The notes below the pieces were generated by a model that saw only the letters and a list, made by a program, of their open reading frames with translations, had not been told where the DNA came from and ran no database searches. This document shows positions 1-64,000 of a DNA stretch of 64,000 bases, piece by piece (within the stretch, counting starts at the first letter, position 1; each line of letters opens with the position of its first letter). This DNA is from Patescibacteria group bacterium (GTDB lineage Bacteria; Patescibacteriota; Microgenomatia; UBA1400; PJMF01): positions 576,410 to 640,409 of the forward strand of contig JBMORP010000006.1 in NCBI GenBank assembly GCA_049322655.1. The letters are read 5' to 3'. The position numbers and the translations under genes were made by a program.

Positions 1-90
1 AATGCCGTGATTGGTTTTGTAGTAATGTTTGCTGCCTACTGGGCCGTTCAAGCTGTCAAAATTATTACTGGCGCTGATATACCTATCTAA
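1..90 (+). CDS. C-terminal fragment of a TrbC/VirB2-like pilin-family small membrane protein (partial; start lies outside the window)
   Basis: Frame-1 translation NAVIGFVVMFAAYWAVQAVKIITGADIPI* matches the conserved C-terminal helix (AIVGxxILxASYxxxxI) of the paralogs at 134-2681 and 35353-35775. Confidence 0.4.
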   Translation, partial: NAVIGFVVMFAAYWAVQAVKIITGADIPI

Positions 91-133
91 AACTAGCTAA
101 AAATAAAAAAAAGTAATAGAATAACCAGATAAA

Positions 134-541
134 ATGAAAAAACTTAACCAATTATTTTTTAGTTTAGCTTTTTTCTTAGCTTCCACTCAAATAGTTAATG
201 CTCAAGGCTCTTCTATTTTCGGTACAATTAAACCTCCAGCCGGGGTTGATAAATATGGCGATATTCAAAGCGGTGGTTTACTCCTTTTTGCCTCAAATGG
301 CATTAGATTGGCCACAACTGTAGCCGGTGTTTGGGTGATGCTTAACTTTATTTTGGCTGGCTGGAAATACATTACTTCTTCTGGTGATAGTAAAGCCGCG
401 AGTGAAGCTTCGACAATGATGACCAATAGTATTATTGGTTTGGCGATTATTGTTGGTTCCTATACCTTAGCAGCGATCGCTGGTTTGGTTTTCTTTGGTG
501 ATGCTACTTATATCTTGAATCCAAAAATTACAGGAGTTTAA
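134..541 (+). CDS. small secreted membrane protein, TrbC/VirB2-like (T4SS pilin-like) family, paralog 1
   Basis: Signal peptide ending VNA-QG, two hydrophobic helices, and a conserved core ITSSGDSKAASEA...IIGLAIIVGSYTLAAIAG shared with the downstream paralogs. Confidence 0.5.
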   Translation: MKKLNQLFFSLAFFLASTQIVNAQGSSIFGTIKPPAGVDKYGDIQSGGLLLFASNGIRLATTVAGVWVMLNFILAGWKYITSSGDSKAASEASTMMTNSIIGLAIIVGSYTLAAIAGLVFFGDATYILNPKITGV

Positions 542-546
542 AAAAC

Positions 547-918
547 ATGCAATTAGCACAAAAAACAACTAATATCGGCGGCTTCACTCCTCCCACTAAT
601 GCTTATAGTCAGGGCTCTAACTCGGCTGCAGGCGCACTGTCAAATCTTGAATTATTTATCTCAAACATTATTGGTTTTATGACTGCTATTGGCAGCGTTT
701 TCTTTGTCATTTACTTTGTTTTGGGAGCTTTTGAATGGATCACTAGTGGTGGAGATAAAGGCAAAGTGGAAAAAGCCAGAAATAGAATGATGAATGGAGC
801 TATTGGCCTAGTTATCTTGGTGGCTTCATATGCCATTATTGGTTTACTTGGTAGCTTTATTGGTCTTGATCTACTTAATCCAGCAGAACAAATTAGACAA
901 ATCTACGGCACAATCTAA
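547..918 (+). CDS. TrbC/VirB2-like pilin-family small membrane protein, paralog 2
   Basis: Conserved motif EWITSGGDKGKVEKARNRM-NGAIGLVILVASYAIIG, two TM helices, 5-nt spacing from the upstream paralog. Confidence 0.5.
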   Translation: MQLAQKTTNIGGFTPPTNAYSQGSNSAAGALSNLELFISNIIGFMTAIGSVFFVIYFVLGAFEWITSGGDKGKVEKARNRMMNGAIGLVILVASYAIIGLLGSFIGLDLLNPAEQIRQIYGTI

Positions 919-922
919 ACTT

Positions 923-1330
923 ATGAAGAAAAAACTCAACACCTTAATCACTACTCTAGCCCTCAGTCTAATGATGGCTTCTCCTGTTGAAGCAGAAATC
1001 ACTAATCCAGTGGTAGAGGGTGGCTTTGGGAGAGGCTCTGATCGAGCGGCTGCCGGCACAACCTTTGCTGAGTATTTTATCTTTTTTTGGAATGCACTCA
1101 TCAGTTTGGGGGCAATCACTGTGATTATCTTTTTTATTTGGGGCAGTATGGAATGGATTACTAGTGGCGGTGATAAAGGTAAAGTGGAAAATGCTAGAAA
1201 TAGAATTACTCAAGCAGTCATTGGCTTAGTAGTCTTAGTTGGTTCTTATGCCATTATTGGTTTCATTGGAGAAATTTTCTTTGGAGAAACCTTTAGTGTC
1301 TTACAAATTAATATTCCAGATCCAAAATAA
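923..1330 (+). CDS. TrbC/VirB2-like pilin-family small membrane protein, paralog 3
   Basis: Start re-assigned to the ATG at 923 (MKKKLNTLITTLALSLMMASPVEA signal peptide); the ORF-track start at 830 overlaps paralog 2. Motif MEWITSGGDKGKVENARNRITQAVIGLVVLVGSYAIIG. Confidence 0.5.
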   Translation: MKKKLNTLITTLALSLMMASPVEAEITNPVVEGGFGRGSDRAAAGTTFAEYFIFFWNALISLGAITVIIFFIWGSMEWITSGGDKGKVENARNRITQAVIGLVVLVGSYAIIGFIGEIFFGETFSVLQINIPDPK

Positions 1331-1332
1331 TT

Positions 1333-1674
1333 ATGTCAAAACTAATCGCAGCCACCGTCGATCTAGCAGGAAAAGCCCAAGGAAATTTACCTGGAGCGGT
1401 TAGTGCCGATCCCCAAAAAAACTTTGGCTCTCTACTTGGCGGTCTAATGGGTGGCATCATGATTATCGCGGCCATTGCGGTATTAATTTATTTACTCTGG
1501 GGAGGCCTAGAGTGGATCAGTAGTGGTGGAGATAAAGGTAAAACCGAAGCCGCAAGAAATAAAATCACACAAGCCGTGATTGGTTTGATTGTTTTGGCTG
1601 CCACCACCGCCATTTTTATGTTACTACAGAACTTTTTGGGTATTTGTGTCTTGAGTTTCGGAGGGAGTTGTTAA
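1333..1674 (+). CDS. TrbC/VirB2-like pilin-family small membrane protein, paralog 4
   Basis: Motif LEWISSGGDKGKTEAARNKITQAVIGLIVLAATTAIF; begins 3 nt after the stop of paralog 3. Confidence 0.5.
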   Translation: MSKLIAATVDLAGKAQGNLPGAVSADPQKNFGSLLGGLMGGIMIIAAIAVLIYLLWGGLEWISSGGDKGKTEAARNKITQAVIGLIVLAATTAIFMLLQNFLGICVLSFGGSC

Positions 1675-1757
1675 AGTTTTTTTGACTATTCTGCCAAATT
1701 CTTGATACAATTAGCAAACAGTTACTTAATAAGGAATAAAAAAATAAAAAGGATCAT

Positions 1758-2162
1758 ATGACAAAAGCCAGAAAATTAGTTATCTCTACAGGAGTTGCTC
1801 TAAGCGGTTTGGCTTCTAGTGTTTTACCAGTGACTGCTGCTACAAGAATCACTGATACCAATGTTGACCCTGGTAAGGGTTTTGCCACTGATTTTGGTGG
1901 GTTGATCAATGGTGTCTTGAGTTTTGTGATGGTGTTAGCTGCTCTCTTGGTCTTTTTGTACCTTATTTGGGGTGGTATTGAATGGATTACTAGTGGCGGC
2001 GATAAAGGTAAAACCGAATCTGCTAGAAACAAAATTACTTCTGCTATTATTGGTTTGATTGTGGTGGCAGCTTCATATGCTATCTTAACTTTAGCTTTGA
2101 ACTTCCTCGGCTTTTCAGATCTTAATGAGGTCTTTAATACCAGAACTATTCAAGGTAAGTAA
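1758..2162 (+). CDS. TrbC/VirB2-like pilin-family small membrane protein, paralog 5
   Basis: Motif IEWITSGGDKGKTESARNKITSAIIGLIVVAASYAIL; N-terminal signal and TM segment. Confidence 0.5.
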   Translation: MTKARKLVISTGVALSGLASSVLPVTAATRITDTNVDPGKGFATDFGGLINGVLSFVMVLAALLVFLYLIWGGIEWITSGGDKGKTESARNKITSAIIGLIVVAASYAILTLALNFLGFSDLNEVFNTRTIQGK

Positions 2163-2184
2163 AAGTACTTGTAAATTGATAAAT

Positions 2185-2215
2185 AAACCCCACATTTTTA
2201 ATGTGGGGTTTTTAG
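2185..2215 (+). terminator. intrinsic terminator after pilin paralog 5
   Basis: Perfect 11-bp stem AAACCCCACAT / ATGTGGGGTTT with a 5-nt loop, followed by a T-run. Confidence 0.6.
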
Positions 2216-2222
2216 TTTCTCA

Positions 2223-2230
2223 TGTATAAT
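2223..2230 (+). promoter_or_regulatory. extended -10 promoter element (TGTATAAT) for pilin paralog 6
   Basis: TGTATAAT lies 32 nt upstream of the ATG at 2262; an AGGAAAAG Shine-Dalgarno sits 6 nt before the ATG. Confidence 0.4.
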
Positions 2231-2261
2231 GCAATTGCCACTAAAAACAGGAAAAGCAGCT

Positions 2262-2681
2262 ATGTTTAAAAAAACTTTCAAGAGAATTTCTATCTTTGTT
2301 TACACAGCATTATTTTTTTTGTACTCAGCTATACCTGTTAAAGCCCAGGGCTCTAGTTGGAGTGGCGTGTGTGTTGACGATACCAACACCGATGTAGCTA
2401 CTCTTCAGGGTTTTCAATGTTTAATCGCCAGGCTATTGGGTAGCTTTTTAACCTTAGTTGGCATTGCGGCTTTTTTGATGTTAGTAGTTGCTGGAGTTAG
2501 AATTTTACTATCTGGAGGAAATTCTCAAGCAATAGAAAAATCAAAAAACTCAGTGACTTTTGCTATCGTCGGTCTAATTGTAGCCCTAAGTTCTTTTGTC
2601 ATTCTAAACTTACTTTCAGAATTTACTGGAGTAAAAAACATTCTTCAGTTTGTGATCCCTACTTCTGATACTCAGTGGTAA
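2262..2681 (+). CDS. divergent TrbC/VirB2-like pilin-family small membrane protein, paralog 6
   Basis: Start moved to 2262 (MFKKTFKRISIFVYTALFFLYSAIPVKA-QGSS signal peptide) because the 2229 ATG overlaps the -10 box. C-terminal core LSGGNSQAIEKSKNSVTFAIVGLIVALSSFVILNLL follows the family pattern. Confidence 0.45.
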   Translation: MFKKTFKRISIFVYTALFFLYSAIPVKAQGSSWSGVCVDDTNTDVATLQGFQCLIARLLGSFLTLVGIAAFLMLVVAGVRILLSGGNSQAIEKSKNSVTFAIVGLIVALSSFVILNLLSEFTGVKNILQFVIPTSDTQW

Positions 2682-2687
2682 TAAAGG

Positions 2688-3386
2688 CTATTTACCAAAT
2701 CTTCTTTTTCTCGAGTTTAACTCTTTAATGGCTTTTTCTAGTTCTGTTTGATCAAAATCTGGCATTAGTACATCCGTAAAATAAAACTCAGAGTAGTTGC
2801 TTTGCCAAAGTAAAAATCCAGACATTCTTTGTTCACCACTAGTCCTAATAATTAACTCCGGATCTGGCATATCAGCTGTATCTAAGTAGGTTGAAAACTG
2901 TGCGGTAGTTAATTTTTCGGCGGCTAACTTACCAGCCTTTACTTCTCTAGTTATTTTTTCGACTGCTCGTAGAATTTCATCTCTACCACCATAATTAAGT
3001 GCAATATTTAAAGTTAAGTTGGTATTATGCTTGGTTTTTTCTTGCCATAAGCTAATGTTGTCTTGAATATCTTGGTCAAATTTCGTTAGGTCACCCAAAG
3101 TATTAACCCTTACTCCCTCTTTGGCTAGTTTTTCTGCTTGGTGTTTAAAGATGTTTCTAAAAATATCCATCAAGGCTTTAATTTCTCTGGGCTCACGATC
3201 CCAATTTTCTGTACTAAAAGCCCACAAAGTTAGATACTTAATTTTCAAATCAAGAGCTGCTTTAACCACTCGTTCAATACCTTCATTAGCCATTTTTTGA
3301 TGACCAACAATCACATCAAGGCCTCTTTTTTTAGCCCATCGTCTGTTGCCATCCATAATAATTGCGACATGCTGTGGTATTTGCAT
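2688..3386 (-). CDS. uppS: undecaprenyl-diphosphate synthase (isoprenyl transferase)
   Basis: N-terminal HVAIIMDGNRRWAKKRGL and C-terminal RFG motifs typical of cis-prenyltransferases (UppS). Confidence 0.85.
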   Translation of the reverse strand: MQIPQHVAIIMDGNRRWAKKRGLDVIVGHQKMANEGIERVVKAALDLKIKYLTLWAFSTENWDREPREIKALMDIFRNIFKHQAEKLAKEGVRVNTLGDLTKFDQDIQDNISLWQEKTKHNTNLTLNIALNYGGRDEILRAVEKITREVKAGKLAAEKLTTAQFSTYLDTADMPDPELIIRTSGEQRMSGFLLWQSNYSEFYFTDVLMPDFDQTELEKAIKELNSRKRRFGK

Positions 3387-3476
3387 AAACTTCCCTTTTT
3401 AAACTATTGAATATTAGTCGTAAAAAAACTTAAAAACCTACAACCAGTTTTTTTATTTTATTACCAGAGGTAAATC

Positions 3477-5720
3477 ATGATACAATGCAGTTTATCTATG
3501 GATAGTCGTTACGATCATCAACACCAAGAAAAAAAACTCTATGAAGCTTGGGAAAAAGCTGGCGTTTTCAGTCCTAAAGAGAACTCAAGTAGTAAAACTT
3601 TTACTATTATGATGCCTCCTCCCAATGCTAATGACCCATTACACATTGGCCACGCAATGTTTTTGGCTATAGAGGACATTTTGATTCGTTATCATCGCAT
3701 GCTTGGAGATGAAACCCTTTGGCTGCCAGGTACAGATCATGCTGGTATAGAGACTCAATTTGTTTTCGAAAAAAAACTTAAGAAAAAGGGTCAAAGTCGT
3801 TTTCAATTTGACCGAGATACTCTTTACCAAATGATTTGGGACTATGTTCAAGAGAACTCTGATGTAGCTGTTGACCAGATGAAAAAAATTGGTGCCAGTG
3901 CAGATTGGTCGCGCTTCACTTTTATGCTTGATAAACAAGTGGTCAAACAAGTTTTAGAAACTTTTATTAAGCTGCATCAAGATGAATTACTTTATCGTGA
4001 TGAACAACTCGTTAATTACTGCACCCACTGTGGTACTAGTTTTTCAGAGTTAGAAGTTGTTTATCAAGATCAAGTTTCACCCCTCTACTACGTCAGATAT
4101 CCCCTAGTTAAAAATCCTAATGAGTTTCTTACTGTCGCTACAGTTAGGCCAGAACCAATTTTTGCTGACACTCACTTGGCTGTTAACCCCACAGATAAAA
4201 AACACCAACATTTAATCGGCGAAAAAGTTTTAAACCCACTAACCAATGAAGAAATGGAAATTATTGGGGATGAGTTTGTCGATCCAGAGTTTGGTACCGG
4301 AATTGTTAAACTTACTCCAGCTCATGATGCTAACGACTTTCAAGTTGCTCAAAAAAATAATTTACCAATGTACCATGCCATCAACCTTGAAGGAAAAATC
4401 ACTGCTAATGGGGGTAAATATGCTGGTATGAAAGTTAAAGCTGCTAGGGATGAAGTGGTTAAAGATTTACAAACAAAAGATCTGATCGAAAAAATTAACG
4501 AAAAATATACCAATAGAGTTGGCACTTGTTATAGATGTAAAAGACCGCTTGAACCACTCCTTCTTCCCCAGTTTTTTATCAGAGTTAAACAATTAACCAC
4601 CCCAATTTTGGAGGACTTAAAAAACAAAAAGTTCACTGTTCATGGTGCTGGCTTCGATAAAATCTTAAAACACTGGCTAGAAAACCTCAAAGACTGGAAT
4701 ATCTCCCGCCAAATAGTCTGGGGAATCAGAATTCCTGTTTGGTATGATGTTGAAAAAAATCCAGACATTATTGTTAGTTTTTTAAATGAAAATCAAGAAA
4801 AAGTTACAGGAAAACTAGCTGAGTTTTTAACCAAAGGAATAAGCCTAGAAACAATTAACCAAGGTTTACAAGAATTGAGAGCACCTATTGGTGCAAAATT
4901 CACTGTTAGTATTGATTCTCCAGGAAAAAACTTTATTCAAGAAACAGATACTTTTGATACTTGGTTTAGCTCTGCTCAATGGCCTGTAACAACGCTAAGA
5001 AAAAATCCCCAAGATTTTACCAAATTCTACCCTACTCAAGTCATGGAAACTGGTTATGACATTTTACCCTTTTGGGTGATGAGAATGTTAATGATGGGTA
5101 AATATATTACCGGCAAATTACCCTTTAATGACATTTATCTCCACGGCCTAGTTAGAGATCAAAAAGGCCAAAAAATGAGTAAAAGTAAGGGCAATGTAGT
5201 CAATCCACTGGACATAGCCGAAAAATACGGATCTGACGCTCTTAGGATGGCTTTAGTTATCAGATCATCTGCCGGTTTAGATAAATCTGTAGGCGAACCA
5301 GACTTTAAAGCAATGAGAAACTTTTCCAATAAAATCTGGAATGCTTCTAGATTCATTCTTGAATACTTAGATTTATCTCAAGAAGGAAATCCAAAAAACA
5401 ACCAAGAATTTATTGACAAATTAAACCAAGCAACTAAACAAATCACTGCTAATTTAGAAAAATTTCAGCTTGGACTTGCAGCAGAGACAGTTTATAACGA
5501 GTTTTGGCATTGGTTTTGTGACGAACAAATTGAACTAGCTAAGACTGGTAAGGTTGGTGGCAAACAGTTGATTACTGGACTGAAAACATTTTTAGGTCTT
5601 CTCCACCCGTTTGTCCCTTTTGTCACTGAAGCAGTCTGGCAAGAGTTGAAAAATAAGCAACTAAGCACAACAAAGTTGCTAATTACCTCTTCCTGGCCAA
5701 CTAAAAACTTGGCAGAATAA
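3477..5720 (+). CDS. valS: valyl-tRNA synthetase (short form lacking the C-terminal coiled coil)
   Basis: Class I aaRS signature PPPNANDPLHIGHA (HIGH) and KMSKSKGN (KMSKS). N-terminal region is collinear with ValS (TLWLPGTDHAGIETQ). Confidence 0.75.
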   Translation: MIQCSLSMDSRYDHQHQEKKLYEAWEKAGVFSPKENSSSKTFTIMMPPPNANDPLHIGHAMFLAIEDILIRYHRMLGDETLWLPGTDHAGIETQFVFEKKLKKKGQSRFQFDRDTLYQMIWDYVQENSDVAVDQMKKIGASADWSRFTFMLDKQVVKQVLETFIKLHQDELLYRDEQLVNYCTHCGTSFSELEVVYQDQVSPLYYVRYPLVKNPNEFLTVATVRPEPIFADTHLAVNPTDKKHQHLIGEKVLNPLTNEEMEIIGDEFVDPEFGTGIVKLTPAHDANDFQVAQKNNLPMYHAINLEGKITANGGKYAGMKVKAARDEVVKDLQTKDLIEKINEKYTNRVGTCYRCKRPLEPLLLPQFFIRVKQLTTPILEDLKNKKFTVHGAGFDKILKHWLENLKDWNISRQIVWGIRIPVWYDVEKNPDIIVSFLNENQEKVTGKLAEFLTKGISLETINQGLQELRAPIGAKFTVSIDSPGKNFIQETDTFDTWFSSAQWPVTTLRKNPQDFTKFYPTQVMETGYDILPFWVMRMLMMGKYITGKLPFNDIYLHGLVRDQKGQKMSKSKGNVVNPLDIAEKYGSDALRMALVIRSSAGLDKSVGEPDFKAMRNFSNKIWNASRFILEYLDLSQEGNPKNNQEFIDKLNQATKQITANLEKFQLGLAAETVYNEFWHWFCDEQIELAKTGKVGGKQLITGLKTFLGLLHPFVPFVTEAVWQELKNKQLSTTKLLITSSWPTKNLAE

Positions 5721-5725
5721 TAATC

Positions 5726-6151
5726 ATGAGATTACTCTCTTATTTCAGTTTAGTGGGCAAGCTATTTTTTTCTTTAGTTTATTACTTGTGTTTGTTTTTT
5801 TTAGAGAAAATTTTTGCTAATAAATTTTTTTTGATAACTAATAGTTTGCTCACTGGACTGGCTTTGCTGCTTTTATTAGTTATTTTTCAAACACCAGACT
5901 TTATTCCCCCTCCTGAACCAAAAATCTTACCCATTAATAAAACTGACCAAGTAAAAACAGTTAAGCTTTCCCAACAAGAAGCCCACCTACTTTTACAAGC
6001 CAATTTAATTCCCAGCATTGAAGAAAATGTTTCTCAAAAATACTATTTAAACTTAGCCAACTTAAATCTCATTGCTAGTGATAAACAAAAAGCGGACTAC
6101 TTTTTAAAAATAGCCCGCTATATAAATCCAAATACTAGTTTTATTGAATAA
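5726..6151 (+). CDS. hypothetical membrane protein
   Basis: ORF with two predicted hydrophobic helices and no recognizable motif. Confidence 0.3.
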   Translation: MRLLSYFSLVGKLFFSLVYYLCLFFLEKIFANKFFLITNSLLTGLALLLLLVIFQTPDFIPPPEPKILPINKTDQVKTVKLSQQEAHLLLQANLIPSIEENVSQKYYLNLANLNLIASDKQKADYFLKIARYINPNTSFIE

Positions 6152-6154
6152 AAA

Positions 6155-6820
6155 TTATTCTCCAGCCTCTTTATTACCTTCTGTAGAAGCTGTTTCACCA
6201 CCTTCAGTTTTATTTTCAGGAGTCTCTTCTCCAGTAGTTTCGGTAGCTGGTTCTTCTTCAACTTCAGCTCTTTGCTCTTGAACAATAATTAGCGGTTCGT
6301 CCTCTCCTTCTTCTCCAAGCACCAGGGTAACTTTTTCTCGATCAATTTTTAAATCTTTATAGGTGATAGTTTGACCTATTTCAGTTAAATCTTCAGCCGA
6401 AAAAACAAAGTTTTCTGGCAGATCTGTTGGTAGAGCTTCAACTTCGACAGCATTCTTGACCATTACTAGTACCCCACCTGGGACATTAAACTCACCTTCA
6501 ATTTCAACTGGAATCTCAGCAGAAATTTTCTCTTTCAAACTAACTTGTTGAAAAGCTACATGAGAAACCTTAGCAGAAATTGGATCTAGTTGTACTTCGG
6601 CAATCAACACCGGTCTGGGTTTCTTTTCTCCCTCAACCGTCAAATAAACCAAACTACTTTCACCAGCCTCATCATAAAGCTTGACAAAGCTTTGGTAGTT
6701 CATCTCGACTGCTTTTGATTCTTTTTCACCATAAACGTTAGCTGGAATCAACCCCATTTTTCTAATTTGTTTGGGTTTTTTAGTTGATCTCTCAGTAACT
6801 GAGAATTTCATTTGTGTCAT
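6155..6820 (-). CDS. rplY: 50S ribosomal protein bL25 / general stress protein Ctc with acidic low-complexity C-terminal tail
   Basis: MTQMKFSVTERSTKKPKQIRKMGLIPANVYG is the bL25 N-terminal signature. Start trimmed to the internal ATG at 6820. The tail is rich in E/T/G. Confidence 0.7.
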   Translation of the reverse strand: MTQMKFSVTERSTKKPKQIRKMGLIPANVYGEKESKAVEMNYQSFVKLYDEAGESSLVYLTVEGEKKPRPVLIAEVQLDPISAKVSHVAFQQVSLKEKISAEIPVEIEGEFNVPGGVLVMVKNAVEVEALPTDLPENFVFSAEDLTEIGQTITYKDLKIDREKVTLVLGEEGEDEPLIIVQEQRAEVEEEPATETTGEETPENKTEGGETASTEGNKEAGE

Positions 6821-7211
6821 TTTACCTTTCAACGTTGTTGTTTTTAGTTTTCTTTTAAACCAGGCGTACATTGTACCACACCCAAGTCGAGTTATCTTTG
6901 CTATCAAAAGATATCAAACTAGTTTTTTAATAGCCATATATTTTTTAATTGAATTATCAATCTAAAGTATCTTTTTTATCTTTAAAACACGTGAAAATAA
7001 TCTGACATTTAAATGACACGAAACTGACATAAAACTGACAAACAATCAGTTTACTTGAGAAAAAAAGTTTTTCACAGCCAGACCTCAATTCCTCTAACAA
7101 TAAAAAACTAATTAATGAACTTAAAATTGTAGTTTTTTTTAAAAATAAAGATAAGTAAAAAATTAATTATTTTTTTATAAAGTTGTGAATAAAATGTGGA
7201 TAAATAAAAAA

Positions 7212-10091
7212 TTATTTAGTTTGCAACCCAACACCCACAAAAGAATGTTCGCCTGTCTGAGCAGTAAACTCGATAGTATCTCCCACCAAATTTCCCTGAG
7301 GAGCGATTAAAGTTGGCTTTCTACCAGGGAAATAGAGGGTTATCACCAAGTCATCTCGATTAACACCTGGTTGTTTTTGATCAAATAATAGATAAGAAAA
7401 TGGTTCATCTAATAGCTTGGCTGTTTCATAAGTATATTGAACAGTCACTGTTGATTCTTTGGGTATTTCTAGTGGAAAACCAACAACTTTATTTTCACGT
7501 TCAGAATAGACATTGGCCAAATTACCATTTAGTTTTTTTCCATTAATTAATACTTCTCTTGGTTGAGTATCTTTAGCGGTGATAAATCTCAAATAAAGCT
7601 TATAACTCCCTAATGGCCAGCCATCTGTCTTGGCTGAGTTGGTATAAGTCACGGTTCTAATATGCTTAATTTTTTTATCAACAAATTCTACTCTCTCCTC
7701 TATTTTTCGATCAATGTATTCATTAACTCTATTTAAACCAATATTGGCTTCAACTTGATAAATCTGCTGAACCAAACAATTAGTTTGAGGAAAACTTTGA
7801 GGACAGGACGGGTTAATTATTTCTCCACTCCACCCCATTTTTTGTAAAAATTCTTGATATTTTTCATCAGAAAGACTAACTAAAACATCTTTATTTTCTA
7901 AGCCAGTTTTAAAAGCTGTGGTTAAAACTAAAGCCTGATTTTTATCAAGAGTTTTCAAGTCTTGAAAAAGTTGTTTATAAATTATTCCTGCATAGTCTTT
8001 TTGTTGGGAATTTTGTTGATTCACAAACTCATCATCAGAGTGGAACTCTACTCTTTCAAGTAAATTATCTTTTGTGAGTACTTCTTGATAATCTGGTATT
8101 TCTAAAGAATCAATCGCTGCTAAAACATCTTGCAACACATAATAATTAATCGCGATTACTCCATCAACTCGTTTTTTTAGTGCTTCTTGAATAAACCAAA
8201 TAACCCGTTTGGCTGTGGTTGGAAAATCAGGATCCCAATTGCTATCTCTAATAAACCAGGTTTTCTCTCCTAGATATCTTTTAATTTCTTCGGGAGAAGT
8301 AACGGCCCCAGGCAAACGAGTATCTATTTCATTGGTGTTGAATATCTGAGAATCAATTAACAATCCTTGGTCAAAAGTTAATAAGGCTATTCCCTGAACA
8401 AAACCTCCTGTAGGACGAATCTCTAGGTTATTTTGTAATAAAACTGCATAAGTTTTTTTACCTTCTCCTCCAAAAAAATTGGTAAAAAAGCCTTGATATT
8501 CTTTAATCTTGGCAATTTCATTTTTATACTCTGCCAAGTACTTAGTCCATTTTTGTTGTTCTGCTGTTTCTTCATGGTTTAAGTAAAAAATAGCTTCTTC
8601 AACTTCATTAATTTTAGTTTCTATTATTACTGCTAAATCAACAATTTCTTGAGAAAAAACGGTTTGAGCTTCCCCAGTGCCTAAAATTCCTAAAATATAG
8701 CTTCCAGTTTTGTCAGCTAACTCTAGTTGTAAGCTTTGCAGCTCATTAAAATCTTGAAATAAACCGGCAATCATTACTTTTTCCAAAATTAATTCACCAA
8801 GAATTTTTTGGTAAAAGCTAGTTTGTTTTTCTAAAAACTGTGGCCAAAAACCAAGTTGATACTGTTGATTGTTTTGAGGAGTGTTTTGGTAAAGATATTG
8901 GTAAAAATCTTGTTTAGCAAACAGAATACTTATTTCCAAAACCAACCATAAAGCCAGGGAGATTCCACCAAAAATCATTATTCCAATGCCAGCCGTAAAT
9001 AAAACCTTATTTTTCTTTGATTTATTAGAAACCTTTTTTAAAATTTTCACCTTCTCATCAAGCCTTTTTTCTTTTCTAACCGTTCTTTTTTCTTTAAAAA
9101 GCCGAGTTAACTCCCCTTCAATCTTTTCTTCTTTGGCCTCATTTGTATTTTTAGATTGATATATGGGTTCTTTTTTTATTTTTATAGTTTCAGCAACAGC
9201 AACTACATCACTTTTACTTTCTTGAACCGTTTTTTCTGCCTCTAACGAGGTTGTGGATGGTGTTTTGGTTAGCTCAGCTAGTTTTTGTTTGTTCAAAGAG
9301 GAAAGAGTGGTTAGTTGGTTTTTTAACTGTTCTGTTTTTTCAACTAAATTGCTAATTAGTGGTTTTTCATCTGTTTCTAGATTAACAACTAACAAATCAT
9401 CTATTTTTAATGTTTCTCTAACAGCTTCACTCTGAATAATTTCTAATTCTCTGCCATAAACTCTAGAAAAAATCTCGGCAAAAAAACTCAGTGCTTTAGT
9501 ACTAGAGATTTTTTTACCTTGAAGAACAATTTTTTGAGGTGTATGAGGCTTAAATAAAGCTGTTTTCAAATTTTCTATAACTGTTTTTAATCCAATAAAA
9601 AAGCAAGCTTGTTGTGGATCTAATAAAACATCTTTTTCTAAACCTAGAAGAGAAAATCTAAATAGAGAGGGTAAATAGTTTTGATCAAAAAAATCACGAA
9701 TAAAGAAAAACAAACTATTGGGCAAATCAACAGTTAAATCTTGAATAAACTTAAACTGTTCAAGTTTTTCTATCGGCTCGGTCAAACTGACAAAACTATC
9801 AGGTAAAGCAGTGACAATAATGACTGGAATTTCTAAATTTTTTTCAACAAATTTTTTTATTTTTTCTAGAGAATCTCTATTTTCCAGATCTAACCACCAA
9901 ATTATTTTATAGACATTATTTTTATCTAAAGTATCAACATCAATATGGGAAATTTCTTGATCACTCAGAATCCAAGTTTTAAGTTGAAACTCACTAAAAA
10001 CACTCTCCATACTTTGTAAAAAGGGGAGATAGTTACCAAGCAATAAAACTCGAGGACTTTCCTCAATAATTTGGGTGGTTAATACAGACAT
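7212..10091 (-). CDS. large hypothetical protein with a central TM segment (959 aa)
   Basis: Long ORF with a Lys/Glu-rich linker and a TM helix (VLFTAGIGIMIFGGISLALWLV) near residue 350; no confident domain assignment. Confidence 0.4.
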   Translation of the reverse strand: MSVLTTQIIEESPRVLLLGNYLPFLQSMESVFSEFQLKTWILSDQEISHIDVDTLDKNNVYKIIWWLDLENRDSLEKIKKFVEKNLEIPVIIVTALPDSFVSLTEPIEKLEQFKFIQDLTVDLPNSLFFFIRDFFDQNYLPSLFRFSLLGLEKDVLLDPQQACFFIGLKTVIENLKTALFKPHTPQKIVLQGKKISSTKALSFFAEIFSRVYGRELEIIQSEAVRETLKIDDLLVVNLETDEKPLISNLVEKTEQLKNQLTTLSSLNKQKLAELTKTPSTTSLEAEKTVQESKSDVVAVAETIKIKKEPIYQSKNTNEAKEEKIEGELTRLFKEKRTVRKEKRLDEKVKILKKVSNKSKKNKVLFTAGIGIMIFGGISLALWLVLEISILFAKQDFYQYLYQNTPQNNQQYQLGFWPQFLEKQTSFYQKILGELILEKVMIAGLFQDFNELQSLQLELADKTGSYILGILGTGEAQTVFSQEIVDLAVIIETKINEVEEAIFYLNHEETAEQQKWTKYLAEYKNEIAKIKEYQGFFTNFFGGEGKKTYAVLLQNNLEIRPTGGFVQGIALLTFDQGLLIDSQIFNTNEIDTRLPGAVTSPEEIKRYLGEKTWFIRDSNWDPDFPTTAKRVIWFIQEALKKRVDGVIAINYYVLQDVLAAIDSLEIPDYQEVLTKDNLLERVEFHSDDEFVNQQNSQQKDYAGIIYKQLFQDLKTLDKNQALVLTTAFKTGLENKDVLVSLSDEKYQEFLQKMGWSGEIINPSCPQSFPQTNCLVQQIYQVEANIGLNRVNEYIDRKIEERVEFVDKKIKHIRTVTYTNSAKTDGWPLGSYKLYLRFITAKDTQPREVLINGKKLNGNLANVYSERENKVVGFPLEIPKESTVTVQYTYETAKLLDEPFSYLLFDQKQPGVNRDDLVITLYFPGRKPTLIAPQGNLVGDTIEFTAQTGEHSFVGVGLQTK

Positions 10092-10154
10092 AGACAGGTA
10101 GGTCTATTGTATGGATTTAACTAGATCTTGGAAAGGAGAAGTCTTAAAAACTGT

Positions 10155-10574
10155 TTAAACTTCAGAATAAGAATCCATTGCTTGATTAGCTAAGGCATCA
10201 GCCACAGTATTTTTATTTCTCAGAACATGAGTAATTTTAATCGGGTAGGGGAGAGTCGCTAACTTTGTCCAAGCTTCATTGACAAGCTTTTTTAATCTGT
10301 CTTCTTTAATTTTCCAGTTTTTGTTAATTTGTTCAACAACTAACTTAGAATCTAGAAAAAAATCAACTTTGCCAATTTGATTTTTAGCAGAAAAATCAAC
10401 TAACCATTCTAGAGCTGTTAAAAAAGCCAAATATTCAGCCTCATTGTTGGTTTTTTGTCCAAAAAAAACTGATTTTTCAAAGACTATTTCACCTTTGTTC
10501 TCAACAACCACTCCACCACCAGCTATTCCTGGATTACCTCTAGAACCACCATCTGTGTAAATTTTTAACTCCAT
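10155..10574 (-). CDS. rnhA: ribonuclease HI
   Basis: MELKIYTDGGSRGNPGIAGGGVVV ... EAEYLAFLTALEWL match RNase H catalytic motifs. Confidence 0.85.
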   Translation of the reverse strand: MELKIYTDGGSRGNPGIAGGGVVVENKGEIVFEKSVFFGQKTNNEAEYLAFLTALEWLVDFSAKNQIGKVDFFLDSKLVVEQINKNWKIKEDRLKKLVNEAWTKLATLPYPIKITHVLRNKNTVADALANQAMDSYSEV

Positions 10575-10602
10575 TATCTTTATTAACCTTTTTGACTAAG
10601 CT

Positions 10603-11070
10603 TTAGGCTTGTTTTTTACGAACCACTAACACTCTACCAAAAGTATCATCTTCAGAGAAAGTCTCAATATCAGCGAAGTCTTTATTATTACCGATTGCTG
10701 AGTGGACTAAAAATCTCTCATAGGAATTAAGATCATTAAAGACATACTCTCGACCTGATTCTCTAACTTTTTCAGCAACCGCTAAAGCTCTTTCTTGTAG
10801 TCTGGCTTCTCGTTCTTTTCGGTAACCATTAATATCAATAAGGAGGCGTTCTTCTTCAGTAATTTCATCTTGGTGGGCCAAACGAACTAACATTTCAATG
10901 GCTTCCAAAGTCTCACCTTTGGCTCCAATAAAGTGTTTCGCCTTTTCTTCTGGAAGAATGACGTTTAAATAAATTTTGTCATCTTCGCGAGTTTCTTCAA
11001 ACCCAATCTCTGCTTCTTCAATTCCATAAAAATCAAAAATACGAGTGATTCTGCTTTTAATTTTTTGCAT
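10603..11070 (-). CDS. jag: Jag/KhpB-like RNA-binding protein (KH + R3H domains)
   Basis: KH-like IGAKGETLEAIE and R3H-like YERFLVHSAI; sits immediately downstream of yidC as in canonical origin regions. Confidence 0.7.
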   Translation of the reverse strand: MQKIKSRITRIFDFYGIEEAEIGFEETREDDKIYLNVILPEEKAKHFIGAKGETLEAIEMLVRLAHQDEITEEERLLIDINGYRKEREARLQERALAVAEKVRESGREYVFNDLNSYERFLVHSAIGNNKDFADIETFSEDDTFGRVLVVRKKQA

Positions 11071-11809
11071 ATTTTCCTATAAATCTTTGGTAATAAGTTT
11101 TTAACCCACCCCAGCCAGAAATAAAATATTGTTGACCAATGGTGAAAATATTACTTACTACCCAATAAAGAGCTAAGCCTGCTGGAAACTGGGCAGCAAC
11201 TACTCCCATAATAACCGGCATCACAAACAACATTTGTTGTTGCATGGTGGCAGCCATTTCAGCTGTATCTTCTTCCTTTGCGTTAGCTTCTTTTACTTTT
11301 TTACTACTACTCTTATTTGGCACGATATCTCTAATTTCAGCACCTGGTGCAATCATTAAAGATAAAATTAATTGGGTTAAACCAGCTAAAATTGGTAAAA
11401 TAAAGGTTGAGTCTGTTTGGGTAACGTTAAACCATAAAAAATTAAGATCCAGACTTTCTGGTAAACCACCATTTAAAAACTTAAGCATTGCTTGGTAAAG
11501 AATAATAATTACGACAAACTGTAAAATTTGGGGAATACAACCAGCAATTGGATTAGCATTGTATTTTTGGTAAAGTTCGAGTTGAGCTTTTTGGAGTTGT
11601 TGTTTGTTTTTGCCATATTTTTTACTCAACTTTTTTAGTTCTGGCTGAAGTTGTTGGAGTTGTTTTTGGGCTTTAAGTGAAGAATTTGCTAGAGGAAAAA
11701 CAGCAAACTTAGTCAATAAAGTAAAAACAATAATTGACCAGCCCAAACTACCAAAAGTTTCACTAAGAAAAATTAAAAAATTAACGCTTTGTTCAATTAA
11801 ATATCCCAT
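11057..11809 (-). CDS. yidC: membrane protein insertase YidC/Oxa1 family (short form)
   Basis: Polytopic membrane protein with a conserved GCIPxLLQ-like segment (GCIPQILQFVVIIILYQ); synteny with yidD and rnpA. Confidence 0.8.
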   Translation of the reverse strand: MGYLIEQSVNFLIFLSETFGSLGWSIIVFTLLTKFAVFPLANSSLKAQKQLQQLQPELKKLSKKYGKNKQQLQKAQLELYQKYNANPIAGCIPQILQFVVIIILYQAMLKFLNGGLPESLDLNFLWFNVTQTDSTFILPILAGLTQLILSLMIAPGAEIRDIVPNKSSSKKVKEANAKEEDTAEMAATMQQQMLFVMPVIMGVVAAQFPAGLALYWVVSNIFTIGQQYFISGWGGLKTYYQRFIGKYAKN

Positions 11810-11818
11810 TTGTTCCTT

Positions 11819-12025
11819 TTACCAACAAGTTAATAGACGAATTAACCCTTTTATCGATCCAACGATTGTACCATGTCTTTCGATTTCTGCTTGAGTATAT
11901 CGGCTGCAGGTGGGGGTGTGTTTACACCGACTACTAAAACCAAAAACAGAGTAAAGAAGTTGGTGTTTAAAACTACCAATGCCTTGATAAAGACTAAAAA
12001 TTAAATATCTAAGTTTTTTTGCCAT
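11819..12025 (-). CDS. yidD: membrane protein insertion efficiency factor YidD
   Basis: CKHTPTCSRYTQAEIERHG matches the YidD family signature. Confidence 0.8.
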   Translation of the reverse strand: MAKKLRYLIFSLYQGIGSFKHQLLYSVFGFSSRCKHTPTCSRYTQAEIERHGTIVGSIKGLIRLLTCW

Positions 12026-12368
12026 GCTGTTGAATAAATGTAAAAAGACTTTTTAGATCTTTACTAAGCATAGTCTCATGGTTAATAAAATCTAAGTTAT
12101 GCCTTAACCGAATTACCAATCTTAAGTTGGTTGGTTTATAAATGACTAGTTCTTGAGGAAAATTATTAAAAATAAGTCTTTTTAACTTGTTTCTAGCTGA
12201 AGCTAAACTAACAATTTTTTTAGGAATAACAACGGCAAATTGATTTTTTTCACCACCCAAAAAATCAAAGTTAGCTATAATTAATTTTCCCTTCCAAAAA
12301 AAGCCATTAAGAAAAATACTTTTAGTCGATAATAACTTTAGATTTAAACGGTGTGTTTTGGCTAGCAT
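12009..12368 (-). CDS. rnpA: ribonuclease P protein component
   Basis: Small basic protein (MLAKTHRLNLK...) between rpmH and yidD; 17-nt overlap with yidD. Confidence 0.7.
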   Translation of the reverse strand: MLAKTHRLNLKLLSTKSIFLNGFFWKGKLIIANFDFLGGEKNQFAVVIPKKIVSLASARNKLKRLIFNNFPQELVIYKPTNLRLVIRLRHNLDFINHETMLSKDLKSLFTFIQQHGKKT

Positions 12369-12448
12369 AAAAAGATAAAGTAAAACTTACTATCAACCCA
12401 ATATTATTACTTTTTCAGTAGAGAAAATAAAGCGAAACGCAAAAAAAA

Positions 12449-12604
12449 TTAAACTTTTTTAATTACAGTTAATTTTTTGCGACCTTTTTGTCTTCTTCTT
12501 TTAAGAACTAACTTGCCAGCATGAGAAGCCATTCTTTTCAAAAAGCCGTGAGTTCTTAATCTTTTTTTCTTTTTAGGATTCCAAGTTCGTTTTGTCTTTG
12601 CCAT
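12449..12604 (-). CDS. rpmH: 50S ribosomal protein L34 (51 aa; absent from the ORF track because it is under 60 aa)
   Basis: Minus-strand translation [51 protein letters not shown] is a near-canonical L34 sequence. Confidence 0.9.
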
Positions 12605-12632
12605 AGGCGAGGATTATATCACAACTTAGCTT

Positions 12633-13736
12633 TTAATTGGTTCTAAAAGGCATCACGATATATAAAATATCTCGTTCTTCAGGAAAACTAAACGCTACTG
12701 GTTTCAAACTTTCATTGAGTTGAAAAATAATCTCACCTTCTTTTTGGGTATTTAAGAAATCTAATAAATACATTGCATTAAAAGCCACTTCTTGTTCTTC
12801 ACCAGTAAAGTCGATCTCGATCTCGCCAATATATTCTCCGGCAGCAGGAGAAACCGCTTTAACTATTAATTTATTTGGAGATAAAAATAATTTGACGATG
12901 TTTGAAGCGTCTTTCGAAAATAAATAAGCTCTTTTGACTTGAGTAGCTAACTCTGAAAGATCTAGTTTTATGGTATGAACAAACTCAGCTGGAATAATTT
13001 TTTCATAAGGTGGGTATTCTCCTTCAATTAATCTGACATAAATCTCAATCCCATCAACCACAAATAAGACTTGTTTAAGCTCTTCAGAGACTCTAAAAAC
13101 AACTTTGTCTGACTCTGTTTGGGCTATCATTCTAAATACTTCATTAAGGGCTTTTACAGGGATTAACAATTCTTTCTCAAAACCTAGTTTTTGACTGTGA
13201 GCTTTCATCGTTGCTAATCTATAACCATCTGTGGCAGCAATTTCTAAACCTTGTTCTTTAAAACTAAAAAGCAGTGAAGTTAAAACTGGTCTCGTTAAGT
13301 CTTGAGCTGCAGCAAAAGTAATATATTTATCAATTTTAGCCAATAAATTTTTATCCAAAGAAAAATCTTCACCAGTTACTTCAGGAAATTGAGGATATTC
13401 TTCTGCTGATTGATAGGGGAGAGAACTTTTGCTTTTTTCATAACTAATGACTAAAGATTTATCTTTTTGTTCAAAAATAATTTCTCCTGCTGAAAAAGAA
13501 AAAACCAGATTTTTAAAAATATCACCAGGTATAACACAACTACCTGATTGTTCTATCTGAGCTGGAATAACGTTTTTTATTCCCAGAAACAAATCTGTTG
13601 CTGCCAAAACCAATTGATTATTTTCTGCTTTTAAATAAATAGATGACAAAATTGGTAATTGAGGTTTGCTCGGAATTGCTTTTTGCAAATTGGTTAAAGC
13701 TGTTTTTAGATTTTCTTGTAAAACTCTAATTTTCAT
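12633..13736 (-). CDS. dnaN: DNA polymerase III beta subunit (sliding clamp)
   Basis: MKIRVLQENLKTALTNLQKAIPSKPQLPILSSIYLKAENNQLVLAATD is the typical DnaN N-terminus; ~367 aa; directly downstream of dnaA. Confidence 0.9.
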   Translation of the reverse strand: MKIRVLQENLKTALTNLQKAIPSKPQLPILSSIYLKAENNQLVLAATDLFLGIKNVIPAQIEQSGSCVIPGDIFKNLVFSFSAGEIIFEQKDKSLVISYEKSKSSLPYQSAEEYPQFPEVTGEDFSLDKNLLAKIDKYITFAAAQDLTRPVLTSLLFSFKEQGLEIAATDGYRLATMKAHSQKLGFEKELLIPVKALNEVFRMIAQTESDKVVFRVSEELKQVLFVVDGIEIYVRLIEGEYPPYEKIIPAEFVHTIKLDLSELATQVKRAYLFSKDASNIVKLFLSPNKLIVKAVSPAAGEYIGEIEIDFTGEEQEVAFNAMYLLDFLNTQKEGEIIFQLNESLKPVAFSFPEERDILYIVMPFRTN

Positions 13737-13739
13737 AAA

Positions 13740-14005
13740 AGATCTTTTCTAACTATCTATATAAATATAATTGTTGTAGTAATAATAGAGGCTGTTGATA
13801 AGTGGAAAAAACCTCATAAATTACTCTAGTTAATTGATAAAAAACGATGTGTATTCATCAGTTTTACAATTCTGAAAAACTTTGTGTATTGTGCAGGAAA
13901 ACTCTGTGAAAATCGAGAGCTTTTTCACAAAATTAAAAAGTTATTCAAAGTTTTCCAACACCTTTCCACTTAGTTATCCCCAAAGTTTTCCACAATTGTT
14001 GAAAA
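13740..14005. promoter_or_regulatory. candidate oriC: AT-rich dnaA-dnaN spacer with a DnaA-box cluster
   Basis: Same-orientation 9-mers matching TTATNCACA with at most 1-2 mismatches: TTTTTCACA 13921-13929, TTTTCCAAC 13951-13959, CTTTCCACT 13962-13970, TTATCCCCA 13974-13982, TTTTCCACA 13986-13994. Confidence 0.5.
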
Positions 14006-15496
14006 CTATTGTTTAGAGACTGCTGTTAAAGACATTCTCAAAGCAGAAATATCTTGTTTTATCAATCCTTCTTCGTCTTTTTCCTTTTCTATTTTTTTAA
14101 TGGCATGTAACACACTTGTATGATCTCTACCAGAGAACCACTTACCAATTTCTTCCAAAGGCATATTTAACTCAGTCCTAAGTAAATACATGGCCAAATG
14201 TCTAGCGTTAACAATCTCTTTAGTTCTCCTTTTACCTTTTAAAGCACTTTGTTTAATGCGGTAATGGTTGGCTACAGTCTTAATTACGTCTTGAGGTTTT
14301 GCTCTAATAATCAATCTATTAGCAGGGGCTTCTGTTTTAAGTAAGCTTTGAATTAATTCTTCATTGATAGTTTTTTGTTTCAGTTCTACCTCTGAACGAA
14401 GTAGTTTAACAATACCTTCAATTCTTCTAGCTCCATCTACTTTGGAAGAAATTAATTGGGCTAACTCCATTGGTAAATCAAGATTATTTGCTTGGGCTTT
14501 AATTAATAAAATGGCCGTTCTTAACTCGAATGAAGGTTGTTGGATATCAATCATTAAACCAGCCTCAAATCTGGATCTTAATCTGGATTCAAGCAAATTA
14601 ATTTCGTGAGGAGGCCGATCTGAAGTGAGAATAATTTGAGAAGCTTGTTTGGTCAAAGCGTTAAAGGTATGAAAAAACTCTTCTTGGACGGCATTCTTTC
14701 CAGCAATAAACTGAACATCGTCAATCAATAAAACCTGAGTATTACGGTATTTTCTTTTAAAATCAAAGGCTTTTTTCTTTTGAATAGCGTTAACAATCTC
14801 GTTAGTGAATTCTTCACCAGTACAGTAGATGATGTTTGTTTCTGGATTTTGTTTGAGAATGTTATGACCAATAGCTTGCATTAAATGAGTTTTACCAACC
14901 CCAACCCCACCATAAAGAAAAAGAGGGTTATAAGCTACACCTGGGTTGTTGGAGACAGCAGTGGCCGCAGCATGAGCCATCTCATTAGTAGTCGAAACAG
15001 CAAAAGTTTTGAAAGTGTAATCTTCTCTGAGTCCGACTCTTCTAGCTGCAACTTTTGCTCGATCTTGAAAACTAGCTTGAAGAGTATGAGCTGAGAACAG
15101 CTCGTCAACGGTTGGGGAGCCAGTCTCTCTGGAATATGATAAAAGATTAGTTTTTGTTGAAGTTTTTTTGTCTGAACTTATTGTTTGTTCATTACTTCTA
15201 GCAAGCTCTATTGGGTTGCCGACAATAAATTCAAGTTCGACAGCTTTATTTAATTCTTTTTCCAAAGTTTCTTTGATTTGAACATAAAGATTTTTTTTTA
15301 AGTTAGTGGCATGAAAAGCGGTCGGACAAGTAATTGTCGCTAAGGCTTGATTTTGTTGATCAACCTCTACCTTGGTTAATGGATTAGAAACAATCCAAGT
15401 ATTAAACACGGCTGGTGTTAATTGGGTTTTAAGACTTTCTTGGCTGGCTTTCCAGACTTTAATCACTTCACTTGAATCAAGTGCTTTAGTAAACAT
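14006..15496 (-). CDS. dnaA: chromosomal replication initiator protein DnaA
   Basis: AAA+ Walker A GGVGVGKTHLMQAIGH and C-terminal DNA-binding helix region; dnaA-dnaN synteny. Confidence 0.95.
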   Translation of the reverse strand: MFTKALDSSEVIKVWKASQESLKTQLTPAVFNTWIVSNPLTKVEVDQQNQALATITCPTAFHATNLKKNLYVQIKETLEKELNKAVELEFIVGNPIELARSNEQTISSDKKTSTKTNLLSYSRETGSPTVDELFSAHTLQASFQDRAKVAARRVGLREDYTFKTFAVSTTNEMAHAAATAVSNNPGVAYNPLFLYGGVGVGKTHLMQAIGHNILKQNPETNIIYCTGEEFTNEIVNAIQKKKAFDFKRKYRNTQVLLIDDVQFIAGKNAVQEEFFHTFNALTKQASQIILTSDRPPHEINLLESRLRSRFEAGLMIDIQQPSFELRTAILLIKAQANNLDLPMELAQLISSKVDGARRIEGIVKLLRSEVELKQKTINEELIQSLLKTEAPANRLIIRAKPQDVIKTVANHYRIKQSALKGKRRTKEIVNARHLAMYLLRTELNMPLEEIGKWFSGRDHTSVLHAIKKIEKEKDEEGLIKQDISALRMSLTAVSKQ

Positions 15497-15611
15497 TTTC
15501 TCCTTAATAGGACAGGTTTTGACAATAAAATCTAAGAGGGCAGTTCCGATTTGATTGCTTAGTTATACACCTAGTTTTCCACAATTTGTCAAGTGGAATT
15601 TTAATTAAAAA
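15497..15611. promoter_or_regulatory. dnaA upstream region with DnaA-box-like sites (autoregulatory promoter region; alternative oriC position)
   Basis: TTATACACC (15562-15570), TTTTCCACA (15576-15584) and an inverted AAGTGGAAT (15591-15599). Confidence 0.35.
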
Positions 15612-17681
15612 CTAATTTTTTGGGGGAGAATAGTCATCAATAGTGTAATATCCAGCGTAAGATTGTTTGTTTGCTGCGACTTGTTGCTGAGAAGTTGTCT
15701 GAGTTGAAGGAAGGATTTGTTCTTCAACAGAACTCTCTTCAGCCTCTGTTTCTGAATTAATAGAAACTTGGTTTTCTAGTGGTGATTGTTGTTTATTAGG
15801 AATACCAAATGAAAACTTTGGTTTTTCCTTTGGTTGTTTTTGGGCTTCAAGTTGAGCTATTTTTAATTTTTTTTCTTCTTCTTTTCTCTTTAAGACTTCT
15901 TCTGGATTGGTAGTGATGACTTCATGTTCCTCATCGCTGGCTACCACTCTGAGGGCTACATGGTTTTGCCCAGCAAAAAAGATGCCCTCACCAACATCTG
16001 AAGATACTAATAACTGTCTTTCTCCTTCAGAAAGATAGAAAGTCTCTGCTAAAACTGGGATTGAAGCGGTAGATTGTTTCATTAAAAACTGAATCGAAGC
16101 ATTACTCACAATTGCTTTACCATAATCATTATGAATAAAATCTTCAACGTCTTGAGTGATAGTTGTAATTCCTAAATAATATTTTCTAGCCCGCTTAACC
16201 ATGGAGTGAATAAATGAAGCACTATCTTTATGCTTCATAAAGTACCAAGCTTCATCAATTACCAGGATTCTTCTTTTAAGATCTTTTTTAACTCTTGTCC
16301 AAATAAAATCAAGAATAATGAACATGGCAATTGGTCTAAGCTCTTCTTCCATTTCCTTAACAGAAAAAACAGTAAATGGATTAGTAATATCTAGGTTGGA
16401 TGGTTTATCAAAAATACCTCGAAAAGAACCAGTAATAAATTTTTCTAGTCTAGCCGCAATATCATTTGCTTCATCGTTTTCCATACCAATTAGAGCTTTA
16501 TAAAGATCTTCCATTAACGGTGGTTCATTGGTTTGAGTGACTGGGTCTGGAGTAATTCCTTTGGCCTTATAAGCCGAGATTAACGCCCTATCTAATAAAG
16601 CCTCTTGTTGAGAAGTCATGTTTCCCAGCATTACTTTTAGTAGGCCGTGAAGGGTAAGAATCTTTTGGCCAAGTTCATTTTCACCTTCTTCATACATGGC
16701 TGATAAATCAAATGGATTGATTTTAGTTTTTGAACCAAAAGTAAAGTTAATATATTCTCCGCCTACTTTTTTAGCCAACTCTTCATATTCATGTTCTGGA
16801 TCAAGAACAATTACTTCAGCATCAAACATTAATTGACGAATAACTTCTAATTTAACCGTGTAAGATTTACCAGCACCTGATTTAGCAAAAATCACCATAT
16901 TGGCATTTTCCATTTTAAATCTGTCAAAAATAACTAAAGAATCATTGTGCTCATTAATGCCATAGAGGATACCTGTTTCCATGGTAAGCTCTGAAGAAGT
17001 AAAAGGAAAAGTTGTCGCCAATGAAGTTGTATCCATATTGCGGGTAACCATTAACTTGTCTCTTCCCATTGGCAAGGTTGTTTTGAAGCCCTCATCCATT
17101 TGTAAAGTAGCCTTTTTAGAGACAATTAGTAATGAACCCAACATTGATTGAATGTTTTTGGTTACTTTATTTAAGCTGTCCAAACTGGGGGAAGTAAGGG
17201 TTACATAAAGCCCAAATTGAAAAAATCTTTCAGCGCCAGCTGCTAGTTGTTCTCTAATGGTTCTGGCATCGCCCAACTTAATTTCAGTATTAATATTACT
17301 AATTTTTCCTGACCTAATATCTGATTGGATTTCAGCCTCCATTTCAGTAATTTTTCTTTTCAAGTTATCTAAGACCTCAGCAGAGTCAACAGGATAAATA
17401 AACATCGAGATATTGGCTTGATTTGGATAATTAATCAAAGGAGATAACCAGTTGGCTGGAACTGTTCTTGGATAGCCAGCCACAAATAATGTTCTGGTGT
17501 AAGTCGAGTTGATTTGTTGATAAGTAAAATCAACTTCAATTGCTTCTGGCGCAATGATATCTTGAATTGTTACCAAACCTTGAGAAAACTCTTTGATTTT
17601 CTCCATTTGTTTTTGTTCAGGAGTTATTTCTGGCTGATTATCTGTTTTTTTTGGGTTTAAAAATGGTAACTGAAAGGGCAT
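15612..17681 (-). CDS. VirB4/TrbE-like type IV secretion ATPase
   Basis: Walker A FAKSGAGKSYTV, Walker B LVIDEAWYFM, and overall VirB4/CagE-like organisation (689 aa). Confidence 0.7.
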   Translation of the reverse strand: MPFQLPFLNPKKTDNQPEITPEQKQMEKIKEFSQGLVTIQDIIAPEAIEVDFTYQQINSTYTRTLFVAGYPRTVPANWLSPLINYPNQANISMFIYPVDSAEVLDNLKRKITEMEAEIQSDIRSGKISNINTEIKLGDARTIREQLAAGAERFFQFGLYVTLTSPSLDSLNKVTKNIQSMLGSLLIVSKKATLQMDEGFKTTLPMGRDKLMVTRNMDTTSLATTFPFTSSELTMETGILYGINEHNDSLVIFDRFKMENANMVIFAKSGAGKSYTVKLEVIRQLMFDAEVIVLDPEHEYEELAKKVGGEYINFTFGSKTKINPFDLSAMYEEGENELGQKILTLHGLLKVMLGNMTSQQEALLDRALISAYKAKGITPDPVTQTNEPPLMEDLYKALIGMENDEANDIAARLEKFITGSFRGIFDKPSNLDITNPFTVFSVKEMEEELRPIAMFIILDFIWTRVKKDLKRRILVIDEAWYFMKHKDSASFIHSMVKRARKYYLGITTITQDVEDFIHNDYGKAIVSNASIQFLMKQSTASIPVLAETFYLSEGERQLLVSSDVGEGIFFAGQNHVALRVVASDEEHEVITTNPEEVLKRKEEEKKLKIAQLEAQKQPKEKPKFSFGIPNKQQSPLENQVSINSETEAEESSVEEQILPSTQTTSQQQVAANKQSYAGYYTIDDYSPPKN

Positions 17682-17715
17682 TGGTTTTTATTTTAACACT
17701 CCATAACTATTTCTA

Positions 17716-18801
17716 TTAAAGCTCAGCGACCGGAGGCATGGTTTTCTCTACCTTTGGTTGTTGCGCTATTTTTAATTCTGGAACAATTGGCTGTGTTTTT
17801 TCAACTCCTGGTTGAGCTGGCTGAGGCTTAGTTATTGGAACAGAAGATGGGACTTCAGCTTGAAAAACAGTTTGTTGTGTTGGCAGTTGTGGTTTAGGTA
17901 ATTCTTTTTCTGGAATTGGTTGTTGAGCTGAAGTTTGTTCAATGTTCACATTGTTGGCTGGAGGAGTATTCTGTGGCATATCAGGAATTTCTTTTGGAAC
18001 AACAGCAGATTCAGTTATTTCGGCAATTCCAGCTGGAGGAATATCAGTCAAAGAATTAACTTGTTCTTGTGAAGAATTATTATCTGTTGTGAGCGCTTTG
18101 AGAGAATCGGCGTCTGGAATTGTTTTGGCCTGCACAACCATGGTGGTGTAGTCTTTACTATCAGTAATTTGTTGGCCCTCATAAGCTTCAGGATTATAGC
18201 TATTATAGAAAATCTCAATAATTTCTTGGGTATCTAATTGTCTAGCATAAAGCCCAATTCTATTAAATTGGGCAATTAAATGATCTCTTCTTGGTTCTAA
18301 AACACCCAAGCCTTTTTCGATAACGGCAGCCTTTTGTTCTCTAGTTAAAACAGGCTCATTTTTACCGGGAAGAACGGTTTGTGGAGTAATCATACCAACT
18401 TCAGCGGGTGCTGCTGGCACTACCACATAAAATTTCTTATCTAAAACATTTCTTTCTTTAATTAGTTGACCGACAAATTGTTGATAGCGACCAATTAAGT
18501 CTTTTTTTTCTAAAGTAGAAGCTTTGGCTGCTTGTTCATCTAATAACCTCAAATAGGCAGTCGCATCTTTTGTTTTTGAACTAATAATAATTTGAATCGG
18601 AAAATTTAATGAATTGAGTAAAGCAGCATAAGCATAAATAATGGCATCTTGTTCTTGCTCGGCTAGCAAACCAAAGTTCATTGCACTGATTACCATCACC
18701 AAAGATATTGTGCCATCTTTTAAAACGACAACATTATTAGTGATATCAAAAATATCAAGGAACTTTTGGGTTGTAGAAGAAATTTCACCAGCATCAGACA
18801 T
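17716..18801 (-). CDS. hypothetical protein with Pro/Gln-rich C-terminal half (T4SS-cluster associated)
   Basis: ORF co-directional with and upstream of the VirB4-like gene; the C-terminal third is low-complexity P/Q/T-rich. Confidence 0.4.
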   Translation of the reverse strand: MSDAGEISSTTQKFLDIFDITNNVVVLKDGTISLVMVISAMNFGLLAEQEQDAIIYAYAALLNSLNFPIQIIISSKTKDATAYLRLLDEQAAKASTLEKKDLIGRYQQFVGQLIKERNVLDKKFYVVVPAAPAEVGMITPQTVLPGKNEPVLTREQKAAVIEKGLGVLEPRRDHLIAQFNRIGLYARQLDTQEIIEIFYNSYNPEAYEGQQITDSKDYTTMVVQAKTIPDADSLKALTTDNNSSQEQVNSLTDIPPAGIAEITESAVVPKEIPDMPQNTPPANNVNIEQTSAQQPIPEKELPKPQLPTQQTVFQAEVPSSVPITKPQPAQPGVEKTQPIVPELKIAQQPKVEKTMPPVAEL

Positions 18802-18852
18802 ACTTGTTTACTATGGTACTAGAAATCAAGGCTAAATCGCAATGAGAAAACT

Positions 18853-19896
18853 CTAACTTGAACGAATTTCTAGCGGGGGAACCAGATTTCCACTTAAAGC
18901 AATAGTTTGTTCAGGAAAAGTCAAGCCAACTTTTTTTACTCCCACAACATAAGTGCCGTTGGGTAGTGCAGTACTTAAAGAAAATTGACCCAACAAGTTT
19001 GTTTTTAAGGCATTAATTACTTGTCCTTGGTTATTTTTTATTTCCACTACAGCCTGATCAACCAGTTTGTTATCTGGAGTTAAGACCATGCCAACTAAAG
19101 CATTGGGTTTATTGGGTTGTTTGGGAAAAGGAAGAGTGTTGTTAGTGACGACTTCTTTGGTTGGCAGTGAAAAAGATTGTGTTGGCAAATCAAACTTCGT
19201 TGATTCAACAGCAGGGGTATCTAGCTGTGGAGCTTGACTTAATGATTCATTTTGCGCAATGATTTCTTGCTTTTGGTTTTTTTGTTGTTGCTGAAAAATC
19301 ACGTTTTCTGAGCTAGCTACAGGAATAGTTTTTTGTTTGGCAAGATTTCTTGGTTTAGTAGTTAGTTTCGGTTTTATTTTTTGTGGTTTAGCGATCACTT
19401 CGTCGACTTTGACATCATTGTATTGAGCCAAAATATTAGCCATTCTTTGTTGGTCATCATCGTCTAATTGGTTTTTTTCAGTGTTAGAGCTAACAGAGTT
19501 TAAGTATTCTCTAATTCTCTGTCTTCTAGCTGGGGTTAAGTCAATTTCAAATTCTTCCTCTTCTTTGGTTTTTTCTCTTTTAATATGTGTAAAGGCAAAC
19601 GGAACTTCAGTCTCTTTTTTCCAATAAAACTTAGTAGGACTATACAATCTTCTAAAAAAAGTAGTGATCCAATGATCTAGGGGTCTTTCTTCAATGGGTA
19701 CAAAAGCCACCATTGCCCCAAAGCCTGCCGATAAAATAATTAATGGCCACTTAATAAAAGCAATTAAATTGGTATTGTAAATAATTACGCCAATTACTAC
19801 CCCAACAGCAATCTCTGCAAATTGTTTCAGGGTCATGTTTCCAACAATGTGGAATTTGTAACCAACGACGTCCTGTGGAATTGGATGTTCTCGCAT
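18853..19896 (-). CDS. membrane protein with PrgI/VirB3-like N-terminal TM hairpin and a C-terminal beta-rich domain
   Basis: N-terminal ~100 aa carry two TM helices (IAVGVVIGVIIY...LIILSAGFGAMVAFVPI), as in Gram-positive T4SS PrgI-like proteins. The call rests on position and topology only. Confidence 0.35.
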   Translation of the reverse strand: MREHPIPQDVVGYKFHIVGNMTLKQFAEIAVGVVIGVIIYNTNLIAFIKWPLIILSAGFGAMVAFVPIEERPLDHWITTFFRRLYSPTKFYWKKETEVPFAFTHIKREKTKEEEEFEIDLTPARRQRIREYLNSVSSNTEKNQLDDDDQQRMANILAQYNDVKVDEVIAKPQKIKPKLTTKPRNLAKQKTIPVASSENVIFQQQQKNQKQEIIAQNESLSQAPQLDTPAVESTKFDLPTQSFSLPTKEVVTNNTLPFPKQPNKPNALVGMVLTPDNKLVDQAVVEIKNNQGQVINALKTNLLGQFSLSTALPNGTYVVGVKKVGLTFPEQTIALSGNLVPPLEIRSS

Positions 19897-19936
19897 GCGA
19901 CTCTATCTTAGCGTGTCTATAAAATCGTTGCTAGGG

Positions 19937-20917
19937 TTACTCTGCTACTTTGACAGCTGGAGCAATTATTTCTGCCTGGATTTTTTGATTATCTTGGTTA
20001 ATTATTTCTCCTGAAAAATGATAAAAAGGATAAGCTAAATTGTTTTTTAAATCGGCTCGGTATTCCAATTGAACAGCGGTTAGATCTCCAGCCACAATCT
20101 CTTCTAAACTGAACACGCCGGTATTTGGCTCATAGGCAGAAATAATAGAGGCATATTGTTTGTTATTAATGTTTTCCAAAACTTCTCCCAAAGAAAGGAT
20201 TTTAAATTGTTGTTCAGTAGGCAGCGGGTAGAAAAAATTAGGTTGAAAAACTATTTTTTGAACTTGATATTCACTATTAACCAGAATCGTTAAAGGAAAT
20301 TTTTCTCTATGTTCTATTAACAGCGGAACACCATCAACACTATAAGTAAAAGGAATCTCCAAAGCAGCAATCTGCCCAGTTTTGACTTCTTCCATTTCTT
20401 GTAAACCAGAAAACTTTTTAATTTTATCTAACTGAATAGTAAATGGGATTTGATCAAAAACTTCGTTAACATAGTTTTGAGCAACAGTGATGGCCCTATC
20501 TCTGCTTGTCAAGACAACATCTTTGGGTAAATAGTTAGAGTAAAAAAGGTATTCATCATCTTGATTATTATAAGAAAGAGTATAATTTTCTCCTTTCCAC
20601 AAACCATCAATATTCTCAACTGGTTTTAAGTTATGAGTTTCAATAAATCGTTTTTTTAGATATTCAACATTAGTGTTGCTGGGTTGAATCTTTACTAGAG
20701 GAAGATTGTTTTTGAGTGTGGGCAAATCGCCAGAAAACTTAATATTATTGAAGTGAGATTTATTACCATCGCTATTGACTTTGATAAATTCATTTTCTGG
20801 GATGACAACATTTTTTGGTGTAATAAACCTAAAAACCACAGTTATAAAGATTCCGACACAACTCACAATGAACAACATGACATACCATTTTTTATTTTCA
20901 AATAAGTTTTTATTCAT
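19937..20917 (-). CDS. bitopic membrane protein (possible VirB8-like T4SS component)
   Basis: Single N-terminal TM (WYVMLFIVSCVGIFITVVFRFI) followed by a ~290-aa extracytoplasmic domain. The assignment is by topology and position only. Confidence 0.3.
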   Translation of the reverse strand: MNKNLFENKKWYVMLFIVSCVGIFITVVFRFITPKNVVIPENEFIKVNSDGNKSHFNNIKFSGDLPTLKNNLPLVKIQPSNTNVEYLKKRFIETHNLKPVENIDGLWKGENYTLSYNNQDDEYLFYSNYLPKDVVLTSRDRAITVAQNYVNEVFDQIPFTIQLDKIKKFSGLQEMEEVKTGQIAALEIPFTYSVDGVPLLIEHREKFPLTILVNSEYQVQKIVFQPNFFYPLPTEQQFKILSLGEVLENINNKQYASIISAYEPNTGVFSLEEIVAGDLTAVQLEYRADLKNNLAYPFYHFSGEIINQDNQKIQAEIIAPAVKVAE

Positions 20918-23900
20918 AACAAGTCCTCACTGGATCGTTAACCTTAACACTAGCTCCATCAGGCATTAAAGCGGGAAGTGTCCCAGAATTTGGGGCACTA
21001 CCTCTGAGCTCAAAGTGAAGATGCGAGCCAGAAGAGTTGCCTGTGTTTCCCATTTGACCAAGTACTTCTCCAGCCACAACATCTTTACAAGACTGAATAT
21101 TGCTAGATCTAAAGTGCCCAAAAACAAAGGTACCAACTTCAGTTTCAGATAAAACAACATGAATACCATAACCAGGATCTAGATTTCCTGGACAGGCTTT
21201 ACCAGAAAAAGGCGCAAAAATAGTAGTGCCTTCACTGTTAGCAATATCAAAAGCATCAACTCTGCCATGAGAATAACTACCGCCTGGTAGCTGGGTGATG
21301 GTTCCACTCGCTGGCCAACAGCCAGCCCCCTGAGAATAATCACCAATATAAATAACCTCTCCAGTAATGGCATTATCAGTGCCTTCAACTCCTGTTTGAG
21401 AATCTTTGGCAAAGACCTTGAGGTCAAAAGTATTCAGTACAGAAGAATGATTGTAGTTGCTATCGAGAGATTCTGAGTAAGTTAAAACAACCGACTCTCC
21501 AGGTTCAATAATCATTTCTTCATATAGTTCTGGGAAATCAGCTAGTTTTTTGATTCGTTCTGGGACGGTAGGTGGTTTTTTCCCTTCATGTTCTTCCCAA
21601 GCTTTTTCACTATGATTAACTTTCATGGTGTCAGTAGCATCAAGGACTTGAACAGTGTAATTACCTTTTGGGGTAATGGTGATAGTGTATTCAACCTTAA
21701 TCGGAAAGGCTGGATTTTCACATTTATTTTCTGGACAGCCAGCAATAAAGGCTCTTTTTTCAATAGTGACATATTCTGATTCTTTACCTGGAATAGAACC
21801 AGAAACAGTACTTAAAGGATCAACAATTGGGAAGTCAGCAACTAAAGCACTAGAAATTGTAGATTGTACTAACAGTCCAGTGCCAGCAACCGTGGCAATT
21901 GTACCGAGAACTGCTTGACCACCAATATGAACGATTGATTGACCAATAAAACTGGTTGGCTGTAGGGTGGTTGCCTCAGCAAGACCCTGAGTTGTTGTTT
22001 GGGCTGCTGCCACAGTATTGCCAGTAGCCCCATTTTGAAACGAATAATAATTCTGGCCTTTTTTTCCAGTAAAGATCTCTTCTAAAAGTTTACCAATTCC
22101 GAAACCTCCTCCAGCTCCAATTCCAACGCCAATTGCAGCCCCAACCGGCCCACCAATAAAGAAACCGGCAATTCCGCCCCCAATAGCCCCCAAAACTGTT
22201 GGGATTAAAGTTAATAATGATTGAGCAGCATTAATTAAAAAGTAAGCTAGAGATCCCAAACCCAATCCACCCAACGCCATAAGAGTTTGTCGACCTCTTT
22301 TGGTGGTAGCTAGTTTAGTTAAAAAACCCAGTGCTGGGTGAATAGCTGTTGTTGCTGTAGCTGCAGCTTTACTAAGGCCAGCTTCAGCTGCTTTGTCGGC
22401 AGCCTTGCTAGCTGCTTTTTTGCTAAGTCGAGATCTTAGTCCTTTGACCCCTCTTTTTAATCTACCACTAAGCCCTCTGCTCCTTCTAGTAAATTGATTG
22501 ACATTAGCTAGCGGACTTTGTAAAACACCATTGTCTGGAATATAACTAGAATTAAAGTTGTTTATCTCTTCGGTGTTATAAAAGGCCGCTCCGCCAAGTA
22601 GGGGAGCCATGTCATGGAGACCAATTTCTTTGGGATAAAAATCTGGGGTTTCAGCAATATTTTGGATTGTTTTACTACCAGCTTCGCCATAACCAAGCAC
22701 CACAAGAATTTCTTTTTTGGTTTCAGTGTCTTTAGCAGCCCAAACTTGTTTTAAGAAAACCTCTCTTTTTTCAGCATTGGTAACACCTTTTTTATCATTA
22801 AAAAACTCGATTACTTCCTGAGGATTTTTAACAGGAGCCTCTTTACTACCAACGAGGATTTGTTTAGTTGGAGTAGCGATGGCTCTTTCAAAAACTTGAT
22901 CTGCTTCTTTTTTATTTAAAACTTGCTTGTTTTCATCCAGCAAAGCTAAAGCTTCTTGGGTGGCGAATTTAGCTTCGTTGTGGAGTAAAAGTTGACCAGT
23001 TCTTTTGCCAATAATTGAACGTCGAGCAATCCAAATTTCACCAATTGTTGACAAAAACTCTTGATTAAAAGGAATTTCTTCACCAAAAATTAGTTTAAAT
23101 CTGCCTTCATCAACATATTGAAGTAAATCTAGTGGTAGCCCTTGCAAAATCCAAGAATCAACTACATTAACTACATTTTTTTCAGCTAGAGTTAGTTTAT
23201 CTGCCTGAACCCCAATTCTTTGTAGTTCACCTTGCAGTAGCTTGGTAGCTTCTTTGGCTAAATAGTCATCTTTATCTTCAACCAGTTCCTCTTTTTTTAG
23301 TTCCCCAAAAACTTGTTCTAGAGCTGGATGTTGAGCTAGGTTTGTCACCAGCTCAGAAACGGCTGGCCCAGTGCCAGCCTCAGCTTCTTGAAGAGCAGTC
23401 TCGATTTTTTCTCTAAGTTCTGGATTTTTATTGTTGCTTAAGGTTTCGGTTAGATGAGTAGAAATAAGGGCAGTAGTTCTAAAGTCATTTTGCACCAACC
23501 AGACATATTCTCGAATTAAAGTGAGTCTAGTCTCAGGATTAACCAAATCATCTAAGCGACCATTTCCCAAGGTAGTTAAAAAGAAGCCCAAAGTTTTATC
23601 TGATAGGACTCTTTGTAGATCTTTGGAGTTGGCAAGAGTTCCTGGTGGTAAACCATGTTGTTGTTCCAATTGAGCTAAGGCAATTCCAGTAAAATTGGCG
23701 GCTTGTTCTCTTAGTTCTTTGCTAAAAAGAATGTTTTTAGTAACGAGTGGATCATTTTGTTCTTCTTGTAATTTGTCAGGAGGTTGGGTTTGAACTTCCT
23801 CTTCACTAGTAGTTCCACCAGAATCACTATCAGTTGCTGCAGTTTGTGGGGCCCCTGCTGAAAGAGGTTTATTTTCTTCTACGACTTGTTCTTCTGGTTT

Positions 23901-24479
23901 TGCTTCTTCTTCGCTTTCTGGCTCTGCTTGAGCGTTGAGATCTTTATCTTCTTTGATTTTAATAAGATCTAAGAGTAGTTTGGCAGTACTACCAATGTAG
24001 TCTGTCAACAAAACATTTAACTCATGATCATCTTTACCAGTAATCTCTAATTGATTGTAGGCGTGTTTTTCACAGGAAATGATAATTACAAATAAAATTT
24101 GTAAGGTATCTTTATCTAGTTCCAATTTGCCAGCATCAACTTCTTTTTGATACCAGTTATTAATGTCACCCAGGAAGTTATTTGCTATATCTGTAAACAA
24201 AAAAGCTAAATCACTTTTATAAAGGAAAAAATTCAATTGATCAGCCAAATGATCTCTAGAAATGATGTAGCTTCTATCTTTAGTGGTTAGTTTGAGGCTA
24301 CTAGTATTAACTTCTTTGAATAAACTTTGAAAAGAAAAATTTAATTCTGGTTCACTAGCAATATTAGACCTAGTTAAAAGTTCTAAGAAACCTTTGATTG
24401 TGTCCAAATTAACATCATCCCTTAATCTCTTTAAGAAATACCTCTCTTGGCCAGTTAATTTAGGCTTTGCATCGGACAT
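20910..24479 (-). CDS. giant multi-domain protein (1189 aa): N-terminal acidic domain, Gly-rich TM region, C-terminal M23 (LytM) peptidase domain; putative T4SS cell-wall hydrolase
   Basis: C-terminus DVVAGEVLGQMGNTGNSSGSHLHFELR is the M23 HxH catalytic motif. The central segment LGGLGLGSLAYFL...GGGFGIGK is a Gly-rich membrane region. Confidence 0.6.
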   Translation of the reverse strand: MSDAKPKLTGQERYFLKRLRDDVNLDTIKGFLELLTRSNIASEPELNFSFQSLFKEVNTSSLKLTTKDRSYIISRDHLADQLNFFLYKSDLAFLFTDIANNFLGDINNWYQKEVDAGKLELDKDTLQILFVIIISCEKHAYNQLEITGKDDHELNVLLTDYIGSTAKLLLDLIKIKEDKDLNAQAEPESEEEAKPEEQVVEENKPLSAGAPQTAATDSDSGGTTSEEEVQTQPPDKLQEEQNDPLVTKNILFSKELREQAANFTGIALAQLEQQHGLPPGTLANSKDLQRVLSDKTLGFFLTTLGNGRLDDLVNPETRLTLIREYVWLVQNDFRTTALISTHLTETLSNNKNPELREKIETALQEAEAGTGPAVSELVTNLAQHPALEQVFGELKKEELVEDKDDYLAKEATKLLQGELQRIGVQADKLTLAEKNVVNVVDSWILQGLPLDLLQYVDEGRFKLIFGEEIPFNQEFLSTIGEIWIARRSIIGKRTGQLLLHNEAKFATQEALALLDENKQVLNKKEADQVFERAIATPTKQILVGSKEAPVKNPQEVIEFFNDKKGVTNAEKREVFLKQVWAAKDTETKKEILVVLGYGEAGSKTIQNIAETPDFYPKEIGLHDMAPLLGGAAFYNTEEINNFNSSYIPDNGVLQSPLANVNQFTRRSRGLSGRLKRGVKGLRSRLSKKAASKAADKAAEAGLSKAAATATTAIHPALGFLTKLATTKRGRQTLMALGGLGLGSLAYFLINAAQSLLTLIPTVLGAIGGGIAGFFIGGPVGAAIGVGIGAGGGFGIGKLLEEIFTGKKGQNYYSFQNGATGNTVAAAQTTTQGLAEATTLQPTSFIGQSIVHIGGQAVLGTIATVAGTGLLVQSTISSALVADFPIVDPLSTVSGSIPGKESEYVTIEKRAFIAGCPENKCENPAFPIKVEYTITITPKGNYTVQVLDATDTMKVNHSEKAWEEHEGKKPPTVPERIKKLADFPELYEEMIIEPGESVVLTYSESLDSNYNHSSVLNTFDLKVFAKDSQTGVEGTDNAITGEVIYIGDYSQGAGCWPASGTITQLPGGSYSHGRVDAFDIANSEGTTIFAPFSGKACPGNLDPGYGIHVVLSETEVGTFVFGHFRSSNIQSCKDVVAGEVLGQMGNTGNSSGSHLHFELRGSAPNSGTLPALMPDGASVKVNDPVRTCYE

Positions 24480-24538
24480 CTACTTTTTATTATATCCTTT
24501 GCCAGATAGAAACGCACGTCTGTCTTCATCAATGAAAT

Positions 24539-26254
24539 CTAGATTAAATTGGCCACAAATGAGCCCAAGCTTTCTGAATCAATTATTGGTTTGTGAGTTT
24601 TATTTTTGTTAATAGCGGACTTAAAGATGGGGCTACTGTCCAAAGAAGTAACTTTTGGTAGGTTGTAGTTCATTTCACAGTTTAGGCACCAATCACATTC
24701 TCCGACCCAAGTATTATTAGCGCCACATTTCAGACAAGAGCCAATTTTCCATTCTTTTGCCCGTTGGTTACCCACAAACTTAGCCAAATCTACTCTAGAT
24801 AGCGAAGCTGGGGTTAGTCCTTGTAATTGTAAGTTGGCCAGTTGCTGAACACTGCTAATTGGACTTAAAGCAACACATTCCAACAACGAAGTATCAAAGG
24901 CTTTGACGGCAGAAGAAAAACCAATCCCTTTGAGAGATAGGGCAAAATCATTTTCGGTTAAGTTACCGAATTTTTTGAAGTGATCAAATAAAGCCGTTCT
25001 TTTTTGGGCTGAAATTTTTTTAGTATCAAGAATGCCGGCAAAAACCACTCTTTTCATAAAATTACTTAACTTAGTGACCGTATTGGGCGAGAGAGAAGGA
25101 TCTCTTTTAACTTCAGTGGTAACGACATCGATTAATAATTGAGAATATTGTTCCAAAGCTGGTTCCATTTGTTTGATTTTCATCCGAGTGATTTTTTGCC
25201 TAAGCCTCTGGAAAAACTTTTGTTTGGGAAATAGTTCCAGAAAAGTTTCATCAGCCGGAGTGACTTGAAACTTGGTGGGTAGGGAAATTAATTTTTCCAT
25301 GACTAACTGTTCTTTTTCAGCAAAAGGCAGCTCAGTAAAATTTTGAGGTAAGTGAGCACCAATAATGTTGAAAAGTTTTTGGTGATCTTCCCAATTTTTG
25401 GGAGCCAAATGTTGATCATGAAGCAAGATAAATCGGTTTAGGGTTGGAATGAAAACTGGTTGGGCAATGACAATGACACTCAAATTGCCTTCATGGACCT
25501 CAGATTGAGGCATAACATAAAGATATTTAGGCCCAAGGGTGATTTCTCCAGCTAATTTTTCTAGTTTCATTTTTTCTTTAACTTCTGGTTGGATGAAAGT
25601 AAAAGCTTGTTGAGGTGAAAGGGTTACCCAACCAGTATTTTCAAGTTTTTCTCTAGTGATATTTGCATCAGGCTGAATAACTTTATCTTCAGTTTCATAA
25701 GTTTGCTTAGCTAGTAAAGACAACATGGCATGAGGGCTTAGAGCAAAAAGCTGGTTCAAGCTTGTCAGTAAGTTTTCAACTTGGCTTTTTTCTAGTTGAT
25801 AACGGTTTTTTTCGGCTTGATTAATAGCTAAAGATTCAACCGCATCTTGGCAAATTTGTAGTAAATCTGGTCTGAGTAGGTAAATATCATCATGGAGAGC
25901 CAACCCGTTGTCTTTTGAGGTGATTTCATAAGCCAAATGAGTAACTGGTAGTTTTTGGGTTTCTGTCAGAATCGAGCGAAAAAAGTAGACCAGCAAAGCT
26001 TTTTGTTTTTCTGGGTCTTGAATAGGCAAAACTTCTTTGAGGATAAAATTTAAAATAACGATGAGTTTATCTTTTTCTGGATTAGGAATTTCTTTAAGTG
26101 GGTGATGATCAGGTTGGTGAGTGGTTTCTTCTCTTGGTGCTGCTTTTTGGTCAATTAAGTTAGGAATAAAATCAGCCAGCGAAAAAGGAAAAACTCCTTT
26201 TGAGTCTTGAGTCGGTGAGAGTGATTGATGAGTAAAAGTTTGTTCTGGTAACAC
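24539..26254 (-). CDS. hypothetical protein with C-terminal Cys-rich zinc-ribbon-like motif
   Basis: 571-aa ORF ending CLKCGANNTWVGECDWCLNCEM (CxxC ... CxxC); first gene of the co-directional cluster that runs into dnaA. Confidence 0.4.
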   Translation of the reverse strand: MLPEQTFTHQSLSPTQDSKGVFPFSLADFIPNLIDQKAAPREETTHQPDHHPLKEIPNPEKDKLIVILNFILKEVLPIQDPEKQKALLVYFFRSILTETQKLPVTHLAYEITSKDNGLALHDDIYLLRPDLLQICQDAVESLAINQAEKNRYQLEKSQVENLLTSLNQLFALSPHAMLSLLAKQTYETEDKVIQPDANITREKLENTGWVTLSPQQAFTFIQPEVKEKMKLEKLAGEITLGPKYLYVMPQSEVHEGNLSVIVIAQPVFIPTLNRFILLHDQHLAPKNWEDHQKLFNIIGAHLPQNFTELPFAEKEQLVMEKLISLPTKFQVTPADETFLELFPKQKFFQRLRQKITRMKIKQMEPALEQYSQLLIDVVTTEVKRDPSLSPNTVTKLSNFMKRVVFAGILDTKKISAQKRTALFDHFKKFGNLTENDFALSLKGIGFSSAVKAFDTSLLECVALSPISSVQQLANLQLQGLTPASLSRVDLAKFVGNQRAKEWKIGSCLKCGANNTWVGECDWCLNCEMNYNLPKVTSLDSSPIFKSAINKNKTHKPIIDSESLGSFVANLI

Positions 26255-26566
26255 AAAAGCTCCTCTGTTAGAGGAGCATCGGGAGGCAAAGTTGTTTATT
26301 CATGCCCGATGCTCGTCGGAAGAAATAATAAATTTCTTCTTCATTCCAGACTTGGAATGGTTTACTCCGACCGGACTTGTCTCAAGCGAGCATCACCGTT
26401 GCGGCACAGTCTCCGAATCTGACGGAACTTCCGAGTAACAAGGCTTGTTATAGCATAGTTGGGGGTGAAATGTCTATCTTTTCTTGGTGGTTTGTAGTAA
26501 AAACTATGAGGCTGATTATTGGAGGATTTTTTTTAGAGAAAATGGTAGAATACATGGTAGTTAGTT

Positions 26567-29500
26567 ATGTCTGAAAAATATCAAAATTTAGAGCAGGCTT
26601 TACAAGCCAAAGTCAAAACAGAAAAAGGCAGAGAATTGCTAGTTTCTAAGATTATTGATATTGATCAAATTGCCTTAGCTGTTGAAGAAAAAGCTGGTGC
26701 TAAAAACTTGCGAGTAGTACTTGCAAATATAGAGAAAAATATTTTCTCTGGTGGAGAAGTTTCTGACAAAATTAAAGAACCCAATAAAGCTAAACTTAGA
26801 CAAGGAATTGCTAAGGCTTTAGAAACAGTTTTTAACTCCTTAGAGTTTTTTGAAGAGCAAGTCATCGAAGGTAGTTTAATGGGTGAATTTCCAGAAGGTG
26901 TGAAGGGTAAAAATCCCAGTGCTGAAGATGTGTCCAATGCTGTTGAAGTGATTAGAAATTTAATTATTTCCTATATTGAAGCTATCAAAGAATTTTATCA
27001 ACCAGGAGAATTAACCGCTGAACAACAGCAACTTTTTGGTGTGGCTGAAGAAAATGCTGGAGCAAAAGATCAAGATCCTAAAGACCTGGTTGAGTTTTCT
27101 GGTGAGGTCGCTGAAATAGATAAAAGACTTGTAGAAGAAGATGACTTAAACGGTGACTTTTTCGATCCTAGAGAAGATTATAAAGAAACTGAGATGTCTG
27201 CAATAAAGTTTGTCAGAGATAAAGTTGCTTATTTTGATGTAATTTATGATTTAAGTGCACAGGGGGATCCAGAAAAAAGACTTAAAATAGTAAGTTTAAT
27301 TGATAATTATATAAAACCGGCGAGAGAATTGATTCTAAGGTTAGAAAGAAGAGTTGAAATCATTGAGGAGAAAGAACTAAAAGATTGGAAAGCTTCTATT
27401 CCACAATTTTCAACACTGGAAACCCAACTAAAAGGTTTTGAAGAATCTACTAATGGAATTTCTTTAGATGGTAGTGTCGATGTATCAACAAGCCTATCAA
27501 CATTAAGTAAGACAGCTGAGAAATTATCTGAAGCCATAGAATCTTCTATTTATGCAGCAAAAGGGGAGCTTTTTAGAGGACTTTTTGCTAGATATCATGA
27601 GGTTTTGGGACTTTTACAGGTAGCTCAATACCGATTTTTATTAAAAGATTTGTTGAAAAATATAGCTGATATTGAAGCAATTAGTACTCAAGATTTAAAA
27701 AAGAAAAAAAGCAAAGAAAAATTAGGTTTGTTGGAAAAATTAGATGAAAGTAGACATACAAATGAAGGGGATCTCCTTGGATATTCATTTTTTGCAACAC
27801 AAATATCAGATCTGTATGGAGTTCAGCAAGCCGCTCAAGAAAGAGCTCAAAAAGTTGCAGATGAGATAAGAACAAGATTTGATCGGGCTCACCAAAGACT
27901 AGATGAAGAAAAAGTGACTAGTGTTGTTTTGGAAAAATTTAGAGGAATGAGTCTTCAATCTTTAATAAAAGATTGGCATACGAAAGATATTGCTCCTGAT
28001 GATGAACCAAGAATTGCTTTAGAAATAGCTTTTGCTGAAAAACTAGATGAAATGGAAGTTGGCTTTATTGAACATGCAACGAACAATGGAGATTCTCCTG
28101 CTGAAGCAAAGCAGAGATATGAAAACTTTAAGAAGATGTATGAACAACTATATGGGTTAGTTTTCTTTGGAATAATGAGGGGTGATGCAATGAATTCTTT
28201 GCAAGGCACAGCTAAGCATGAAGAAATTTTAAAATTTGCCAATACCCCTGGAGCTATGGCTACAAATGTGGAGTTCAACAAAAATCCCTTAGTCGGCTCT
28301 GTGGGAGAAACTTTACATCAAGGTGAAATGTATGGGCCCAATATGGGTATTCTCCAGATGATTACTTTTGCTGCTTTTCAAGAAATGAAGGGCTTAAGGT
28401 CTAAATTTTCTAGAAACCAAGGATATACAGCTGGAATGATTGAAGAACTAATTGATACTGTTTGTAATAGAGAAGATGTTGTGATGTGGAATTCATATGA
28501 ACCAAATGCTACAACGGTTTTAGCAGCAGATCACCCAGAAATTGGTGAGCAAGTAAACATTAAATCAGAACTAGCAAAGTATCCTCCAGAAGTTATTGAG
28601 ATGATTAAAATGTTTGCTAAGTGGAAAATTTCAAGAGATGATCTTGGTTCAAAAGCAGCAATTTGGCATTGGGGAAGAAACAAAGGTGCTTTTAAGAAAA
28701 ATGACGGAGTGAGTGACAAACAGGCAGATGGTTGGCTGGCCGCTCAATGTTATCAAGTTGGTAAAAATGGTAAAAAGCAAGGTCATTTGGCAGCGTTAGG
28801 TTTTGTGACTCCAGAAAAAACTGACTTTATGGCAGCCAATCATGAGAATGATGGCAATATTGAGTTGGGAATAGAAAGAGTTGATCAATATTTATTATAT
28901 AGATTCCCACAATTAAGAGGCGTGATGTATCGAGACGCAGCTCCGGGTGGAAGTAGACTGGAAGGCTTACATAAATATACTCCAGAAAACTGGTGGGAAG
29001 ATTTTCCAGGTCTTGAACACTTCTTTAATAAAACAGACACCGTCTTTACCGGTAATGACTATGTAAAATCAAGAGATGCTGTCTTTAAAATTATTGAAAT
29101 GGCTACAGAATCGGTATATATCGAAGTTCCAAACGACACAGAGGACTTAGAAACATTTTTAAATGCAGTAATAACTTCTTTTGATACCCAAATAGGAATG
29201 GCTTTGGCATATATTGGCAAATTTAATGATCATAGTGAAGGTTATTCTTCAAGCTATCCTATAAATGAACTAAATTATGTTCATGAGCTAATTTTAGCTG
29301 CTATGAAATTCTACTTAATGAACATTTTAGTAAGAATTCCAGTTCATATTAAACTTGAGAAACCAATTCCAGATTTAATTTCTAGAGGAAAAAATATTTT
29401 ACCTATTTTAGAAATAGCTGATATGGATTATCACTCAAATTATAGAATTGCTGTGGAAACACTGGTTGATTTGATATCTAGAAACTCTACTTTGGCAACT

Positions 29501-29818
29501 TTTTACCAAAAAGAGTTAACAGGAATTATCAAAAGAACCCCCCTCTCAGGACGTGATGGATTTAATATTGTTAAAAGGTCAGATGGAGTTACTCCATTTT
29601 TAGACCTTGATTTTAGGGCTGTGTATAGGGATGAAAATGTCTTGGCTGGTAAGTATAGAAAGTGGTTAGTGAAAAAGAAAGATGAAGAACTAGTTGCTTC
29701 TGGTCACCATAAAATGAGATGGCAAGAAAGAGACAAACTTAGATTGGGCAAACCAGAAGCTCCGTATCATTTTAAAACTGGGGCATTTTTATCTGCTGAA
29801 AAAGGGCAACTTCATTAA
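26567..29818 (+). CDS. large acidic hypothetical protein (1083 aa), no TM segments
   Basis: Long uninterrupted ORF with AT-rich codon usage typical of the host genome; no recognizable catalytic motif. Confidence 0.45.
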   Translation: MSEKYQNLEQALQAKVKTEKGRELLVSKIIDIDQIALAVEEKAGAKNLRVVLANIEKNIFSGGEVSDKIKEPNKAKLRQGIAKALETVFNSLEFFEEQVIEGSLMGEFPEGVKGKNPSAEDVSNAVEVIRNLIISYIEAIKEFYQPGELTAEQQQLFGVAEENAGAKDQDPKDLVEFSGEVAEIDKRLVEEDDLNGDFFDPREDYKETEMSAIKFVRDKVAYFDVIYDLSAQGDPEKRLKIVSLIDNYIKPARELILRLERRVEIIEEKELKDWKASIPQFSTLETQLKGFEESTNGISLDGSVDVSTSLSTLSKTAEKLSEAIESSIYAAKGELFRGLFARYHEVLGLLQVAQYRFLLKDLLKNIADIEAISTQDLKKKKSKEKLGLLEKLDESRHTNEGDLLGYSFFATQISDLYGVQQAAQERAQKVADEIRTRFDRAHQRLDEEKVTSVVLEKFRGMSLQSLIKDWHTKDIAPDDEPRIALEIAFAEKLDEMEVGFIEHATNNGDSPAEAKQRYENFKKMYEQLYGLVFFGIMRGDAMNSLQGTAKHEEILKFANTPGAMATNVEFNKNPLVGSVGETLHQGEMYGPNMGILQMITFAAFQEMKGLRSKFSRNQGYTAGMIEELIDTVCNREDVVMWNSYEPNATTVLAADHPEIGEQVNIKSELAKYPPEVIEMIKMFAKWKISRDDLGSKAAIWHWGRNKGAFKKNDGVSDKQADGWLAAQCYQVGKNGKKQGHLAALGFVTPEKTDFMAANHENDGNIELGIERVDQYLLYRFPQLRGVMYRDAAPGGSRLEGLHKYTPENWWEDFPGLEHFFNKTDTVFTGNDYVKSRDAVFKIIEMATESVYIEVPNDTEDLETFLNAVITSFDTQIGMALAYIGKFNDHSEGYSSSYPINELNYVHELILAAMKFYLMNILVRIPVHIKLEKPIPDLISRGKNILPILEIADMDYHSNYRIAVETLVDLISRNSTLATFYQKELTGIIKRTPLSGRDGFNIVKRSDGVTPFLDLDFRAVYRDENVLAGKYRKWLVKKKDEELVASGHHKMRWQERDKLRLGKPEAPYHFKTGAFLSAEKGQLH

Positions 29819-29845
29819 TTCTTTATAGAGATTTTTTACTAAATA

Positions 29846-29875
29846 AAAAGCCGAGTTTTTAGCTCGGCTTTCTGT
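29846..29875. terminator. bidirectional intrinsic terminator between convergent genes
   Basis: Hairpin GCCGAG-tttttag-CTCGGC flanked by A-runs and T-runs. Confidence 0.6.
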
Positions 29876-29895
29876 TTTATTTTTTTATTAAAAAA

Positions 29896-31644
29896 CTAGT
29901 GTTTATCATCTTCCCCGTAAGTTTCAGCTCTCATTCTATCTCGTTTTCTCTTTGCCATCTTTTCTTTTTCTTCATAAGAACCTCTTTGGGTGGCGTCTCT
30001 ACCCATCCAATCTTGATCACCAGCTATTCTCTTAAGTCTCTCTGCATCGCTAAAGTGCTGACCACCTCGGTCAACAATTGTTTCAACTCCAGATAGTGCT
30101 GCTGGTGTCTTAGCGCCAACTTTATCTGCCAACCATCCACCCGCTTGAGTTCCTTTGGCCATAGTGTTTCCAGCACCCCTACCAGCACCTTTAAGAATAT
30201 CTCTACCAAGATCCATACCTCTATTTCCAGCTCTCCAGCTTTGCACTGTAGCTCCAAGACCACCACCAATTGCTCCAGCTCCGGCTCCAAATGTAGCCCC
30301 CGCAATTCTAGAACCAATTGGAGCCCCTTCTTTCATCTGATCAACAGCCTTGAATGCCAAGGTTTCCCAAATACCACCATCGATTTTCATGGCCTTTTTC
30401 ATTTCTTTAATCAACTCTGGAATGATTAAAATAATACCAATCCCAACTAAAGTCATCATGACACTACCAGAACCACGACCGATTAAGAATGGAGGCATAA
30501 AACCACCAACACTGAGGTCTCCTTTGGTAAACATTTCATAGAGAATAAGAGAAAAAAGCACCATGGGGAAAGCTAGTAAATTGCCAAAAACAATTTTAAT
30601 CCAGTAGCCAAAGTTGCTTTTTCCTGGCACAGCACCCATCATTAATAAAAGTGGGCTCACGACAATAGCCACAATAATCGTGATATAGATTTTGAGTAAT
30701 TCAAAGAAAAGTTTAAACACACCAATCAAGATAGCAATCGAAACAATTAAGCCCATTGTTAGACCACCTAACCAGCCAAGCACCTCACCAACAGCACTAG
30801 TATCAATACTAGCAGCAAAGGTCTTAACAGCTTCATTCATACTAGAGAAAGCACCATTAGTGTTAACTCCTGTGACGACATCCCAACCAATTTGTAGGAA
30901 AGTCTTGCTAATTAATTCAGTTCCACCTTCAGGGCTAAATAAACCGATCATTAAGTACATTAGTAGATACATTAAATCAATCAAAAAGCCAGCAATAGCA
31001 TAAGAAAAAGTGACAAAAACCAAAGAAATAATAATGCCTGGAATGGCCTGTTGAGCTGTGATCACTGTTTGACCATTTAGTTTTTGGCGGAACATGATCA
31101 TAAAACCAATCATTAAGAAGATCACCACAAAAAAGAAATAGGCAATATTTCTAAAAACTTTCCAGGTTTCTAAAACTGGATCGAGAGAGGAGAATCCCAA
31201 ACCTTGAGCTTGAGCCTGAGGAATGACGTGGGCATCTTCTAATAATTGGGCGACATAAGTTGTTCCAGAAGCTGGAGGAGTGTAAAGCATAGCCAAAGCT
31301 TGAGTGGTATCACCAATTACTCCTCGGCCATAATGCTCATAAACAATGGCTTTTTCTTCATCAGACATGTTTTGGACAGCGACACTGTCAGCGGGAACGC
31401 CATTAAGTTTTAAAAACCAGTCAGCTTCACCCACTTTAGAAACCGAAGGAACTAAGGAATGCAAAGACATCTTGCCTTTGTCAGCTTCTATTTGACCTGT
31501 TAGGGTTTCCTCGACATTTTTATCAACACCAAAAGTTTCTCTAAACCAATCAAACAAGCCAGCGGCCTGAATTGGTTTGGCCATAGTAAACGAACCTATT
31601 AGCAAAAAAAAGAAGAAAATAGCAATCCGAGTGAGCTGCTTCAT
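29896..31644 (-). CDS. polytopic membrane protein, VirB6/TrbL-like (putative T4SS channel component)
   Basis: Signal peptide, a ~150-aa periplasmic domain, at least 6 TM helices and a Gly-rich C-terminal tail (GATFGAGAGAIGGGLG), the architecture typical of TrbL/VirB6. Confidence 0.45.
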   Translation of the reverse strand: MKQLTRIAIFFFFLLIGSFTMAKPIQAAGLFDWFRETFGVDKNVEETLTGQIEADKGKMSLHSLVPSVSKVGEADWFLKLNGVPADSVAVQNMSDEEKAIVYEHYGRGVIGDTTQALAMLYTPPASGTTYVAQLLEDAHVIPQAQAQGLGFSSLDPVLETWKVFRNIAYFFFVVIFLMIGFMIMFRQKLNGQTVITAQQAIPGIIISLVFVTFSYAIAGFLIDLMYLLMYLMIGLFSPEGGTELISKTFLQIGWDVVTGVNTNGAFSSMNEAVKTFAASIDTSAVGEVLGWLGGLTMGLIVSIAILIGVFKLFFELLKIYITIIVAIVVSPLLLMMGAVPGKSNFGYWIKIVFGNLLAFPMVLFSLILYEMFTKGDLSVGGFMPPFLIGRGSGSVMMTLVGIGIILIIPELIKEMKKAMKIDGGIWETLAFKAVDQMKEGAPIGSRIAGATFGAGAGAIGGGLGATVQSWRAGNRGMDLGRDILKGAGRGAGNTMAKGTQAGGWLADKVGAKTPAALSGVETIVDRGGQHFSDAERLKRIAGDQDWMGRDATQRGSYEEKEKMAKRKRDRMRAETYGEDDKH

Positions 31645-31722
31645 TGCTTAAATATTGTACGTCAAGAAATAGAAAAGCAAAACCCCAAAAACTCCTTTTG
31701 AATACTACAAAAGTAATCAAAA

Positions 31723-32598
31723 GTGTACTATACTACTCATATCATAATGATAGCGCTAGAACAAGTTAATTCTCTCAAAGAATATTTTCAGTCGGCTGAA
31801 TCAGTGGCTGTTATTTTGGGTCAAAAACCAACGGTTGACCAGCTCGCTTTAGCTAGTGCTTTATTTATTGGTTGCCAAAATCTTAACAAAGAAGTTGGCC
31901 TATACGCTCCTAAAAAAATTAGCGATGACCATTTCGATGTTTTGGCTAAACTGCAAACTGAATTAGGTAAGCAAAACTTGGTTGTTTCTTTTGATTATAA
32001 TGAACAAGCAGTTGATAAAGTGAGTTACCACATTGGCGAAGAAACTAAAAAATTTCACCTAACCATTAAACCAAAAAAAGGCGCTAAACCTCTTAATCCA
32101 GAATCGGTAGAGTTCTCTTATGCTGGGGCCGATGTTGATTTAATTTTTTTAATTGGTGTTCATGATCTAGAAACTTTGGATCAGTTATATTTTGGTTACG
32201 AATCGCTTTATGAAAATAGTTATGTAGTGACTTTGCATAACTTCAAACCAGAAATTGGAGCCACTCAGTTTGATTTGTCCGGGACAAGCAGTATGAGTGA
32301 AACCATGGTTGATTTACTGCAAAGCTTGGGAGTCGAACTCAATGACACCATTGCTACTTCACTGCTAATGGGGATTGAACAGACAACGAATCATTTGCAG
32401 TCGCTTACGACTAGTGCCGAGACTTTTGAAAAAGTTGCCCAGTTACTAAGAGCTGGTGCCAGAAGAATCAAAAGACAAGAAGCTCCAACTGTTGCTTTGG
32501 AGGTTAAAAAACTTAAACCAGTTAGGAAAAAAAGAGTTACTACGAAGAAAGTGATCTCAACCACTTCTTTATCAACCAAAACCAAAGTTGGTAAGTAA
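31723..32598 (+). CDS. hypothetical protein
   Basis: 291-aa ORF. A weak resemblance to NrnA/DHH N-termini was considered but the DHH motifs are absent. Confidence 0.35.
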   Translation: MYYTTHIIMIALEQVNSLKEYFQSAESVAVILGQKPTVDQLALASALFIGCQNLNKEVGLYAPKKISDDHFDVLAKLQTELGKQNLVVSFDYNEQAVDKVSYHIGEETKKFHLTIKPKKGAKPLNPESVEFSYAGADVDLIFLIGVHDLETLDQLYFGYESLYENSYVVTLHNFKPEIGATQFDLSGTSSMSETMVDLLQSLGVELNDTIATSLLMGIEQTTNHLQSLTTSAETFEKVAQLLRAGARRIKRQEAPTVALEVKKLKPVRKKRVTTKKVISTTSLSTKTKVGK

Positions 32599-32614
32599 AA
32601 GCAATTTATCTAGT

Positions 32615-35236
32615 TTATCTAATATTGCCACAGTCTAAAGTGAAAGTATCCATCGTACAGACACAATAGTTAGCTCCGCCACAGCCTTGAACTTCTTCAT
32701 AACTACCACAGGCTGGTTGAACTAGGTACTCAGTGGGTACACCATAGTTTCTACCTGCCATCATGTAGTAAAGCTGTTCGGTGGATGGAGTAGAGCCGTT
32801 AGCGGCTTTGTATTGTTCTACCAACCAACTTCTTTCAGATAATCTTTTTCTGAGGACATATTCCATTGAAGTCTCAATATCACAAGCAATGTCTGGATTT
32901 TCTCTAGCTTCTTTGATCCACGGGTCACTAGTGTCGTCAGCAATGTAAGCTGCTTGTGGACAGCCCTCTTTATCGATGCATTGAGGAATTAAAACACCAA
33001 CAATTCCAGAAGCTCCACAAGCGTTAGTAACAATTTCACCACAACTCATCTCTGTTTCACCAGCTCTGATTTTTCTCAGCATGGGGCTGGCTTCTATTTG
33101 TAAGAAGCCCCACAGCATTTGGGCATTATTAGGATCATTACCCGCAATACTACAAGTCATCTTCATTAGTTCGTTCATGGTGGGAAGTTTGGTGGTGCGA
33201 CTTTTAATTTCTTCACAAGATTTTTCTTCACCATCATCTGGGTCTGTGTCAACATAGCCCTTGCAACGACCTAAGAAGAGATCTTCAGTCCGTTTACAAC
33301 TACTAATGTATTCATAAGCTTTAGAGCCATAATCTCTCAAATTTTCTTGAATTTTCCTAATCATCCAGCCCAATTCACCACCCAAAATTCTCATTGGTTC
33401 TTCTGGCCACTCAACCACAATTCCAGCCATTTTCTTTTTTTCACACTCGATACAATATTTATCATCTTCTGGACATTTTTCTACACAGCCAGGTGGTTGA
33501 TGATAAATAAATTGAAAAACGTCTGGTTTGGTTTTGAGCAGGGCACTAGTGTTAACAAAAGTTAAGTTTTCAGGAATAATGCCACATTTACCATCAAAAT
33601 CTTCGACACAGTTATTTTCAACGATGGTTTGAAACTGTTCGGTGGTAAACATTTGTTTTAAAACAGCATTAATATAGTTCATATCACTACCATAAGGAGT
33701 AATTAAGTGGGCTCTAATAACAATCGGGTCTCCATCTAAATCTCCATTAACCACTTCATCTTTGACAATAATATTCCAATCAAAAGTGTAGGATGCGTCT
33801 GAAGGGAAAACTTTAGAGAAATAAGGATCTCTGAGTTCTCTTTTATTATCTGGGGTATTGGCATTAGAACCAAGTTCTCTTACTAGTTCATATGAACCTT
33901 CAAACCCCCCGCAATCAAGTCCACTACCATTAATTTGATCAATAAGGGAATTTAAAAGAATTTTTTCTGGGTCAGAGCCAATACATTGGGGTAGAGCACC
34001 ACAATCAATAATTTTTTCTGTGCCAGGAAGACCTTGTTTAACTGCCAAAATATCACCAATATATTTTTTGCGCTGATCTTTCATTTCTTCTAAATGCTTG
34101 GCAATAATATCTGGATCACTCAAAATATAGGAAGTTAATCGAGCGGAATCGGTGAGGTTGGGAAGGGAAAAAATCATGTTTGTGGCAGTAACGGGGACTT
34201 TGAAACCAATTACAATTGGAGCTTCTTTTTTGATTGGCATTCTTTCAAAAGTTCCTCCCCAGACTGGTTCTGGAGTTTGAATTTCTAGAAAGTCAAAAAT
34301 ATCCTCATTACTCTCAAAGAGAGCTGGGTTAACTTCTTCGTTACCCTCCATCACATTTTGTCTGATTGAGACAACTAGAAAAGCCAAGCGGTACAAAGCT
34401 TCAAGATTGAGTGGTGCTAGGTTAATATCTTCAGCAAAGGGTTGAATATTATTTCTAAATTTTGATTCACTGATACCAAACTCTTCTTCTATCTCTGGAG
34501 TCCAAGCATTCATTAACTCTTTACAACTAAAATTTTTGTTTGGATCTTTTTTACTTTTAATATCGAAAATATCTCTGAGCGCTTCAAAAAGAATCCAGCC
34601 ACCATAATCACGGCCAGGAATATCAATTTGGTTGAGTTTACAAGGATTACCTTCTTTAAATTTGTCACAAAAAAGTTTGTTGTAGACTTCATAAAGGTTG
34701 TTGTACTTCACCACACATTGTTGTTCTTTATCTAGGAGTGCTGTTGCTACGCCACCAGAGTTTAGTTCAGCTGGTTGTTTTTTTAGGTTTTGCGCACCGA
34801 AGTAACCTTCGTATGAAGAAATCTTGGTGGTGTCAGAAAAATCTTCATCTCCTTGGAAAAGAGGAATTTTACCTTCGGCAAAATTACCTTCATAAACAGA
34901 GGTTGAAGTCAATCTAACTGGTTTTTCATATTCTTCAAAATATTCTTTAATATCACCGTGAACTTGACCATTAATCCACCATTTTGGTCTGGCACATTGC
35001 ACTTCATAACCCTGGTTGTAAGCCATTTGGTAAGTAATAATGTCTCTAAGCTCTCCAGTATTACCCAGAGAATATTCATCCTCAATCACTAAGGGTAAAT
35101 AGTTATACATTTCTGGGTCACGACGGGTGTAGTTAACGTAGTCATCACTAGAGGCTGCTTGAATTTGAAAAATTCTCCCAGCCAACAAAAAAACAAAAAA
35201 AGACAAAACAAATAGACTACTGAATCTAGTTTTCAC
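32615..35236 (-). CDS. large secreted Cys-rich hypothetical protein (~874 aa), probably translated from a leaderless or short-leader mRNA
   Basis: Start re-assigned to the GTG at 35236, giving a canonical signal peptide (M)KTRFSSLFVLSFFVFLLAGRIFQIQA. A TATAAT -10 box lies only 6 nt upstream. Many Cys pairs. Confidence 0.5.
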   Translation of the reverse strand: MKTRFSSLFVLSFFVFLLAGRIFQIQAASSDDYVNYTRRDPEMYNYLPLVIEDEYSLGNTGELRDIITYQMAYNQGYEVQCARPKWWINGQVHGDIKEYFEEYEKPVRLTSTSVYEGNFAEGKIPLFQGDEDFSDTTKISSYEGYFGAQNLKKQPAELNSGGVATALLDKEQQCVVKYNNLYEVYNKLFCDKFKEGNPCKLNQIDIPGRDYGGWILFEALRDIFDIKSKKDPNKNFSCKELMNAWTPEIEEEFGISESKFRNNIQPFAEDINLAPLNLEALYRLAFLVVSIRQNVMEGNEEVNPALFESNEDIFDFLEIQTPEPVWGGTFERMPIKKEAPIVIGFKVPVTATNMIFSLPNLTDSARLTSYILSDPDIIAKHLEEMKDQRKKYIGDILAVKQGLPGTEKIIDCGALPQCIGSDPEKILLNSLIDQINGSGLDCGGFEGSYELVRELGSNANTPDNKRELRDPYFSKVFPSDASYTFDWNIIVKDEVVNGDLDGDPIVIRAHLITPYGSDMNYINAVLKQMFTTEQFQTIVENNCVEDFDGKCGIIPENLTFVNTSALLKTKPDVFQFIYHQPPGCVEKCPEDDKYCIECEKKKMAGIVVEWPEEPMRILGGELGWMIRKIQENLRDYGSKAYEYISSCKRTEDLFLGRCKGYVDTDPDDGEEKSCEEIKSRTTKLPTMNELMKMTCSIAGNDPNNAQMLWGFLQIEASPMLRKIRAGETEMSCGEIVTNACGASGIVGVLIPQCIDKEGCPQAAYIADDTSDPWIKEARENPDIACDIETSMEYVLRKRLSERSWLVEQYKAANGSTPSTEQLYYMMAGRNYGVPTEYLVQPACGSYEEVQGCGGANYCVCTMDTFTLDCGNIR

Positions 35237-35292
35237 AAGTTTATTATACCTTGAATTAAATGGATGTCCCAAAGCAAAGGTAGTCAAGTTGT

Positions 35293-35345
35293 GGTCAGGT
35301 TGTGGTGAGACACTTACCCACGGGGGAAAGGGGGTGTGGTGTTAT
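35293..35345 (+). repeat. copy 1 of the conserved G-rich intergenic motif (TTGTCAG-N9-TGAGAYRCTYACCCACGGGGKRAAGGGG)
   Basis: GTGGTCAGGTTGTGGTGAGACACTTACCCACGGGGGAAAGGGGGTGTGG. Confidence 0.6.
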
Positions 35346-35352
35346 TGAGTTT

Positions 35353-35775
35353 TTAAAGAATTTTTACCCCAAAGATAATCTCTAGGATTTGGGCTACCCA
35401 ATAAGAAGCAAACAAAATCAAAAAACCAACAATAGCCATGGTGACTCGTTTTTTACCTTCTTCTAAGCTTTTAGCATTAGTCGCTCCAGCTAGAATTTGT
35501 AACCCACCGGCTACAATCATGACAAATAAAGCTAAACCAGCAATTGGAAAAGCAAAAGTTAGTGCTCGGCTAATGATTCCTCCTGGGGTAGAGAGTTCAG
35601 CTGCATGGGGGGAGTTAGCTACTTTTAGTGGATCAAATGAGTCTAAAACATCAGATGTAACTTCATAAGAGTTTTCTTCAGCTGGTAAATCGGCAGCATT
35701 AACTAGAGTTGGAGAAACTAAACTTAGCCAAACTAGACTGGTTAAAACTAGCATTTGTTTGATTTTATTATTCAT
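35353..35775 (-). CDS. TrbC/VirB2-like pilin-family small membrane protein (paralog 8)
   Basis: Start set to the ATG at 35775 (MNNKIKQMLVLTSLVWLSLVSPTLVNA signal peptide; GGAGG SD 8 nt upstream). C-terminal LAGATNAKSLEEGKKRVTMAIVGFLILFASYWVAQIL matches the family core. Confidence 0.5.
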   Translation of the reverse strand: MNNKIKQMLVLTSLVWLSLVSPTLVNAADLPAEENSYEVTSDVLDSFDPLKVANSPHAAELSTPGGIISRALTFAFPIAGLALFVMIVAGGLQILAGATNAKSLEEGKKRVTMAIVGFLILFASYWVAQILEIIFGVKIL

Positions 35776-35779
35776 GTTT

Positions 35780-37006
35780 TTAGCCTCCAAAACCAGGGAT
35801 CTGGAATAGGTTGACACCAATAAATCTTAGCATGGTAATAGAGAAGATGATAAAGACCATGCCGATAATAGCTGAAGTAATCTGCTCTTTAGCATCTTTG
35901 GTTGCTTGTGGGTCTCCTTGAGAAACAGATAATCTAAATGCTCCAGCCAGAATTAGTAAGAAGGTGGCACCCCCTCCAACGCTTAAACCAACGGTAATAA
36001 AGGTTTTGATAATGCTATCAGGTTTAGCTGGAATACAGCCAATCGCAGTCCACACGCCAGCATTGCCATTGAAAGTTTCTCCACCGAAACAAGCTTGGCA
36101 TTTATCCCGGTCTTCAGCTGTAGCCTGTTCACACAGTTCAAAGTTTTTCACCATCACGTTCTCAGAAACATCAGTTCTAATGTCATCACACATTTCGTCT
36201 TCACAGTAGTCAATGGTGTTAAAACTAGTTGAACAGCCAGGAAAAATATATTTGGGACCTTCAGCAGTCTCTACATGAATTTTATAGGTAGTTTGATTGT
36301 CAGCTTCAAAACTAGCAGAGGCTTTACCTCCTGTAGCTTTGGTTTTTTCGTCAGCAGTGCTCCCACCCTTAATGACAAATTTTACTTCACCAGAGAAGGG
36401 TTTGCCTTGTGAATCTTCCAAACCCTCGACTTCTATTTTGGTGGTAGAAGAAGTTGTGTCCATGCAGCCAGATGAATAACAGGTTTGCCCATCCCTACTT
36501 TGTGAAACATACAAAGCACATTTGCCACCAGTGTTGTTGTTGCTAGTTTTATAAGTACCAGCATCACAGATTTTTGAACCATTTTTATAGATAGAAATAT
36601 AATGTTCTGCTTCTTCGCCACTGATTCCCCAGTGAGTTAATGCACCTTCTTCTTTAATTGTCCAAGTAACCTTACCATTTTTTAAGTTAAGAGTATTGCT
36701 ACCATTGGTCAGAGTACCACTTTTGGTAGTTTTAAATTTGGCTGAAGTTGCTTGAGCGTCTCCCCACCAGCCACTAACAACTATTTCGTATTCACCATTT
36801 GGATCATAACCACTACTCATATCGATTTCGATAGTGTGAGAGGTGGTGCCAGCAGGCAAAGTGCCTCTTGCTCCACTCAGTACGCCACTACATGAGCCAA
36901 CAGCTTCCACATTAGTGACACTAATTGCCAAGAAAGATAATCCCAAAAAGATAGTAAGGAAAATTTTTTTAACCAAAACAAAAAATGATTGATAAGTCTT
37001 AATCAT
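35780..37006 (-). CDS. secreted Cys-rich ectodomain fused to a C-terminal TrbC/VirB2-like pilin module (candidate minor pilin/adhesin)
   Basis: Signal peptide, a ~300-aa Cys/Thr/Gly-rich domain, then IGCIPAKPDS...GDPQATKDAKEQITSAIIGMVFIIFSITMLRFIG, which matches the pilin-family core. Confidence 0.5.
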   Translation of the reverse strand: MIKTYQSFFVLVKKIFLTIFLGLSFLAISVTNVEAVGSCSGVLSGARGTLPAGTTSHTIEIDMSSGYDPNGEYEIVVSGWWGDAQATSAKFKTTKSGTLTNGSNTLNLKNGKVTWTIKEEGALTHWGISGEEAEHYISIYKNGSKICDAGTYKTSNNNTGGKCALYVSQSRDGQTCYSSGCMDTTSSTTKIEVEGLEDSQGKPFSGEVKFVIKGGSTADEKTKATGGKASASFEADNQTTYKIHVETAEGPKYIFPGCSTSFNTIDYCEDEMCDDIRTDVSENVMVKNFELCEQATAEDRDKCQACFGGETFNGNAGVWTAIGCIPAKPDSIIKTFITVGLSVGGGATFLLILAGAFRLSVSQGDPQATKDAKEQITSAIIGMVFIIFSITMLRFIGVNLFQIPGFGG

Positions 37007-37109
37007 GTTAAATACTTTAAATCTGGTTTTTATGGAGTTTATTTTATCATGAGCTGAGTTTGTTCAGCTAGTCGTAGCTTCAAACTATTTTCGTCTATAT
37101 AATAAAGAT

Positions 37110-38804
37110 GTGTTTAGAGAAAAAAGACTACGATCTTTTGTGTTTTTGTTTCTATTTTTAGTCGTTGGGGTTTTTGTTTTTAAATCAGAATCAATCCAAG
37201 TTTTTGCTGAAGATCCAGTGTCTACTTTACAAAGACAGATTGATGAGCTCGAACAATTAAAAAAACTTTCAGAAGACGCGACCAAGCCATTAGAAGCAGA
37301 ATTAAATTCTTTAGAGAAAAAAATTGCTAATGCCAGACAAAGTATCATTAATGCTCAGCGACAAGCCAAAGAGTTAGAAAAAACTATTGAAAAAAGAGAG
37401 GAAGATGTTGCTGTTCAGTATGTTATTTTTTCTAACAGAATTGCTCAACAATATAAAAGATCACGAACTTTTTCACCTTTGCTGCTGTTTTTTAACAGTA
37501 GTAATGCCAGTAAGTTGACCAAAAACTTAGCTTACAGTTCTTCTGTTCAGGCTCAAGACAACCGATTAATTAGGTCTTTGACCGAAGAAATAATGAAACT
37601 AGAAACAGATAAAAACAAGCTAGAAACAGATCAAGTTACTCTGGCTTCTTTGGAAAAACAACTTGATAGTCAAGCTAGTTTTTTTAAAGTGGAAATCGAC
37701 AAAGCCAAAGACTACCAGTCTGAGCTAGCTGGTCAAATTGCTACTTTATCTGCTAGACAACAAGAAATTATTAATGCTAGGTCTGGGACTTTTACGGCTT
37801 CGATCGGTAATAGTGAGCTAGCTGATGACTACAATGCCTCAATTAAAGGTTTTAGAGAAGCTGCTCCAACTGGTAGCTTTGCAGTTTTTTCTTTTGGTGC
37901 TTACACTCATCGCAAGGGGATGAGTCAATATGGAGCTAGGGGCAGAGCTCAAGCTGGCCAAAACTTTAAACAAATTCTTCAAGCTTACTATGGTAAGGAA
38001 CCAGTTAATAAAGACACTGGAGGAAATATTAGTGTGGCTGGCTATGGTTCAATCGAGTTCGAAACGACCTACTTATATGGGATCGCCGAGATGCCATCTA
38101 GCTGGAGTTTAGAAGCATTAAAGGCCCAAGCGGTAGCAGCTAGAACTTATGCTTATCGCTATAAACAAGAGGGCAAAGAAATCTGTACGACGGAAGCTTG
38201 CCAGGTTTTTAATAAAGCAAAATCAGATAGTCCACCAAGCGCCTGGAAGCAAGCTGTTGATGAAACCAAAGGTCAAGTTTTGGAAGATGTCGTAACTTAT
38301 TATGCTTCTACTCATGGAGGTTATGCTTCACCGATTGGTTGGGATACTACAGATGGTTCTGGTGGGAGTGATTTTATTGATAAATCTTATGACAAGCTGG
38401 GGGGCTCTCCCTGGTTATATAAAGCTTGGTACACCAAAGGGTATAGTCCTTCATCTGATAAGTGTGGCAGGGCGAATCCTTGGTTAACTGGGGCCGAGCT
38501 TGCTGACATTATTAATGCCGCTAAATACCGTGATGATCGAGTAACACCAATCACCACGGCCTGTTGGGGTGGCAACCCTTATTCTCATGAAGAGCTTAGA
38601 GCTAAAGCAAATGGACCTGCCAATGTAACAGGAGTGACAGTTAAACAAGGTAATGGAAGTACTTCTGAGGTTGTGTTCCAAACAGACAAAGGAACGATTA
38701 CTTTATCTGGCTCAGATTTTAAAACAGCTTTTAATCTGCGTGCTCCTGGTCATTTATCAATCCCTCAGAGCGGTTTTGCTTTTTTCAATATTGAACACAA
38801 ATAA
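37110..38804 (+). CDS. secreted coiled-coil protein with C-terminal SpoIID/LytB-like domain
   Basis: GTG start, signal peptide, ~200-aa coiled coil, then ALKAQAVAARTYAYRY, characteristic of SpoIID/LytB. Confidence 0.6.
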   Translation: MFREKRLRSFVFLFLFLVVGVFVFKSESIQVFAEDPVSTLQRQIDELEQLKKLSEDATKPLEAELNSLEKKIANARQSIINAQRQAKELEKTIEKREEDVAVQYVIFSNRIAQQYKRSRTFSPLLLFFNSSNASKLTKNLAYSSSVQAQDNRLIRSLTEEIMKLETDKNKLETDQVTLASLEKQLDSQASFFKVEIDKAKDYQSELAGQIATLSARQQEIINARSGTFTASIGNSELADDYNASIKGFREAAPTGSFAVFSFGAYTHRKGMSQYGARGRAQAGQNFKQILQAYYGKEPVNKDTGGNISVAGYGSIEFETTYLYGIAEMPSSWSLEALKAQAVAARTYAYRYKQEGKEICTTEACQVFNKAKSDSPPSAWKQAVDETKGQVLEDVVTYYASTHGGYASPIGWDTTDGSGGSDFIDKSYDKLGGSPWLYKAWYTKGYSPSSDKCGRANPWLTGAELADIINAAKYRDDRVTPITTACWGGNPYSHEELRAKANGPANVTGVTVKQGNGSTSEVVFQTDKGTITLSGSDFKTAFNLRAPGHLSIPQSGFAFFNIEHK

Positions 38805-38838
38805 CTAAATTTAGTGAGATAAAGTTGGCAATGGATTT

Positions 38839-39165
38839 TTAGACAAAAGCTCTTTTTAGGCCAAATTTATTGAGAGGATTGTTGGTTGTGACTTGATTAT
38901 TTTTGGTTAAAGATGGTAGTTGAGGGATTTTACTAGGTTCAATGGCAATTTTTTTTGGTTCAGGTAAGGTCTTAAGTTGTTGTTGATCTAGCTTAGGGGC
39001 TTCTTTTTGTGGAGATAGTAGGTGAATATCTTTACTATTATCATAAGGTCTGATGATGGCAATTGGTTTTGAACGATACATTAATAGGAAACTCTCTCCT
39101 TTGTTCAATGCTCGATGAATGGGAGAAAAACTTTGTCTGAACTGTTTCATTGACACAATTTTCAT
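38839..39165 (-). CDS. hypothetical protein
   Basis: 108-aa ORF, no recognizable motif. Confidence 0.3.
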   Translation of the reverse strand: MKIVSMKQFRQSFSPIHRALNKGESFLLMYRSKPIAIIRPYDNSKDIHLLSPQKEAPKLDQQQLKTLPEPKKIAIEPSKIPQLPSLTKNNQVTTNNPLNKFGLKRAFV

Positions 39166-39245
39166 GCTACCTACCAGTGTACTGAAAAAACTAGAGTCTC
39201 GTCAAACCAATCTTTAAAGTTCAAATTAGTCCATTGTTAGTAGTT

Positions 39246-39293
39246 TTGTCAGGTTGAAGTGAGACACTTACCCACGGGGGAAGAGGGGAGGGC
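39246..39293 (+). repeat. copy 2 of the conserved G-rich intergenic motif
   Basis: TTGTCAGGTTGAAGTGAGACACTTACCCACGGGGGAAGAGGGGAGGG. Confidence 0.6.
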
Positions 39294-39306
39294 AAAAAAT
39301 TATTTT

Positions 39307-41253
39307 TTAAACTCCTTGTAAATACTTAGCTGCCCAAGGTCGGTAATTAGAATAGTAGGTTTTTTGTCTGATTATTTCGCCATTTTTATCTTTAACGGTG
39401 TGGGTAAATTGAGCCTTAATGCCGCTAGCAGCCCAATCAATTTGTTTAGTTTGACCGGTGGGCAAGGATGGATCTGGTACATAAACAGGAGGAAGCGGTT
39501 CTCGAAAATCCCAAGATTTATAGTTTGTTATCTCGGTTGTTCTGCCATCGCTAGTGCCATAAAGCTCCACTTTCATATAAAGATTTTGGCTGTCTGCTTC
39601 TGTGTAAATGAGGACATAGTTATTGGTATCGTTAATGAATCTGAGATCGACATTACCATCATAGACAGTGGCATCAAAACCAGGATTATTATCTAGCTCA
39701 TAGTAACTAACGCGGTAACTATGAGGCAGCCTTAAGGTAATATTGAGACCAGCATCCAACAAAGATCTAAAGAGAGTGGTGCTGACTTGACAAACCCCGC
39801 CACCGTCTCCCAAGACAGTTTGACCATCTTTAATTACATAGGCTGGTTTGTAACCGGTTAGAGCCGAGACCTCTCCAAGAGCTTTGTTAAAAGAGAACTC
39901 TTTTCCTGGTGGAACTATTGAGTAATTAATTTTTTGAGCAGTTAAAGCTACATTATGAATTCTACTAGGAATACTGTGGGCATAATAACTATCTCCAAAA
40001 CCAATTCTTTCAGCTATACCGAGATTATTTGTGTCAGCCAAACTAACATCAGGAGGAGAGGCAGTGATTGGAAACTCTTGTGTGATTGAGGTGGTAGTTG
40101 TAGTTTCTGAAGTTTGACTGAGTAAATCAGTAATTGTTTGTTTGATCATAGCGACTGTCTTAGCCTGATCCAGAACAAGCCCTTCTTTATGAGGTTTAAA
40201 TTTTGTGACTTTGAAGGTTTGTTTGTCAAACTCAAACTCAGCATTTTGGGCTGGTCTATCTAATTTTTGTTTCCAAACATCAATTTTTTTTTGGATTTTT
40301 TCATCGATAAAACCGCTAGGAAAAGTCAAAAAAGATACTAGGTCTTGATCAGTGAGTTTTTCTTTTGTTTTGTCATAAGTGAAGATTAGTTCTTGACCAA
40401 CTAATTTTTGAGCTGTTTTCAAAGCAGTGGTGGTTTGAGAACTATCGAGAGTTTTACTTAGCCAGTGAGTAATGGGTTTAAAGGTTAGAGTGGGTTGCTT
40501 TTTTATATTTGTTAAAGAACTGTTTGTTTCTAAAAATTTGTTCAATTCTTTGATTGTTTGTTCAACATCAATGCCTAAAACGTTTTCACCTGGATTTAAA
40601 ACCAATGATTGAGGGTTGTTAGATTGTTCTAGCGTAATTTGAGGAAGGCTTGGCTCCTGGTTAAATTGATTTTTAACTATAGTTATAAATTCAGCTAGTT
40701 TTTGTTGATCATATTTAATTGGCAATGAATGTGATTTTGGTTGATAGGGAGAAAAAAAGAGTTTTCCTAACCAATGAAGTGGTTGTTGCTGCTGGTCTTT
40801 TAAGATTTTGGTTAAAGTAGCTTCGTAATCGTAGTAAGCGGACAGAGTTGTTGAAGCTGTCGCAACTGAAAAGTCTTTTTTTTCAAAGTTATCCAAATCA
40901 AGGTTGTTTGCTATTTGAAATTCTTCAGTATTTAAAGCAATTATTAAATTGTGTTCTAGGGGAATGGGGTATTGTTGGCTAATTTTTTGGAGAGTTTCTT
41001 GTTTGTTTAAACCGCCAATTCTGACTTCCTCGAGGTATGTTTCCGGAAGAAATTTGGAAGAAGAATAGGCAACAAACAAACCCATGGTGGTAATGACTAA
41101 AACAAGAGAAAAAAGACTTATTACTTGAAAATTCTTGGATTGTTTTTTTTCGAATGGATTGAGTTTTTCCTCAAGAATGATCGGTGCTTTCTTTTTACTT
41201 AAAAAGAACCAATTGCCCAACTTGAACTTGATAGGGTGACCAAAACGCTCCAT
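39307..41253 (-). CDS. VanW-domain membrane-anchored protein
   Basis: N-terminal TM; C-terminal GDGGGVCQVSTTLFRSLLDAGLNITLRLPHSYRVSYY matches the VanW domain signature. Confidence 0.65.
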   Translation of the reverse strand: MERFGHPIKFKLGNWFFLSKKKAPIILEEKLNPFEKKQSKNFQVISLFSLVLVITTMGLFVAYSSSKFLPETYLEEVRIGGLNKQETLQKISQQYPIPLEHNLIIALNTEEFQIANNLDLDNFEKKDFSVATASTTLSAYYDYEATLTKILKDQQQQPLHWLGKLFFSPYQPKSHSLPIKYDQQKLAEFITIVKNQFNQEPSLPQITLEQSNNPQSLVLNPGENVLGIDVEQTIKELNKFLETNSSLTNIKKQPTLTFKPITHWLSKTLDSSQTTTALKTAQKLVGQELIFTYDKTKEKLTDQDLVSFLTFPSGFIDEKIQKKIDVWKQKLDRPAQNAEFEFDKQTFKVTKFKPHKEGLVLDQAKTVAMIKQTITDLLSQTSETTTTTSITQEFPITASPPDVSLADTNNLGIAERIGFGDSYYAHSIPSRIHNVALTAQKINYSIVPPGKEFSFNKALGEVSALTGYKPAYVIKDGQTVLGDGGGVCQVSTTLFRSLLDAGLNITLRLPHSYRVSYYELDNNPGFDATVYDGNVDLRFINDTNNYVLIYTEADSQNLYMKVELYGTSDGRTTEITNYKSWDFREPLPPVYVPDPSLPTGQTKQIDWAASGIKAQFTHTVKDKNGEIIRQKTYYSNYRPWAAKYLQGV

Positions 41254-41279
41254 AATAGATAGTTAATTGTAACTGATTT

Positions 41280-43049
41280 ATGAATACACCACTACCTAAA
41301 CCTTCTGAGCCAACCTCAAACCAATCTACTAGTAACAGTGGGGGGAGTGTTGGCTCGCCAACTCCTAATAATAATCAACCTGTTTTTCCTGATCCAGCCA
41401 AGATTGGACGCTCTGTTGCTCCAACTGGAGTGCCTAAAATGGAAGGGGTTAATCCTAATTTAGCTCCCAAGACTGAAGAACCAAGTGAAAAAGTTACTAG
41501 TAATCAACCACCAGCCAAATCAGAAACTGGTGGCCCTATGGTTACACCTCCGCCAAAATTAGGTGTCGATAAGCCAATTCAACCGTCAGCTCCTGTTAAA
41601 CCGTTAGTGGTTCCTCCTGGAGGAATTAAACCACCCACTCAGACTAATCAACCAGTGGTGGGTGCCAATCAACCCAAGATTGCCGTGGCAAAAAGCGATC
41701 CTAAAAAAATGATCTTGATTATTGCTGCTGTTCTGATTGGACTTGGGGTGATTGGATCTCTTTTGGCGAATGTCTTTGGTAGTAGAAAAACTACTTCGGT
41801 TGGTACTGGTAATACCCAGAATAATCAGGTTAATCAAGAAGTTGTGCCACCAGAAAAACAAACGGTTTTGACTTATTGGGGCTTATGGGAGCCAAATGCT
41901 GTTCTTGATGAGGTGATCCAAGAGTACCAAAAACAAAATCCAGCGATCAAGATTGATTACAGAATTCAATCTCATAAAGATTATCGGGAGAGATTACAAA
42001 CAGCGATTGCTTCTGGTAATGGTCCAGATATTTTTCGCTACCATGCTTCTTGGGTGAGAATGTTAAGTTCTGAATTAGCTGTTCTTCCGGCTAGTGTCAT
42101 GAGTGCGGCCGAATTTAAAGAAACTTTTTATCCAACAGCAGCCCAAATGTTACAGATAGAAGGCAAGATCGTTGGTTTACCAATTATGTATGAAGGTCTA
42201 GGTCTTTACTATAATAAGGATATTCTACAGACAGCTGGAGTTCAGCCCCCAACTACTTGGGCAGAACTAAAAAAACTAGCGGCTGAACTAAGTGTCCCTG
42301 CTGATAAAAATGCTCGGAAAAGCGGGGGTATTACCAGAGGTGGTTTGGCTATTGGTAATACAGAAAATGTTGATCATTTTGCAGATATTTTGGCTTTATT
42401 AATTTTGCAAAACGGGGGTACTCCTGGTGAACCAGCTTTTACCGAAGTTAGGGATGCCTTGGTTTTTTATAGCAATTTTGTCACTGAGGATGCTATTTGG
42501 AATAGTTCTTTACCCAGCTCTACAGTGGCTTTTGCTAAGGGTGATGCAGCCATGATGTTTGCTCCTACCTGGCGGGCTCATGAAGTGAAAGATCTTAATC
42601 CTAATTTAAACTTTGGCATTGCTCCAGTACCACAGCTTTCTGATGAGCCAATCGCTTGGGCTAATTATTGGGCAGAAGGAGTTAATGACAAAAGTTCTAA
42701 CAAGGAAGAAGCTTGGAAATTTTTGAAATATATGACTAGTGCAGAGGTAATGAAAAAACTTTATTCTGCTCAAAGTAATATTAGAACTTTTGGGGAACCT
42801 TACTCTAGAGTAGATCTGGCTAGCGAATTGGCTAGTGACCCTTATGTAGCTGGTGTTCTCAAAGATGCACCAGTTGCTGTGGGTTGGTATATGAGTTCTG
42901 CTACCCACGATAACGGTATGAATGACCAAATTATTGAATATTACAAAACAGCAATCAATCAGTTGGTTGCTGGTGAAGACGAAGAAGAAGTTTTATTGAA
43001 TTTGGAAAAGGGAGTTAAACAAGTTCTTCGACAATATGGCATAGAGTAG
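41280..43049 (+). CDS. ABC transporter substrate-binding protein (family 1, sugar-type) with Pro-rich N-terminal linker and TM anchor
   Basis: LTYWGLWEPN...KIDYRIQSHKDYRERLQTAIASGNGPDIFRYHASW is typical of extracellular solute-binding protein family 1; ~140-aa P/T-rich N-terminus and a TM helix. Confidence 0.6.
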   Translation: MNTPLPKPSEPTSNQSTSNSGGSVGSPTPNNNQPVFPDPAKIGRSVAPTGVPKMEGVNPNLAPKTEEPSEKVTSNQPPAKSETGGPMVTPPPKLGVDKPIQPSAPVKPLVVPPGGIKPPTQTNQPVVGANQPKIAVAKSDPKKMILIIAAVLIGLGVIGSLLANVFGSRKTTSVGTGNTQNNQVNQEVVPPEKQTVLTYWGLWEPNAVLDEVIQEYQKQNPAIKIDYRIQSHKDYRERLQTAIASGNGPDIFRYHASWVRMLSSELAVLPASVMSAAEFKETFYPTAAQMLQIEGKIVGLPIMYEGLGLYYNKDILQTAGVQPPTTWAELKKLAAELSVPADKNARKSGGITRGGLAIGNTENVDHFADILALLILQNGGTPGEPAFTEVRDALVFYSNFVTEDAIWNSSLPSSTVAFAKGDAAMMFAPTWRAHEVKDLNPNLNFGIAPVPQLSDEPIAWANYWAEGVNDKSSNKEEAWKFLKYMTSAEVMKKLYSAQSNIRTFGEPYSRVDLASELASDPYVAGVLKDAPVAVGWYMSSATHDNGMNDQIIEYYKTAINQLVAGEDEEEVLLNLEKGVKQVLRQYGIE

Positions 43050-43054
43050 CATAT

Positions 43055-44023
43055 TTAGATTTTTTGAAGAATTGCTTTTAGTTTTTCTGGATCATGTCTT
43101 AGTAAGCTTCGAGAGATAGAGTCGTTATGTTGTTGCTTAACTGTCACTTTCGAAACTAAAGCTGCTCTTTTGATATATGTTTCTTGGGGTAGATCATCGA
43201 CAACAGGATACTCTTTTTCTTTTTCATAGGCTTTTAAGATTTTGGGAGGAATTTTTTCTGAGTTAACAATAATAAAGTCTGGGTATTTACCAAAGTATTG
43301 TTCAATAGTGGCGACATGATCTGTGGCAGAGAGGTTATGAGTTTGAGAAAAATGGGTCATTAAATTGATTATAAAAATAAAAGTACCTTGGGCTTGTTTG
43401 AAAACATCTTTAAAGTCTTCTACTAAAGTATGTGGTAATAAGCTGCCATAAACATCTCCTGGTCCGACAATAATAGTATCTGCTTCTAGAATGGCTTTTT
43501 TGGCTTTGTGATAGAGCCGAGCAGGTTTGCTTAACTCTATTTTGCTAATTTTTTTACCACCTTTGTCGTGATCATCCAAAAAATGTTCGCCGACTAGCTT
43601 TTTACCATCTTCATAAGTAATAACAAGATTGGTTGAATTTTCTGTAATAGGAAAGACTTTGCCTTTGATTCTGAAGATTTTACTGGCGGCTTCAATTGCC
43701 TTACCTGGTTTTTTTTCTAGATCTTCTAAGGCGGTTAAAATTAAGTTGCCTAAATTATGACCTTGTAGTCCATTGCCTTTTGAAAATCTATAAAGTAGCA
43801 GTTCCTTGATGTCTTGTTGAGTTTGGTCATCAGCTAAAGCAGCCAAACATTGTCTGATATCACCAACGGGTAAAAAACCGAACTCATCTCTGAGCCGACC
43901 AGTTGAACCACCAGAATCAGTTACCACAGGGAGAGCAGTTAACTCGATTTGGGGGATATTTTTTAGACTAGTTAAAACAACTGAAGAGCCAGTTCCACCT
44001 CCAATGACAACAACCTTTTTCAT
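43055..44023 (-). CDS. YvcK/CofD-like (UPF0052) gluconeogenesis factor family protein
   Basis: KKVVVIGGGTGSSVVLTSLK ... VVTDSGGSTGRLRDEFGFLPVGDIRQCL are family signatures. Start placed at the MKKVVVIGGGTG ATG (44023); the ORF-track start is 44059. Confidence 0.7.
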   Translation of the reverse strand: MKKVVVIGGGTGSSVVLTSLKNIPQIELTALPVVTDSGGSTGRLRDEFGFLPVGDIRQCLAALADDQTQQDIKELLLYRFSKGNGLQGHNLGNLILTALEDLEKKPGKAIEAASKIFRIKGKVFPITENSTNLVITYEDGKKLVGEHFLDDHDKGGKKISKIELSKPARLYHKAKKAILEADTIIVGPGDVYGSLLPHTLVEDFKDVFKQAQGTFIFIINLMTHFSQTHNLSATDHVATIEQYFGKYPDFIIVNSEKIPPKILKAYEKEKEYPVVDDLPQETYIKRAALVSKVTVKQQHNDSISRSLLRHDPEKLKAILQKI

Positions 44024-44093
44024 GATAACAAGGGTAACCTGATTGTGTTTGTTTGACAAGCTATCTTTTAATTGAGGCTATATAATAACCACT

Positions 44094-45425
44094 ATGGCTT
44101 TTTCTGTGGCAGAAAGAATTACTTTGGCGGTTTTGGCTTACAGTACTAAGTTTGGTTATCCTTTGACAGAAACAGAAATTATTACCAGAGCTTTTAAGCC
44201 TCACGTTTTATTTGCTTTAGAAAATAATAAAGACTCAATAGAGCCAAAACTTTCTCAACAAGCTTTATCCTTGGCATTGAAGTCACTCTTGAAGAAGAAA
44301 AAAGTAGTGAAAAAACAAGGGTTTTATTTGCTAAATGGAGAAAAAATCAAAGCGAGAAAGCCTAACCACCAGATTAAAAAATTTAAAGAAGCAGTAGTTA
44401 ATGAGTTGATTTCTGTGGCTGAAAAAATCCCTTGGGTTTTGGGGGTAGTGATTACTGGTTCATATGCAGCAGGAGTAGTAGAAGAAAAAGATGATTTGGA
44501 TTTTTTAATTATTACTAAGAAAAATCGGTTGTGGTTAACTAGGCTTGTTTTTTTACTGTTAGCTTGGGGAAGAGGTAGAAGGCCTCAACTACCCAAAGGA
44601 GATTTGAGTCACAGTTGGGATTTTAATTTTTGGTTGGATGAGTCAACTTTGAGTTTGCCAGCAGAAAAAACTGGTATTTATGAAGCTTACGAAATTCTTC
44701 AAACTAGATGGGTAGTTAATAAAGACCAAGTTAAAGAACGTTTTTTTAAAGCCAATCAATGGGTTTATAATTATTTTTTGTTTGCAGTTTTTCCAGATTT
44801 AAAGGCCATTAAGCCATCAACCCAGAAAAAAATAGACTGGTTTTGGCCAATCGAATTTTGGTTGTATAAATTTCAAGTTAGTTACCGGCAACTGCGACAC
44901 GGCCAACAAAATGCTTTTTTACACAGTGCTTTTTTTCATTCTAACTCGACTAAAGGAGAGATTTTGGCAGAATGGCAACGGCGATATTTTCAGGCTATTG
45001 GCATAGAAAAAAAAGTTTTAGTTACAGGTGTGTTTGATGTTTTACACCAAGAACACATTAATTTTTTATTAGCGGCTAAAAAATACGGAACTAAATTAGT
45101 CATTGGTCTGGAAAGTGATCACAGGGTTAGGCAACTAAAGGGTAAAAATCGACCCATTTTCAATCAACAACAACGAAAGAAAAACCTTGAGAAACTTGCG
45201 ATAGCTGATAAGGTTTTTATTCTTCCGGAAAAATTTAATACTAAAGCTGATCACTTGCGCTTAATTAAAAAATTAAAACCGGCTGTTTTAGCTGTTTCTT
45301 CTCATACTGCTCATCTCAAAGAAAAACAGGCCATTATGAAAGAAGTAGGGGGAGAGCTAAAAATTGTTTATCAACACAATCCAGCGGTATCTTCAAGTAA
45401 GTTGATTAACAACTCAGCAGGTTAA
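44094..45425 (+). CDS. fusion protein: Pol-beta-type nucleotidyltransferase domain + C-terminal cytidylyltransferase-like (HxGH) domain
   Basis: ITGSYAAGVVEEKDDLDFLII (GS...DxD NTase motif); C-terminal VLVTGVFDVLHQEHINFL resembles the HxGH motif of CTP-transferases. Confidence 0.5.
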   Translation: MAFSVAERITLAVLAYSTKFGYPLTETEIITRAFKPHVLFALENNKDSIEPKLSQQALSLALKSLLKKKKVVKKQGFYLLNGEKIKARKPNHQIKKFKEAVVNELISVAEKIPWVLGVVITGSYAAGVVEEKDDLDFLIITKKNRLWLTRLVFLLLAWGRGRRPQLPKGDLSHSWDFNFWLDESTLSLPAEKTGIYEAYEILQTRWVVNKDQVKERFFKANQWVYNYFLFAVFPDLKAIKPSTQKKIDWFWPIEFWLYKFQVSYRQLRHGQQNAFLHSAFFHSNSTKGEILAEWQRRYFQAIGIEKKVLVTGVFDVLHQEHINFLLAAKKYGTKLVIGLESDHRVRQLKGKNRPIFNQQQRKKNLEKLAIADKVFILPEKFNTKADHLRLIKKLKPAVLAVSSHTAHLKEKQAIMKEVGGELKIVYQHNPAVSSSKLINNSAG

Positions 45426-45488
45426 AGCTTTAAAGTTTACAGCTTTATCTTTATACTTTTAATAACTAGTAAGTATTTAAAGGGAATC

Positions 45489-45785
45489 ATGAAAAAACTA
45501 CTTTTACTCTCTTTTGTTTTATTTTCTGGAGTTATTTTTGCTGGATGTATTCAACAACAACCTAAAACAACTAACACTCCAGCCCAAACAACAGAAAAAG
45601 TAGGAGATACTACCAAAACAGGCACAATTAGTTTTTCTGATGGGCGTTATTTTCTAGCTGAGACAGGTCAAACACCCAAAGAGATTGATAGTTATGCTGT
45701 TGATTTGTCAGCTTATGTTGGTCAAAGAGTTACGGTGACTGGCCAATACAGTGGTGATACTTTGTTTGTTGGCAGCATAGAGTAA
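45489..45785 (+). CDS. small lipoprotein
   Basis: Signal peptide with lipobox FAGC (cleavage between G and C), 98 aa. Confidence 0.5.
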   Translation: MKKLLLLSFVLFSGVIFAGCIQQQPKTTNTPAQTTEKVGDTTKTGTISFSDGRYFLAETGQTPKEIDSYAVDLSAYVGQRVTVTGQYSGDTLFVGSIE

Positions 45786-45795
45786 GATATCACTA

Positions 45796-47196
45796 GTGGT
45801 AAAAAAACATTCTCGATTTATTTGTCAGCAGTGTGAAGCAGACTTTCCCAAGTGGCAAGGCCAGTGTAGTAGTTGTGGAGCTTGGAATACTTTAGTCGAA
45901 GAGTTGATTGAGTCAAAAACCAGTGTTAACAAAACTGTTTTTAAAGATCCAGAAGAAATTATCACCTATTTTCCAGATGTAGAGTTAGTAGAAACTACCA
46001 AAAACAGGTTTTCTACCACCATGGTGGAGTTAGATCGGGTGTTGGGCGGTGGTTTGGTTCCTGGAATGGTAACTTTGGTGGGAGGAGAACCCGGAATTGG
46101 TAAATCAACTTTGTTGACCCAAGTAGTAGTCGGTCTTCTCCTAACTCCCGAAAGAAATGACTTTTCTGATAAAGAAATAATCTATGTTTCTGGAGAAGAA
46201 AGCCCAGCACAAATATCAATTAGAATCAATCGTTTTTTGGAAAAAGAACAAAAAAATAGCTCAGTTAAAAAATCAACTAGTGACCCGAAACAAAAATTAG
46301 CTAAATTGCTTTTTGTGGGTAGTACTCAAGCCGAAGAGATTGTTAATTTAATTGTGAAAAGAAAACCTAGATTGGTAATTATTGATAGTATCCAGACTAT
46401 TACCAGTGGTGAGTTAACTGGAGCTGGAGGTAGCATTGGTCAACTTAGAGAATCAACCGAGAAAATAACCCAAATCGCGAAGGCTTTTCATATTCCTGTT
46501 TTTTTTATCGGTCATGTAACTAAAGATGGGGTAATTGCCGGACCAAAAGTTCTTGAGCATATTGTTGATGCAGTTTTAGAAATTAGTGGTGAAAGATCAA
46601 GCCAATTGAGATTAGTTAGAGCGCTTAAAAATAGATTCGGGGCAACAGATGAAGTCGGCGTATTTCAGCATGACGAATATGGTTTATCAGAGGTAACTAA
46701 TCCTAGTGAGTTGTTTTTGGAACAGGTTGAAGTGGATGTGCCTGGAAGTGCTACCATTTGTGTGATGGAAGGGACAAGGCCATTATTGGTTGAAGTTCAA
46801 GCTTTGGTTAATTACTCTCAACTAGCTATGCCACGAAGAGTGGGGCGAGGGATAGAACTCTCCAGAATTCAAGTTTTGGCTGCAGTTTTGCAGAAACACG
46901 CCAAATTACCTCTAGACTCTAATGATATTTTTCTTAATGCCGCTGGTGGGTTTACCATCAAAGAACCTGCAGTAGATCTGGGTTTGGCGGTGGCAATTGC
47001 TAGCTCTTTGAAGAATAAAAAAGTACCTCAAAAAACCATTTTTATTGGTGAGATAGGTCTTTTGGGAGAGATAAGAAAAGTGCCTTTTTTGGATAAAAGA
47101 AAAAAAGAAGCCAAGAGATTAGGTTTTACTAAGATATTTTCTAGGGAAACTCATGCTTCTGTAAGAGAAGTTTTGGCAGAGTTGAATTTAATTTAA
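45796..47196 (+). CDS. radA: DNA repair protein RadA (Sms)
   Basis: N-terminal C4 zinc finger CQQCEADFPKWQGQCSSCGAW, Walker A GGEPGIGKSTLL, C-terminal Lon-like domain. Confidence 0.9.
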   Translation: MVKKHSRFICQQCEADFPKWQGQCSSCGAWNTLVEELIESKTSVNKTVFKDPEEIITYFPDVELVETTKNRFSTTMVELDRVLGGGLVPGMVTLVGGEPGIGKSTLLTQVVVGLLLTPERNDFSDKEIIYVSGEESPAQISIRINRFLEKEQKNSSVKKSTSDPKQKLAKLLFVGSTQAEEIVNLIVKRKPRLVIIDSIQTITSGELTGAGGSIGQLRESTEKITQIAKAFHIPVFFIGHVTKDGVIAGPKVLEHIVDAVLEISGERSSQLRLVRALKNRFGATDEVGVFQHDEYGLSEVTNPSELFLEQVEVDVPGSATICVMEGTRPLLVEVQALVNYSQLAMPRRVGRGIELSRIQVLAAVLQKHAKLPLDSNDIFLNAAGGFTIKEPAVDLGLAVAIASSLKNKKVPQKTIFIGEIGLLGEIRKVPFLDKRKKEAKRLGFTKIFSRETHASVREVLAELNLI

Positions 47197-47206
47197 ATAC
47201 CTCAAT

Positions 47207-47253
47207 TTGTCAGTTTAACCTGAGACGCTCACCCACGGGGTGAAGGGGCGGAG
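47207..47253 (+). repeat. copy 3 of the conserved G-rich intergenic motif
   Basis: TTGTCAGTTTAACCTGAGACGCTCACCCACGGGGTGAAGGGGCGGAG. Confidence 0.6.
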
Positions 47254-47260
47254 TAGATTT

Positions 47261-49474
47261 TTATTGTCTTTTTTTGGAGTATCTCTCTCGGCTAACTTTA
47301 ATTACTTTATCTTTATTTTGGTTGCTGCTTTTGGCTAAGCCCAAAGTTCTAGCTGGGAAAGGTTTACTAATTACGTTATCAATAGAGATGCGGTTAATAA
47401 TTTGGTATTTTTCTAGGGAAACTAGTTCCTCTGGGGTGTAGTGTTCACCAAACTCTCGGCTAAAAACTTGGGCGTCTTCTGAACCCATGACAAAACTAGC
47501 CGTACTTCCACAGTTACCAAAAATAGCTTTTTGTACTTCTTCTGGTATTTGGGCAATGTATTGGTTGGCCAAAGTAAGGTTGAGTCTATATTTTCTAGCC
47601 TCTGACAAAATCTTGATAAAAGCTTCAGTGGCAAAATTTTGAAACTCATCAACATAAAGGTAAAAATCTCGACGCTGTTCTTCTTGAATTTGAACTCTAG
47701 TCATGGCTGCTAGTTGAATCTTGGTAATCATCATCGCACCCAAGAGAGTAGCATTATCTTCACCCAATTTTCCTTGAGAAAGATTGACCAATAAAATCTT
47801 GCCTTCATTCATAATGTCTTCAATACTAAAAGAGCTTTTATGAGCATTGACCACGTTACGAATCAACGGAGAAGAAGTAAACTGACCAACTTTATTGAGA
47901 ATTGAGGCAATTGATTCGGTTCTCAATCTATCTTGCATCTTGTTATATTCATCCACCCAGTAACTTTTCAGAATTGGATCTTCTAGGTTTTCAACGTATC
48001 TATCTCTAAATTTTTTATTAGTTAACAGTTCCAAAATGTCAGATAGTCTGGCATTTTCACTAGTCAATAGTGTAAGCAAGGCATTTCTTAAGATATATTC
48101 AAGACGAGGACCCCAAGAATAGCCATAAAGTTTTTGAAAAATCGAGATAATACCAGAAGCGATTAGCTCTCGATGGACGACGTTTTTACCTTCAAAAAGA
48201 TTGATTTGCACTGTTCTTTCTGGATCACTTGGGTCAAAATAGATAACATCGTTAATTCTTCTAGATGGAATGTAGTTAAGTAAGGTCTCGACTAGGTCTC
48301 CATGAGGATCAATAACACACATTCCCTCATTGTTTTTTAAGTCATTAATAGCCATGTTGGCCAGCAGGGTGGATTTACCAGTTCCGGTTTTACCAATCAC
48401 ATACATGTGTCTGCGACGATCTGCTCGTTTGAGGCCATATTTAACAGCCTTATTTTTATAAGTAGTTTCAGCAAACACATTAGTGCTGTTTTTAAGTTCT
48501 GGGTCAGTGTCTCTGGTAATAATTGGTAAATTTTCTGGTGGCTCACCAAGTAGATTTTTACCCCAGGCAATATTAGGAATAACCTCCAAGTTTTTGTTGG
48601 GGAGGTGATAGAGGGTGGCTAGTTCATCAAGAGTTAAATGAACTTTTTTAGATCTAAAAAATGAGCGGGCTTGCATCATTTTCAAGAAATGCTCTTTGAA
48701 AAAATAGTTTTTGCGTAAAACTAAAGTATTACCTTCACTTTTTGAAATCGAGTTATACGTGGCAGCCAGTGTTTCTAAAATCAAGTCGCTTCTTTGGGCG
48801 GAGTCTGTTCTAACTGCCAGTTTAATACCTACTTTTAAGGCTTCTTTTTTTAGCTTTTCTTCAATCAAAGCTTTTTGTCGGTGATAACCACTGGTCGCAT
48901 CATCGATAGATTTACCCTGAATTTCTCGCCAACCTTTGTTTTTCCAGTTATCTGTATCTGGTGAAACTAAGTACTGAAGGTGAACAATGTCACTTGGTTG
49001 GCTTTTTGATAGACTGGCCAAGAGAGAAGCAAGTGGATCAACATTTTTAAAATCCAAGTAGGTTTTCATTGGTAAATATTCTGCATTAGTCAAACCAAGA
49101 CTACCAGTTTTGACAAAGGAAGGGGTAATTAACTTGCCGTTTAGGTCGAAAAAATCGACAATGGGGTCTTCTGGATTCTCTGTAATTAAAGCTTCTGGGT
49201 AGCTGGCAATAATTGCTCCTCTGACATATTCCATTAATCTAACGGGCAAATACATTAGAAACTTAATTGTTTGATCCCTGACAAATATTTCTAGACTAAA
49301 TGACTCATTTTTACTAATTAGTTGGTAAAAAATATTATTATGTAGTTTGGGTAGAGTAGAAAGAAATTGAACCGCTGTCTCTGGGGTGTGTTCGGCATCT
49401 CTACCTGTTCTAATTTCTAAAATAGTATGTGGAGTCATAATGATAATTTCCATTATATACAGATATCTGTTCAA
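47261..49474 (-). CDS. TraD/VirD4-like (FtsK/HerA superfamily) ATPase, candidate type IV coupling protein; exact start uncertain (ATGs at 49474, 49453, 49438)
   Basis: Walker A YVIGKTGTGKSTLLANMAIND followed by VIDPHGDL, and Walker B YLYVDEFQNFAT ~190 aa downstream, as in conjugative coupling proteins. Confidence 0.5.
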   Translation of the reverse strand: MNRYLYIMEIIIMTPHTILEIRTGRDAEHTPETAVQFLSTLPKLHNNIFYQLISKNESFSLEIFVRDQTIKFLMYLPVRLMEYVRGAIIASYPEALITENPEDPIVDFFDLNGKLITPSFVKTGSLGLTNAEYLPMKTYLDFKNVDPLASLLASLSKSQPSDIVHLQYLVSPDTDNWKNKGWREIQGKSIDDATSGYHRQKALIEEKLKKEALKVGIKLAVRTDSAQRSDLILETLAATYNSISKSEGNTLVLRKNYFFKEHFLKMMQARSFFRSKKVHLTLDELATLYHLPNKNLEVIPNIAWGKNLLGEPPENLPIITRDTDPELKNSTNVFAETTYKNKAVKYGLKRADRRRHMYVIGKTGTGKSTLLANMAINDLKNNEGMCVIDPHGDLVETLLNYIPSRRINDVIYFDPSDPERTVQINLFEGKNVVHRELIASGIISIFQKLYGYSWGPRLEYILRNALLTLLTSENARLSDILELLTNKKFRDRYVENLEDPILKSYWVDEYNKMQDRLRTESIASILNKVGQFTSSPLIRNVVNAHKSSFSIEDIMNEGKILLVNLSQGKLGEDNATLLGAMMITKIQLAAMTRVQIQEEQRRDFYLYVDEFQNFATEAFIKILSEARKYRLNLTLANQYIAQIPEEVQKAIFGNCGSTASFVMGSEDAQVFSREFGEHYTPEELVSLEKYQIINRISIDNVISKPFPARTLGLAKSSNQNKDKVIKVSRERYSKKRQ

Positions 49475-49494
49475 GGTGGAGAGAGAAGACTTGA

Positions 49495-49785
49495 CTAAAA
49501 TTCTTCTAATGGAACAACTGTTGTGCCAGCAACATGGTGAATTTCATTCATGATTTTGGCAAACATGATAGCTCTCAAACTGTTTGCTCCGGCAAATAAA
49601 CCAATAGTAGTGGCCTGGTCAAACATTTTTTCAGCAGTTGCCTTGTTTTCGTTAAGGGTGATAGGAGCTAATTCATTTTCTCCCAGCAGATCAATCACTA
49701 GTAAAGAAAAAACTCCATTTTCTAATAGTAGTTGTAGTTGAGTAGTTTCATTAGCATTTTCAGTTTTGATGATTTCTTTAGTCAT
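49495..49785 (-). CDS. hypothetical small protein
   Basis: 96-aa ORF; a TATAAT box lies ~14 nt upstream of its ATG on the minus strand. Confidence 0.35.
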   Translation of the reverse strand: MTKEIIKTENANETTQLQLLLENGVFSLLVIDLLGENELAPITLNENKATAEKMFDQATTIGLFAGANSLRAIMFAKIMNEIHHVAGTTVVPLEEF

Positions 49786-50385
49786 ATTAAAGAAGATTAT
49801 AGCTTATTTTAGTTTTTACACCAGTTTCCCCCAATCATGTTTTTAATGTAGATAACTTTTTAAATTAGTCTGGTTTTGTTTTAAAAAATATTATATAAGA
49901 TATCTAAAAAAATAAGTATTTATTATTATAAGATGCAAAAATTTGACAAAATGGTCCCAAAAGAGTTATAGTAAATTTGTTTTAAAAATAATAAGTAAAA
50001 GAAGCCGGTTTTTCACTGAAGGACTGAATAATTTAGTGATTCACAGGTTGGAAGATTCTTTGAAAAGTTGTTTTTAAGGCATTAAAAATGGAAGAATAAA
50101 TTCTCTAACAATTTTCCTCAAGATGGAAAACTAGAGATAAAAAAATCCACCGCAATTTGTAGATTCCAGAACATGGCAGGCAGAACTACAAACACGGTGG
50201 ATAAGGGTGCAAGATTACCGCTGGAAGACCACGAATAATATTGCTCTTTGATTCTCACTTGCCATTACGGTTTGTGAGAGTTGATCTGAACATAGCATTT
50301 TCGTCGGGTGGGGTAAACTAGATATTAATAATTGTTAATGTTCATTACTATATATTAATGTTCAGTCTTGCTGTATAATACGGGT

Positions 50386-50463
50386 TAGATTCGTGAAAGC
50401 GTTAAGTTGAAGTTCGGTTGGTTGGGCAGGCTACCGAACTTCAGCTTAGCGCTTTTTTTATTT
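50386..50463 (+). ncRNA. candidate small RNA: extended -10 promoter (TGcTGTATAAT 50369-50379) followed ~25 nt later by a 20-bp hairpin and a T-tract
   Basis: Stem GCGTTAAGTTGAAGTTCGGT (50399-50418) / ACCGAACTTCAGCTTAGCGC (50433-50452) with 2 mismatches, then TTTTTTTATTT. No ORF. A TTAATGTTCA direct repeat sits upstream (50355-50364 and 50347-50356 region). Confidence 0.3.
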
Positions 50464-50587
50464 GCCAAATAATTCCCAAAACGTCCTTATAACTTGTATA
50501 TTTTGATGCTTTTTGCTATAATTTGTAGGATTTGAGTCGTTTTCAAAGATTTTTGCAATCTCTAGAAAAAACTCAAGTTTTAGTTCT

Positions 50588-51010
50588 TTAACATGGGGAA
50601 AAACTTATTTTCTTAAGATTTTATTTTTTGGTTTTCTAGTGGATAACCCAGATTTAGAGATGGTGTCTTTAGATCTGGGTTATTCTGACTCTAGCAATGG
50701 AGGAGGAAGCCTAAATTTAATGTTCGTAAGGAGATAAGCATGGATTACGACAAAAAGTTTGAACGATGGTTGACGAGCGGAGTGAACTCAATTCCTCAGC
50801 TCAGGCGCAAAATTAAGCGACACCTCAGAAACACTCGCAATTCTGACTATCGGGCAATCATGAAACGATTGACCTGGGATGAGGAATATGCTGAGGACTT
50901 TCTTGGTTTAGCAAAATAGCGCCACCAACAAAATGAAGTATCTCCAAAGATGGAGGTGCGGGTTTGCCCGCACCTCCAATCTCCTGGCTAAAAACCAGGC
51001 CCCATGTTAA
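50588..51010 (+). mobile_element. inverted-repeat-bounded cassette-like unit 1 (423 bp) carrying a 59-aa basic ORF
   Basis: Perfect 11-bp terminal inverted repeats TTAACATGGGG (50588-50598) / CCCCATGTTAA (51000-51010); internal 13-bp-arm palindrome 50641-50685; GC-rich hairpin GGAGGTGCGGG-ttt-GCCCGCACCTCC 50951-50978. Confidence 0.45.
50740..50919 (+). CDS. small basic protein (59 aa) inside cassette unit 1
   Basis: AAGGAG SD 5 nt upstream of the ATG. Translation is MDYDKKFERWLTSGVNSIPQLRRKIKRHLRNTRNSDYRAIMKRLTWDEEYAEDFLGLAK. Just under the ORF-track size cutoff. Confidence 0.4.
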   Translation: MDYDKKFERWLTSGVNSIPQLRRKIKRHLRNTRNSDYRAIMKRLTWDEEYAEDFLGLAK

Positions 51011-51150
51011 TTTTTAAACCTGAATTAAACTAATTTTAGGCTCATATATTTTCTTATTTGACATATTGTGATATAATATGAATCTGTTAAATTTCTTCAA
51101 TTTGTATTTGCTACAAATTAACAAGATTTTTAACAACTAATTTTTGCTCG

Positions 51151-51728
51151 TTAACATGGGAAAATAGTTTTTAGGATACTTTTTGAATTGTTGTTAATAT
51201 TTGTATTTTTTAGATAGTCCCGGTTTGAAGAACTAAGTTCTTTTGACCGGGATTATCTATGAGCCTCTGCGTCAGCAGGGGAATATAGATGTCTACACTA
51301 TTTCAAGGAGTTCCCTGTGAACAATAAAGTTGATTACCGCTCTTTCATGAGCAACCTGCTCGATGGCGTCGAAACCGTCGAAGGACTGCGCGCCAAGGTC
51401 CGCCCGATGCTCGAAGACCGCAAGTCGGCTGACTACGTCAAGCCCGGCACCGAATGCACCTGTGATTGTGGTCGCGACCTCCGCGCCCACCTTCAGGACA
51501 TCCTGGACAATGATGACTTCGCTCAGCATCTGGTCGTCGGCCTGTCGTTGGCTGACCTTCTCGGCATGCTGGGGCTGTCCGCCTCTGGGCCTGGCCCGGA
51601 GACCATCATGACCGGCGTCATCATCATCGGCGACGAAGAAGACTAACCAACAACGCAGGCACAACCAACATGGCGCACGGGCTTGCCCGTGCGCCATCCT
51701 TGATGTTCACTAACTATTCCCATGTTAA
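51151..51728 (+). mobile_element. inverted-repeat-bounded cassette-like unit 2 (578 bp) carrying a high-GC 109-aa ORF
   Basis: Terminal inverted repeats (CG)TTAACATGGG 51151-51160 / CCCATGTTAA(CG) 51719-51728; internal palindrome TAGATAGTCCCGGT...ACCGGGATTATCTA 51211-51259; hairpin ATGGCGCACGGGC..GCCCGTGCGCCAT 51670-51697. The layout is collinear with unit 1. Confidence 0.45.
51317..51646 (+). CDS. hypothetical acidic protein (109 aa) with high-GC, GC3-biased codon usage, probably horizontally acquired
   Basis: GTG start with AAGGAG SD 6 nt upstream. Third codon positions are almost all G/C (GTC GAA ACC GTC GAA GGA CTG CGC GCC AAG GTC CGC CCG ...), unlike every other gene in the window. The overlapping ORFs 51293-51697(-) and 51363-51611(+) are high-GC artefacts. 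Confidence 0.5.
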   Translation: MNNKVDYRSFMSNLLDGVETVEGLRAKVRPMLEDRKSADYVKPGTECTCDCGRDLRAHLQDILDNDDFAQHLVVGLSLADLLGMLGLSASGPGPETIMTGVIIIGDEED

Positions 51729-51782
51729 CGACATCTACATATTTTGTAGTTTAAATTTCCCATTTTTTTATCCTATAACATT

Positions 51783-51817
51783 GACAAAACTGATGTTTTT
51801 TGTTATAATAACAGATC
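51783..51817 (+). promoter_or_regulatory. sigma70-like promoter for the sortase gene (near-leaderless transcript)
   Basis: TTGACA - 17 nt - TATAAT with a perfect consensus; the ATG at 51821 lies only 11 nt after the -10 box and there is no SD. Confidence 0.5.
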
Positions 51818-51820
51818 ATT

Positions 51821-52669
51821 ATGCAAGCTAATAACCAGACTAAATCAGCCAATTTTAGCCTTAAATCACTCAAAAGAGTGTTGGTTGGTGATGCTGGTTG
51901 GACTGATGGGCAAAAAGCTCAGCGCTTGCTTCAGCAAAAACAAAATAAAAGCCAAAAGAGACAAGCTCCTCAACGAGTAAATATTTTCAAGGCTTTTCTC
52001 AAAGCTGTGTTAAATTTATTGATTATTTTAAGTTTTGGTGGCTTAGTTTTTTGGCAAGGGCCAAAGCTCTTTTATACTATTTTTCCTCAAGAATCAGCCA
52101 ACCAACTAGTTCAAGCTGAGGAACTAACTGGTAACTTTGCCTTAGATTTTAGTATCTTGGACGAAGAAGCTACCAAAAGAAAAGTTTTACCTTCTCAAAG
52201 AAGCTACAAACCTGCTTATAATCCTGATTTGCCAGCTGGCAATTGGTTGATTATTCCTCGAATTGGAGTGAGATCAGAATTACAAAGAACCGAAAACTAT
52301 GAAGAGGCTTTACAGGTTGGTCTCTGGTGGGTACCAGATTTTGGTGAAGTAGGTGATCGATCTAAACCAATGATTGTCGCTGGCCATCGTTATGGTTTTG
52401 ACTGGTGGTGGAAAGATGATTATTGGAAATACCACTCTTTTTACTCTTTGCCAGACTTAGAACCAGGGGATAGAATTGAGATAATTGCTGATCAACGTAA
52501 ATGGATTTATGAGATTTATGCTGGTGAAGAAGGTGAGCAAATCACTGATTACCAGGCAGATTTAATTCTTTATACCTGCAAACATTTGGATTCACCAATT
52601 AGAATCTTTCGTTATGCTAAGTTGGTTGAGATCAAAGAAGAAAGTGCCCTGGGTATTTTGAGTAAATAA
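51821..52669 (+). CDS. sortase-family transpeptidase (membrane-anchored)
   Basis: N-terminal TM anchor; catalytic-core motifs LIIPRIGV, AGHRYG (His), LILYTCK (TLxTC Cys) and a downstream Arg (RIFRYAK). Confidence 0.65.
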   Translation: MQANNQTKSANFSLKSLKRVLVGDAGWTDGQKAQRLLQQKQNKSQKRQAPQRVNIFKAFLKAVLNLLIILSFGGLVFWQGPKLFYTIFPQESANQLVQAEELTGNFALDFSILDEEATKRKVLPSQRSYKPAYNPDLPAGNWLIIPRIGVRSELQRTENYEEALQVGLWWVPDFGEVGDRSKPMIVAGHRYGFDWWWKDDYWKYHSFYSLPDLEPGDRIEIIADQRKWIYEIYAGEEGEQITDYQADLILYTCKHLDSPIRIFRYAKLVEIKEESALGILSK

Positions 52670-52808
52670 ACCAATCTTAGCTTGGAAACAACAATTTTTG
52701 GTTTATTTAATGTAAATGTAAGAAGGTTAAATTTTATACAGCTTTGCTCTGTTTTTGTAAGGTATAATACTAAGCTTCTTTCTTATTTTAAAAAGGTAGA
52801 AAAAACTT

Positions 52809-53543
52809 ATGAAAAATCAAGTAAAACTAGCTGCATTTGATGTTGATGGAACACTGAGTACTGGGGTTTTATCGTTGGCTTTTCTTGAAGAACTAGTTAA
52901 AAGAGGTTTGTTTAGTAAACAATTTTTTAACAAACTTCATGGCCTTGAAGTTGATTATGCTCAAGGAAAACTAGAGAGAGAAGAAATGTCTGAGTTATGG
53001 CTACAAAACTATTTGCAAGCCATGAAAGGCAATGATCCAGAGCAATATATCAAAACAGCGGCAGAGGTTTGGGAAAGAGCGAAAGATAATACTTTTGCCT
53101 TTGTCCAACCAATGTTGACTCAGTTAACCGAAAAAGGTTACACCACCCTAGTGATTAGTGCTAGCCCAGATGAAATTGTGAGGTTTTTTTGTGCAGCGCA
53201 TAACTTTACGCCAGACAGATTTAGAGCTACTAAGGTTAAGGTTGATGAATTTGGTAGGTATACTGATCAAACAGAGATTATCTTGGCTTTGGCTAAGCAC
53301 AAGCTAGACCAACTTCACGGTTTGGCGGAAAACTTATATCCTGAACAAACCATTGATTGGCAAAGCTCATTGGCGATGGGAGACTCTTATTCTGATTTGG
53401 AAATGTTAAGAGCGATTGGTAAACCAGTAGTGATGAAGGAATCAACTAGGGAACCAAATGAACTAGTGAAAATCGCTGAAGAGAACAACTGGACAGTGGT
53501 TGATGAAAACACTGCACTTGAGAAAATTCTGGCTTTAGTCTAA
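52809..53543 (+). CDS. HAD-superfamily hydrolase (HAD-IB / phosphoserine-phosphatase-like)
   Basis: Motif I AAFDVDGTL at the N-terminus and a C-terminal GDSYSDLEM (motif IV-like). Confidence 0.6.
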   Translation: MKNQVKLAAFDVDGTLSTGVLSLAFLEELVKRGLFSKQFFNKLHGLEVDYAQGKLEREEMSELWLQNYLQAMKGNDPEQYIKTAAEVWERAKDNTFAFVQPMLTQLTEKGYTTLVISASPDEIVRFFCAAHNFTPDRFRATKVKVDEFGRYTDQTEIILALAKHKLDQLHGLAENLYPEQTIDWQSSLAMGDSYSDLEMLRAIGKPVVMKESTREPNELVKIAEENNWTVVDENTALEKILALV

Positions 53544-53550
53544 AGCTTTT

Positions 53551-53579
53551 TTGACAAAAAAGAGCTTCTTTGCCATAAT
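53551..53579 (+). promoter_or_regulatory. sigma70-like promoter upstream of rho, giving a long (~130 nt) leader
   Basis: TTGACA (53551-53556) - 17 nt - CATAAT (53574-53579). Confidence 0.45.
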
Positions 53580-53712
53580 ACCGTAATTCTCATTTGGTTT
53601 TATCTATTTTTAGATAGCTAAGGCAGAAAGAACTTCCCAAATTTTTTGAAGTTATCATGATCCAGTTATTATTTTTTGTCATAAGTAAATAAAGAAAGGA
53701 AACAGACGCTGT

Positions 53713-55092
53713 ATGCCAGCTAAATCTGATATTTCTACAGAAGAGCTTGTTGGACAAGCTCCTAAAAAAGAAACTGAAGCTAAAGAGGTAAGTAAAACCT
53801 TGGTGGCTAAAACAGTTGACAAACCTTCAACCGAAAAAGTTGAAGAAAAACCCATTCCCACCAAAGAAGTTGGTCGGGTAGTGGTTTCTACTAAATCAAG
53901 AGTTAACCCTCATGGTCGAATTAAGGCTGGTTTTTCTAAAACCATGGCTACGCCCAAAGACGATGATGTCGAGGTAATCACTGGAATTCTTGATAATTCT
54001 CGTGACGGTCATGGCATTTTACGAGTTTCTTTCTCTGAGGACGACCACGATACCTATATCTCTAATTCTCAGGTAAGAAGATTTAAACTCAGGCCAGGTG
54101 ATGTTATCACTGGTCCCGCTAGAAGGCCTAAGGATAACGAAAGATATTGGGGCTTACTCCAAGTGGATAGAATTAATGATCAAGAAGTTGACGAGTTTTT
54201 GAGAAATTCACGAACTGTTTTTAAAAACTTAACTCCAGTTTATCCCGATGAACAAATTAAGTTAGAAACTGGGGCCGAGCCACTATCTCTTAGAATGATT
54301 GACATGATCGCGCCGATTGGTAAAGGCCAAAGAAGTTTGATTGTCTCTCCTCCCAAAGCAGGTAAAACAACTTTGCTGAAAAATATTGCTACTGGTGTGG
54401 CAGCCAACAATCCAGAAATTCATTTGATGGCGGTATTAGTTGGGGAAAGACCAGAAGAAGTGACTGATATTAAACGTCACATTGAAGCTTTGACTAAAGG
54501 TAAAGGTGAAGTAGCTGCGAGTAATTTTGATGAATCAGCCCAGGACCAAGTTAGAGTGGCTGAGTTGGCTCTGGAAAGAGCTAAAAGATTAGTTGAATCT
54601 GGTAGAGATGTTTTAATTCTTTTAGATTCGATCACTAGATTAGCTCGAGCTTATAACCTAGCGATGCCAACTTCAGGGAGAACCCTGTCTGGTGGCTTTG
54701 ATCCAGCTGCCTTGTTTCCTCCCAAAAAGTTCTTTGGGGCAGCAAGAAACTTTGAGATTCCTGGTTCATTAACGATTGTTGGTACGGCTTTAGTCGATAC
54801 TGGTTCTAGAATGGATGATCTTGTTTATGAAGAGTTCAAAGGCACTGGTAATCAGGAGGTTCATCTTGATAGAACTTTGGCTGAAAGAAGAATTCATCCA
54901 GCAATTGATGTTCAGCGATCTGGGACTCGAAGAGATGATTTAATGATGGATCCAATGGTTTATCAATCAGTGATTACGCTTCACAGAATGTTGGATATGT
55001 TAAACAAAGAAGAACGTACCACTACTTTGATCGAAAAACTCAAACGAACTAAGTCTAATAAAGACTTTTTAGCCTCTTTAAAGGCTGGTTAA
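53713..55092 (+). CDS. rho: transcription termination factor Rho with Lys/Glu-rich N-terminal extension
   Basis: RNA-binding domain RRFKLRPGDVITG, Walker A GKGQRSLIVSPPKAGKTTLL, and the C-terminal R-loop/Q-loop region. Confidence 0.9.
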   Translation: MPAKSDISTEELVGQAPKKETEAKEVSKTLVAKTVDKPSTEKVEEKPIPTKEVGRVVVSTKSRVNPHGRIKAGFSKTMATPKDDDVEVITGILDNSRDGHGILRVSFSEDDHDTYISNSQVRRFKLRPGDVITGPARRPKDNERYWGLLQVDRINDQEVDEFLRNSRTVFKNLTPVYPDEQIKLETGAEPLSLRMIDMIAPIGKGQRSLIVSPPKAGKTTLLKNIATGVAANNPEIHLMAVLVGERPEEVTDIKRHIEALTKGKGEVAASNFDESAQDQVRVAELALERAKRLVESGRDVLILLDSITRLARAYNLAMPTSGRTLSGGFDPAALFPPKKFFGAARNFEIPGSLTIVGTALVDTGSRMDDLVYEEFKGTGNQEVHLDRTLAERRIHPAIDVQRSGTRRDDLMMDPMVYQSVITLHRMLDMLNKEERTTTLIEKLKRTKSNKDFLASLKAG

Positions 55093-55162
55093 TTTGTTAC
55101 TGAAACCCTGTACTAGCAATAGTGCAGGGTTTAGAATGTTCTTTTAAGAATTATTACTGTCT

Positions 55163-56287
55163 ATGCAAGAAAGAAAGTTTAGTTTGCAAGGCTCTGAGCT
55201 AGTTCAAGATCTCGGTAGCTATTTTGTTTTCTTGCGTTCCTACCTAAAATTCAGAGGTTATGGCTGGTTTTCAAGGTTTGAAGTAGGTAAAGACTTTATT
55301 GTTGATTTGCTTTACAAAAAACGTGGCCGTTATGCTCGGCCATTTTTACATTTTGGCACGATTGGGTTGGTTTTTTTGCTGATTACTCTTGGTCCAGTTA
55401 TTTTTAACGATAATGAAGAGCAACAAGCAGGTGGCATTGGGCCAATTTTAAATAGTGCTACTGCTTATGCTCCTGATTTTTATACCCTTCAAGCTGAGGA
55501 GGTCCGTCAATATCGGGGTGGAGAGATCCTTATGCATATTGTGACAGAAGGGGAAACTCTTTCCTCAATTGCACAGCGATATGGCTTACAAATAGAAACT
55601 ATTCTTTGGGAAAATAACTTAACAGAAACCTCTAAAATCAAGCCTGGGGATGAATTAAGAATCTTACCTCTTGATGGCATTAGGCATAAGGTGGCTCGTG
55701 GTGAAACAATCTTTTCGATTGGGAAGAAATATGGTCTAGAAGGCTCTCAAGTTCAGGTAATAGTTGACTACCCGTTCAATGAGTTTTTAAATGACGAAAC
55801 TTTTGATGTGGTTGCCGGCCAATACTTAATGATTCCAGATGGAGTTAAACCTTCCGCTGTTACAACCACTACCACGGCTGCTAGATTTGGTACTTTGACT
55901 CCAGATGCGGGCAGTGTTTCTGCTTCTGGCTCATTTATTTGGCCAGCTTCTGGTCGAATTACTCAGGGTTATCGTTTTTACCACAAGGCTATTGATATTG
56001 CCAACAAATCTGGTGGTTCTATTTTAGCTGCTGATGCTGGTGTGGTGACTGTCGCTGGTTGGCCAGATAGCTCTGGTTATGGCAATAGAGTGATCGTTGA
56101 TCATGGCAATGGCTTTGTGACGCTATATGCACATATGAGCGTCATTCAAGTTAAAGCAGGCCAAAGAGTTAAAAGAGGTGACGTACTAGGCCAAATGGGT
56201 AATACGGGCAGATCTACTGGGACTCACTTACATTTTGAGATTAGACAGGGTGGGGCGTTGTTGAATCCTCAATCATATTTGAAATAA
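55163..56287 (+). CDS. membrane-anchored peptidoglycan hydrolase: 2x LysM + M23 peptidase
   Basis: Two LysM repeats (HIVTEGETLSSIAQRYGL; HKVARGETIFSIGKKYGL) and C-terminal GDVLGQMGNTGRSTGTHLHFEIR. Confidence 0.8.
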   Translation: MQERKFSLQGSELVQDLGSYFVFLRSYLKFRGYGWFSRFEVGKDFIVDLLYKKRGRYARPFLHFGTIGLVFLLITLGPVIFNDNEEQQAGGIGPILNSATAYAPDFYTLQAEEVRQYRGGEILMHIVTEGETLSSIAQRYGLQIETILWENNLTETSKIKPGDELRILPLDGIRHKVARGETIFSIGKKYGLEGSQVQVIVDYPFNEFLNDETFDVVAGQYLMIPDGVKPSAVTTTTTAARFGTLTPDAGSVSASGSFIWPASGRITQGYRFYHKAIDIANKSGGSILAADAGVVTVAGWPDSSGYGNRVIVDHGNGFVTLYAHMSVIQVKAGQRVKRGDVLGQMGNTGRSTGTHLHFEIRQGGALLNPQSYLK

Positions 56288-56336
56288 GTTTCTTTTCCCA
56301 ATAAAAAACCAAATTACCAGGTATAATATTAAGCTA

Positions 56337-57506
56337 ATGATTGATTTAGTCAAACTAAAACTAATAGCTGGTGATGGTGGGCATGGCAGAGTGTCTTTCC
56401 GTCGGGAAAAATATGTGCCCAAAGGTGGCCCAGATGGTGGCTATGGTGGTGATGGTGGTCATGTGATTATTGAATCTACTAAACACATTAATACCTTGAA
56501 ACATTTAACCGGTAAAAAAGAAATCACAGCTTTTGCCGGAGAGATTGGTGGCAGAAGGAAAAAGACTGGTGAAAGAGGTGAAGATATCGTTGTAAAGGTC
56601 CCAGTGGGGACAGTGATTTGGGTAGAGAAGGAGAATCAACCTTCTTTTTTCAGAAGAAAAAAATATGGAGTTGAGTATTTAGTTAATAAGAGTGAGGTGG
56701 AATTGGATAAATATTCTGTTGAAAAAGAGGGTCAAGGTATCCCTTTCAGAGAATCAAGTGAGTGGCTGGAGATTGAAAGAGTCCCGGTTTTCACTTTTGA
56801 TCAACCAGATCAACGAGTAATCATTTGTCAGGGTGGTTTTGGTGGTAGAGGTAATGTGGCTTTTAAAAGTGGTAGCAATACTACGCCATTAGAGGCTGAA
56901 TATGGCTCTTTTGCTGAGAAGAAGTTAGTAACTTTGGAACTTAAATTATTGGCGGATATAGGGTTAGTGGGTTACCCAAATGCAGGGAAAAGTACGTTGC
57001 TGTCCAAAATTACTAAAGCTAATCCTAAAACAGCCAACTATCCATTTACTACGATTGAACCCAACTTGGGTGTTTTAAGTTTTGGAGCAGAAAAAGATGT
57101 AGTGGTGGCTGATATTCCTGGTTTAATTGAAGGTGCCAGTGAAGGCAAAGGCTTAGGATTAGATTTTTTGAGGCATGTGGAAAATAGCAGAGTTTTACTT
57201 TATGTTTTGTTTTTGGAAGAAGAACAACTGAGTGATAAAAACTTAACGGTTGCTGAAAAAACAGCATTAATTTGGCAGCAATACCAATTATTGCAAAAAG
57301 AATTAAAAAACTATCATCCATCGTTAATTAAAAAACCTTTTGTGGTGTCGGTTAATAAAATTGATCTTTATGATCAAGAACTACAACAAGCCATTAAAGA
57401 AAAATTTGAACAAGCCAGAGTAAAGGTCTTACTATTTAGTGGTTTTACTGGCGATGGCTTGACAAAACTAGTTAAGAAATTAGAACAAGTTTTAGCAAAA
57501 AATTAG
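56337..57506 (+). CDS. obg: GTPase Obg/CgtA
   Basis: Gly-rich Obg fold MIDLVKLKLIAGDGGHGRVSFRREKYVPKGGPDGGYGGDGG and a G-domain GYPNAGKSTLL. Confidence 0.9.
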   Translation: MIDLVKLKLIAGDGGHGRVSFRREKYVPKGGPDGGYGGDGGHVIIESTKHINTLKHLTGKKEITAFAGEIGGRRKKTGERGEDIVVKVPVGTVIWVEKENQPSFFRRKKYGVEYLVNKSEVELDKYSVEKEGQGIPFRESSEWLEIERVPVFTFDQPDQRVIICQGGFGGRGNVAFKSGSNTTPLEAEYGSFAEKKLVTLELKLLADIGLVGYPNAGKSTLLSKITKANPKTANYPFTTIEPNLGVLSFGAEKDVVVADIPGLIEGASEGKGLGLDFLRHVENSRVLLYVLFLEEEQLSDKNLTVAEKTALIWQQYQLLQKELKNYHPSLIKKPFVVSVNKIDLYDQELQQAIKEKFEQARVKVLLFSGFTGDGLTKLVKKLEQVLAKN

Positions 57507-57529
57507 TTATAAGTTTTCAAAATTTGATA

Positions 57530-57580
57530 TTTTTTACACCCCTTTCCCCCGTGGGTAAGTATCTCATCTTTAGCTGACAA
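57530..57580 (-). repeat. copy 4 of the conserved G-rich intergenic motif (reverse orientation)
   Basis: Reverse complement reads TTGTCAGCTAAAGATGAGATACTTACCCACGGGGGAAAGGGGTGTAAAAAA. Confidence 0.6.
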
Positions 57581-57581
57581 A

Positions 57582-57612
57582 TAAAAAACCCGATCTTGCG
57601 ACCGGGTTTTAT
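57582..57612. terminator. bidirectional terminator between obg and the convergent minus-strand gene
   Basis: AAAAAACCCG-atcttgcgac-CGGGTTTTAT hairpin with flanking A-run and T-run. Confidence 0.45.
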
Positions 57613-57632
57613 TTATTCAATAAACTAAGAGT

Positions 57633-59696
57633 TTAGAAACTCTCTGGATTAAGTGAAGGATCTCCAGCTGGGTTTAAAATATCAGCTTCTTGTTGTTGAA
57701 CATTCTGTTCAGTAATTCCAGGAGCTTGATTTTCTTCTGGGAGAACATCTTCAACATTGAGCTCTTCATTAGCATCTGGTGAAAGATCTACTCCTTGAAT
57801 AGCATCTTCTAGTTCTGCTAATTGTTGGCTGAGTGCGAGGTAGTCTTGAGAGTCGTTCTCTAAGAGTAACAAAGCTCTTTGCCAAGCTTTTTTGGTATCT
57901 TCCAACTGATCTAGTTGCTGAAAAGCTAAACCAAGGTGATAGTAAGCAGCAGCCATATCAGGTTTAAGTTCAGCAGCTTGAGCAAAGAAGGTTAAAGCAT
58001 CTTCAGCTTTGCCATCTGCTAATGCTAGTCTACCAATTTCTAAACGAAGATTGGGGTTAATGGGGTTAACTTGTACAGCACTGACCAAACTGCTGACCGC
58101 CCAGTTACTAGCTTCTTCTGAAGTTCCAATTAAGTTGCGGTAAATTTCAGCCAAGACCAACCAATTTTCTACGTCAGCTGGATCTAAAAGAGTAGCAGCC
58201 TTACCATCTCTGATTGCTTGACTGACCAATTGAATGACTTGTTGTTGCTCTTCTTCAGTAATGTCAGCATTGTTTGATAGGGCAATGGCTACTTGAAGAT
58301 TTGTTAATGCGTATTCTCTGCGCAAAGAATCAAGATAGCGATTAGCAGCAACAGCCTTTCTTTGGTTCTCGTAGACATTAACGATGTCTCTTTTGATCAG
58401 TGCTGTATTTGCTCGGTACATATAGTTATGAGCCAGGTAAGCTCTTCCTAGTAGATAAAAACCACCAGCTACAGCTACCATCATGGTGAAAGAAACTAGG
58501 CTAATTGCCCAATCTTTTTTACCAAAGACTTTTTTCAAGAACATCAATTTCTTTGGAAAAGTATTGATTCTCCAGTTTCTGAATTGAAGCAAGGAAAAAT
58601 GATTCTGGTTGGCAGCAATCCAGAAAACAAACAACACGGTTTGGATTGCAATGAGCACAATATTGGCGGGAGCTAACAGTTGAATAGCAAAGATAGTCAA
58701 AATCATCCATAGCAATGATTTGCTTTCTTTGTTGGTGGTTTTGGTTTGCATGGCTGTTTTGACAACTAAGAACAACCAGGTTAGCAGACCAAATAAACCA
58801 ACGGTTACAACTAGAGTAAGAGGTACATTAGTTCCAGTTGAAAAATTAACCTGCCAGTATTGTTGACCATTAGTCCAAAGTGGTTTGAAACGAGCATATA
58901 GGTTGGCATATGAGGCTGGGCCATGACCAATAATGGCACTTTGCAATGACTCCAAACTTCTCAACATTACAGTCCAACTGGCGTTGAAAGGAGTAAAAGC
59001 AACAGCGGCTTCTCTGCTAGGTAAAACTGACCAGGCTCCTAGGCCAAAGCCAGCTAAATTGGTTACTCCCAGAATTAAATCTTTGACTGTAACTTTCTTT
59101 TTAGCCATGATTGAAGTAATTAAACCAACCGTAGCAACCGCAATAACTTGAATAGCCACAAAAGATGAGCCACTTACATTAAAAAGCAAAGAGTGTGGCA
59201 ACTCAAAGGAAGAGATGGCATTAATTAAGTAGGATGGTCCGGCACCAAGCTTTTCCAAAATCATGGTGAGTCCCAAAATTCCACCAGTGATTGACAGTAA
59301 GTCGACTATTTTTTGAGTATGGTTACCTTTAATTAAAGAGCTACCCAACACACTGATTAGTGACATAGCAATGTAAGCTCCACCAAGACTGAGCAAGTTC
59401 TCTACAGGATATTTCTGGGAGAGAAAACTAGAGATTAAGACCGAGCCACCAAATAAAGCTAGTGGTAAGGTGAGTGGAGAAACAGCCACTTCCCATTTCT
59501 TTTTAGCAAAGGTTTTGATCGCAAAACCTAAAGTTGTTAATAAAGCAGCTGCCAAGAATATAAACAACTTAGTATCAACAATTAAGTTTCTGGTATAAGG
59601 AATGACCAGCAAGGGTGCAGCAACTAATAAAACTTTGAGCGCAACTGTGGTAACAGTTTGAGCAAGTGAGAGGGCAGAATTGTTTTTCATATTCAC
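57633..59696 (-). CDS. polytopic membrane protein with C-terminal TPR repeats (O-antigen ligase/Wzy-like + TPR architecture)
   Basis: ~12 TM helices over the first ~430 aa, then ~250 aa of TPR-like repeats (AEDALTFFAQAAELKPDMAAAYYHLGLAF). Confidence 0.45.
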   Translation of the reverse strand: MNMKNNSALSLAQTVTTVALKVLLVAAPLLVIPYTRNLIVDTKLFIFLAAALLTTLGFAIKTFAKKKWEVAVSPLTLPLALFGGSVLISSFLSQKYPVENLLSLGGAYIAMSLISVLGSSLIKGNHTQKIVDLLSITGGILGLTMILEKLGAGPSYLINAISSFELPHSLLFNVSGSSFVAIQVIAVATVGLITSIMAKKKVTVKDLILGVTNLAGFGLGAWSVLPSREAAVAFTPFNASWTVMLRSLESLQSAIIGHGPASYANLYARFKPLWTNGQQYWQVNFSTGTNVPLTLVVTVGLFGLLTWLFLVVKTAMQTKTTNKESKSLLWMILTIFAIQLLAPANIVLIAIQTVLFVFWIAANQNHFSLLQFRNWRINTFPKKLMFLKKVFGKKDWAISLVSFTMMVAVAGGFYLLGRAYLAHNYMYRANTALIKRDIVNVYENQRKAVAANRYLDSLRREYALTNLQVAIALSNNADITEEEQQQVIQLVSQAIRDGKAATLLDPADVENWLVLAEIYRNLIGTSEEASNWAVSSLVSAVQVNPINPNLRLEIGRLALADGKAEDALTFFAQAAELKPDMAAAYYHLGLAFQQLDQLEDTKKAWQRALLLLENDSQDYLALSQQLAELEDAIQGVDLSPDANEELNVEDVLPEENQAPGITEQNVQQQEADILNPAGDPSLNPESF

Positions 59697-59746
59697 TTCC
59701 AGTATAGTTATTTCTTGATAGTAAGAGTAGTAGAAATTTTGTTTCT

Positions 59747-60520
59747 ATGAAAGGGGAAATTTACCCGAAACAAATGTCATTTTCCTGGCTAAAAAGTACA
59801 AAAAAATCCTTTTCGCATCGCTTTGATACACAAGGTATGTCAATGATCGAAATACTGATAGTGGTAGCAATCATTGGTCTTTTGGCAGTAATGGCTTTGT
59901 TGGGTTTGAATAGACAAATCTCCAAAGCTCAAGATGCTCAACGTAAAGATGACTTGGAAGATCTAAGAGTAGCTTTCGAAGACTATTTTAATGATTATGA
60001 GTGCTATCCAGATCTCACTATGTTGAATAATTGTGGCGGCGATGATCTTCAACCATACCTTAATGAGATTCCTTGTGATCCTAAAGATAACTTGCCTTAT
60101 GTTGGTTCTACTTTGGGTGGAGATGGTTGCGATGGTTATCGAGTTTTAACTCAACTAGAGAATGTTAGTGACCCGAATATTGAAAGTATGGGTTGTGATG
60201 CAGTTAATGGTTGTTTTTATGATGACCCCACTTATAACTATGGAATTGCAATGGGGGCGCCAATTACTGCTACTAACTGGGAGCAAGAAGCTGGTCCCAC
60301 TCCAGAGCCAACAGCCACGGCAGCTCCAACTCCCACCCTTGGTCCTGGCCATTGGGTAATTGCTCCAGATGGTACTTGTAGTCACTATACAATTGATTAC
60401 TATCCAACCGCCGGTTGTCCAGGAGACTATCCAGATTATGACACCTGTTTTGCTGTCAGTGGTTGTACTGCTAGTTGTACAGAAGATGATGTGCCTATGG
60501 AACTGCGTTGCTTGAGGTAA
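59747..60520 (+). CDS. type IV pilin / pseudopilin with prepilin-type N-terminal cleavage-methylation domain and Pro/Thr-rich, Cys-rich C-terminal region
   Basis: Leader ...RFDTQG | MSMIEILIVVAIIGLLAV with Glu at +5; start codon uncertain (59747 or the downstream ATG). Confidence 0.7.
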   Translation: MKGEIYPKQMSFSWLKSTKKSFSHRFDTQGMSMIEILIVVAIIGLLAVMALLGLNRQISKAQDAQRKDDLEDLRVAFEDYFNDYECYPDLTMLNNCGGDDLQPYLNEIPCDPKDNLPYVGSTLGGDGCDGYRVLTQLENVSDPNIESMGCDAVNGCFYDDPTYNYGIAMGAPITATNWEQEAGPTPEPTATAAPTPTLGPGHWVIAPDGTCSHYTIDYYPTAGCPGDYPDYDTCFAVSGCTASCTEDDVPMELRCLR

Positions 60521-60536
60521 AAAAGAAAAAGGAAAA

Positions 60537-61067
60537 ATGAAAAAACGTTTAAATATCAACCAGCACGGTTTCACCATGATTGAGTTATTGATTGTGATGG
60601 TAATTTTATCTTTACTTTTGGTGGTTGGGATTGGTAGCTTTGTTTCTTCACAAATTAAATCCAGAGATTCTGCTAGAAAAACTGACTTGCAAAACATTGT
60701 TCGAGCTTTGGAACTTTATTACAATGACAAGGGTGAATATCCTATTGATACAGGCAAGGTTGGTATCTTGGGCCAAGAATGGGGTGAGCCTTTTGTTGAC
60801 CCCAACAATACTGAAACCTTGTATATGAACTTACTGCCATCTGATCCAGGTGGTTATACTTACTACTACACTTCTGTTACTGGAGATCGTTATCAGCTTT
60901 ATGCTTATCTTGAAAATGAAAATGATATTGATTTGAACAAAGATGGAGCAAATATTCAGGTTTATACCGGGACAGATTGTGGGGTGAGTGGGATTGTAAC
61001 TTGTAATTATGGTATCTCTAGTCCTAACATCTACCCAGAAACTGGGCATGCGCTAACGGTAGAGTAG
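60537..61067 (+). CDS. type IV pilin / pseudopilin
   Basis: MKKRLNINQHG | FTMIELLIVMVILSLL is a canonical prepilin leader with the G-F cleavage site and Glu+5. Confidence 0.8.
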   Translation: MKKRLNINQHGFTMIELLIVMVILSLLLVVGIGSFVSSQIKSRDSARKTDLQNIVRALELYYNDKGEYPIDTGKVGILGQEWGEPFVDPNNTETLYMNLLPSDPGGYTYYYTSVTGDRYQLYAYLENENDIDLNKDGANIQVYTGTDCGVSGIVTCNYGISSPNIYPETGHALTVE

Positions 61068-61091
61068 GAGGAAGGAAGGGGAGGCAACAAT

Positions 61092-61316
61092 TTGGAAAGA
61101 AAACTGTCTCCATGGAGTCGGCCAGTCAATATCTTGGACAAAGATGTTGATCAGCAAATAGCCGAAAATGGAAGACAAGCAAAGTTGCTCCATGATTATG
61201 GCTACCATCGATGGGATCAAGCAGCTTACCAGTTTTTAATTTTAGCTAAATGGGGAATGCCAGGAATAGTTTTAGCAAAATTAATTAGCAAACTTAAGGA
61301 ATTAGATGAAAAATAA
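61092..61316 (+). CDS. hypothetical small protein between pilin genes
   Basis: 74-aa ORF whose 3' end overlaps the downstream pilin start by 11 nt; no motif. Confidence 0.25.
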   Translation: MERKLSPWSRPVNILDKDVDQQIAENGRQAKLLHDYGYHRWDQAAYQFLILAKWGMPGIVLAKLISKLKELDEK

Positions 61317-61776
61317 TTTTAAAAATTTTGGCTTTACTTTGGTTGAGTTATTAGTGGTGATTGCTATTATTGGTGTTCTGGCTGCTGTAGCTTTGCCCAA
61401 CTTACTTGGTGCTCGTGAACGTGCTCGTGATTCTAGAAATAAGAATGCTTTAATTCAACTTAGAAATGCTCTCAGACTTTATTATAACGATTACCAGACC
61501 TATCCAACTGATTCAAGCGGCAACATCTTGGGTTGTGGCCCATCAACTGCTCCAGAAACAGTTGTTTGTACTGATAGTTTTGAAACTTCTGGAGCTAATG
61601 GAGTTACCTATATGAAAACCCTGCCAGAGAGTTTTGTTTATACACAGACTGAAAGTGGCGATAACTATGAACTCTATGTGGTTCTAGAGAACAAATCAGA
61701 TGCTGAAATAACTGATAGTGCCACTAGATGTGGAATAACAACCCCAGTGGAGGGTGCTTACTATACTTGTGAGTAA
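61306..61776 (+). CDS. type IV pilin / pseudopilin
   Basis: MKNNFKNFG | FTLVELLVVIAIIGVLAAVALP is a canonical prepilin leader. Confidence 0.8.
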   Translation: MKNNFKNFGFTLVELLVVIAIIGVLAAVALPNLLGARERARDSRNKNALIQLRNALRLYYNDYQTYPTDSSGNILGCGPSTAPETVVCTDSFETSGANGVTYMKTLPESFVYTQTESGDNYELYVVLENKSDAEITDSATRCGITTPVEGAYYTCE

Positions 61777-61876
61777 TTTTTAAAACTAAGTATAAAAATT
61801 CAACTTTTTTGTTTTTCTCTAATAGCCAATTGGTTTAAAGTTGTCATATAAAAATTTTAGTTTAAGATATTTGTCC

Positions 61877-64000
61877 TTAATCGATTTTTACACCCTCCAT
61901 TTTTAGTCCTTCAAATCTAAAACTACCCGTACCAAGATCAACTACTGAAGTTGCACACCAGTCACCAGTACTACCATCATCAGCAAAACTGCGAACTCTG
62001 TATTGATAAGTATTGTCAGCACTAATATTTTCATCGCTATATGAGTTGACATTAGCTGAAGTCCGATCGACCAGCGTCCAGGTTGTCCCATTAATTCTTT
62101 TTTCGATTTCAAAACCCAACTCCCCAGTGGCTTTGTCAGTCCAATGCAAGGTAATTTGGTCATCATGAGGAGATTCTTCTAAGTAACAATTGCCAGTACT
62201 GGTGGTTGAGCCATCAAAACCGTCAGCGGTAACTGAGGATAAAGATCCAGAAATAAGAGTGTCGGTAGCGGTAAAAATAGTGCGATATTGGACGTAACGA
62301 TTGCCAGTGGTAGAAGTAATCGCAGAACTCAAAGGAGTAGTTAGATAATCAGTGGCAGCTTTAATATCATCCAGCCAAATAGTTCTACCTTCGTGGCCAT
62401 TGGTTAATCTAAAGGTTAATAATGAAGCAGTATTACGGTGTTCTGGTTTACTACCAGTTAGGTCAAAAAACTCTCGTTGCCACTTAAAGACTTCAGCATT
62501 AGCCGTGAAGCCACCTGCAGGGAAAGTGCCACCACTATCCCAGGCTGAAACAGTTACAGCGCCAGTTGAAGCATTCACAGAGTCAACTGTGCCTTGAGCA
62601 ATATATTCTGTGCCATCATAGTTTTCCCGAACAATAATTTTGTCACCCAAATAAAGGTTGCTACCTTTGTTACTCAGACCGTAAACAGTAGCATCAACAA
62701 TAAAGGAAGTATCGCCAGCACCAGTGATTAAGTTACCACTATCTAGCGAGGCGCCAAAATCAATCGTGACAGAGTGAGTGCGTTTACCGATGTCATAAGC
62801 TTGACGAATTTCTTCGGCAGATCTTGCTACATTAGAGATTCTTAGCTCATCGATAAAACCCTGCCAAGAAGCAACCTGAAGGGATAGAGTTTTGCTTTCT
62901 TTAGTAAAAGTTCCAGCTGTGTTGTCTGCAGCAATTAGCACTCCATTTCGGTATATTTTTTGGCCAACCCCATTCTCTGAAACAAACGCCCAGTGAGCCC
63001 ACTGCTGATACCAGCCAGCATCGAAAGGTGTAGAAAGTCGACCAACATTGTTTATATCACCATAGTCCCAATATAAATAACCATTACTCCATGGTAAATG
63101 AATATTCAGACGGTTGGTTGTTACATCTGGAGTAGCATACATGAGAGTGGTATTGACGGGGGTGCTAAAGTTTAGATAAGCCCAAAAATCAACTGTAATA
63201 CTAGCTCCATCTAATCCATTTAAAGTGGCACCAGTGTTGTATTGAGAAGTAGTGTAGCCATTAGCTTTACCAACGACACCTTCTACTGTGCTGTTAATTG
63301 TTCCTCCGGTAAAGTTATTACTATTTCCAGAAGAATCTCTTGGAACGACCCCAGAACCATTAATTTCTTCGAAGCGATAAAGACTGATAGTATTTTTATC
63401 TGGCTGGTAATTAGCAAAAGCCGACTCACCAATTGTTGCTGCCAAATAAGTGCCCGGTCGATCAGCCGCCACATAAAAAGGTAAGGTAGATTTATTGGCT
63501 AAATCCTGAGGAGTGGCTAGTTGGTAGTTGAGATAATGATCACGGCCATTTCTATAGTTTTCGGCAATTTCTGCAGCAGAGCGGGCAACATTAGAGATGC
63601 GAACCTCATCGATAGCGCCACCAAAAAATGAGTTTCCACCGCTAGCTGTAGCCCCTATATTTAAAAGATTAGTTTGAATTGAAGCCGTTCCTACTGATAA
63701 AGTGACGGCTGAGCCGCCATCGAAGTAGCCCCTAGCTACACTCCCATTCCAGGTCACTGCTACATGGTGCCATTTGTTATCAGTAGCGCCGTTGGTTTGC
63801 AGGGTAGAGTTAGTTCCTCGTAAGACTGTGCTAATTCCTCCGGTGGTATTGACGAAAACAGCAAAAGTTGCAGCACCACCTGTGCCACCACCACGACCCA
63901 CAATCATCTGATTTGCCGCAGTACTAGCTGAATTTTTGTACCAAGCCTCCACCGTCCATGATTGAGTGTTGTCGGCAAACAGAGGAATAACAGTATGATC
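61877..64000 (-). CDS. large surface protein with two LamG-like (concanavalin-A-like lectin) domains and a C-terminal FN3-like domain; N-terminus lies beyond the window
   Basis: Repeated GGAIDEVRISNVARSAAEIAENY / GFIDELRISNVARSAEEIRQAY motifs typical of LamG/Laminin_G_3; C-terminal YQYRVRSFADDGSTGDWC is FN3-like. The reading frame is open to position 64000. Confidence 0.55.
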   Translation of the reverse strand, partial: DHTVIPLFADNTQSWTVEAWYKNSASTAANQMIVGRGGGTGGAATFAVFVNTTGGISTVLRGTNSTLQTNGATDNKWHHVAVTWNGSVARGYFDGGSAVTLSVGTASIQTNLLNIGATASGGNSFFGGAIDEVRISNVARSAAEIAENYRNGRDHYLNYQLATPQDLANKSTLPFYVAADRPGTYLAATIGESAFANYQPDKNTISLYRFEEINGSGVVPRDSSGNSNNFTGGTINSTVEGVVGKANGYTTSQYNTGATLNGLDGASITVDFWAYLNFSTPVNTTLMYATPDVTTNRLNIHLPWSNGYLYWDYGDINNVGRLSTPFDAGWYQQWAHWAFVSENGVGQKIYRNGVLIAADNTAGTFTKESKTLSLQVASWQGFIDELRISNVARSAEEIRQAYDIGKRTHSVTIDFGASLDSGNLITGAGDTSFIVDATVYGLSNKGSNLYLGDKIIVRENYDGTEYIAQGTVDSVNASTGAVTVSAWDSGGTFPAGGFTANAEVFKWQREFFDLTGSKPEHRNTASLLTFRLTNGHEGRTIWLDDIKAATDYLTTPLSSAITSTTGNRYVQYRTIFTATDTLISGSLSSVTADGFDGSTTSTGNCYLEESPHDDQITLHWTDKATGELGFEIEKRINGTTWTLVDRTSANVNSYSDENISADNTYQYRVRSFADDGSTGDWCATSVVDLGTGSFRFEGLKMEGVKID

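Follow-up and report, generated by a model that had tools for sequence, protein, structure and literature searches.

A VirB2-like long pilin with a predicted Ig-like head, its partner pilin and their T4SS gene context in a Patescibacterium

Two adjacent genes in the window, that is, the whole stretch of 64,000 nucleotides from a Patescibacteria group bacterium that was analysed here, raise the question of what a pilin does when it carries a large extracellular head. One gene encodes a protein of 408 aa, called B in the following, and the other its 140-aa neighbour, called A. The initial annotation had proposed that B is a pilus tip adhesin or minor pilin, and that A is a stand-alone pilin paralog. 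Both open reading frames were found where it had placed them (Table 1). The dN/dS of 0.11 relative to an 86%-identical ortholog indicates that B is a real gene under purifying selection, and a protein identical to the window copy is present in an NCBI Patescibacteria MAG.

Table 1. Coordinates of the features discussed in the text (positions in the window).
Feature	Position	Strand	Basis or remark
Six short PF18895 pilins, array adjoining uppS	134..2681	+	Pfam; alignment
Core T4SS genes of the minus-strand block	15612..24479	-	Pfam and NCBIfam
VirB4	15612-17681	-	core T4SS block
TrsD-like	17716-18801	-	core T4SS block
PrgI/VirB3-like	18853-19896	-	core T4SS block
326-aa TM protein	listed between PrgI/VirB3-like and M23 genes	-	core T4SS block
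1189-aa M23 peptidase	20910-24479	-	core T4SS block
Divergent VirB6/TrbL-like polytopic membrane protein, 582 aa	29896..31644	-	signal peptide and 5-6 TM helices
890-aa secreted protein (predicted), 28 Cys, start codon uncertain	32615..35287	-	downstream of A
A-type partner pilin, 140 aa, Cys-free minimal form	35353..35775	-	PF18895 32.1 bits
B-type long pilin gene, 408 aa	35780..37006	-	ORF list; PF18895 match; 91 homologs
B VirB2-like two-helix hairpin, aa 329-408	35783..36022	-	AF2; PF18895; HHalign
B Cys-rich neck, aa 267-328, 4-6 Cys	36023..36208	-	motif and conserved Cys
B proximal beta-sandwich domain Ig2, aa 161-266	36209..36526	-	AF2
B distal beta-sandwich domain Ig1, aa 36-160	36527..36901	-	AF2 strands, pLDDT mostly >90
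B Sec-type signal peptide, aa 1-35	36902..37006	-	hydrophobic segment 7-37; predicted cleavage after VEA
SpoIID/LytB-domain protein, signal anchor and coiled coil	37110..38804	+	PF08486 E 1.5e-20; divergent from B
VanW	39307-41253		Pfam E 3.5e-41
VirD4-type coupling protein	47261..49474	-	PF10412 E 4.7e-12; TraG-D_C

Architecture and pilin identity of the long pilin

From the N- to the C-terminus, B consists of a Sec signal peptide, two Ig-like domains, a Cys neck, a VirB2-like hairpin and a PGFGG tail. The AF2 model has a mean pLDDT of 81, with values above 90 for both beta-sandwich domains and a moderate confidence of 65-78 for the hairpin. B has 12 cysteines, every one of them in the stretch that separates the signal from the TM helices, and in 36 homologs 10 are (near-)invariant. 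In the homolog alignment, the neck residues C268, C273, C292, C303, C306 and C324 belong to the (near-)invariant positions, and the neck motif, F-x-L-C-x-Q...C-x-x-C...G-x-W-T-A-I-G-C-I-P, is common to proteins with unrelated heads. The 12 cysteines and the beta-sandwiches of the model bear out the secreted, Cys-rich and beta-like domain that the initial annotation had put ahead of the pilin core. In the Foldseek comparison the ectodomain, two confident Ig-like beta-sandwich domains by AF2, matched intimin D0-D1, invasin InvD, C3 MG domains and Fabs, with E values of about 1e-5 to 1e-6; tandem Ig/FN3 proteins are also among the matches of the Ig domains. Such an Ig-like fold is generic and points to no ligand.

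The signal ends at VEA, followed by VGSC, and in the homologs an AXA-like site lies 1-4 residues ahead of the first conserved cysteine. The hairpin helices span residues 329-361 and 366-400 in the AF2 model (hydropathy segments 335-361 and 374-403), with an SQGDP loop between them and IPGFGG at the C-terminus. A cleavable signal (predicted), followed by two hydrophobic helices with a short polar loop between them, is the VirB2-type layout. B is accordingly not predicted to be cytoplasmic: by its N-terminal signal it is predicted to be exported by Sec, and the pilin hairpin is predicted to hold it in the membrane by two C-terminal TM helices, with both ends outside. The head that projects from the cell is, in the model, a neck with predicted disulfide bracing followed by the two Ig-like domains.

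As to the identity of the hairpin, PF18895 (T4SS_pilin) matches residues 343-395 of B with E 7.9e-6 and 26.3 bits, which is 0.3 bits short of the Pfam gathering score of 26.6. This slight shortfall, and the fact that two-helix hairpins carry little information, would leave room for a chance likeness of two hydrophobic helices, B then being merely a two-TM surface protein. However, when a profile of 204 B-type hairpins was aligned with 18 short pilins by HHalign, the probability was 98.3% with E 2.3e-14 over 68 columns covering both helices and the loop, so that the similarity to the window paralogs that had been noticed from the letters persists in a profile alignment. Furthermore, precomputed PF18895 matches exist for the database copy identical to B and for most of the 91 homologs, the loop motif S/T-x-G-D/N ... 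A-K/R is common to B and the array pilins, and the gene stands in a T4SS context. When tested in this way, the chance reading was left unsupported and is, in our judgement, scarcely credible.

Weaker relations were also found. The NCBIfam model 'pilin-like conjugal transfer protein' of Mycoplasma ICEs matches B with E 1.5e-4, under its cutoff. PF04956 (TrbC/VirB2) has no match in B, and its sole match among the array pilins, at 1758-2162, has an E value of 0.016. A PDB profile search with the B family returned OspA only (E 0.7) and no VirB2/TraA relative. The inter-helix loop has a net charge of -1 in B, compared to +2 to +3 in most array pilins, and its position in B may not be equivalent to the lumen-lining one.

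Several other anchoring types were considered and rejected. A lipoprotein is contradicted by the lack of a lipobox, the first cysteine lying 1-4 residues past the AXA-type site with variable spacing among homologs. Neither B nor A nor the 890-aa protein has the LPXTG-like motif of a sortase-anchored adhesin; a sortase gene is located within the window at 51821-52669. There is no class III signal (G/F or M-T-L-x-E, with cleavage after G) as in type IV or T2SS pilins, and the hydrophobic hairpin is C-terminal. Finally, a VirB5-type identity has no Pfam or NCBIfam match in its favour, and the AF2 ectodomain is all-beta; the analogy with VirB5 is functional only.

A widespread subfamily and its gene partners

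With the 130-aa neck and hairpin as phmmer query, 4638 cluster representatives were obtained at E<=1e-10, which puts the B-type subfamily at thousands of clusters at 50% protein identity. In nearly all of the best 150 matches this module is at the extreme C-terminus. Counted from the W of WTAIGC, the C-terminus is exactly 90 aa away in 135 of 206 proteins and 89-91 aa away in 184 of them. The lengths of the 209 B-type proteins examined range from 150 to 470 aa, and none comes down to the size of a stand-alone pilin, while 203 heads fall into 59 groups without BLAST links. Judged from these comparisons, the 408-aa B is a member of a widespread subfamily and not a one-off fusion. A conserved docking module, composed of neck, hairpin and PGFG tail, is combined in this subfamily with a head that is a swappable cassette.

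The same gradient is seen between orthologs. The identity to the ortholog in locus L001 is 95% for the hairpin, 74% for the neck, 65% for Ig2 and 45% for Ig1, and the dN/dS values relative to that in L006 are 0.007, 0.00 (dN = 0), 0.10 and 0.24, respectively; Ig1 is the most variable part of B. No positive selection was detected, as dN/dS is below 1 in every domain with the maximum of 0.24 for Ig1, which indicates relaxed constraint only and no arms-race signature.

The start codon of A is an ATG located 8 nt past a GGAGG that is formed by the last codons of B. A is therefore probably translationally coupled to B, and the 155-aa TTG open reading frame listed for it is probably too long. In a survey of B loci from 80 species, for which flanks of 6 kb were fetched, an A-type hairpin was found downstream of B in 74 of 76 species loci. 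The Cys-rich heads of A-type proteins reach ca 330 aa in other genomes, as in the A orthologs of L004 and L005. The window contains one B, one A and six short pilins; PF18895 is matched by all five array pilins that were scanned, and all six score best with the short-pilin HMM. In two loci (L014 and L030) B and A are followed by 8-9 short pilins on the same strand. Among the pilin types of these genomes, B and A stand out as the most conserved and the most regular in occurrence; by family assignment and copy number they are two single-copy specialised members of the PF18895 VirB2-like pilin family. A is thus indeed a pilin, as had been suggested, but rather than a mere paralog it is a second conserved partner type.

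A 21-kb minus-strand T4SS block (15612-37006) begins with the pair and continues with the VirB6-like, M23, PrgI, TrsD and VirB4 genes, with dnaA and dnaN immediately downstream. This place of the B gene at the start of the block had been missed in the initial annotation. The 582-aa VirB6-like protein has sub-threshold NCBIfam matches to Mycoplasma ICE TM proteins (E 4.9e-7). PF04610 (TrbL) does not match the protein itself and matches 3 of its 37 homologs (best E 4.4e-6), and TrbL_5 is matched by one of the 37. A relative of this protein lies within 6 kb of B in 24 of the 80 loci. VirB4 was found within the same distance in none of the 80, a count that says little since in the window VirB4 is 18 kb from B, beyond such flanks and yet in the same block; we have therefore discarded it as an argument against a T4SS linkage.

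On the other side of B, the SpoIID-like protein scores 100.6 bits with TIGR02669 (cutoff 83.3) and 74.1 bits with PF08486 (cutoff 23), and its gene is divergently upstream of B in 62 of the 66 loci with enough sequence. VanW is near B in 22 of 80 loci. Both of the wall-remodelling neighbours that had been pointed out are thus present, but going by gene order SpoIID alone is a conserved partner, and VanW beside B is local synteny only. The wall-precursor gene uppS is downstream in 36 of 80 loci.

The 890-aa protein has 19 homologs, and a relative follows B and A in 29 of 80 loci. It has no Pfam, NCBIfam or PDB-profile match, and its AF2 model is poor (pLDDT 53) apart from aa 690-885. Foldseek returned nothing from the PDB and only non-significant BFVD matches (E 0.3-6); several lytic transglycosylases/endolysins are among the top-ranked of these, a hint at most. 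In scans of 32400-37300, promoter and terminator sites were no more numerous than in shuffled sequence, which makes these scans uninformative, and Rfam and tRNA scans of the whole window gave no matches.

Possible roles of the pair

The most likely reading, which we put forward tentatively, is that B and A are a pair of minor or tip pilins that display candidate host-contact heads, as a functional analogue of VirB5. The two proteins would use their hairpins to assemble together with the variable array pilins, on the VirB6-like platform, as minor, priming or tip subunits. Since growth of VirB2 filaments is from the base, the earliest subunits finish at the tip. The heads would be displayed there for host-cell contact, as with VirB5 or type IV minor pilins, and a VirB1-like role, that of making a passage for the structure in the peptidoglycan, would fall to the divergently encoded SpoIID-like enzyme.

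A minor or tip role fits the single copies of B and A compared to six array pilins, the invariant base with interchangeable heads, the steep drop of conservation towards the distal domain, and the Ig-like, intimin/invasin-type fold of the head. It also fits the gene order, with B and A directly before the pilin array in some genomes and heading the T4SS block here. B almost always comes with a second special pilin and a predicted wall-cutting enzyme, which makes it a good candidate for the host-reaching part. The architecture on which the tip adhesin or minor pilin had been proposed is thus confirmed, and the role itself is only in keeping with the new facts.

A more specific version is that a Gram-positive-type T4SS builds a pilus whose priming or tip complex is made of B and A, in place of the missing VirB5, that the heads of B and A set the host range of Microgenomatia/Paceibacteria epibionts on bacterial or archaeal hosts, and that the linked SpoIID-like enzyme is the missing VirB1. 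We regard this version as doubtful. A Saccharibacterium cannot grow as an epibiont without its T4SS and PF18895 pilin arrays (PMC10633639). Among 3,035 Patescibacteria genomes no PrgB-type adhesin and few VirB1 homologs were found, and other glycosidases may stand in for VirB1 (PMC12102498). A pilus has never been seen on any Patescibacterium, and reviews call it a possibility only (PMC12857230). It is important to point out that the Southlakia T4SS cluster has no long pilin form, its pilins being about 125-185 aa, which means that the Tn-seq evidence is not transferable to the long forms.

A serious rival, although a rather unlikely one, is that B and A are fixed surface or wall-spanning T4SS components and not filament subunits. 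The hairpins would be permanent anchors docked on the VirB6-like/VirB3-like channel. Around a hole cut by SpoIID, the neck and Ig domains would serve as a static adhesin, or else as a collar or conduit that passes through the peptidoglycan. Such an arrangement would recall PrgA/B/C, encoded at the start of the pCF10 operon, with a hairpin in place of LPXTG as the anchor. Gram-positive T4SS operons such as that of pCF10 have surface proteins at their start, and B, A and the 890-aa protein are placed in a similar way. The hairpin, the neck and the exact C-terminus are very strongly conserved, in keeping with a fixed contact to conserved parts of the machine; the tight SpoIID linkage suggests the cell wall, and the loop charge of B is unlike that of the array pilins. 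Moreover, the weak matches of B and the 582-aa protein lead to the ICE of a wall-less Mycoplasma, in which a polytopic TM protein and VirB4 are encoded next to a 'pilin-like' protein, and pili are undemonstrated for monoderm T4SSs (PMC12857230; PMC10633639). However, a distal domain that evolves fastest and heads that are swapped between lineages suit an outward recognition surface better than a collar, and the same-strand adjacency to pilin arrays in some genomes suggests a common assembly route.

Another option considered was that B, A and SpoIID constitute a membrane-anchored, DMP-like wall-remodelling complex for the cell's own envelope growth or division, independent of the T4SS, the pilin fold being a reused membrane hairpin. 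SpoIID is indeed the most constant neighbour, uppS and VanW recur at the frequencies given above, and VirB4 is absent from the flanks, which are however too short to reach it. The homology of the hairpin is to T4SS pilins in particular, pilin arrays or the VirB6-like gene are neighbours of B and A, and swappable variable heads are unexpected in a housekeeping wall-enzyme scaffold; we find this option improbable. More improbable still is that B is a major, self-polymerising pilin whose filament is densely covered with Ig-like heads, the array pilins being variants or accessory subunits. VirB2-type pilins have both termini on the outside of the filament in established pilus structures, so that an N-terminal head is topologically possible, and no other pilin types in these genomes are as conserved and as regularly present as B and A. 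Against this stand the single copy with a bulky head of ca 290 aa on each subunit, the near-constant partner type, and the loop without the net positive charge of the array pilins.

A pilin-anchored pair with swappable heads, linked to a SpoIID-like enzyme and a VirB6-like gene, offers candidates for the pilus, for host contact and for wall crossing, in a group whose sole genetically tractable member has an essential T4SS and pilin array. The invariant module of neck, hairpin and PGFG could easily be used in searches and as an epitope, and the variable heads offer a testable host-range predictor across a huge uncultured radiation. If B and A are not filament subunits, they would still represent a previously undescribed anchoring of large ectodomains by a VirB2-type hairpin.

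Comparison with known systems

The closest relatives are the VirB2/TrbC pilins and the PF18895 'T4SS_pilin' arrays of Patescibacteria (Wang et al. 2023, PMC10633639; Quinonero-Coronel et al. 2025, PMC12102498), which share with B the Sec signal, the two helices, the polar loop, both ends outside, and VirB4/VirB6-type genes near dnaA. These known members are ca 100-185 aa long with at most a short N-terminal extension; in the 408-aa B, in contrast, ca 290 aa, made up of the two Ig-like domains and a 4-Cys neck, are inserted between signal peptide and hairpin, the C-terminus is an invariant PGFG, and the loop has no net positive charge. B and A are also two separate subfamilies, far more conserved than the array pilins.

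The Mycoplasma ICE system resembles that of B as a monoderm T4SS with a small VirB2-like membrane protein. Its 'pilin-like' Mbov_0395 family weakly matches the B hairpin (E 1.5e-4) and its TM-protein family the 582-aa protein (E 4.9e-7), in both cases under the curated cutoffs; Mbov_0396 is a TM protein and Mbov_0397 is VirB4. The Mbov_0395-family model has ca 80 positions and no ectodomain, unlike B. PrgA/PrgB/PrgC of Enterococcus pCF10 are Ig-like surface proteins that open a monoderm (MPF-FATA-type) T4SS block, as B does, but they are LPXTG proteins anchored by sortase, whereas LPXTG is lacking in B, A and the 890-aa protein. Structurally, the B ectodomain is best matched by the intimin/invasin stalks (6tpl, 5ldy), rod-like tandem beta-sandwiches with a distal binding surface; with low TM-scores and 10-15% identity the likeness is one of generic fold only, and their anchor is a beta-barrel instead of a helical hairpin.

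The minor pilins of type IV pili and T2SS (GspK, PilX, PilV-type) are like B in having a pilin base and a globular domain displayed at the tip, and in being single-copy, although their pilin fold and assembly machine are unrelated and B has no class III signal. VirB5/TraC, including CagL, is a soluble helical bundle without a pilin hairpin and has no sequence or fold relation to the hairpin-anchored, Ig-like B. The likeness is in the proposed role only: VirB5 is a low-copy protein that nucleates or caps the VirB2 filament on VirB6 and contacts the target, and its gene lies beside the pilin and VirB6 genes, as does that of B.

Anatomy of the long pilin and its exported head

The two open reading frames indicated by the initial annotation, encoding a long pilin of 408 residues (B) and a partner pilin of 140 residues (A), are both present where it placed them. 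A dN/dS of 0.11 against an ortholog of 86% identity indicates that B is a real, constrained gene. An NCBI MAG labelled 'Patescibacteria group bacterium' contains the very same protein, annotated as hypothetical, and related loci were found in MAGs of Pacebacteria, Paceibacterota, Woesebacteria and Microgenomates. Among the loci from 80 species representatives (L006–L085), many of the MAG records in which this CPR-specific gene occurs bear the titles 'uncultured Pseudomonadales', 'Limisphaerales', 'Methylococcaceae' or 'TM6', which are almost certainly wrong taxonomic labels in public records.

The C-terminus had been described as pilin-like, and this holds. Residues 343–395 match PF18895 (T4SS_pilin) with an E-value of 7.9e-6 and 26.3 bits, just below the gathering score of 26.6 bits; A reaches 32.1 bits, and all five array pilins scanned match the family. 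The similarity also persists in profile alignment, where HHalign of 204 B-type hairpins against 18 short pilins gives 98.3% (E 2.3e-14) over 68 columns, covering both helices and the loop. An N-terminal signal ending VEA|VGSC and a pair of TM helices at the C-terminal end rule against a cytoplasmic location. The region between the signal and these helices contains all 12 cysteines, of which 10 are invariant or nearly so among 36 full-length homologs of 26–87% identity.

The AlphaFold2 model, obtained with a 36-sequence alignment (mean pLDDT 81), consists of a signal-peptide helix, two beta-sandwich domains (ca 38–160 and 161–265, pLDDT mostly above 90), a Cys-rich neck of lower confidence (266–328) and a helical hairpin (329–361 and 366–400). 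Foldseek searches of the head against the PDB returned only generic tandem Ig/FN3 architectures, namely intimin D0–D1, invasin InvD, complement C3 MG domains and Fabs, with E-values of ca 1e-5 to 1e-6, low TM-scores and 10–16% identity. The head is thus an Ig-like rod in which no ligand site can be identified. LPXTG, lipobox and type IV pilin class III signal motifs are all absent from B. B is a Sec-exported protein with a VirB2-like hairpin anchor and a large Ig-like ectodomain outside.

A fixed base with variable heads, and the partner A

The last ca 130 residues of B form a fixed module. It starts with the neck motif F-x-L-C-x-Q ... C-x-x-C ... G-x-W-T-A-I-G-C-I-P, continues with the hairpin and its S-Q-G-D-P loop, and ends in I-P-G-F-G at the extreme C-terminus. 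A phmmer search of this module against 1.84 billion cluster representatives gave 7306 proteins at E<=1e-3, 4638 at E<=1e-10 and 149 at E<=1e-30, and in nearly all of the best 150 matches the module is at the extreme C-terminus. The WTAIGC-type motif is present in 206 of the 209 B-type proteins collected, and the distance from its W to the C-terminus is 90 aa in 135 of these 206 and 89–91 aa in 184; the PGFG end is found in 160 of the 209. The proteins are 150–470 aa long, none being below 150, and their N-terminal heads (203) fall into 59 groups unlinked by BLAST, the largest of which (111 members) is the Ig-tandem type of B. Judged by these sequences, B is a member of a large modular subfamily and not a single fusion.

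Conservation among B orthologs increases toward the membrane. Identity to the L001 ortholog, from another genome, rises from 45% for the distal Ig1 through 65% for Ig2 and 74% for the neck to 95% for the hairpin, and the corresponding dN/dS values against the L006 locus are 0.24, 0.10, 0.00 and 0.007, with no evidence of outright positive selection in these domains. Such a gradient is the pattern of a conserved docking base whose head is exposed, evolves fast and can be exchanged.

A belongs to a distinct subfamily with the motif FDPLK ... STPGGIISR ... FAFPIAGL ... ASYW-x-AQI, which ends exactly at the C-terminus. The A of the window is a minimal form with zero cysteines, while the ortholog in locus L003 has one small Cys module and those in L004 and L005 (436 and 449 aa) carry Cys-rich heads of ca 330 aa; across loci, A-type ORFs range from ca 104 to more than 500 aa. 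HMMs built for the three types (B, A and short) tell them apart clearly, and the window has exactly one B and one A against six short pilins. B ends in the codons GGA GGC TAA, which encode its conserved ...GG terminus and also supply a GGAGG Shine-Dalgarno sequence; the ATG of A follows 8 nt later, which suggests that the two are translationally coupled.

Genomic setting and conserved neighbours

The window is a segment of a Patescibacteria (CPR) chromosome around the replication origin, and according to Pfam/NCBIfam assignments it encodes a monoderm-type T4SS. A minus-strand block begins with B and ends at dnaA, in the order B, A, 890-aa protein, VirB6-like protein, a 571-aa ORF, M23 hydrolase, a 326-aa TM protein, PrgI, TrsD-like protein and VirB4, interrupted by two plus-strand genes. 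The same layout, with an MPF-FATA-like T4SS near dnaA and VirB2-like arrays, is described for Patescibacteria (Quinonero-Coronel et al. 2025, PMC12102498), and a T4SS of such layout is essential in a Saccharibacterium (Wang et al. 2023, PMC10633639).

Positions of the pilin, T4SS and neighbouring features in the window
Feature	Position	Strand	Remarks
Array of six short PF18895 pilins	134–2681	+	
First array pilin	134–541	+	loop charge −1
Array ORF as mechanically called	830–1330	+	overlaps neighbour; true start probably ATG at 941
Last array pilin	2229–2681	+	loop charge +1
dnaN	12633–13736		
dnaA	14006–15496		
VirB4	15612–17681	−	T4SS component
TrsD-like protein	17716–18801	−	T4SS component
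PrgI/VirB3-like	18853–19896	−	T4SS component
M23 peptidase, 1189 aa	20910–24479	−	T4SS component
VirB6-like protein, 582 aa	29896–31644	−	signal peptide, 5–6 TM helices, Gly-rich tail
890-aa secreted protein	32615–35287	−	28 cysteines; downstream of A
A, 140 aa	35353–35775	−	
GGAGG at the B/A junction	35775–35790		
B, 408 aa	35780–37006	−	
SpoIID/LytB-domain protein	37110–38804	+	signal anchor, long coiled coil
108-aa ORF	38839–39165	−	between SpoIID and VanW
VirD4 coupling protein	47261–49474	−	T4SS component
ORF-poor stretch, ca 2 kb	49800–51800		
Antisense ORF pair	51293–51697 / 51317–51646		GC-richer
Sortase-domain gene	51821–52669	+	

Five homolog look-ups, down to 30% identity, all placed SpoIID upstream in divergent orientation, with another pilin on the downstream side. 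In the 80 species-representative genomes, an A-type hairpin lies within 2 kb downstream of B on the same strand in 74 of the 76 loci with enough sequence, and a SpoIID-like gene is divergently upstream in 62 of 66 such loci. A relative of the 890-aa protein follows A in 29/80 loci, the VirB6-like protein is within 6 kb of B in 24/80, and uppS is downstream in 36/80. The initial annotation had named SpoIID and VanW as neighbours; both are there, VanW (22/80) as local synteny only. At least three short pilins occur within 6 kb of B in 11/80 loci, and in L014 (3495–10000) and L030 (3844–9900) an extra A-like gene and 8–9 short PF18895 pilins come after B and A on the same strand in an unbroken string, which physically ties the long pilins to a pilin array. 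B is hardly ever found without an A-type pilin and a SpoIID-like enzyme beside it, and its gene lies together with those of the T4SS and the pilin array.

The SpoIID-like protein could be a VirB1-like wall hydrolase of the T4SS. According to surveys, such hydrolases are mostly missing from Patescibacterial T4SS clusters; one survey (PMC12102498) does not mention SpoIID, explicitly allows 'other glycosidases' and found no adhesin. The 582-aa protein looks like a very divergent VirB6/TrbL, a call based on topology, on sub-threshold NCBIfam matches to Mycoplasma ICE TM proteins and on PF04610/TrbL matches in 3 of 37 homologs, the window's own protein having no PF04610 match. Since VirB6 is reported scarce in Microgenomatia, this family, with more than 1000 homologs, may be the missing VirB6.

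No known-family match was found for the 890-aa protein, of which the N-terminal ca 680 aa are conserved at 25–30% identity in the 29 loci. Homologs are ca 17 aa shorter, which makes its TTG start uncertain. The helical C-terminal domain (aa 690–885) is confidently modelled and gives only non-significant fold matches; those ranked highest include several phage lytic transglycosylases or endolysins, and a 'QIEAS' motif in the protein recalls SLT enzymes.

Some further observations concern the surroundings. Loop charge is not uniform in the array, where four pilins have a TSGGDKGK-type loop of +2 to +3, and the last one has two Cys ahead of its first TM helix, resembling a neck in miniature. The sortase must have its substrates elsewhere, as B, A and the 890-aa protein have no LPXTG-like signal. 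The N-terminus of the 108-aa ORF weakly matches Phd/YefM-like antitoxins (E 6.7e-4, below cutoff), and L001–L003 have a similar-sized gene at this position. The ORF-poor stretch has no ORFs of at least 100 aa except the antisense pair, and Rfam and tRNA scans gave zero matches there.

Possible role and comparison with known systems

The initial annotation proposed a tip adhesin or minor pilin. This interpretation is supported in part: the pilin-anchored, exported ectodomain is borne out, while the role itself remains entirely inferential. As the most likely reading, though at somewhat less than even chances, we propose that B and A are low-copy priming or tip subunits, which their conserved hairpins would bring into the assembly pathway of the array pilins. 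In VirB2 filaments, which grow from the base, the subunits incorporated first are at the tip, so that the heads of B and A would face the host and serve as a counterpart of VirB5. SpoIID would make a local opening in the wall, the task that VirB1 has in other systems.

The main rival, which we consider less likely, is that there is no filament and that B and A are permanent parts of the channel, held by their hairpins at the surface or across the wall. In its favour, a monoderm T4SS pilus has never been seen to date (PMC12857230), the B loop is not positively charged as those of the array pilins are, and the conservation of the base is strong enough for a fixed machine contact. A wall-remodelling complex of B, A and SpoIID that is independent of the T4SS appears improbable, and B as the major pilin of a densely decorated filament still more so. 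That the pilin likeness is due to chance was tested and found unsupported, and can hardly be credited.

Long PF18895-domain proteins are already in published tables without analysis, such as PMX_810_sub_00121 of Ca. Yanofskyibacterium (1230 nt, 410 aa; PMC10936435, supplementary file 4). The same study lists 'T4SS pilin' proteins among highly expressed candidate adhesion proteins. In a Paceibacterales parasite of methanogens, PMX.50_00607 and PMX.50_00608, two adjacent 'T4SS pilin' genes, rank with the most strongly expressed unknown genes. These genes may represent B/A-type pairs for which expression has already been measured. Some B homologs are named 'pilin' at NCBI; in the searchable literature, where only two works mention PF18895, we found no description of the B/A pair, the swappable-head neck–hairpin–PGFG module or the SpoIID linkage.

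Compared with known systems, B is structurally related to VirB2-type pilins at the PF18895 level, with no match to classical TrbC/VirB2 (PF04956) in Pfam or to solved pilins in a PDB profile search. However, VirB2-type pilins are small and have no globular domain, and in this one defining trait B differs. Functionally it may resemble VirB5 or type IV minor pilins, but it belongs to neither group. B stands where we take PrgA/B/C to stand in the pCF10 operon, yet has no LPXTG anchor like theirs. The Southlakia cluster has short pilins only. B and A are an ectodomain-bearing VirB2-like pilin pair, and together with SpoIID they provide concrete, searchable candidates for the adhesin/tip and VirB1-like roles missing from the essential Patescibacterial T4SS.

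Follow-up and report, generated by a model that had tools for sequence, protein, structure and literature searches.

Patescibacteria (CPR), most of which are uncultured epibionts, have tiny and densely packed genomes. To our knowledge, next to nothing has been learned about their regulation at the RNA level or about the genes that vary among their strains. In the stretch of DNA analyzed here, 64,000 nucleotides long and referred to as the window, about 2 kb between a VirD4-like gene and a sortase gene (49786-51820) contain hardly any coding sequence, raising the question of what occupies this region. The initial annotation proposed an integration hotspot or a regulatory RNA locus, and each half of this proposal is partly right. 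We suggest, with confidence and doubt about evenly balanced for the explanation as a whole, that two things lie side by side: an ancestral sRNA gene, and a tandem array of two portable modules making translationally locked mRNAs that resemble type I toxin mRNAs.

Extent and surroundings of the gene-poor region

A greedy cover with ORFs of at least 100 aa accounts for 90.5% of the entire window, the gene-poor region included, and leaves a single gap of 400 nt or more, at 49475-51292. Within 49786-51820, only the ORFs at 50740-50919 (59 aa) and 51317-51646 (109 aa) are credible. The initial annotation had listed them as two tiny ORFs; they are real genes of a family that is conserved yet very variable. 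Both flanks are conserved in related genomes, with radA, VirD4 and orf96 on one side, sortase, HAD and rho on the other, and 0 to 2 cassettes between them. The relatives have no conserved gene here of which the window could hold a frameshifted copy. Nor is a known housekeeping RNA identified: Rfam 15 at gathering threshold gives no match in the whole window, the sRNA included, and in E-value mode the window and 12 related loci return chance matches only (miRNA and snoRNA in the window). ARAGORN found no tRNA or tmRNA gene in the window. A degenerate copy of a G-rich intergenic motif had also been proposed at 49817-49845. With up to three mismatches, GGGGGAAACTGGTG has 4 matches against 3.5 expected by chance, and we rejected it as a repeat because this number is at chance level.

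A conserved structured RNA in the left half

The left half contains a predicted structured sRNA gene on the plus strand (~49979-50460) with its own promoter and terminator. Upstream lies a divergent promoter region (49786-49978), in which the orf96-VirD4 operon has its promoter and short leader on the minus strand and the sRNA has its promoter on the plus strand. The sRNA promoter consists of a -35 element TTGACA (49943-49948) and a -10 element TATAGT (49967-49972), and scores 11/12 in the promoter scan. Both hexamers are invariant across the window and three relatives (L001, L002 and L003), and in L005 and L007, which are distantly related, similar ones (TTGACT or TTGACG with TATACT) are readable upstream of the RNA. 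The 5' part of the transcript (49979-50142) varies among genomes and is far shorter in L003 (alignment A2).

Four hairpins follow. P1 (50145-50202), a nested stem of 8+7 bp, is the hairpin CCACCGCAATTTGTAG..CTACAAACACGGTGG pointed out in the initial annotation; it belongs to an RNA with a folding z-score of -5.7. Its loop carries AACAUGG (50170-50176), the core sequence of the cassette 5' arm described below. P1 is confined to the subclade nearest the window, where it is also found in relatives that have no cassette (L002, L028, L047, L052, L064 and L090). H2 (50209-50244; GCAAGAUUACCGCUGG-AAGA-CCACGAAUAAUAUUGC) is conserved clade-wide. H3 (50250-50282) has a conserved stem, UUCUCAC/GUGAGAG, and a variable loop that differs in all four close relatives; one of its pairs is changed on both sides, from AU to UA. 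The terminal hairpin (50396-50462), which coincides with inverted repeat I2 (91% complementary), has 23 bp and a conserved loop, UGGUUGGGCAGGCU, and is followed by seven U, as in an intrinsic terminator.

The stems were assessed in an alignment of 58 distinct sRNA sequences (A6). Overall, 96.7% of cells are paired, compared with 34-48% in slid controls, and both partners have changed in 22 of 35 pairs. Ten pairs of H2 are 99-100% paired, seven of them with both-side changes; in the terminal hairpin 95.5% of cells are paired and both sides have changed in 15 of 25 pairs. A conserved promoter, a hairpin with a U-run and co-varying pairs are as expected of an sRNA gene, and transcription is predicted on these grounds. 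We found related sequences in 93 loci from related Patescibacteria. In every case radA lies on one side, with VirD4 present or not, and rho on the other, with sortase present or not. Querying with the loop motif brought up 84 metagenome loci, which share this synteny without exception, and nhmmer detects the sRNA in relatives whose VirD4 is only 60-66% identical. The sRNA is the most conserved element of the locus. We considered whether this half is an insertion and rejected the idea because of its presence in the 93 related loci. The sRNA is best read as a putative ancestral, independently transcribed structured RNA gene of the conserved backbone of this lineage (Pacebacteria/Woesebacteria-like Patescibacteria).

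Two cassettes in the right half

The two cassette units noted in the initial annotation are self-contained, homologous to each other and oriented on the plus strand: cassette 1 at ~50494-51010 and cassette 2 at ~51050-51731. In each, the order is promoter, leader, 5' arm, anti-Shine-Dalgarno (anti-SD) sequence, hairpins HP1 and HP2, Shine-Dalgarno (SD) sequence, small ORF, hairpins HP3 and HP4, and 3' arm. The 10-mer TTAACATGGG occurs exactly four times in the 64 kb, always at cassette ends.

Cassette 1 begins with a promoter and a leader of ~60 nt (50494-50587). The -35 element is TTGTAT (50494-50499), and the TG-extended -10 element, TGC-TATAAT (50514-50522), ends 65 nt upstream of the 5' arm. 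The 5' arm TTAACATGGGG (50588-50598) pairs with the 3' arm CCCCATGTTAA (51000-51010). Just inside lies the anti-SD CUUAUUUUCUU (50604-50614), whose predicted partner is AAGGAGAUAAG (50728-50738). This pairing is present in the MFE structure, and the SD has an unpaired probability of 0.00. HP1 (50643-50683; 18 bp, inverted repeat I9) contains G.U pairs that exist on the plus strand only, and folding energy here is -41.7 kcal/mol on the plus strand versus -18.9 on the minus strand. HP2 (50689-50702) is small, with 5 bp, and weak in the window copy; its equivalents in other cassettes have 7-8 co-varying bp (CCUCUGC/GCAGGGG, CUCUCAC/GUGAGAG and CUCUUCCC/GGGAAGAG). The segment at 50728-50919 comprises the SD AAGGAG (50728-50733) and ORF1 (50740-50919, 59 aa). 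In the 3' UTR (50941-50999), the GC hairpin HP3 (50951-50978) has AUCUCC anti-SD-like motifs on either side and no U-run behind it, and is followed by the small hairpin HP4 (50983-50999).

Cassette 2 has its promoter and leader at 51050-51147, with TGA-TATAAT at 51069-51077 and a leader hairpin at 51089-51129 (I18). This region is 97.8% identical to that of L001 and accompanies the same cassette type in L003. The 5' arm TCGTTAACATGGGAA (51148-51162) forms a perfect 15-bp helix with the 3' arm TTCCCATGTTAACGA (51717-51731; I12, 100% complementary). The anti-SD ACUUUUUGAA (51178-51187) is predicted to pair with UUCAAGGAGU (51302-51311), and the SD again has an unpaired probability of 0.00. HP1 (51212-51258) and HP2 (51264-51281), together spanning 51212-51281, show covariation; in L001 the HP1 of this cassette is swapped for a different sequence that forms the same hairpin. 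The SD AAGGAG (51305-51310) and ORF2, which starts with GTG at 51317 and ends at 51646 (109 aa), occupy 51305-51646, and the 3' UTR (51670-51731) contains HP3 (51670-51697) and the 3' arm.

The sortase promoter follows at 51772-51820 (CCTATAACATTGACA). Its -35 element is at 51781-51786 and its TGT-TATAAT extends to 51809, just 11 nt before the ATG; with TG, it matches 12/12 in the promoter scan. The TGnTATAAT-type elements of the initial annotation can be read in both cassettes, and the sortase promoter carries a TG as well. The sequence CCTATAAYATTGAC occurs once per examined locus and is also the promoter of an out-of-place cassette in L104. The cassette 1 promoter is homologous to the sortase promoter, of which the cassette-free L002 has a single copy only.

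Covariation of the cassette fold

We compared 15 distinct complete cassettes. The arms are 11-15 nt long and perfectly complementary in all 15, in 10 co-varying versions, and changes are always compensated (CATGGGG/CCCCATG, CATGAGAA/TTCTCATG, CATGGAAA/TTTCCATG and CATAGGAG/CTCCTATG, for example). In the MFE structure the arms are closed in every full-length cassette RNA. RNAalifold, run on an alignment fitted to no structure, recovered the closing helix, HP1 and HP3. In this structure 95.4% of cells are paired, compared with 36-44% in slid controls, a level reached by none of 500 shuffles, and 29 of 45 pairs show both-side changes. Such changes are found at 5 of 12 pairs of the closing helix, 11 of 12 pairs of HP3 and, in alignment A7, 13 of 21 pairs of HP1.

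Masking of the SD is also predicted across the family. The unpaired probability of the SD is 0.32 or lower in 13 of the 15 cassettes, masking being predicted weakly in the other two; in three cassettes the SD is predicted to pair not with the 5' anti-SD but with a 3' AUCUCC element. Covariation also links the triplet that follows GGAG to the one that precedes CUCC. The mean duplex energy of anti-SD and SD is -6.9 kcal/mol for partners from the same cassette versus -4.8 kcal/mol for partners from different cassettes, and none of 10000 permutations was as strong.

The 5' UTR folds far better as plus-strand RNA than as its reverse complement in 15/15 cassettes, and the folding energy of the 3' UTR shows no strand asymmetry. 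In 12 of the 15, a custom scan places a TG-extended -10 element 64-73 nt upstream of the 5' arm. The 5' arm lies ~60 nt inside the predicted transcript and not at its 5' end. We infer that these folds exert their effect in the RNA, where they block translation. The closing helix is almost without G.U pairs (1 of 180 cells), which leaves room for a requirement at the DNA level.

Variation in cassette number and content

Within the same synteny, the number of cassettes is 0 in L002, 1 in L003, L070 and L080, and 2 in the window, L001, L024, L101 and L105. Independent assemblies of at least 12 metagenomes or MAGs contain the same architecture. A lone right arm is left in L046 and L093. In L104, a complete module including the CCTATAACATTGAC promoter is found in an unrelated context. 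What is gained, lost or moved as a unit extends ~130 nt beyond the 5' arm and takes in the promoter and leader. The notion of a hotspot thus holds insofar as conserved flanks enclose 0 to 2 cassettes; it fails for the left half, which is no insertion, and signs of site-specific integration are absent.

The noncoding scaffold is 92-100% identical to its nearest relative, compared with 40-52% for the ORFs. Between the window and L001, nucleotide identity is 90% for VirD4, 98% for the promoter and leader of cassette 2 and 92% for the 5' UTR of cassette 1; for ORF1 and ORF2 it is 52% and 40%, respectively.

The encoded proteins

The ORF1 protein (59 aa, pI 9.9) is predicted to form four short helices (AF2 pLDDT 85.8), and the ORF2 protein (109 aa) is modeled as helical (pLDDT 74.6). 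ORF2 has a GC content of 0.59 (GC3 0.75) in a window of 0.37, and matched only itself in a first protein search. Family members share the motifs F..WLL.GV.SV..LR.KI and YAE.LLGL. Only 8 protein matches were found among 5.8 billion clusters, and ~18 clusters among 1.84 billion representatives. The proteins are 56-130 aa long, with a negative GRAVY in all full-length members but one. No transmembrane segment was found in them, the maximal 19-residue Kyte-Doolittle value being at most 1.56 except for ORF2 of the window (1.76). Pfam, PHROGs, PADLOC and Foldseek gave no clue to their function. The best reading of these models is a tiny, orphan, lineage-restricted family of probably soluble, four-helix, non-membrane proteins. 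Some members have conserved motifs at the extreme C-terminus, such as GExFG[FW][ILV], or a hydrophobic strand with an acidic tail.

Strains exchange entire alleles on an RNA scaffold that stays constant, suggesting that the proteins may have strain-specific, conflict-type functions, as a toxin-like protein, an immunity protein or a host-interaction effector.

A model for locked mRNAs and its alternatives

In the mechanism we propose, the two modules, which form a tandem array downstream of the sRNA terminator, would each be transcribed from their own promoter into an mRNA of ~0.5-0.65 kb that would adopt a closed, translationally inert fold. The 11-15 bp helix would join the 5' UTR to the 3' UTR. 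The anti-SD just inside the 5' arm would mask the SD by pairing, enclosing HP1 and HP2; HP3 and HP4 sit in the 3' UTR. The transcript ends, and any processing, are likewise predictions from the sequence. Translation would need an unlocking step, as for the type I toxin mRNAs hok and aapA: a nuclease could trim one of the arms, or the helix could be opened by an RNA or a protein. In these mRNAs the documented lock combines a 5'-3' long-distance interaction with anti-SD sequestration (PMC5416894, PMC6733600).

The likeness to hok and aapA raises the question whether the cassettes form a genuine type I toxin-antitoxin system. In that case the protein would be the toxin, with the locked mRNA as its dormant form, and the role of antitoxin would fall to an antisense or trans RNA, perhaps the adjacent sRNA. 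The closing helix, the anti-SD and the additional CU-rich AUCUCC elements of the 3' UTR parallel the known systems (PMC5416894, PMC6733600), the modules are multi-copy, portable and variable in number, and every 3' arm has 7 nt complementary to the P1 loop AACAUGG. The 5'-3' lock, by prediction and covariation, and the sequestration of the SD are both features of type I mRNAs. However, type I toxins are small hydrophobic or membrane peptides, typically shorter than 60 aa with a transmembrane helix, whereas the cassette proteins are hydrophilic and their AF2 models are soluble helical bundles. No minus-strand promoter was found at a consistent position, and 6 of the 15 cassettes have none scoring 9/12 or higher. 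The complementarity between sRNA and arm is just 7 nt, P1 is also present in cassette-free genomes, and the L104 copy has no sRNA within 5 kb. Allele diversity this extreme is also unusual among type I toxins. We consider this reading rather unlikely and, having found neither a hydrophobic peptide nor an antisense promoter, do not place the cassettes in a type I toxin family. A bolder variant makes the locus a Patescibacteria-specific host-interaction arsenal of dormant, locked mRNAs for hypervariable effectors or toxins. Upon a signal such as host contact, the P1 loop of the adjacent sRNA, mimicking the 5' arm, would invade the closing helix and so unlock the mRNAs, and the proteins would be secreted via the neighboring VirD4-type coupling protein as substrates of a type IV secretion system (T4SS). 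A T4SS is reported to be essential for epibiotic growth in Patescibacteria (PMC12857230). Taken together, this chain of steps seems to us very improbable.

Other explanations were considered as well. The arms and hairpins could serve mRNA processing and stability only, with no control of translation: an RNase III-type site would free each mRNA from a read-through transcript, and the hairpins would protect its ends. Helices flank each cistron exactly, and HP3, a stable GC hairpin, is of a type that stops 3' exonucleases. Both HP3 and the 3' arm lack a U-run behind them and thus an intrinsic terminator, which makes it plausible that transcription continues from cassette 1 into cassette 2 and the sortase gene. 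We regard this explanation as unlikely, since each unit has a strong promoter of its own, 11-15 bp is short for RNase III, and a pure stability role does not require the anti-SD and SD to co-vary. The arms could instead act in DNA, as recombination sites of an invertible switch or as terminal inverted repeats of a non-autonomous mobile element or integron-like cassette, giving rise to the variation in copy number. The repeats are perfect, with almost no G.T pairs and a palindromic core, GTTAAC; cassettes come and go within one synteny, with one copy elsewhere, and the lone right arm could be a remnant. But the mobile unit extends past the 5' arm, and the locus-specific promoter carried by the L104 copy indicates that the arms are not its ends. 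No duplication flanks the arms, the empty locus of L002 has no attachment site, and no further cassette copy exists in the 64-kb window. Annotation of L101 and L105 shows no integrase, recombinase or transposase within ~5 kb; the Pfam-annotated neighbors there are radA, VirD4-like, a small ORF, sortase, HAD, rho, LysM/M23 and Obg. A single recombinase would hardly recognize ten co-varying versions of the arms on scaffolds that are nearly identical. A role in DNA is, we think, decidedly unlikely. Specifically, a transposable element or MITE bounded by the arms was rejected because the moving unit exceeds the arms and lacks flanking duplications. An inverton does not fit either, as all 15 cassettes, from independent assemblies, share one orientation relative to the promoter and no invertase is nearby. 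An integron array was rejected for want of IntI or another integrase among these neighbors; unlike attC sites, the cassette repeats lie 417-654 nt apart and enclose an ORF, and the units have TG-extended -10 promoters of their own. Decay or artefact, in the form of pseudogene remnants or a chimeric assembly that would explain the GC-rich, self-matching ORF2, is essentially refuted by the comparative data: besides the independent assemblies, the ORFs are intact and share family motifs, and the AT-rich scaffold continues on both sides of the GC-rich ORF and is common to L001.

Significance and comparison with known systems

The left half adds a structured RNA that is new and widely conserved; its loop motifs are invariant, and its synteny between radA and rho is fixed. 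The cassettes, read as locked-mRNA modules, look like the first fold-back mRNAs of this kind outside the classical type I toxin families, with products that are probably soluble rather than membrane proteins, and the covariation in their favor is unusually clean. Protein alleles are swapped wholesale between strains on an RNA scaffold more conserved than neighboring housekeeping genes, a signature of a conflict or host-specificity locus.

The sRNA resembles the orphan structured ncRNAs, a class that includes OLE, raiA and HEARO. It is lineage-restricted, syntenic, supported by covariation and a few hundred nucleotides long, with invariant loop motifs and no assigned function. It differs in lying outside Rfam 15, in its limitation to one lineage of Patescibacteria and in its constant position between radA and rho.

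Integron cassette arrays share with the locus tandem, small single-ORF units whose number and content vary among close relatives, bounded by imperfect-palindrome-like sequences with GTTAAC-type cores. Integron cassettes are promoterless, and each ends in attC, an imperfect palindrome of 57-141 bp with R''/R' cores (GTTRRRY). Here, by contrast, there is no integrase, attI or common Pc promoter, and each unit has its own promoter. The repeats are 400-650 nt apart around the ORF, whereas attC is compact and located at one end, and the 5' UTR structures are strand-specific as expected of RNA. RNase III processing stems, as in rRNA precursors and phage T7 early mRNAs, likewise arise from sequences that bracket a functional unit in a possibly longer transcript; the cassettes differ in their short helices, individual promoters and co-varying pairing of anti-SD and SD, and cleavage would be hypothetical.

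The closest likeness in mRNA architecture is to hok/Sok of plasmid R1 and aapA/IsoA of Helicobacter pylori. These are also self-contained small genes with their own promoters, multi-copy and variable in number, whose mRNAs are closed from 5' to 3', with the SD masked by a CU-rich anti-SD and further conserved hairpins, and coupled covariations are the main evidence in both cases (PMC5416894, PMC6733600). Their products are hydrophobic peptides of 30-50 aa, whereas those of the cassettes are probably soluble and helical; the cassettes also have no detected antisense promoter and carry the 5' arm inside the predicted transcript. The main anti-SD of the cassettes is upstream of the SD, in the 5' UTR, whereas in hok and aapA it is in the 3' end. 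In contrast to these systems, the cassettes combine hypervariable ORFs with a conserved scaffold, and their host is a Patescibacterium.

The island consists of a constant part and a variable part

The window has a GC content of 36.9%, and 90.5% of it is covered by ORFs of at least 100 aa. A single stretch of 400 nt or more lacks such ORFs (49475–51292). Within the gene-poor island at 49786–51820 we find two plausible ORFs, ORF1 (50740–50919, 59 aa) and ORF2 (51317–51646, 109 aa). The island is flanked by the gene of a TrwB/VirD4-type coupling ATPase (47261–49474, minus strand; Pfam TrwB_AAD_bind, DUF87 and TraG-D_C), which forms one operon with a 96-aa ORF (orf96) upstream of it, and by a sortase gene (51821–52669). 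Of the features described in the initial annotation, the hairpin, the candidate small RNA (sRNA), both units and the promoters with a TG extension are present in the island. The G-rich intergenic motif, which it also listed, is repeated in the window no more often than expected by chance and was ruled out as a repeat family. Searching the whole window against Rfam gave no match at the gathering threshold and chance matches only in E-value mode, and ARAGORN detected no tRNA or tmRNA genes in it.

Scanning genomes that carry a VirD4-like protein yielded 15 loci, one from a Candidatus Pacebacteria MAG. The gene order radA, VirD4, orf96, island, sortase, HAD, rho is common to three close relatives, L001, L002 and L003, whose VirD4 proteins are 99%, 89% and 87% identical to that of the window; their islands measure 2052 bp, 756 bp and approximately 1.4 kb, respectively. 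Read side by side, these islands resolve into one constant part, the sRNA gene, and one variable part, the cassettes. Contrary to an insertion origin of the whole island, the sRNA half is present across relatives and belongs to the chromosomal backbone.

In the promoter regions of the orf96-VirD4 operon (49786–49800, minus strand) and of the sortase gene (51804–51823, plus strand), a TATAAT element is placed about 11 nt before the ATG, with no recognisable Shine-Dalgarno (SD) sequence. This spacing suggests that both mRNAs are leaderless or near-leaderless, in contrast to the cassettes, whose leaders extend over approximately 210–235 nt.

A conserved sRNA gene

The sRNA gene begins with a promoter, TTGACA-18-TATAGT (49943–49972), that is invariant in four close genomes, followed by a variable 5' stretch (49979–50142). 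The conserved core is made up of the hairpins P1 (50145–50202), H2 (50209–50244) and H3, the loop of which is variable (50250–50282), a region containing GUAAAC, and a terminal hairpin of 23 bp whose loop is UGGUUGGGCAGGCU and which precedes seven U (50396–50462). The folding z-score of the core is −5.7. Its many G.U pairs and the U-run assign the RNA to the plus strand.

By nhmmer the sRNA was matched in relatives with 60–66% VirD4 identity, and using the terminal-loop motif as a query of metagenomes recovered 84 loci. The invariance of this loop is partly owed to the search, as the loop itself was the query; the independent nhmmer matches have an identical loop. In all informative loci the RNA is bordered on one side by radA, with or without VirD4, which reads away from it, and downstream by rho, with or without the sortase and HAD genes, indicating that the order radA ← RNA → rho is ancestral. 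Among 58 distinct sequences, the positions of H2 and the terminal hairpin are paired in 96.7% of cases, compared with 34–48% in slid controls; 22 of the 35 pairs are altered on both sides, and none of 500 shuffles was as good. Neither the window nor 12 related loci yielded an Rfam match to the sRNA at gathering or E-value thresholds, the motif is absent from the viral contigs of IMG/VR, and a literature search with the loop motif returned unrelated primers only. We also observe a conserved TGTATAAT element at 50369–50381, approximately 35–45 nt upstream of the terminal hairpin, which recurs at the equivalent position in L001–L003 and in four other loci (L028, L047, L052 and L090). Given this element, the terminal hairpin might additionally arise as an RNA of its own, about 85 nt long.

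Cassettes share one layout and vary in number

The two units of the window, cassette 1 (approximately 50494–51010) and cassette 2 (51050–51731), align with one another. Each is composed, in order, of a TG-extended −10 promoter, a leader of about 60 nt containing a small hairpin, a 5' arm, an anti-SD segment, the long hairpin HP1, the short hairpin HP2, the SD sequence AAGGAG, the ORF, the GC-rich hairpin HP3, which lacks a U-run, the small hairpin HP4 and a 3' arm. The sequence TTAACATGGG occurs exactly four times in the 64 kb, always at a cassette end, and the arms of cassette 2 form a perfect inverted repeat of 15 nt.

Genomes and metagenomes together contain 15 distinct complete cassettes. 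Loci with the same synteny carry none (L002), one (L003, L070, L080) or two (the window, L001, L024, L101, L105). In two loci of identical sequence, L046 and L093, there is no cassette; just 5' of the sortase promoter they retain a lone right arm with its flank (TTTTTTTCATGTTAACGAATTC; L046 5252–5450), which a cassette deletion probably left behind. The promoter of cassette 1 is a duplicate of that of the sortase gene, and array size probably changes through recombination between repeated promoters and scaffolds.

One complete cassette, with promoter, arms, HP1–3 and a 95-aa ORF (P0020), is located outside the sRNA–sortase locus, on a 144-kb JGI contig (L104 4740–5380; Ga0119967_10000005). Its neighbours are many small ORFs without known identity and genes for PLD (PLDc_2), HTH (HTH_3) and ThsB-TIR proteins, surroundings that may represent a defence or mobile island; no sRNA is found within 5 kb. 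The promoter element of this copy, CCTATAACATTGAC, is otherwise found a single time in each locus, either at the sortase promoter or at a cassette promoter, indicating that the mobile unit includes the promoter and that the arms are not its termini. In viral contigs the 5'-arm pattern has nine matches, none with a partner arm, which we count as chance.

The cassette RNA is predicted to close on itself and mask the SD

In all 15 cassettes the arms are complementary over 11–15 bp without a mismatch. Ten arm versions exist, and every difference among them is compensated; the CATG core itself changes jointly, to CATAGGAG/CTCCTATG in L105. The minimum free energy fold closes the arms in every full-length cassette RNA. 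Using a plain MAFFT alignment of constructs in which the 5' UTR was joined to the 3' UTR, RNAalifold recovered the closing helix, HP1 and HP3, and both sides are altered in 29 of 45 pairs. Pairing amounts to 95.4%, compared with 36–44% in slid controls, a value equalled by 0 of 500 shuffles. In every cassette (15/15), plus-strand RNA of the 5' UTR folds far more stably than its reverse complement does (−57.2 and −22.9 kcal/mol, respectively, for unit 1 of the window), which points to a structure of the sense-strand RNA.

The anti-SD is a variable segment immediately 3' of the 5' arm. Its predicted pairings are CUUAUUUUCUU:AAGGAGAUAAG and ACUUUUUGAA:UUCAAGGAGU in the window, and those elsewhere include UGACUCCUGA:UCAAGGAGUCA and AUUCUCC:GGAGAAU; the three bases 3' of GGAG covary with the three bases 5' of CUCC. 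For 13 of the 15 cassettes, folding predicts a paired SD. The anti-SD:SD duplex is more stable within a cassette (−6.9 kcal/mol) than between mismatched cassettes (−4.8 kcal/mol; 0 of 10,000 permutations). Cassettes of the unit 1 type have extra AUCUCC elements on either side of HP3 (50941–50948 and 50978–50985 in the window), which in three cassettes are the partner predicted for the SD. In this type the HP3 stem, GGAGGUG/CACCUCC, itself pairs an SD-like sequence with a copy of the 16S anti-SD sequence. Together with the AUCUCC repeats, this stem makes alternative pairings with the real SD possible.

The scaffold is kept while ORFs are replaced

Between the window and L001, nucleotide identity is 90% for VirD4, 92% for the sortase, 95% for the sRNA core, 98% for the cassette 2 promoter and leader and 92% for the cassette 1 5' UTR, versus 52% for ORF1 and 40% for ORF2. 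Stretches of 50–100 nt in the scaffold are 100% identical, and HP1 of L001 cassette 2 is the same hairpin made from other sequence. These identities indicate that the non-coding scaffold is under stronger constraint than the neighbouring genes and that whole ORF alleles are swapped. ORF2 has a GC3 of 0.75 and a GC content of 0.52 at codon positions 1 and 2, in an AT-rich scaffold; GC3 of other alleles ranges from 0.30 to 0.63. These values, set against the window average, suggest that the ORF2 allele was imported from a GC-richer genome and that alleles come from genomes differing in base composition.

An antisense ORF of 134 aa overlaps ORF2 (51293–51697) and is probably a by-product of its high GC content. 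In cassette 2 of L001 (3680–3985, minus strand), the SD leads into an ORF of 10 codons (MNTVSLQSFV*), and a different frame holds the long ORF, which begins later. The L105 homologue (5635–6026) has a single intact ORF of 130 aa; the L001 copy may have undergone a frameshift or become a pseudogene.

Cassette proteins form one small family

The proteins of both units belong to one family, with the motifs F..WLL.GV.SV..LR.KI and YAE.LLGL; those of the unit 2 type have a Cys-containing insert and a C-terminal extension. The family is very small, with 8 proteins in a set of 5.8 billion clusters and about 18 clusters in one of 1.84 billion representatives. Two members, P0009 (L100 672–1289) and P0010, join two cassette 2-type domains head to tail within one ORF of roughly 200 aa. 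All genomic contexts that we looked up are this locus, except L104.

AF2 produced compact helical models (pLDDT 85.8 for ORF1, 74.6 for ORF2), for which Foldseek found no match with E < 0.7 in PDB or BFVD. Single-sequence searches with either protein returned only the query, and Pfam, PHROGs and PADLOC gave nothing significant. A borderline PDB profile match to a ‘putative surface protein’ (6ROC/6QO1, E = 0.003), of which 6QO1 is cited by papers on Borrelia surface lipoproteins, was judged to be a compositional likeness of helices. The proteins are hydrophilic and have no transmembrane segments; their hydrophilic character and the lack of a signal peptide led us to reject VirB2-like pilins. 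Subsets of the family (P0006, P0012–P0015; P0001, P0008, P0017) end in ..GE.FG[FW][ILV]-COOH or in a hydrophobic strand (VIIIG, VMIIG, IFVIG) with an acidic tail. These extreme C-terminal motifs could be docking or secretion signals.

Discussion

The island is real and is structured beyond what the initial annotation could show. On the reading that the evidence supports best, a conserved sRNA gene precedes an array of portable modules, each of which makes a translationally locked mRNA for a member of a hypervariable small-protein family. We disfavour DNA-level systems, namely an inverton, an element with terminal inverted repeats or an integron, because the mobile unit reaches past the arms, all 15 cassettes have one orientation, no recombinase is annotated nearby in L101 or L105 and the 5' UTR shows the asymmetry of an RNA strand. 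The geometry does not fit an integron attC site, and an integrase is lacking. Hairpin ends of the IS200/IS605 type and the a1/a2 repeats of retrons were rejected because of the ORF inside and the lack of a nearby HUH transposase or reverse transcriptase, respectively. A diversity-generating retroelement was rejected because the variation includes indels over the entire ORF and a template repeat is absent. The closing helix has almost no G.U pairs, which leaves some room for a role at the DNA level.

Two further connections can be considered alongside the reading of locked mRNA modules. The P1 loop of the sRNA, AACAUGG (50170–50176), has the sequence of the 5'-arm core and finds a 7-nt complement in each 3' arm (arms compared: 50588–50598, 51000–51010, 51148–51162 and 51717–51731). 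P1 is also present in cassette-free relatives, among them L028, L047, L052, L064 and L090, and the L104 cassette has no sRNA; a link between sRNA and cassettes through this loop is a lead only. The type IV secretion system (T4SS) is reported to be essential for epibiotic growth in Patescibacteria (PMC12857230). As the gene for a VirD4-type ATPase of such a system adjoins the island and the C-terminal motifs are conserved, it is conceivable that the cassette proteins act as secreted effectors.

The locus presents a new RNA family and a new form of mRNA module, predicted to be locked by folding back, with hypervariable cargo. We refrain from classifying the cassettes as type I toxin–antitoxin systems, since their products are not hydrophobic peptides and no antisense promoter is conserved. 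In the type I toxin mRNAs hok and aapA, a helix closes the 5' end onto the 3' end, several anti-SD elements are present and the full-length RNA is inert before its 3' end is trimmed (PMC5416894, PMC6733600). The cassettes resemble these mRNAs in combining a 5'–3' closing helix with several anti-SD elements.

Follow-up and report, generated by a model that had tools for sequence, protein, structure and literature searches.

Tandem small-gene units of Patescibacteria share a conserved RNA scaffold that probably closes the messenger and hides its Shine-Dalgarno sequence

The window analyzed here, a 64-kb stretch of DNA from a Patescibacteria group bacterium, carries two tandem units, each with one small ORF between inverted repeats. 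They lie in a locus with the order RadA, T4CP-like gene, units, sortase, HAD, and Rho, which is that of a narrow Patescibacteria ("Pacebacteria") clade. The 10-mer TTAACATGGG had exactly four matches in the 64 kb, arranged as two inverted pairs; since shuffled sequence gave a mean of 0.24 matches and four were reached in 0 of 100 trials, the repeat is not a product of chance. The perfect inverted repeats described in the initial annotation were present around both units, that of unit 2 extending over 15 nt, and so were the Shine-Dalgarno (SD) sequences and the CCAACAA 3' of each stop codon. The collinear layout of the two units was also borne out and reaches into the promoters. Other elements needed adjustment. 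The leader palindromes were found to extend further than first reported, with 20-bp arms that include G·U pairs. The GC-rich hairpins are likewise present, but their proposed core, GGGYTTGCCC, is common to the two window copies only; in relatives the hairpin (P5) is retained and its sequence covaries. Homologous extended -10 elements, read from the sequence and then from an alignment of unit 1 with unit 2, lie at other positions than those first assigned. The features of the two units are as follows.

50514-50522, + strand: unit 1 extended -10 element, TGCTATAAT, which aligns with that of unit 2; the same promoter block lies upstream of relatives' units
50529-50579, + strand: unit 1 5'-terminal hairpin of the predicted transcript (minimum-free-energy fold)
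50588-50598, + strand: unit 1 left repeat, TTAACATGGGG, putative 5' arm of the closing helix P1 (predicted fold, covariation across units)
50604-50615, + strand: unit 1 leader anti-SD, CUUAUUUUCUUA, 5' strand of helix P2 (predicted pairing with the SD at 50727-50738)
50641-50685, + strand: unit 1 hairpin P3, 20-bp arms and 5-nt loop (repeat search, covariation)
50689-50702, + strand: unit 1 small hairpin P4 (predicted fold)
50727-50738, + strand: unit 1 SD region, UAAGGAGAUAAG, sequestered by pairing in the predicted fold
50740-50919, + strand: unit 1 ORF, 59 aa, pI 9.9, short form of the family (ORF list, homology)
50939-50945, + strand: unit 1 3'-UTR anti-SD, UAUCUCC, conserved among unit-1-type units
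50951-50978, + strand: unit 1 GC-rich hairpin P5 (repeat search; stem covaries among relatives)
51000-51010, + strand: unit 1 right repeat, CCCCATGTTAA, putative 3' arm of P1, then UUUUU (sequence, predicted fold, covariation)
51069-51077, + strand: unit 2 extended -10 element, TGATATAAT (sequence, alignment with unit 1)
51085-51135, + strand: unit 2 5'-terminal hairpin (predicted fold)
51148-51162, + strand: unit 2 left repeat, TCGTTAACATGGGAA, 15 nt, putative 5' arm of P1 (predicted pairing probability 1.00)
51178-51187, + strand: unit 2 leader anti-SD, ACUUUUUGAA (predicted fold; leader:SD duplex z = -4.8)
51212-51258, + strand: unit 2 hairpin P3 (sequence, covariation)
51264-51281, + strand: unit 2 small hairpin P4 (predicted fold)
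51304-51310, + strand: unit 2 SD, CAAGGAG, sequestered by pairing in the predicted fold
51317-51646, + strand: unit 2 ORF, 109 aa, GTG start, pI 4.4, long form (ORF list, homology)
51670-51697, + strand: unit 2 GC-rich hairpin P5 (repeat search)
51697-51703, + strand: unit 2 3'-UTR anti-SD-like element, UCCUUGA, complementary to UCAAGGA of the unit 2 SD
51717-51731, + strand: unit 2 right repeat, TTCCCATGTTAACGA, putative 3' arm of P1 (repeat search, predicted fold, covariation)

The two ORFs had been called unrelated to each other, and this view was overturned. Their Smith-Waterman score was 53, compared with 21 ± 3.7 in shuffles (0 of 5000 reached it), and both belong to one HMM family; the protein homology that the initial annotation had itself named as counting against its reading was thus found. 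The relationship was established by Smith-Waterman with shuffles and by MAFFT, while BLASTP of unit 1 against unit 2 aligned the wrong segments (E = 0.003). Word-indexed searches with each ORF returned self-matches only, and relatives came to light only in an exhaustive profile search, which gave 10 cluster representatives among 1.84 billion proteins. A search restricted to unit-2-type sequences found the protein motif in 1 of 185,579 species representatives. The orphan family had no significant match in Pfam, NCBIfam, PADLOC, or PDB folds, and neither the 109-aa protein nor the window sortase had an exact database record.

AlphaFold gave pLDDT values above 95 over residues 1 to 75, and the family core is predicted to be a soluble 4-helix domain. 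The long form in unit 2 carries a CxCxCG(R)DLRxH insert. The Kyte-Doolittle maximum over 19 residues was -0.26 for unit 1 and 1.76 for unit 2, the latter found only in the non-conserved tail. Codon changes among unit 1 orthologues numbered 3 synonymous versus 0 nonsynonymous, and 11 versus 8. The unit 2 ORF has a GC content of 0.59 and a GC3 of 0.745, in a genome with an average of 0.28; the scaffold model developed below leaves this GC3 of 0.75 unexplained. A RiPP precursor, with conserved leader and variable core, was considered and set aside: there were no modifying enzymes nearby and the conserved part is a folded domain according to AlphaFold.

The number of units at the locus varies among related genomes from zero to two, and its syntenic position is the same in all except one, where the unit (L011; related loci carry L numbers) stands in a different, defense-island-like context. 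UTR profiles built from other genomes matched only the two window units in the 64 kb (E = 1e-20); together with the repeat count, this limits the window to two copies. The UTRs are 60 to 80% identical where the proteins are only 24 to 49% identical. At the level of strains, the proposed conserved non-coding scaffold with variable cargo was upheld, by near-identical strains that carry different ORFs in identical scaffolds and by modules that are gained or lost. Outside both ORF segments, the identity of L002 and L019 is ~100%, and the ORF segments themselves are at random-level identity; for the unit 2 ORF of L019, homology to the protein family was not detectable. Between L013 and L014, one whole module differs, with the junction in ATGTTAAC at the right repeat, and the indel spans the stretch between successive right repeats, promoter included. 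One lineage (L021 and L025) has an empty site with a solo CATGTTAACGA (right repeat). No target-site duplication flanks the repeats. Viral contigs gave 0 hits for the patterns of the unit 3' end and of two neighboring RNA-like blocks, ncRNA-A and sRNA-B, leaving a phage origin unsupported.

We then considered the units as RNA. Both folded far better than shuffled sequences (z = -10.3 for unit 1 and -9.5 for unit 2). P1, formed by the two repeats, appeared in the predicted folds of 12 of 12 units with pairing probabilities of at least 0.95 (0.97 for 50588-50598 with 51000-51010 in unit 1). The SD was paired in the same 12 predicted folds, with the leader in seven, the 3' UTR in three, and the ORF in two. 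Leader:SD duplexes beat shuffles in most units, and 3'-UTR:SD complementarity was statistically weak; the 3'-UTR element UAUCUCC is predicted to bind the SD in L002, L013, and L016 unit 1, and UCCUUGA recurs in L013 unit 2 and L018. The small hairpin P4 is predicted in every unit with differing sequences, and the position of the 5'-terminal hairpin of unit 1 is filled in relatives by hairpins of other sequence.

The helices are also seen in the pattern of substitutions. Across 11 aligned units, 93% of cells were paired, compared with 84.6% in shuffles (0 of 500 reached this), and sliding the structure by 1 to 3 columns lowered the value to 29 to 46%. Both-sided changes were found at 16 pairs in these 11 units, a small sample (11 to 16 units overall) of phylogenetically related sequences; L012, misplaced by MAFFT in the helix alignment, was excluded from the pair counts. 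In P3, 11 of 20 pairs were compensatory and 95% of cells were paired, with ~30 G·U cells compared with 11 non-standard ones, a pattern indicative of RNA from the + strand; of the roles the initial annotation had allowed for the palindromes, covariation thus favors RNA structure. P1 varied as GGG/CCC, GAG/CUC, and AGG/CCU, plus one U·G pair, and L023 and L024 added further compensated variants. Its core, GUUAACAUG, is sequence-invariant across lineages; pairing alone does not account for this, and the core could also be a recognition site for a protein or at the DNA level. An upstream ORF starting from the AUG in the left repeat was rejected, since L013 unit 2 has AUA, compensated in the right arm, and no SD precedes it. 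There was no clear intrinsic terminator 3' of the units, and the GC hairpins have no U-tracts. Rfam 15 gave 0 hits at the gathering threshold in the window and seven related loci, and nothing but generic hairpin (miRNA-model) matches at E <= 10.

From these data, we consider it probable that the units are small-gene transcription units in which the non-coding parts of the mRNA form a conserved RNA scaffold that hides the SD. The inverted repeats most likely pair in RNA and so close the messenger: what had been read as terminal inverted repeats would be the two halves of a 5'–3' long-range helix, P1, around the whole mRNA. Inside it, the leader anti-SD and the SD region would form P2, which encloses the 20-bp hairpin P3 and the small hairpin P4, and 3' of the ORF the GC hairpin P5 would be followed by more anti-SD-like elements. 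The full-length transcript may then be stable yet closed to translation. We infer that the fold represses translation and that translation requires its opening, which could come about through processing at the 3' or the 5' end, through cleavage of P1 or P3 by a double-strand-specific RNase, or through a further factor; the hok and aapA toxin mRNAs operate in this way. The ORFs belong to a fast-evolving orphan family whose products are small and helical, and alternative alleles occupy identical scaffolds within species. Homologous recombination via the conserved UTRs, with long-lived polymorphism, is a likely cause of the allele swaps, and recombination between the repeated right ends could account for the loss and gain of modules.

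A more far-reaching version, which we put forward tentatively and regard as possible rather than probable, is that the locus acts as an "expression socket": the constant P1-P5 scaffold would lock whichever small gene it holds, and the UTRs would serve as recombination arms that exchange even unrelated effector ORFs under balanced polymorphism. It would be a cassette system that works through an RNA scaffold and homologous recombination, with no integrase. The neighboring, near-invariant ncRNA-A and sRNA-B might belong to this regulatory module as well. Trans-regulation by either RNA was considered and rejected, since their duplexes with the UTRs did not stand out from shuffles (mean z +0.2 for sRNA-B and -0.55 for ncRNA-A) and the target positions were inconsistent. 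The ncRNA-A loop sequence AACAUGG matches the left-repeat core and does not covary with the repeat variants.

Given the closing helix, the multiple anti-SDs, the tandem copies, and the strain variability, all known from hok and aapA loci, the units could be true type I toxin-antitoxin-like modules, in which toxic proteins are silenced by the mRNA fold and the RNA antitoxin is perhaps one of the conserved upstream non-coding RNAs. Two highly conserved non-coding-RNA-like blocks do adjoin the locus upstream, the L011 copy lies among defense-type genes, and GC-ending codons are rare in the genome, so that codon usage could limit expression. However, the proteins are soluble and helical, of 59 to 130 aa, rather than membrane peptides, and inside the units no convergent, antisense, or inward-facing minus-strand promoter was found. 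The complementarity of the sRNA-B tail and the ncRNA-A loop to the units is neither enriched nor conserved in position, and L011 has a unit but neither RNA. We therefore regard this reading as unlikely.

The scaffold model also has to be weighed against readings in which the repeats act as DNA. If they were recombinase sites, the ORF segment would flip relative to an external promoter as an on/off switch. Perfect 11- to 15-bp inverted repeats around 420- to 580-bp segments with the promoter outside would suit such an inverton, and so would the invariant repeat core; several independent contigs moreover end at or next to a repeat (on the left in L026, on the right in L017 and L015), as mixed populations would yield. 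Those breaks are equally explained by the allele and presence/absence heterogeneity observed directly, however, and all of the ~25 recovered contigs, as assembled, have the same orientation. No recombinase or invertase gene was found in the 6 to 10 kb around each locus or in those window ORFs that were scanned, the helix extensions past the core covary and include one U·G pair, and the interior has + strand RNA features. The probability of an inverton is accordingly slim.

A still slimmer chance is given to mobile cassettes or MITE-like elements that move at GTTAAC-containing ends. The modularity of the locus, its zero, one, or two units per genome, the empty site with the solo repeat, the L011 unit in its other context, and the L013/L014 junction within ATGTTAAC would all fit, and GTTAAC loosely resembles the integron core site, GTTRRRY. 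Yet GTTAACA falls outside GTTRRRY, and there is at most one locus per genome and a family of merely 10 protein cluster representatives. The flanks, TTC/TTT for unit 1 and TTGC/CATC for unit 2, contain no target-site duplication, the palindromic GTTAAC belonging to the repeat itself. The two repeats of a unit are not the end-points of the L013/L014 indel, which includes the promoter and is accounted for by an 8-bp microhomology deletion between tandem duplicates. The suggested likeness to MITEs, insertion sequences, or integron cassettes was therefore not sustained: the site is fixed and syntenic, the copies are two, and no transposase, integrase, or reverse transcriptase lies nearby, Phage_integrase giving no hit in neighbor annotations or in the scanned window ORFs (a scan of all but four large ORFs). 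As had been noted from the start, the units do not match attC geometry, their arms being separated by a whole ORF (412 to 850 nt). Least probable of all are ordinary diverged tandem duplicates with repeats and hairpins as functionless promoter or terminator remnants: the ORFs are homologous, the alignment runs through the promoters, and the GC hairpins look terminator-like, but U-tracts are absent from these, compensatory changes preserve the UTR elements where the proteins have diverged so far, and UTR profiles from other genomes still match.

If the scaffold model is true, the fold-back, SD-sequestering mRNA design, so far mainly described for toxins of Proteobacteria and Epsilonproteobacteria, reaches beyond type I toxins to soluble proteins of ultra-small episymbiotic bacteria, in which, to our knowledge, post-transcriptional control is almost unstudied. 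The locus defines a new RNA motif together with a new orphan protein family. The replacement of ORFs between strains, within scaffolds that are ~100% identical, indicates that strong diversifying or balancing selection acts on these genes; in host-attached organisms, such selection usually concerns conflict or recognition functions. For metagenome-assembled genomes more generally, short inverted repeats around small genes should not by default be taken for transposon ends, and contig breaks at such repeats are a flag of population heterogeneity.

Among known systems, MITEs and other TIR transposons are like the units in that perfect terminal inverted repeats of 11 to 15 bp bound short segments; the units, however, show neither proliferation nor target-site duplication, dispersed copies and repeat-bounded insertion polymorphism were not found, and nearly all genomes share the syntenic site. 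Integron cassettes share the small, mostly promoter-proximal tandem ORFs, the structured GTTAAC-like end, and the variable cargo and module number. The arms of the units, in contrast, lie 400 to 850 nt apart around the ORF, whereas attC is an imperfect palindrome of 57 to 141 nt, with RYYYAAC and GTTRRRY core sites, that follows the ORF. Every unit also brings a promoter of its own, no more than two units occupy the fixed locus, and there is no IntI or attI. The G·U covariation moreover points to RNA, not to folded single-stranded DNA as in integrons. Invertons of the fimS type also have short inverted repeats around a few hundred bp beside a promoter, but what lies inside the units is a whole SD-plus-ORF and not a promoter, and RNA-level structure is favored. 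RNase III stalks, known from rRNA precursors and phage T7 and λ mRNAs, are paired 5' and 3' flanks whose cleavage can release or stabilize the RNA; by mechanistic analogy, the ~20-bp hairpin with its G·U pairs is a plausible substrate, although P1 spans 11 to 15 bp only.

By analogy, the closest known architecture is the 5'–3' fold-back mRNA of the type I toxins hok and aapA. In hok/Sok (fbi–tac) and Helicobacter aapA/IsoA, as predicted for the units, a long-distance 5'–3' helix closes the mRNA and local and distal anti-SDs occlude the SD; the long-distance interaction and the successive anti-SDs make the aapA and hok mRNAs translationally inert, and very stable structured mRNAs, a small ORF, and tandem or multicopy modules that vary by strain are further points in common (PMC6733600). 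The 5'–3' interaction and SD sequestration are present in the units at the level of prediction and covariation. The products differ, however: type I toxins are small, hydrophobic, and membrane active, usually of <60 aa, while the units encode soluble helical proteins of 59 to 130 aa, and no antisense RNA gene was found, so that the likeness is one of architecture only. The host is a member of the Patescibacteria, and for two parts of the scaffold, the conserved 20-bp hairpin and the invariant GUUAACAUG core, no counterpart is known.

The inverted repeats that the initial annotation had placed around both units were confirmed. Within the 64 kb there were four copies of the 10-mer TTAACATGGG and no more, each at the position and in the orientation of a unit repeat, compared to 0.24 ± 0.45 copies in dinucleotide-preserving shuffles, which never reached four. 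The collinear layout of the two units was also upheld and, since the alignment continued upstream across both promoters, the tandem duplication that gave units 1 and 2 covers an entire transcription unit, beyond the repeat-bounded part. Some details required correction. The homologous extended −10 elements lie at 50514-50522 and 51069-51077, and not at the coordinates first assigned. The leader palindromes were present, but their arms, read as 13 to 14 bp, are 20 bp long when G·U pairs are allowed. Similarly, the GGGYTTGCCC hairpin core is common to both window units but is restricted to this genome. Most units, across lineages, also have a CA-rich motif (CCAACAA, CAAACAAC, or CAACAAC) in single-stranded sequence after the stop codon.

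Mapped elements of the two units and of ncRNA-A, a block upstream of them (window coordinates).
49943-49972: promoter of ncRNA-A, TTGACA…TATAGT
about 50146-50320: conserved core of ncRNA-A
50588-50598: left repeat of unit 1, TTAACATGGGG
50925-50932: CA-rich 3′-UTR motif of unit 1
51000-51010: right repeat of unit 1, CCCCATGTTAA
51148-51162: left repeat of unit 2, TCGTTAACATGGGAA
51649-51656: CA-rich 3′-UTR motif of unit 2
51717-51731: right repeat of unit 2, TTCCCATGTTAACGA, a perfect 15-nt pair with the left repeat

Both units were predicted to fold far more stably than shuffled controls, with z = −10.3 (unit 1) and −9.5 (unit 2). When 12 units from seven lineages were folded, the closing helix P1, formed by the left and right repeats, was predicted in all 12, always with a pairing probability of 0.95 or more. 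The Shine-Dalgarno (SD) region was also paired in every predicted fold, with the leader anti-SD between P1 and the long leader hairpin P3 (7 of 12), with the conserved 3′-UTR UAUCUCC (three, all unit-1-type), or with the ORF (two). The consensus runs, 5′ to 3′, from the promoter and a 5′-terminal hairpin through the P1 5′ arm, anti-SD, P3, and a small hairpin, P4, to the SD and ORF, a CA-rich stretch, the GC hairpin P5 (whose sequence covaries among units), anti-SD-like elements, and the P1 3′ arm. No Rfam family matched this scaffold, whatever the threshold.

Perfect repeats pair trivially in predictions, and covariation was therefore the real test. In an ungapped alignment of P1 and P3 from 11 units, 93% of the cells were paired compared to 84.6% in shuffles (0 of 500 as high), and this dropped to 29 to 46% when the structure was slid by 1 to 3 columns. 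Pairs that had changed on both sides numbered 16, against 8.5 in shuffles (again 0 of 500 as high). In P3, 11 of 20 pairs were compensatory, and there were about 30 G·U or U·G cells versus 11 non-standard cells; since the opposite strand, or a cruciform in DNA, would have A·C mismatches in place of such pairs, the asymmetry argues for + strand RNA. An RNA-structure role had been one of the suggestions for the palindromes, and the compensatory pairs and the G·U excess on the + strand support it. Together, sequence comparison and modeled folds argue for the unit repeats and palindromes being RNA helices read from the + strand.

The P1 pairs varied among loci from other genomes or metagenomes (L-numbers), with GGG/CCC, GAG/CUC (three lineages), AGG/CCU (L013 unit 2), a U·G pair (L008 unit 1) and, from later loci, AUUAAC/GUUAAU (L023) and GGA/UCC (L024). 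In several units the helix extended past the P1 core by unrelated yet complementary sequence. The core itself, GUUAACAUG, was invariant and conserved beyond pairing needs, and may be recognised by an RNase or by a protein that binds RNA or DNA. The leader anti-SD and the SD region varied jointly, for example between the unit 1 alleles of L002 and L019, and in most units the leader:SD duplexes were stronger than in shuffles.

The encoded proteins, of 59 and 109 aa, had been considered unrelated; Smith-Waterman comparison against shuffles showed that they are homologous. Residues 1-37 of the shorter aligned to residues 5-40 of the longer with a score of 53 (shuffles, 21 ± 3.7), which was matched by 0 of 5000 shuffles in either direction. 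A BLASTP alignment of the pair was discarded, as the wrong segments had been matched. With MAFFT, the homology ran on to the C-terminus, the long form having a 15-residue CxCxCG(R)DL insert and a tail. Word-indexed searches with either protein returned only the protein itself (record title of the 109-aa protein, "MAG: hypothetical protein [Patescibacteria group bacterium]"). When 1.84 billion cluster representatives were searched exhaustively with a HMMER profile, 10 family members were recovered in all. The domain is duplicated in two of these, and none of the 10 had a match in Pfam, NCBIfam, or PADLOC. Judged by these searches, the unit ORFs are members of a rare orphan protein family. The Kyte-Doolittle maximum was −0.26 in the unit 1 protein and 1.76 in that of unit 2, the latter solely in the non-conserved tail.

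The unit 2 ORF (51317-51646) had a GC content of 0.59, with 0.66, 0.37, and 0.745 at the three codon positions. This pattern, and the synonymous versus nonsynonymous codon changes between orthologues (3 versus 0 and 11 versus 8), were counted as coding evidence. Compared to 40 window genes (GC3 of 0.284 ± 0.047), the third-position value corresponded to z = 9.9, and that of the unit 1 ORF (0.50) to z = 4.6. The unit 2 region alone provided 300-nt windows reaching 50% GC within the 64 kb, and GC enrichment was also found in most alleles of relatives. The high GC could reflect import from a donor of higher GC, selection on mRNA structure, or throttling by rare codons.

Across lineages, identity was 60 to 80% for the UTRs (nucleotides), 24 to 49% for the unit proteins, and 65 to 74% for the adjoining sortase (amino acids). 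The proposal that conserved flanks carry variable cargo held between strains, as L002 and L019 were essentially 100% identical across about 3 kb, scaffold included, apart from two blocks (20 to 50%) comprising the SD, ORF, and proximal 3′ UTR of both units. Their unit 1 alleles have diverged but are homologous (z = 12.5). For the L019 unit 2 ORF (56 aa), no similarity to the family was detectable (hhalign probability 0.1; Smith-Waterman z ≤ 1.8). In L013 unit 2 (130 aa), a CxCG(H/R)DLRxH segment was the sole part in common with the family.

Module number also varied. L013 and L014 were 97 to 98% identical with an identical unit 1 protein, and L014 was missing about 790 bp, the entire second module with promoter 2 and unit 2; the junction lay inside ATGTTAAC of the right repeats. 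Unit 1 alone was found in L014, L016, and L023, and unit 2 alone in L012, L018, and L024. In L008 (5844-5870), about 13 nt (CCCCATGTTAGCTTTTTAAGCTCGTTAACATGGG) separate the unit 1 right repeat from the unit 2 left repeat and the second promoter is absent; these units are probably co-transcribed, and the abutting repeats could form an alternative local hairpin. Empty sites, which the initial annotation had proposed looking for, were seen in L021 and L025, which were without units and kept a solo right-repeat-like sequence, TTTTTCATGTTAACGAATTC, preceding the sortase promoter. The retained copy (CATGTTAACGAATTC) lies about 80 nt after the upstream element sRNA-B and about 20 nt upstream of that promoter. 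The solo repeat may have a DNA-level role at the sortase promoter or be a deletion scar. Several independent contigs were broken at or near a repeat, the left one in L026 (ending in …TTTAACATG) and the right one in L017, which ends with it, and L015. Assemblers break contigs where the population is heterogeneous past that point, and these breaks suggest within-sample heterogeneity, which could be in alleles, module presence, or inversion. The simplest account is that homologous recombination via the conserved scaffold swaps or preserves divergent ORF alleles, and that recombination at the repeated ends of modules removes or duplicates them. This account does not require a dedicated site-specific system, although one may still operate.

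With one exception, all homologues with fetched DNA lay at the same syntenic site, with the gene order CTP-transferase, RadA, a T4CP-like ATPase and a 96-128-aa ORF (both on the − strand) and, downstream, about 2 kb of non-coding sequence and small ORFs, then sortase, HAD hydrolase, Rho, LysM/M23, and Obg. The locus belongs to one clade and its taxonomic range is narrow; among 185,579 GTDB species representatives there was a single match, "Candidatus Pacebacteria bacterium CG2_30_36_39". The repeats were confined to this locus in every fetched stretch. Profile HMMs of the UTRs, trained with the window's own units left out, matched both window units (E-values of 1e-20 and 7e-16 for the 5′ UTRs, 7e-9 and 4e-6 for the 3′ UTRs) and nothing else in the 64 kb. 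No transposase, integrase, or reverse transcriptase was annotated within 6 to 10 kb in any of the loci, and a scan of another 20 ORFs in the window yielded none. The initial MITE-like reading, like those of an IS or integron cassette, was rejected on its defining tests, because the units displayed no target-site duplication, proliferation, or attC geometry, and no recombinase was seen among the neighboring genes and window ORFs surveyed; they are neither transposon nor integron cassette. The sole unit found outside the syntenic site, in L011 (1-12288), has as neighbors genes for a ThsB-like TIR (ThsB-TIR), PLDc_2 (PLD), HTH_XRE (HTH), and a large Ig-like repeat protein, kinds typical of variable or defence regions.

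Upstream of the units, about 190 nt of the ncRNA-A block (49943-50322) was almost invariant in seven lineages whose sortases are 65 to 74% identical, and the promoter ahead of it was conserved as well. The block is predicted to fold as 3 to 4 hairpins, one with a variable tip, and had no match in Rfam or in viral contigs; it resembles a non-coding RNA, highly conserved and as yet undescribed. Two tandem 20-nt direct repeats (50324-50363; ATTAATAATTGTTAATGTTC, ATTACTATATATTAATGTTC), which may act as an operator at the sRNA promoter, separate it from sRNA-B (50372-50462), a near-invariant element after an extended −10, TGTATAAT. sRNA-B has a 5′ tail of some 15 nt (ACGGGUUAGAUUCGUGA), a 23-bp hairpin whose loop is conserved, and a U-tract, and so resembles a small RNA that carries its own terminator. 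It lay immediately upstream of the units in every syntenic locus and was missing from L011, and its 34-mer core was found in seven metagenome contigs only. Elsewhere, the window carries dnaN and dnaA (12633-15496), which makes it likely that the replication origin region is included. These genes adjoin a type IV secretion-like cluster that encodes a VirB4/TraG-like ATPase (15612-17681) and a PrgI-like protein, and several T4SS-pilin genes lie elsewhere in the window; the stretches concerned are 12633-20917, 830-2681, and 35353-37006.

The units resemble hok/aapA toxin mRNAs in their long-distance 5′–3′ helix, several alternative anti-SDs per unit, very stable fold, and small ORF. The full-length hok/aapA transcript is translationally inert and is activated via 3′ processing (PMC6733600). 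From these four features we infer, by analogy, that unit mRNAs would be synthesised in a closed form, and translation of the ORF would then depend on the opening of P1 and of P2, the anti-SD:SD helix, via processing or some factor. Unlike type I toxins, however, the unit proteins are soluble and helical, no antisense promoter was found within the units, and complementarity of ncRNA-A and sRNA-B to the units was not enriched; we therefore do not claim membership in that class. The scaffold with its hypervariable orphan small-protein gene, here as two tandem paralogues, is a predicted structured mRNA that was previously undescribed. By analogy, we would place the units with fold-back, SD-sequestering mRNAs; their cassette-like population biology is unusual.
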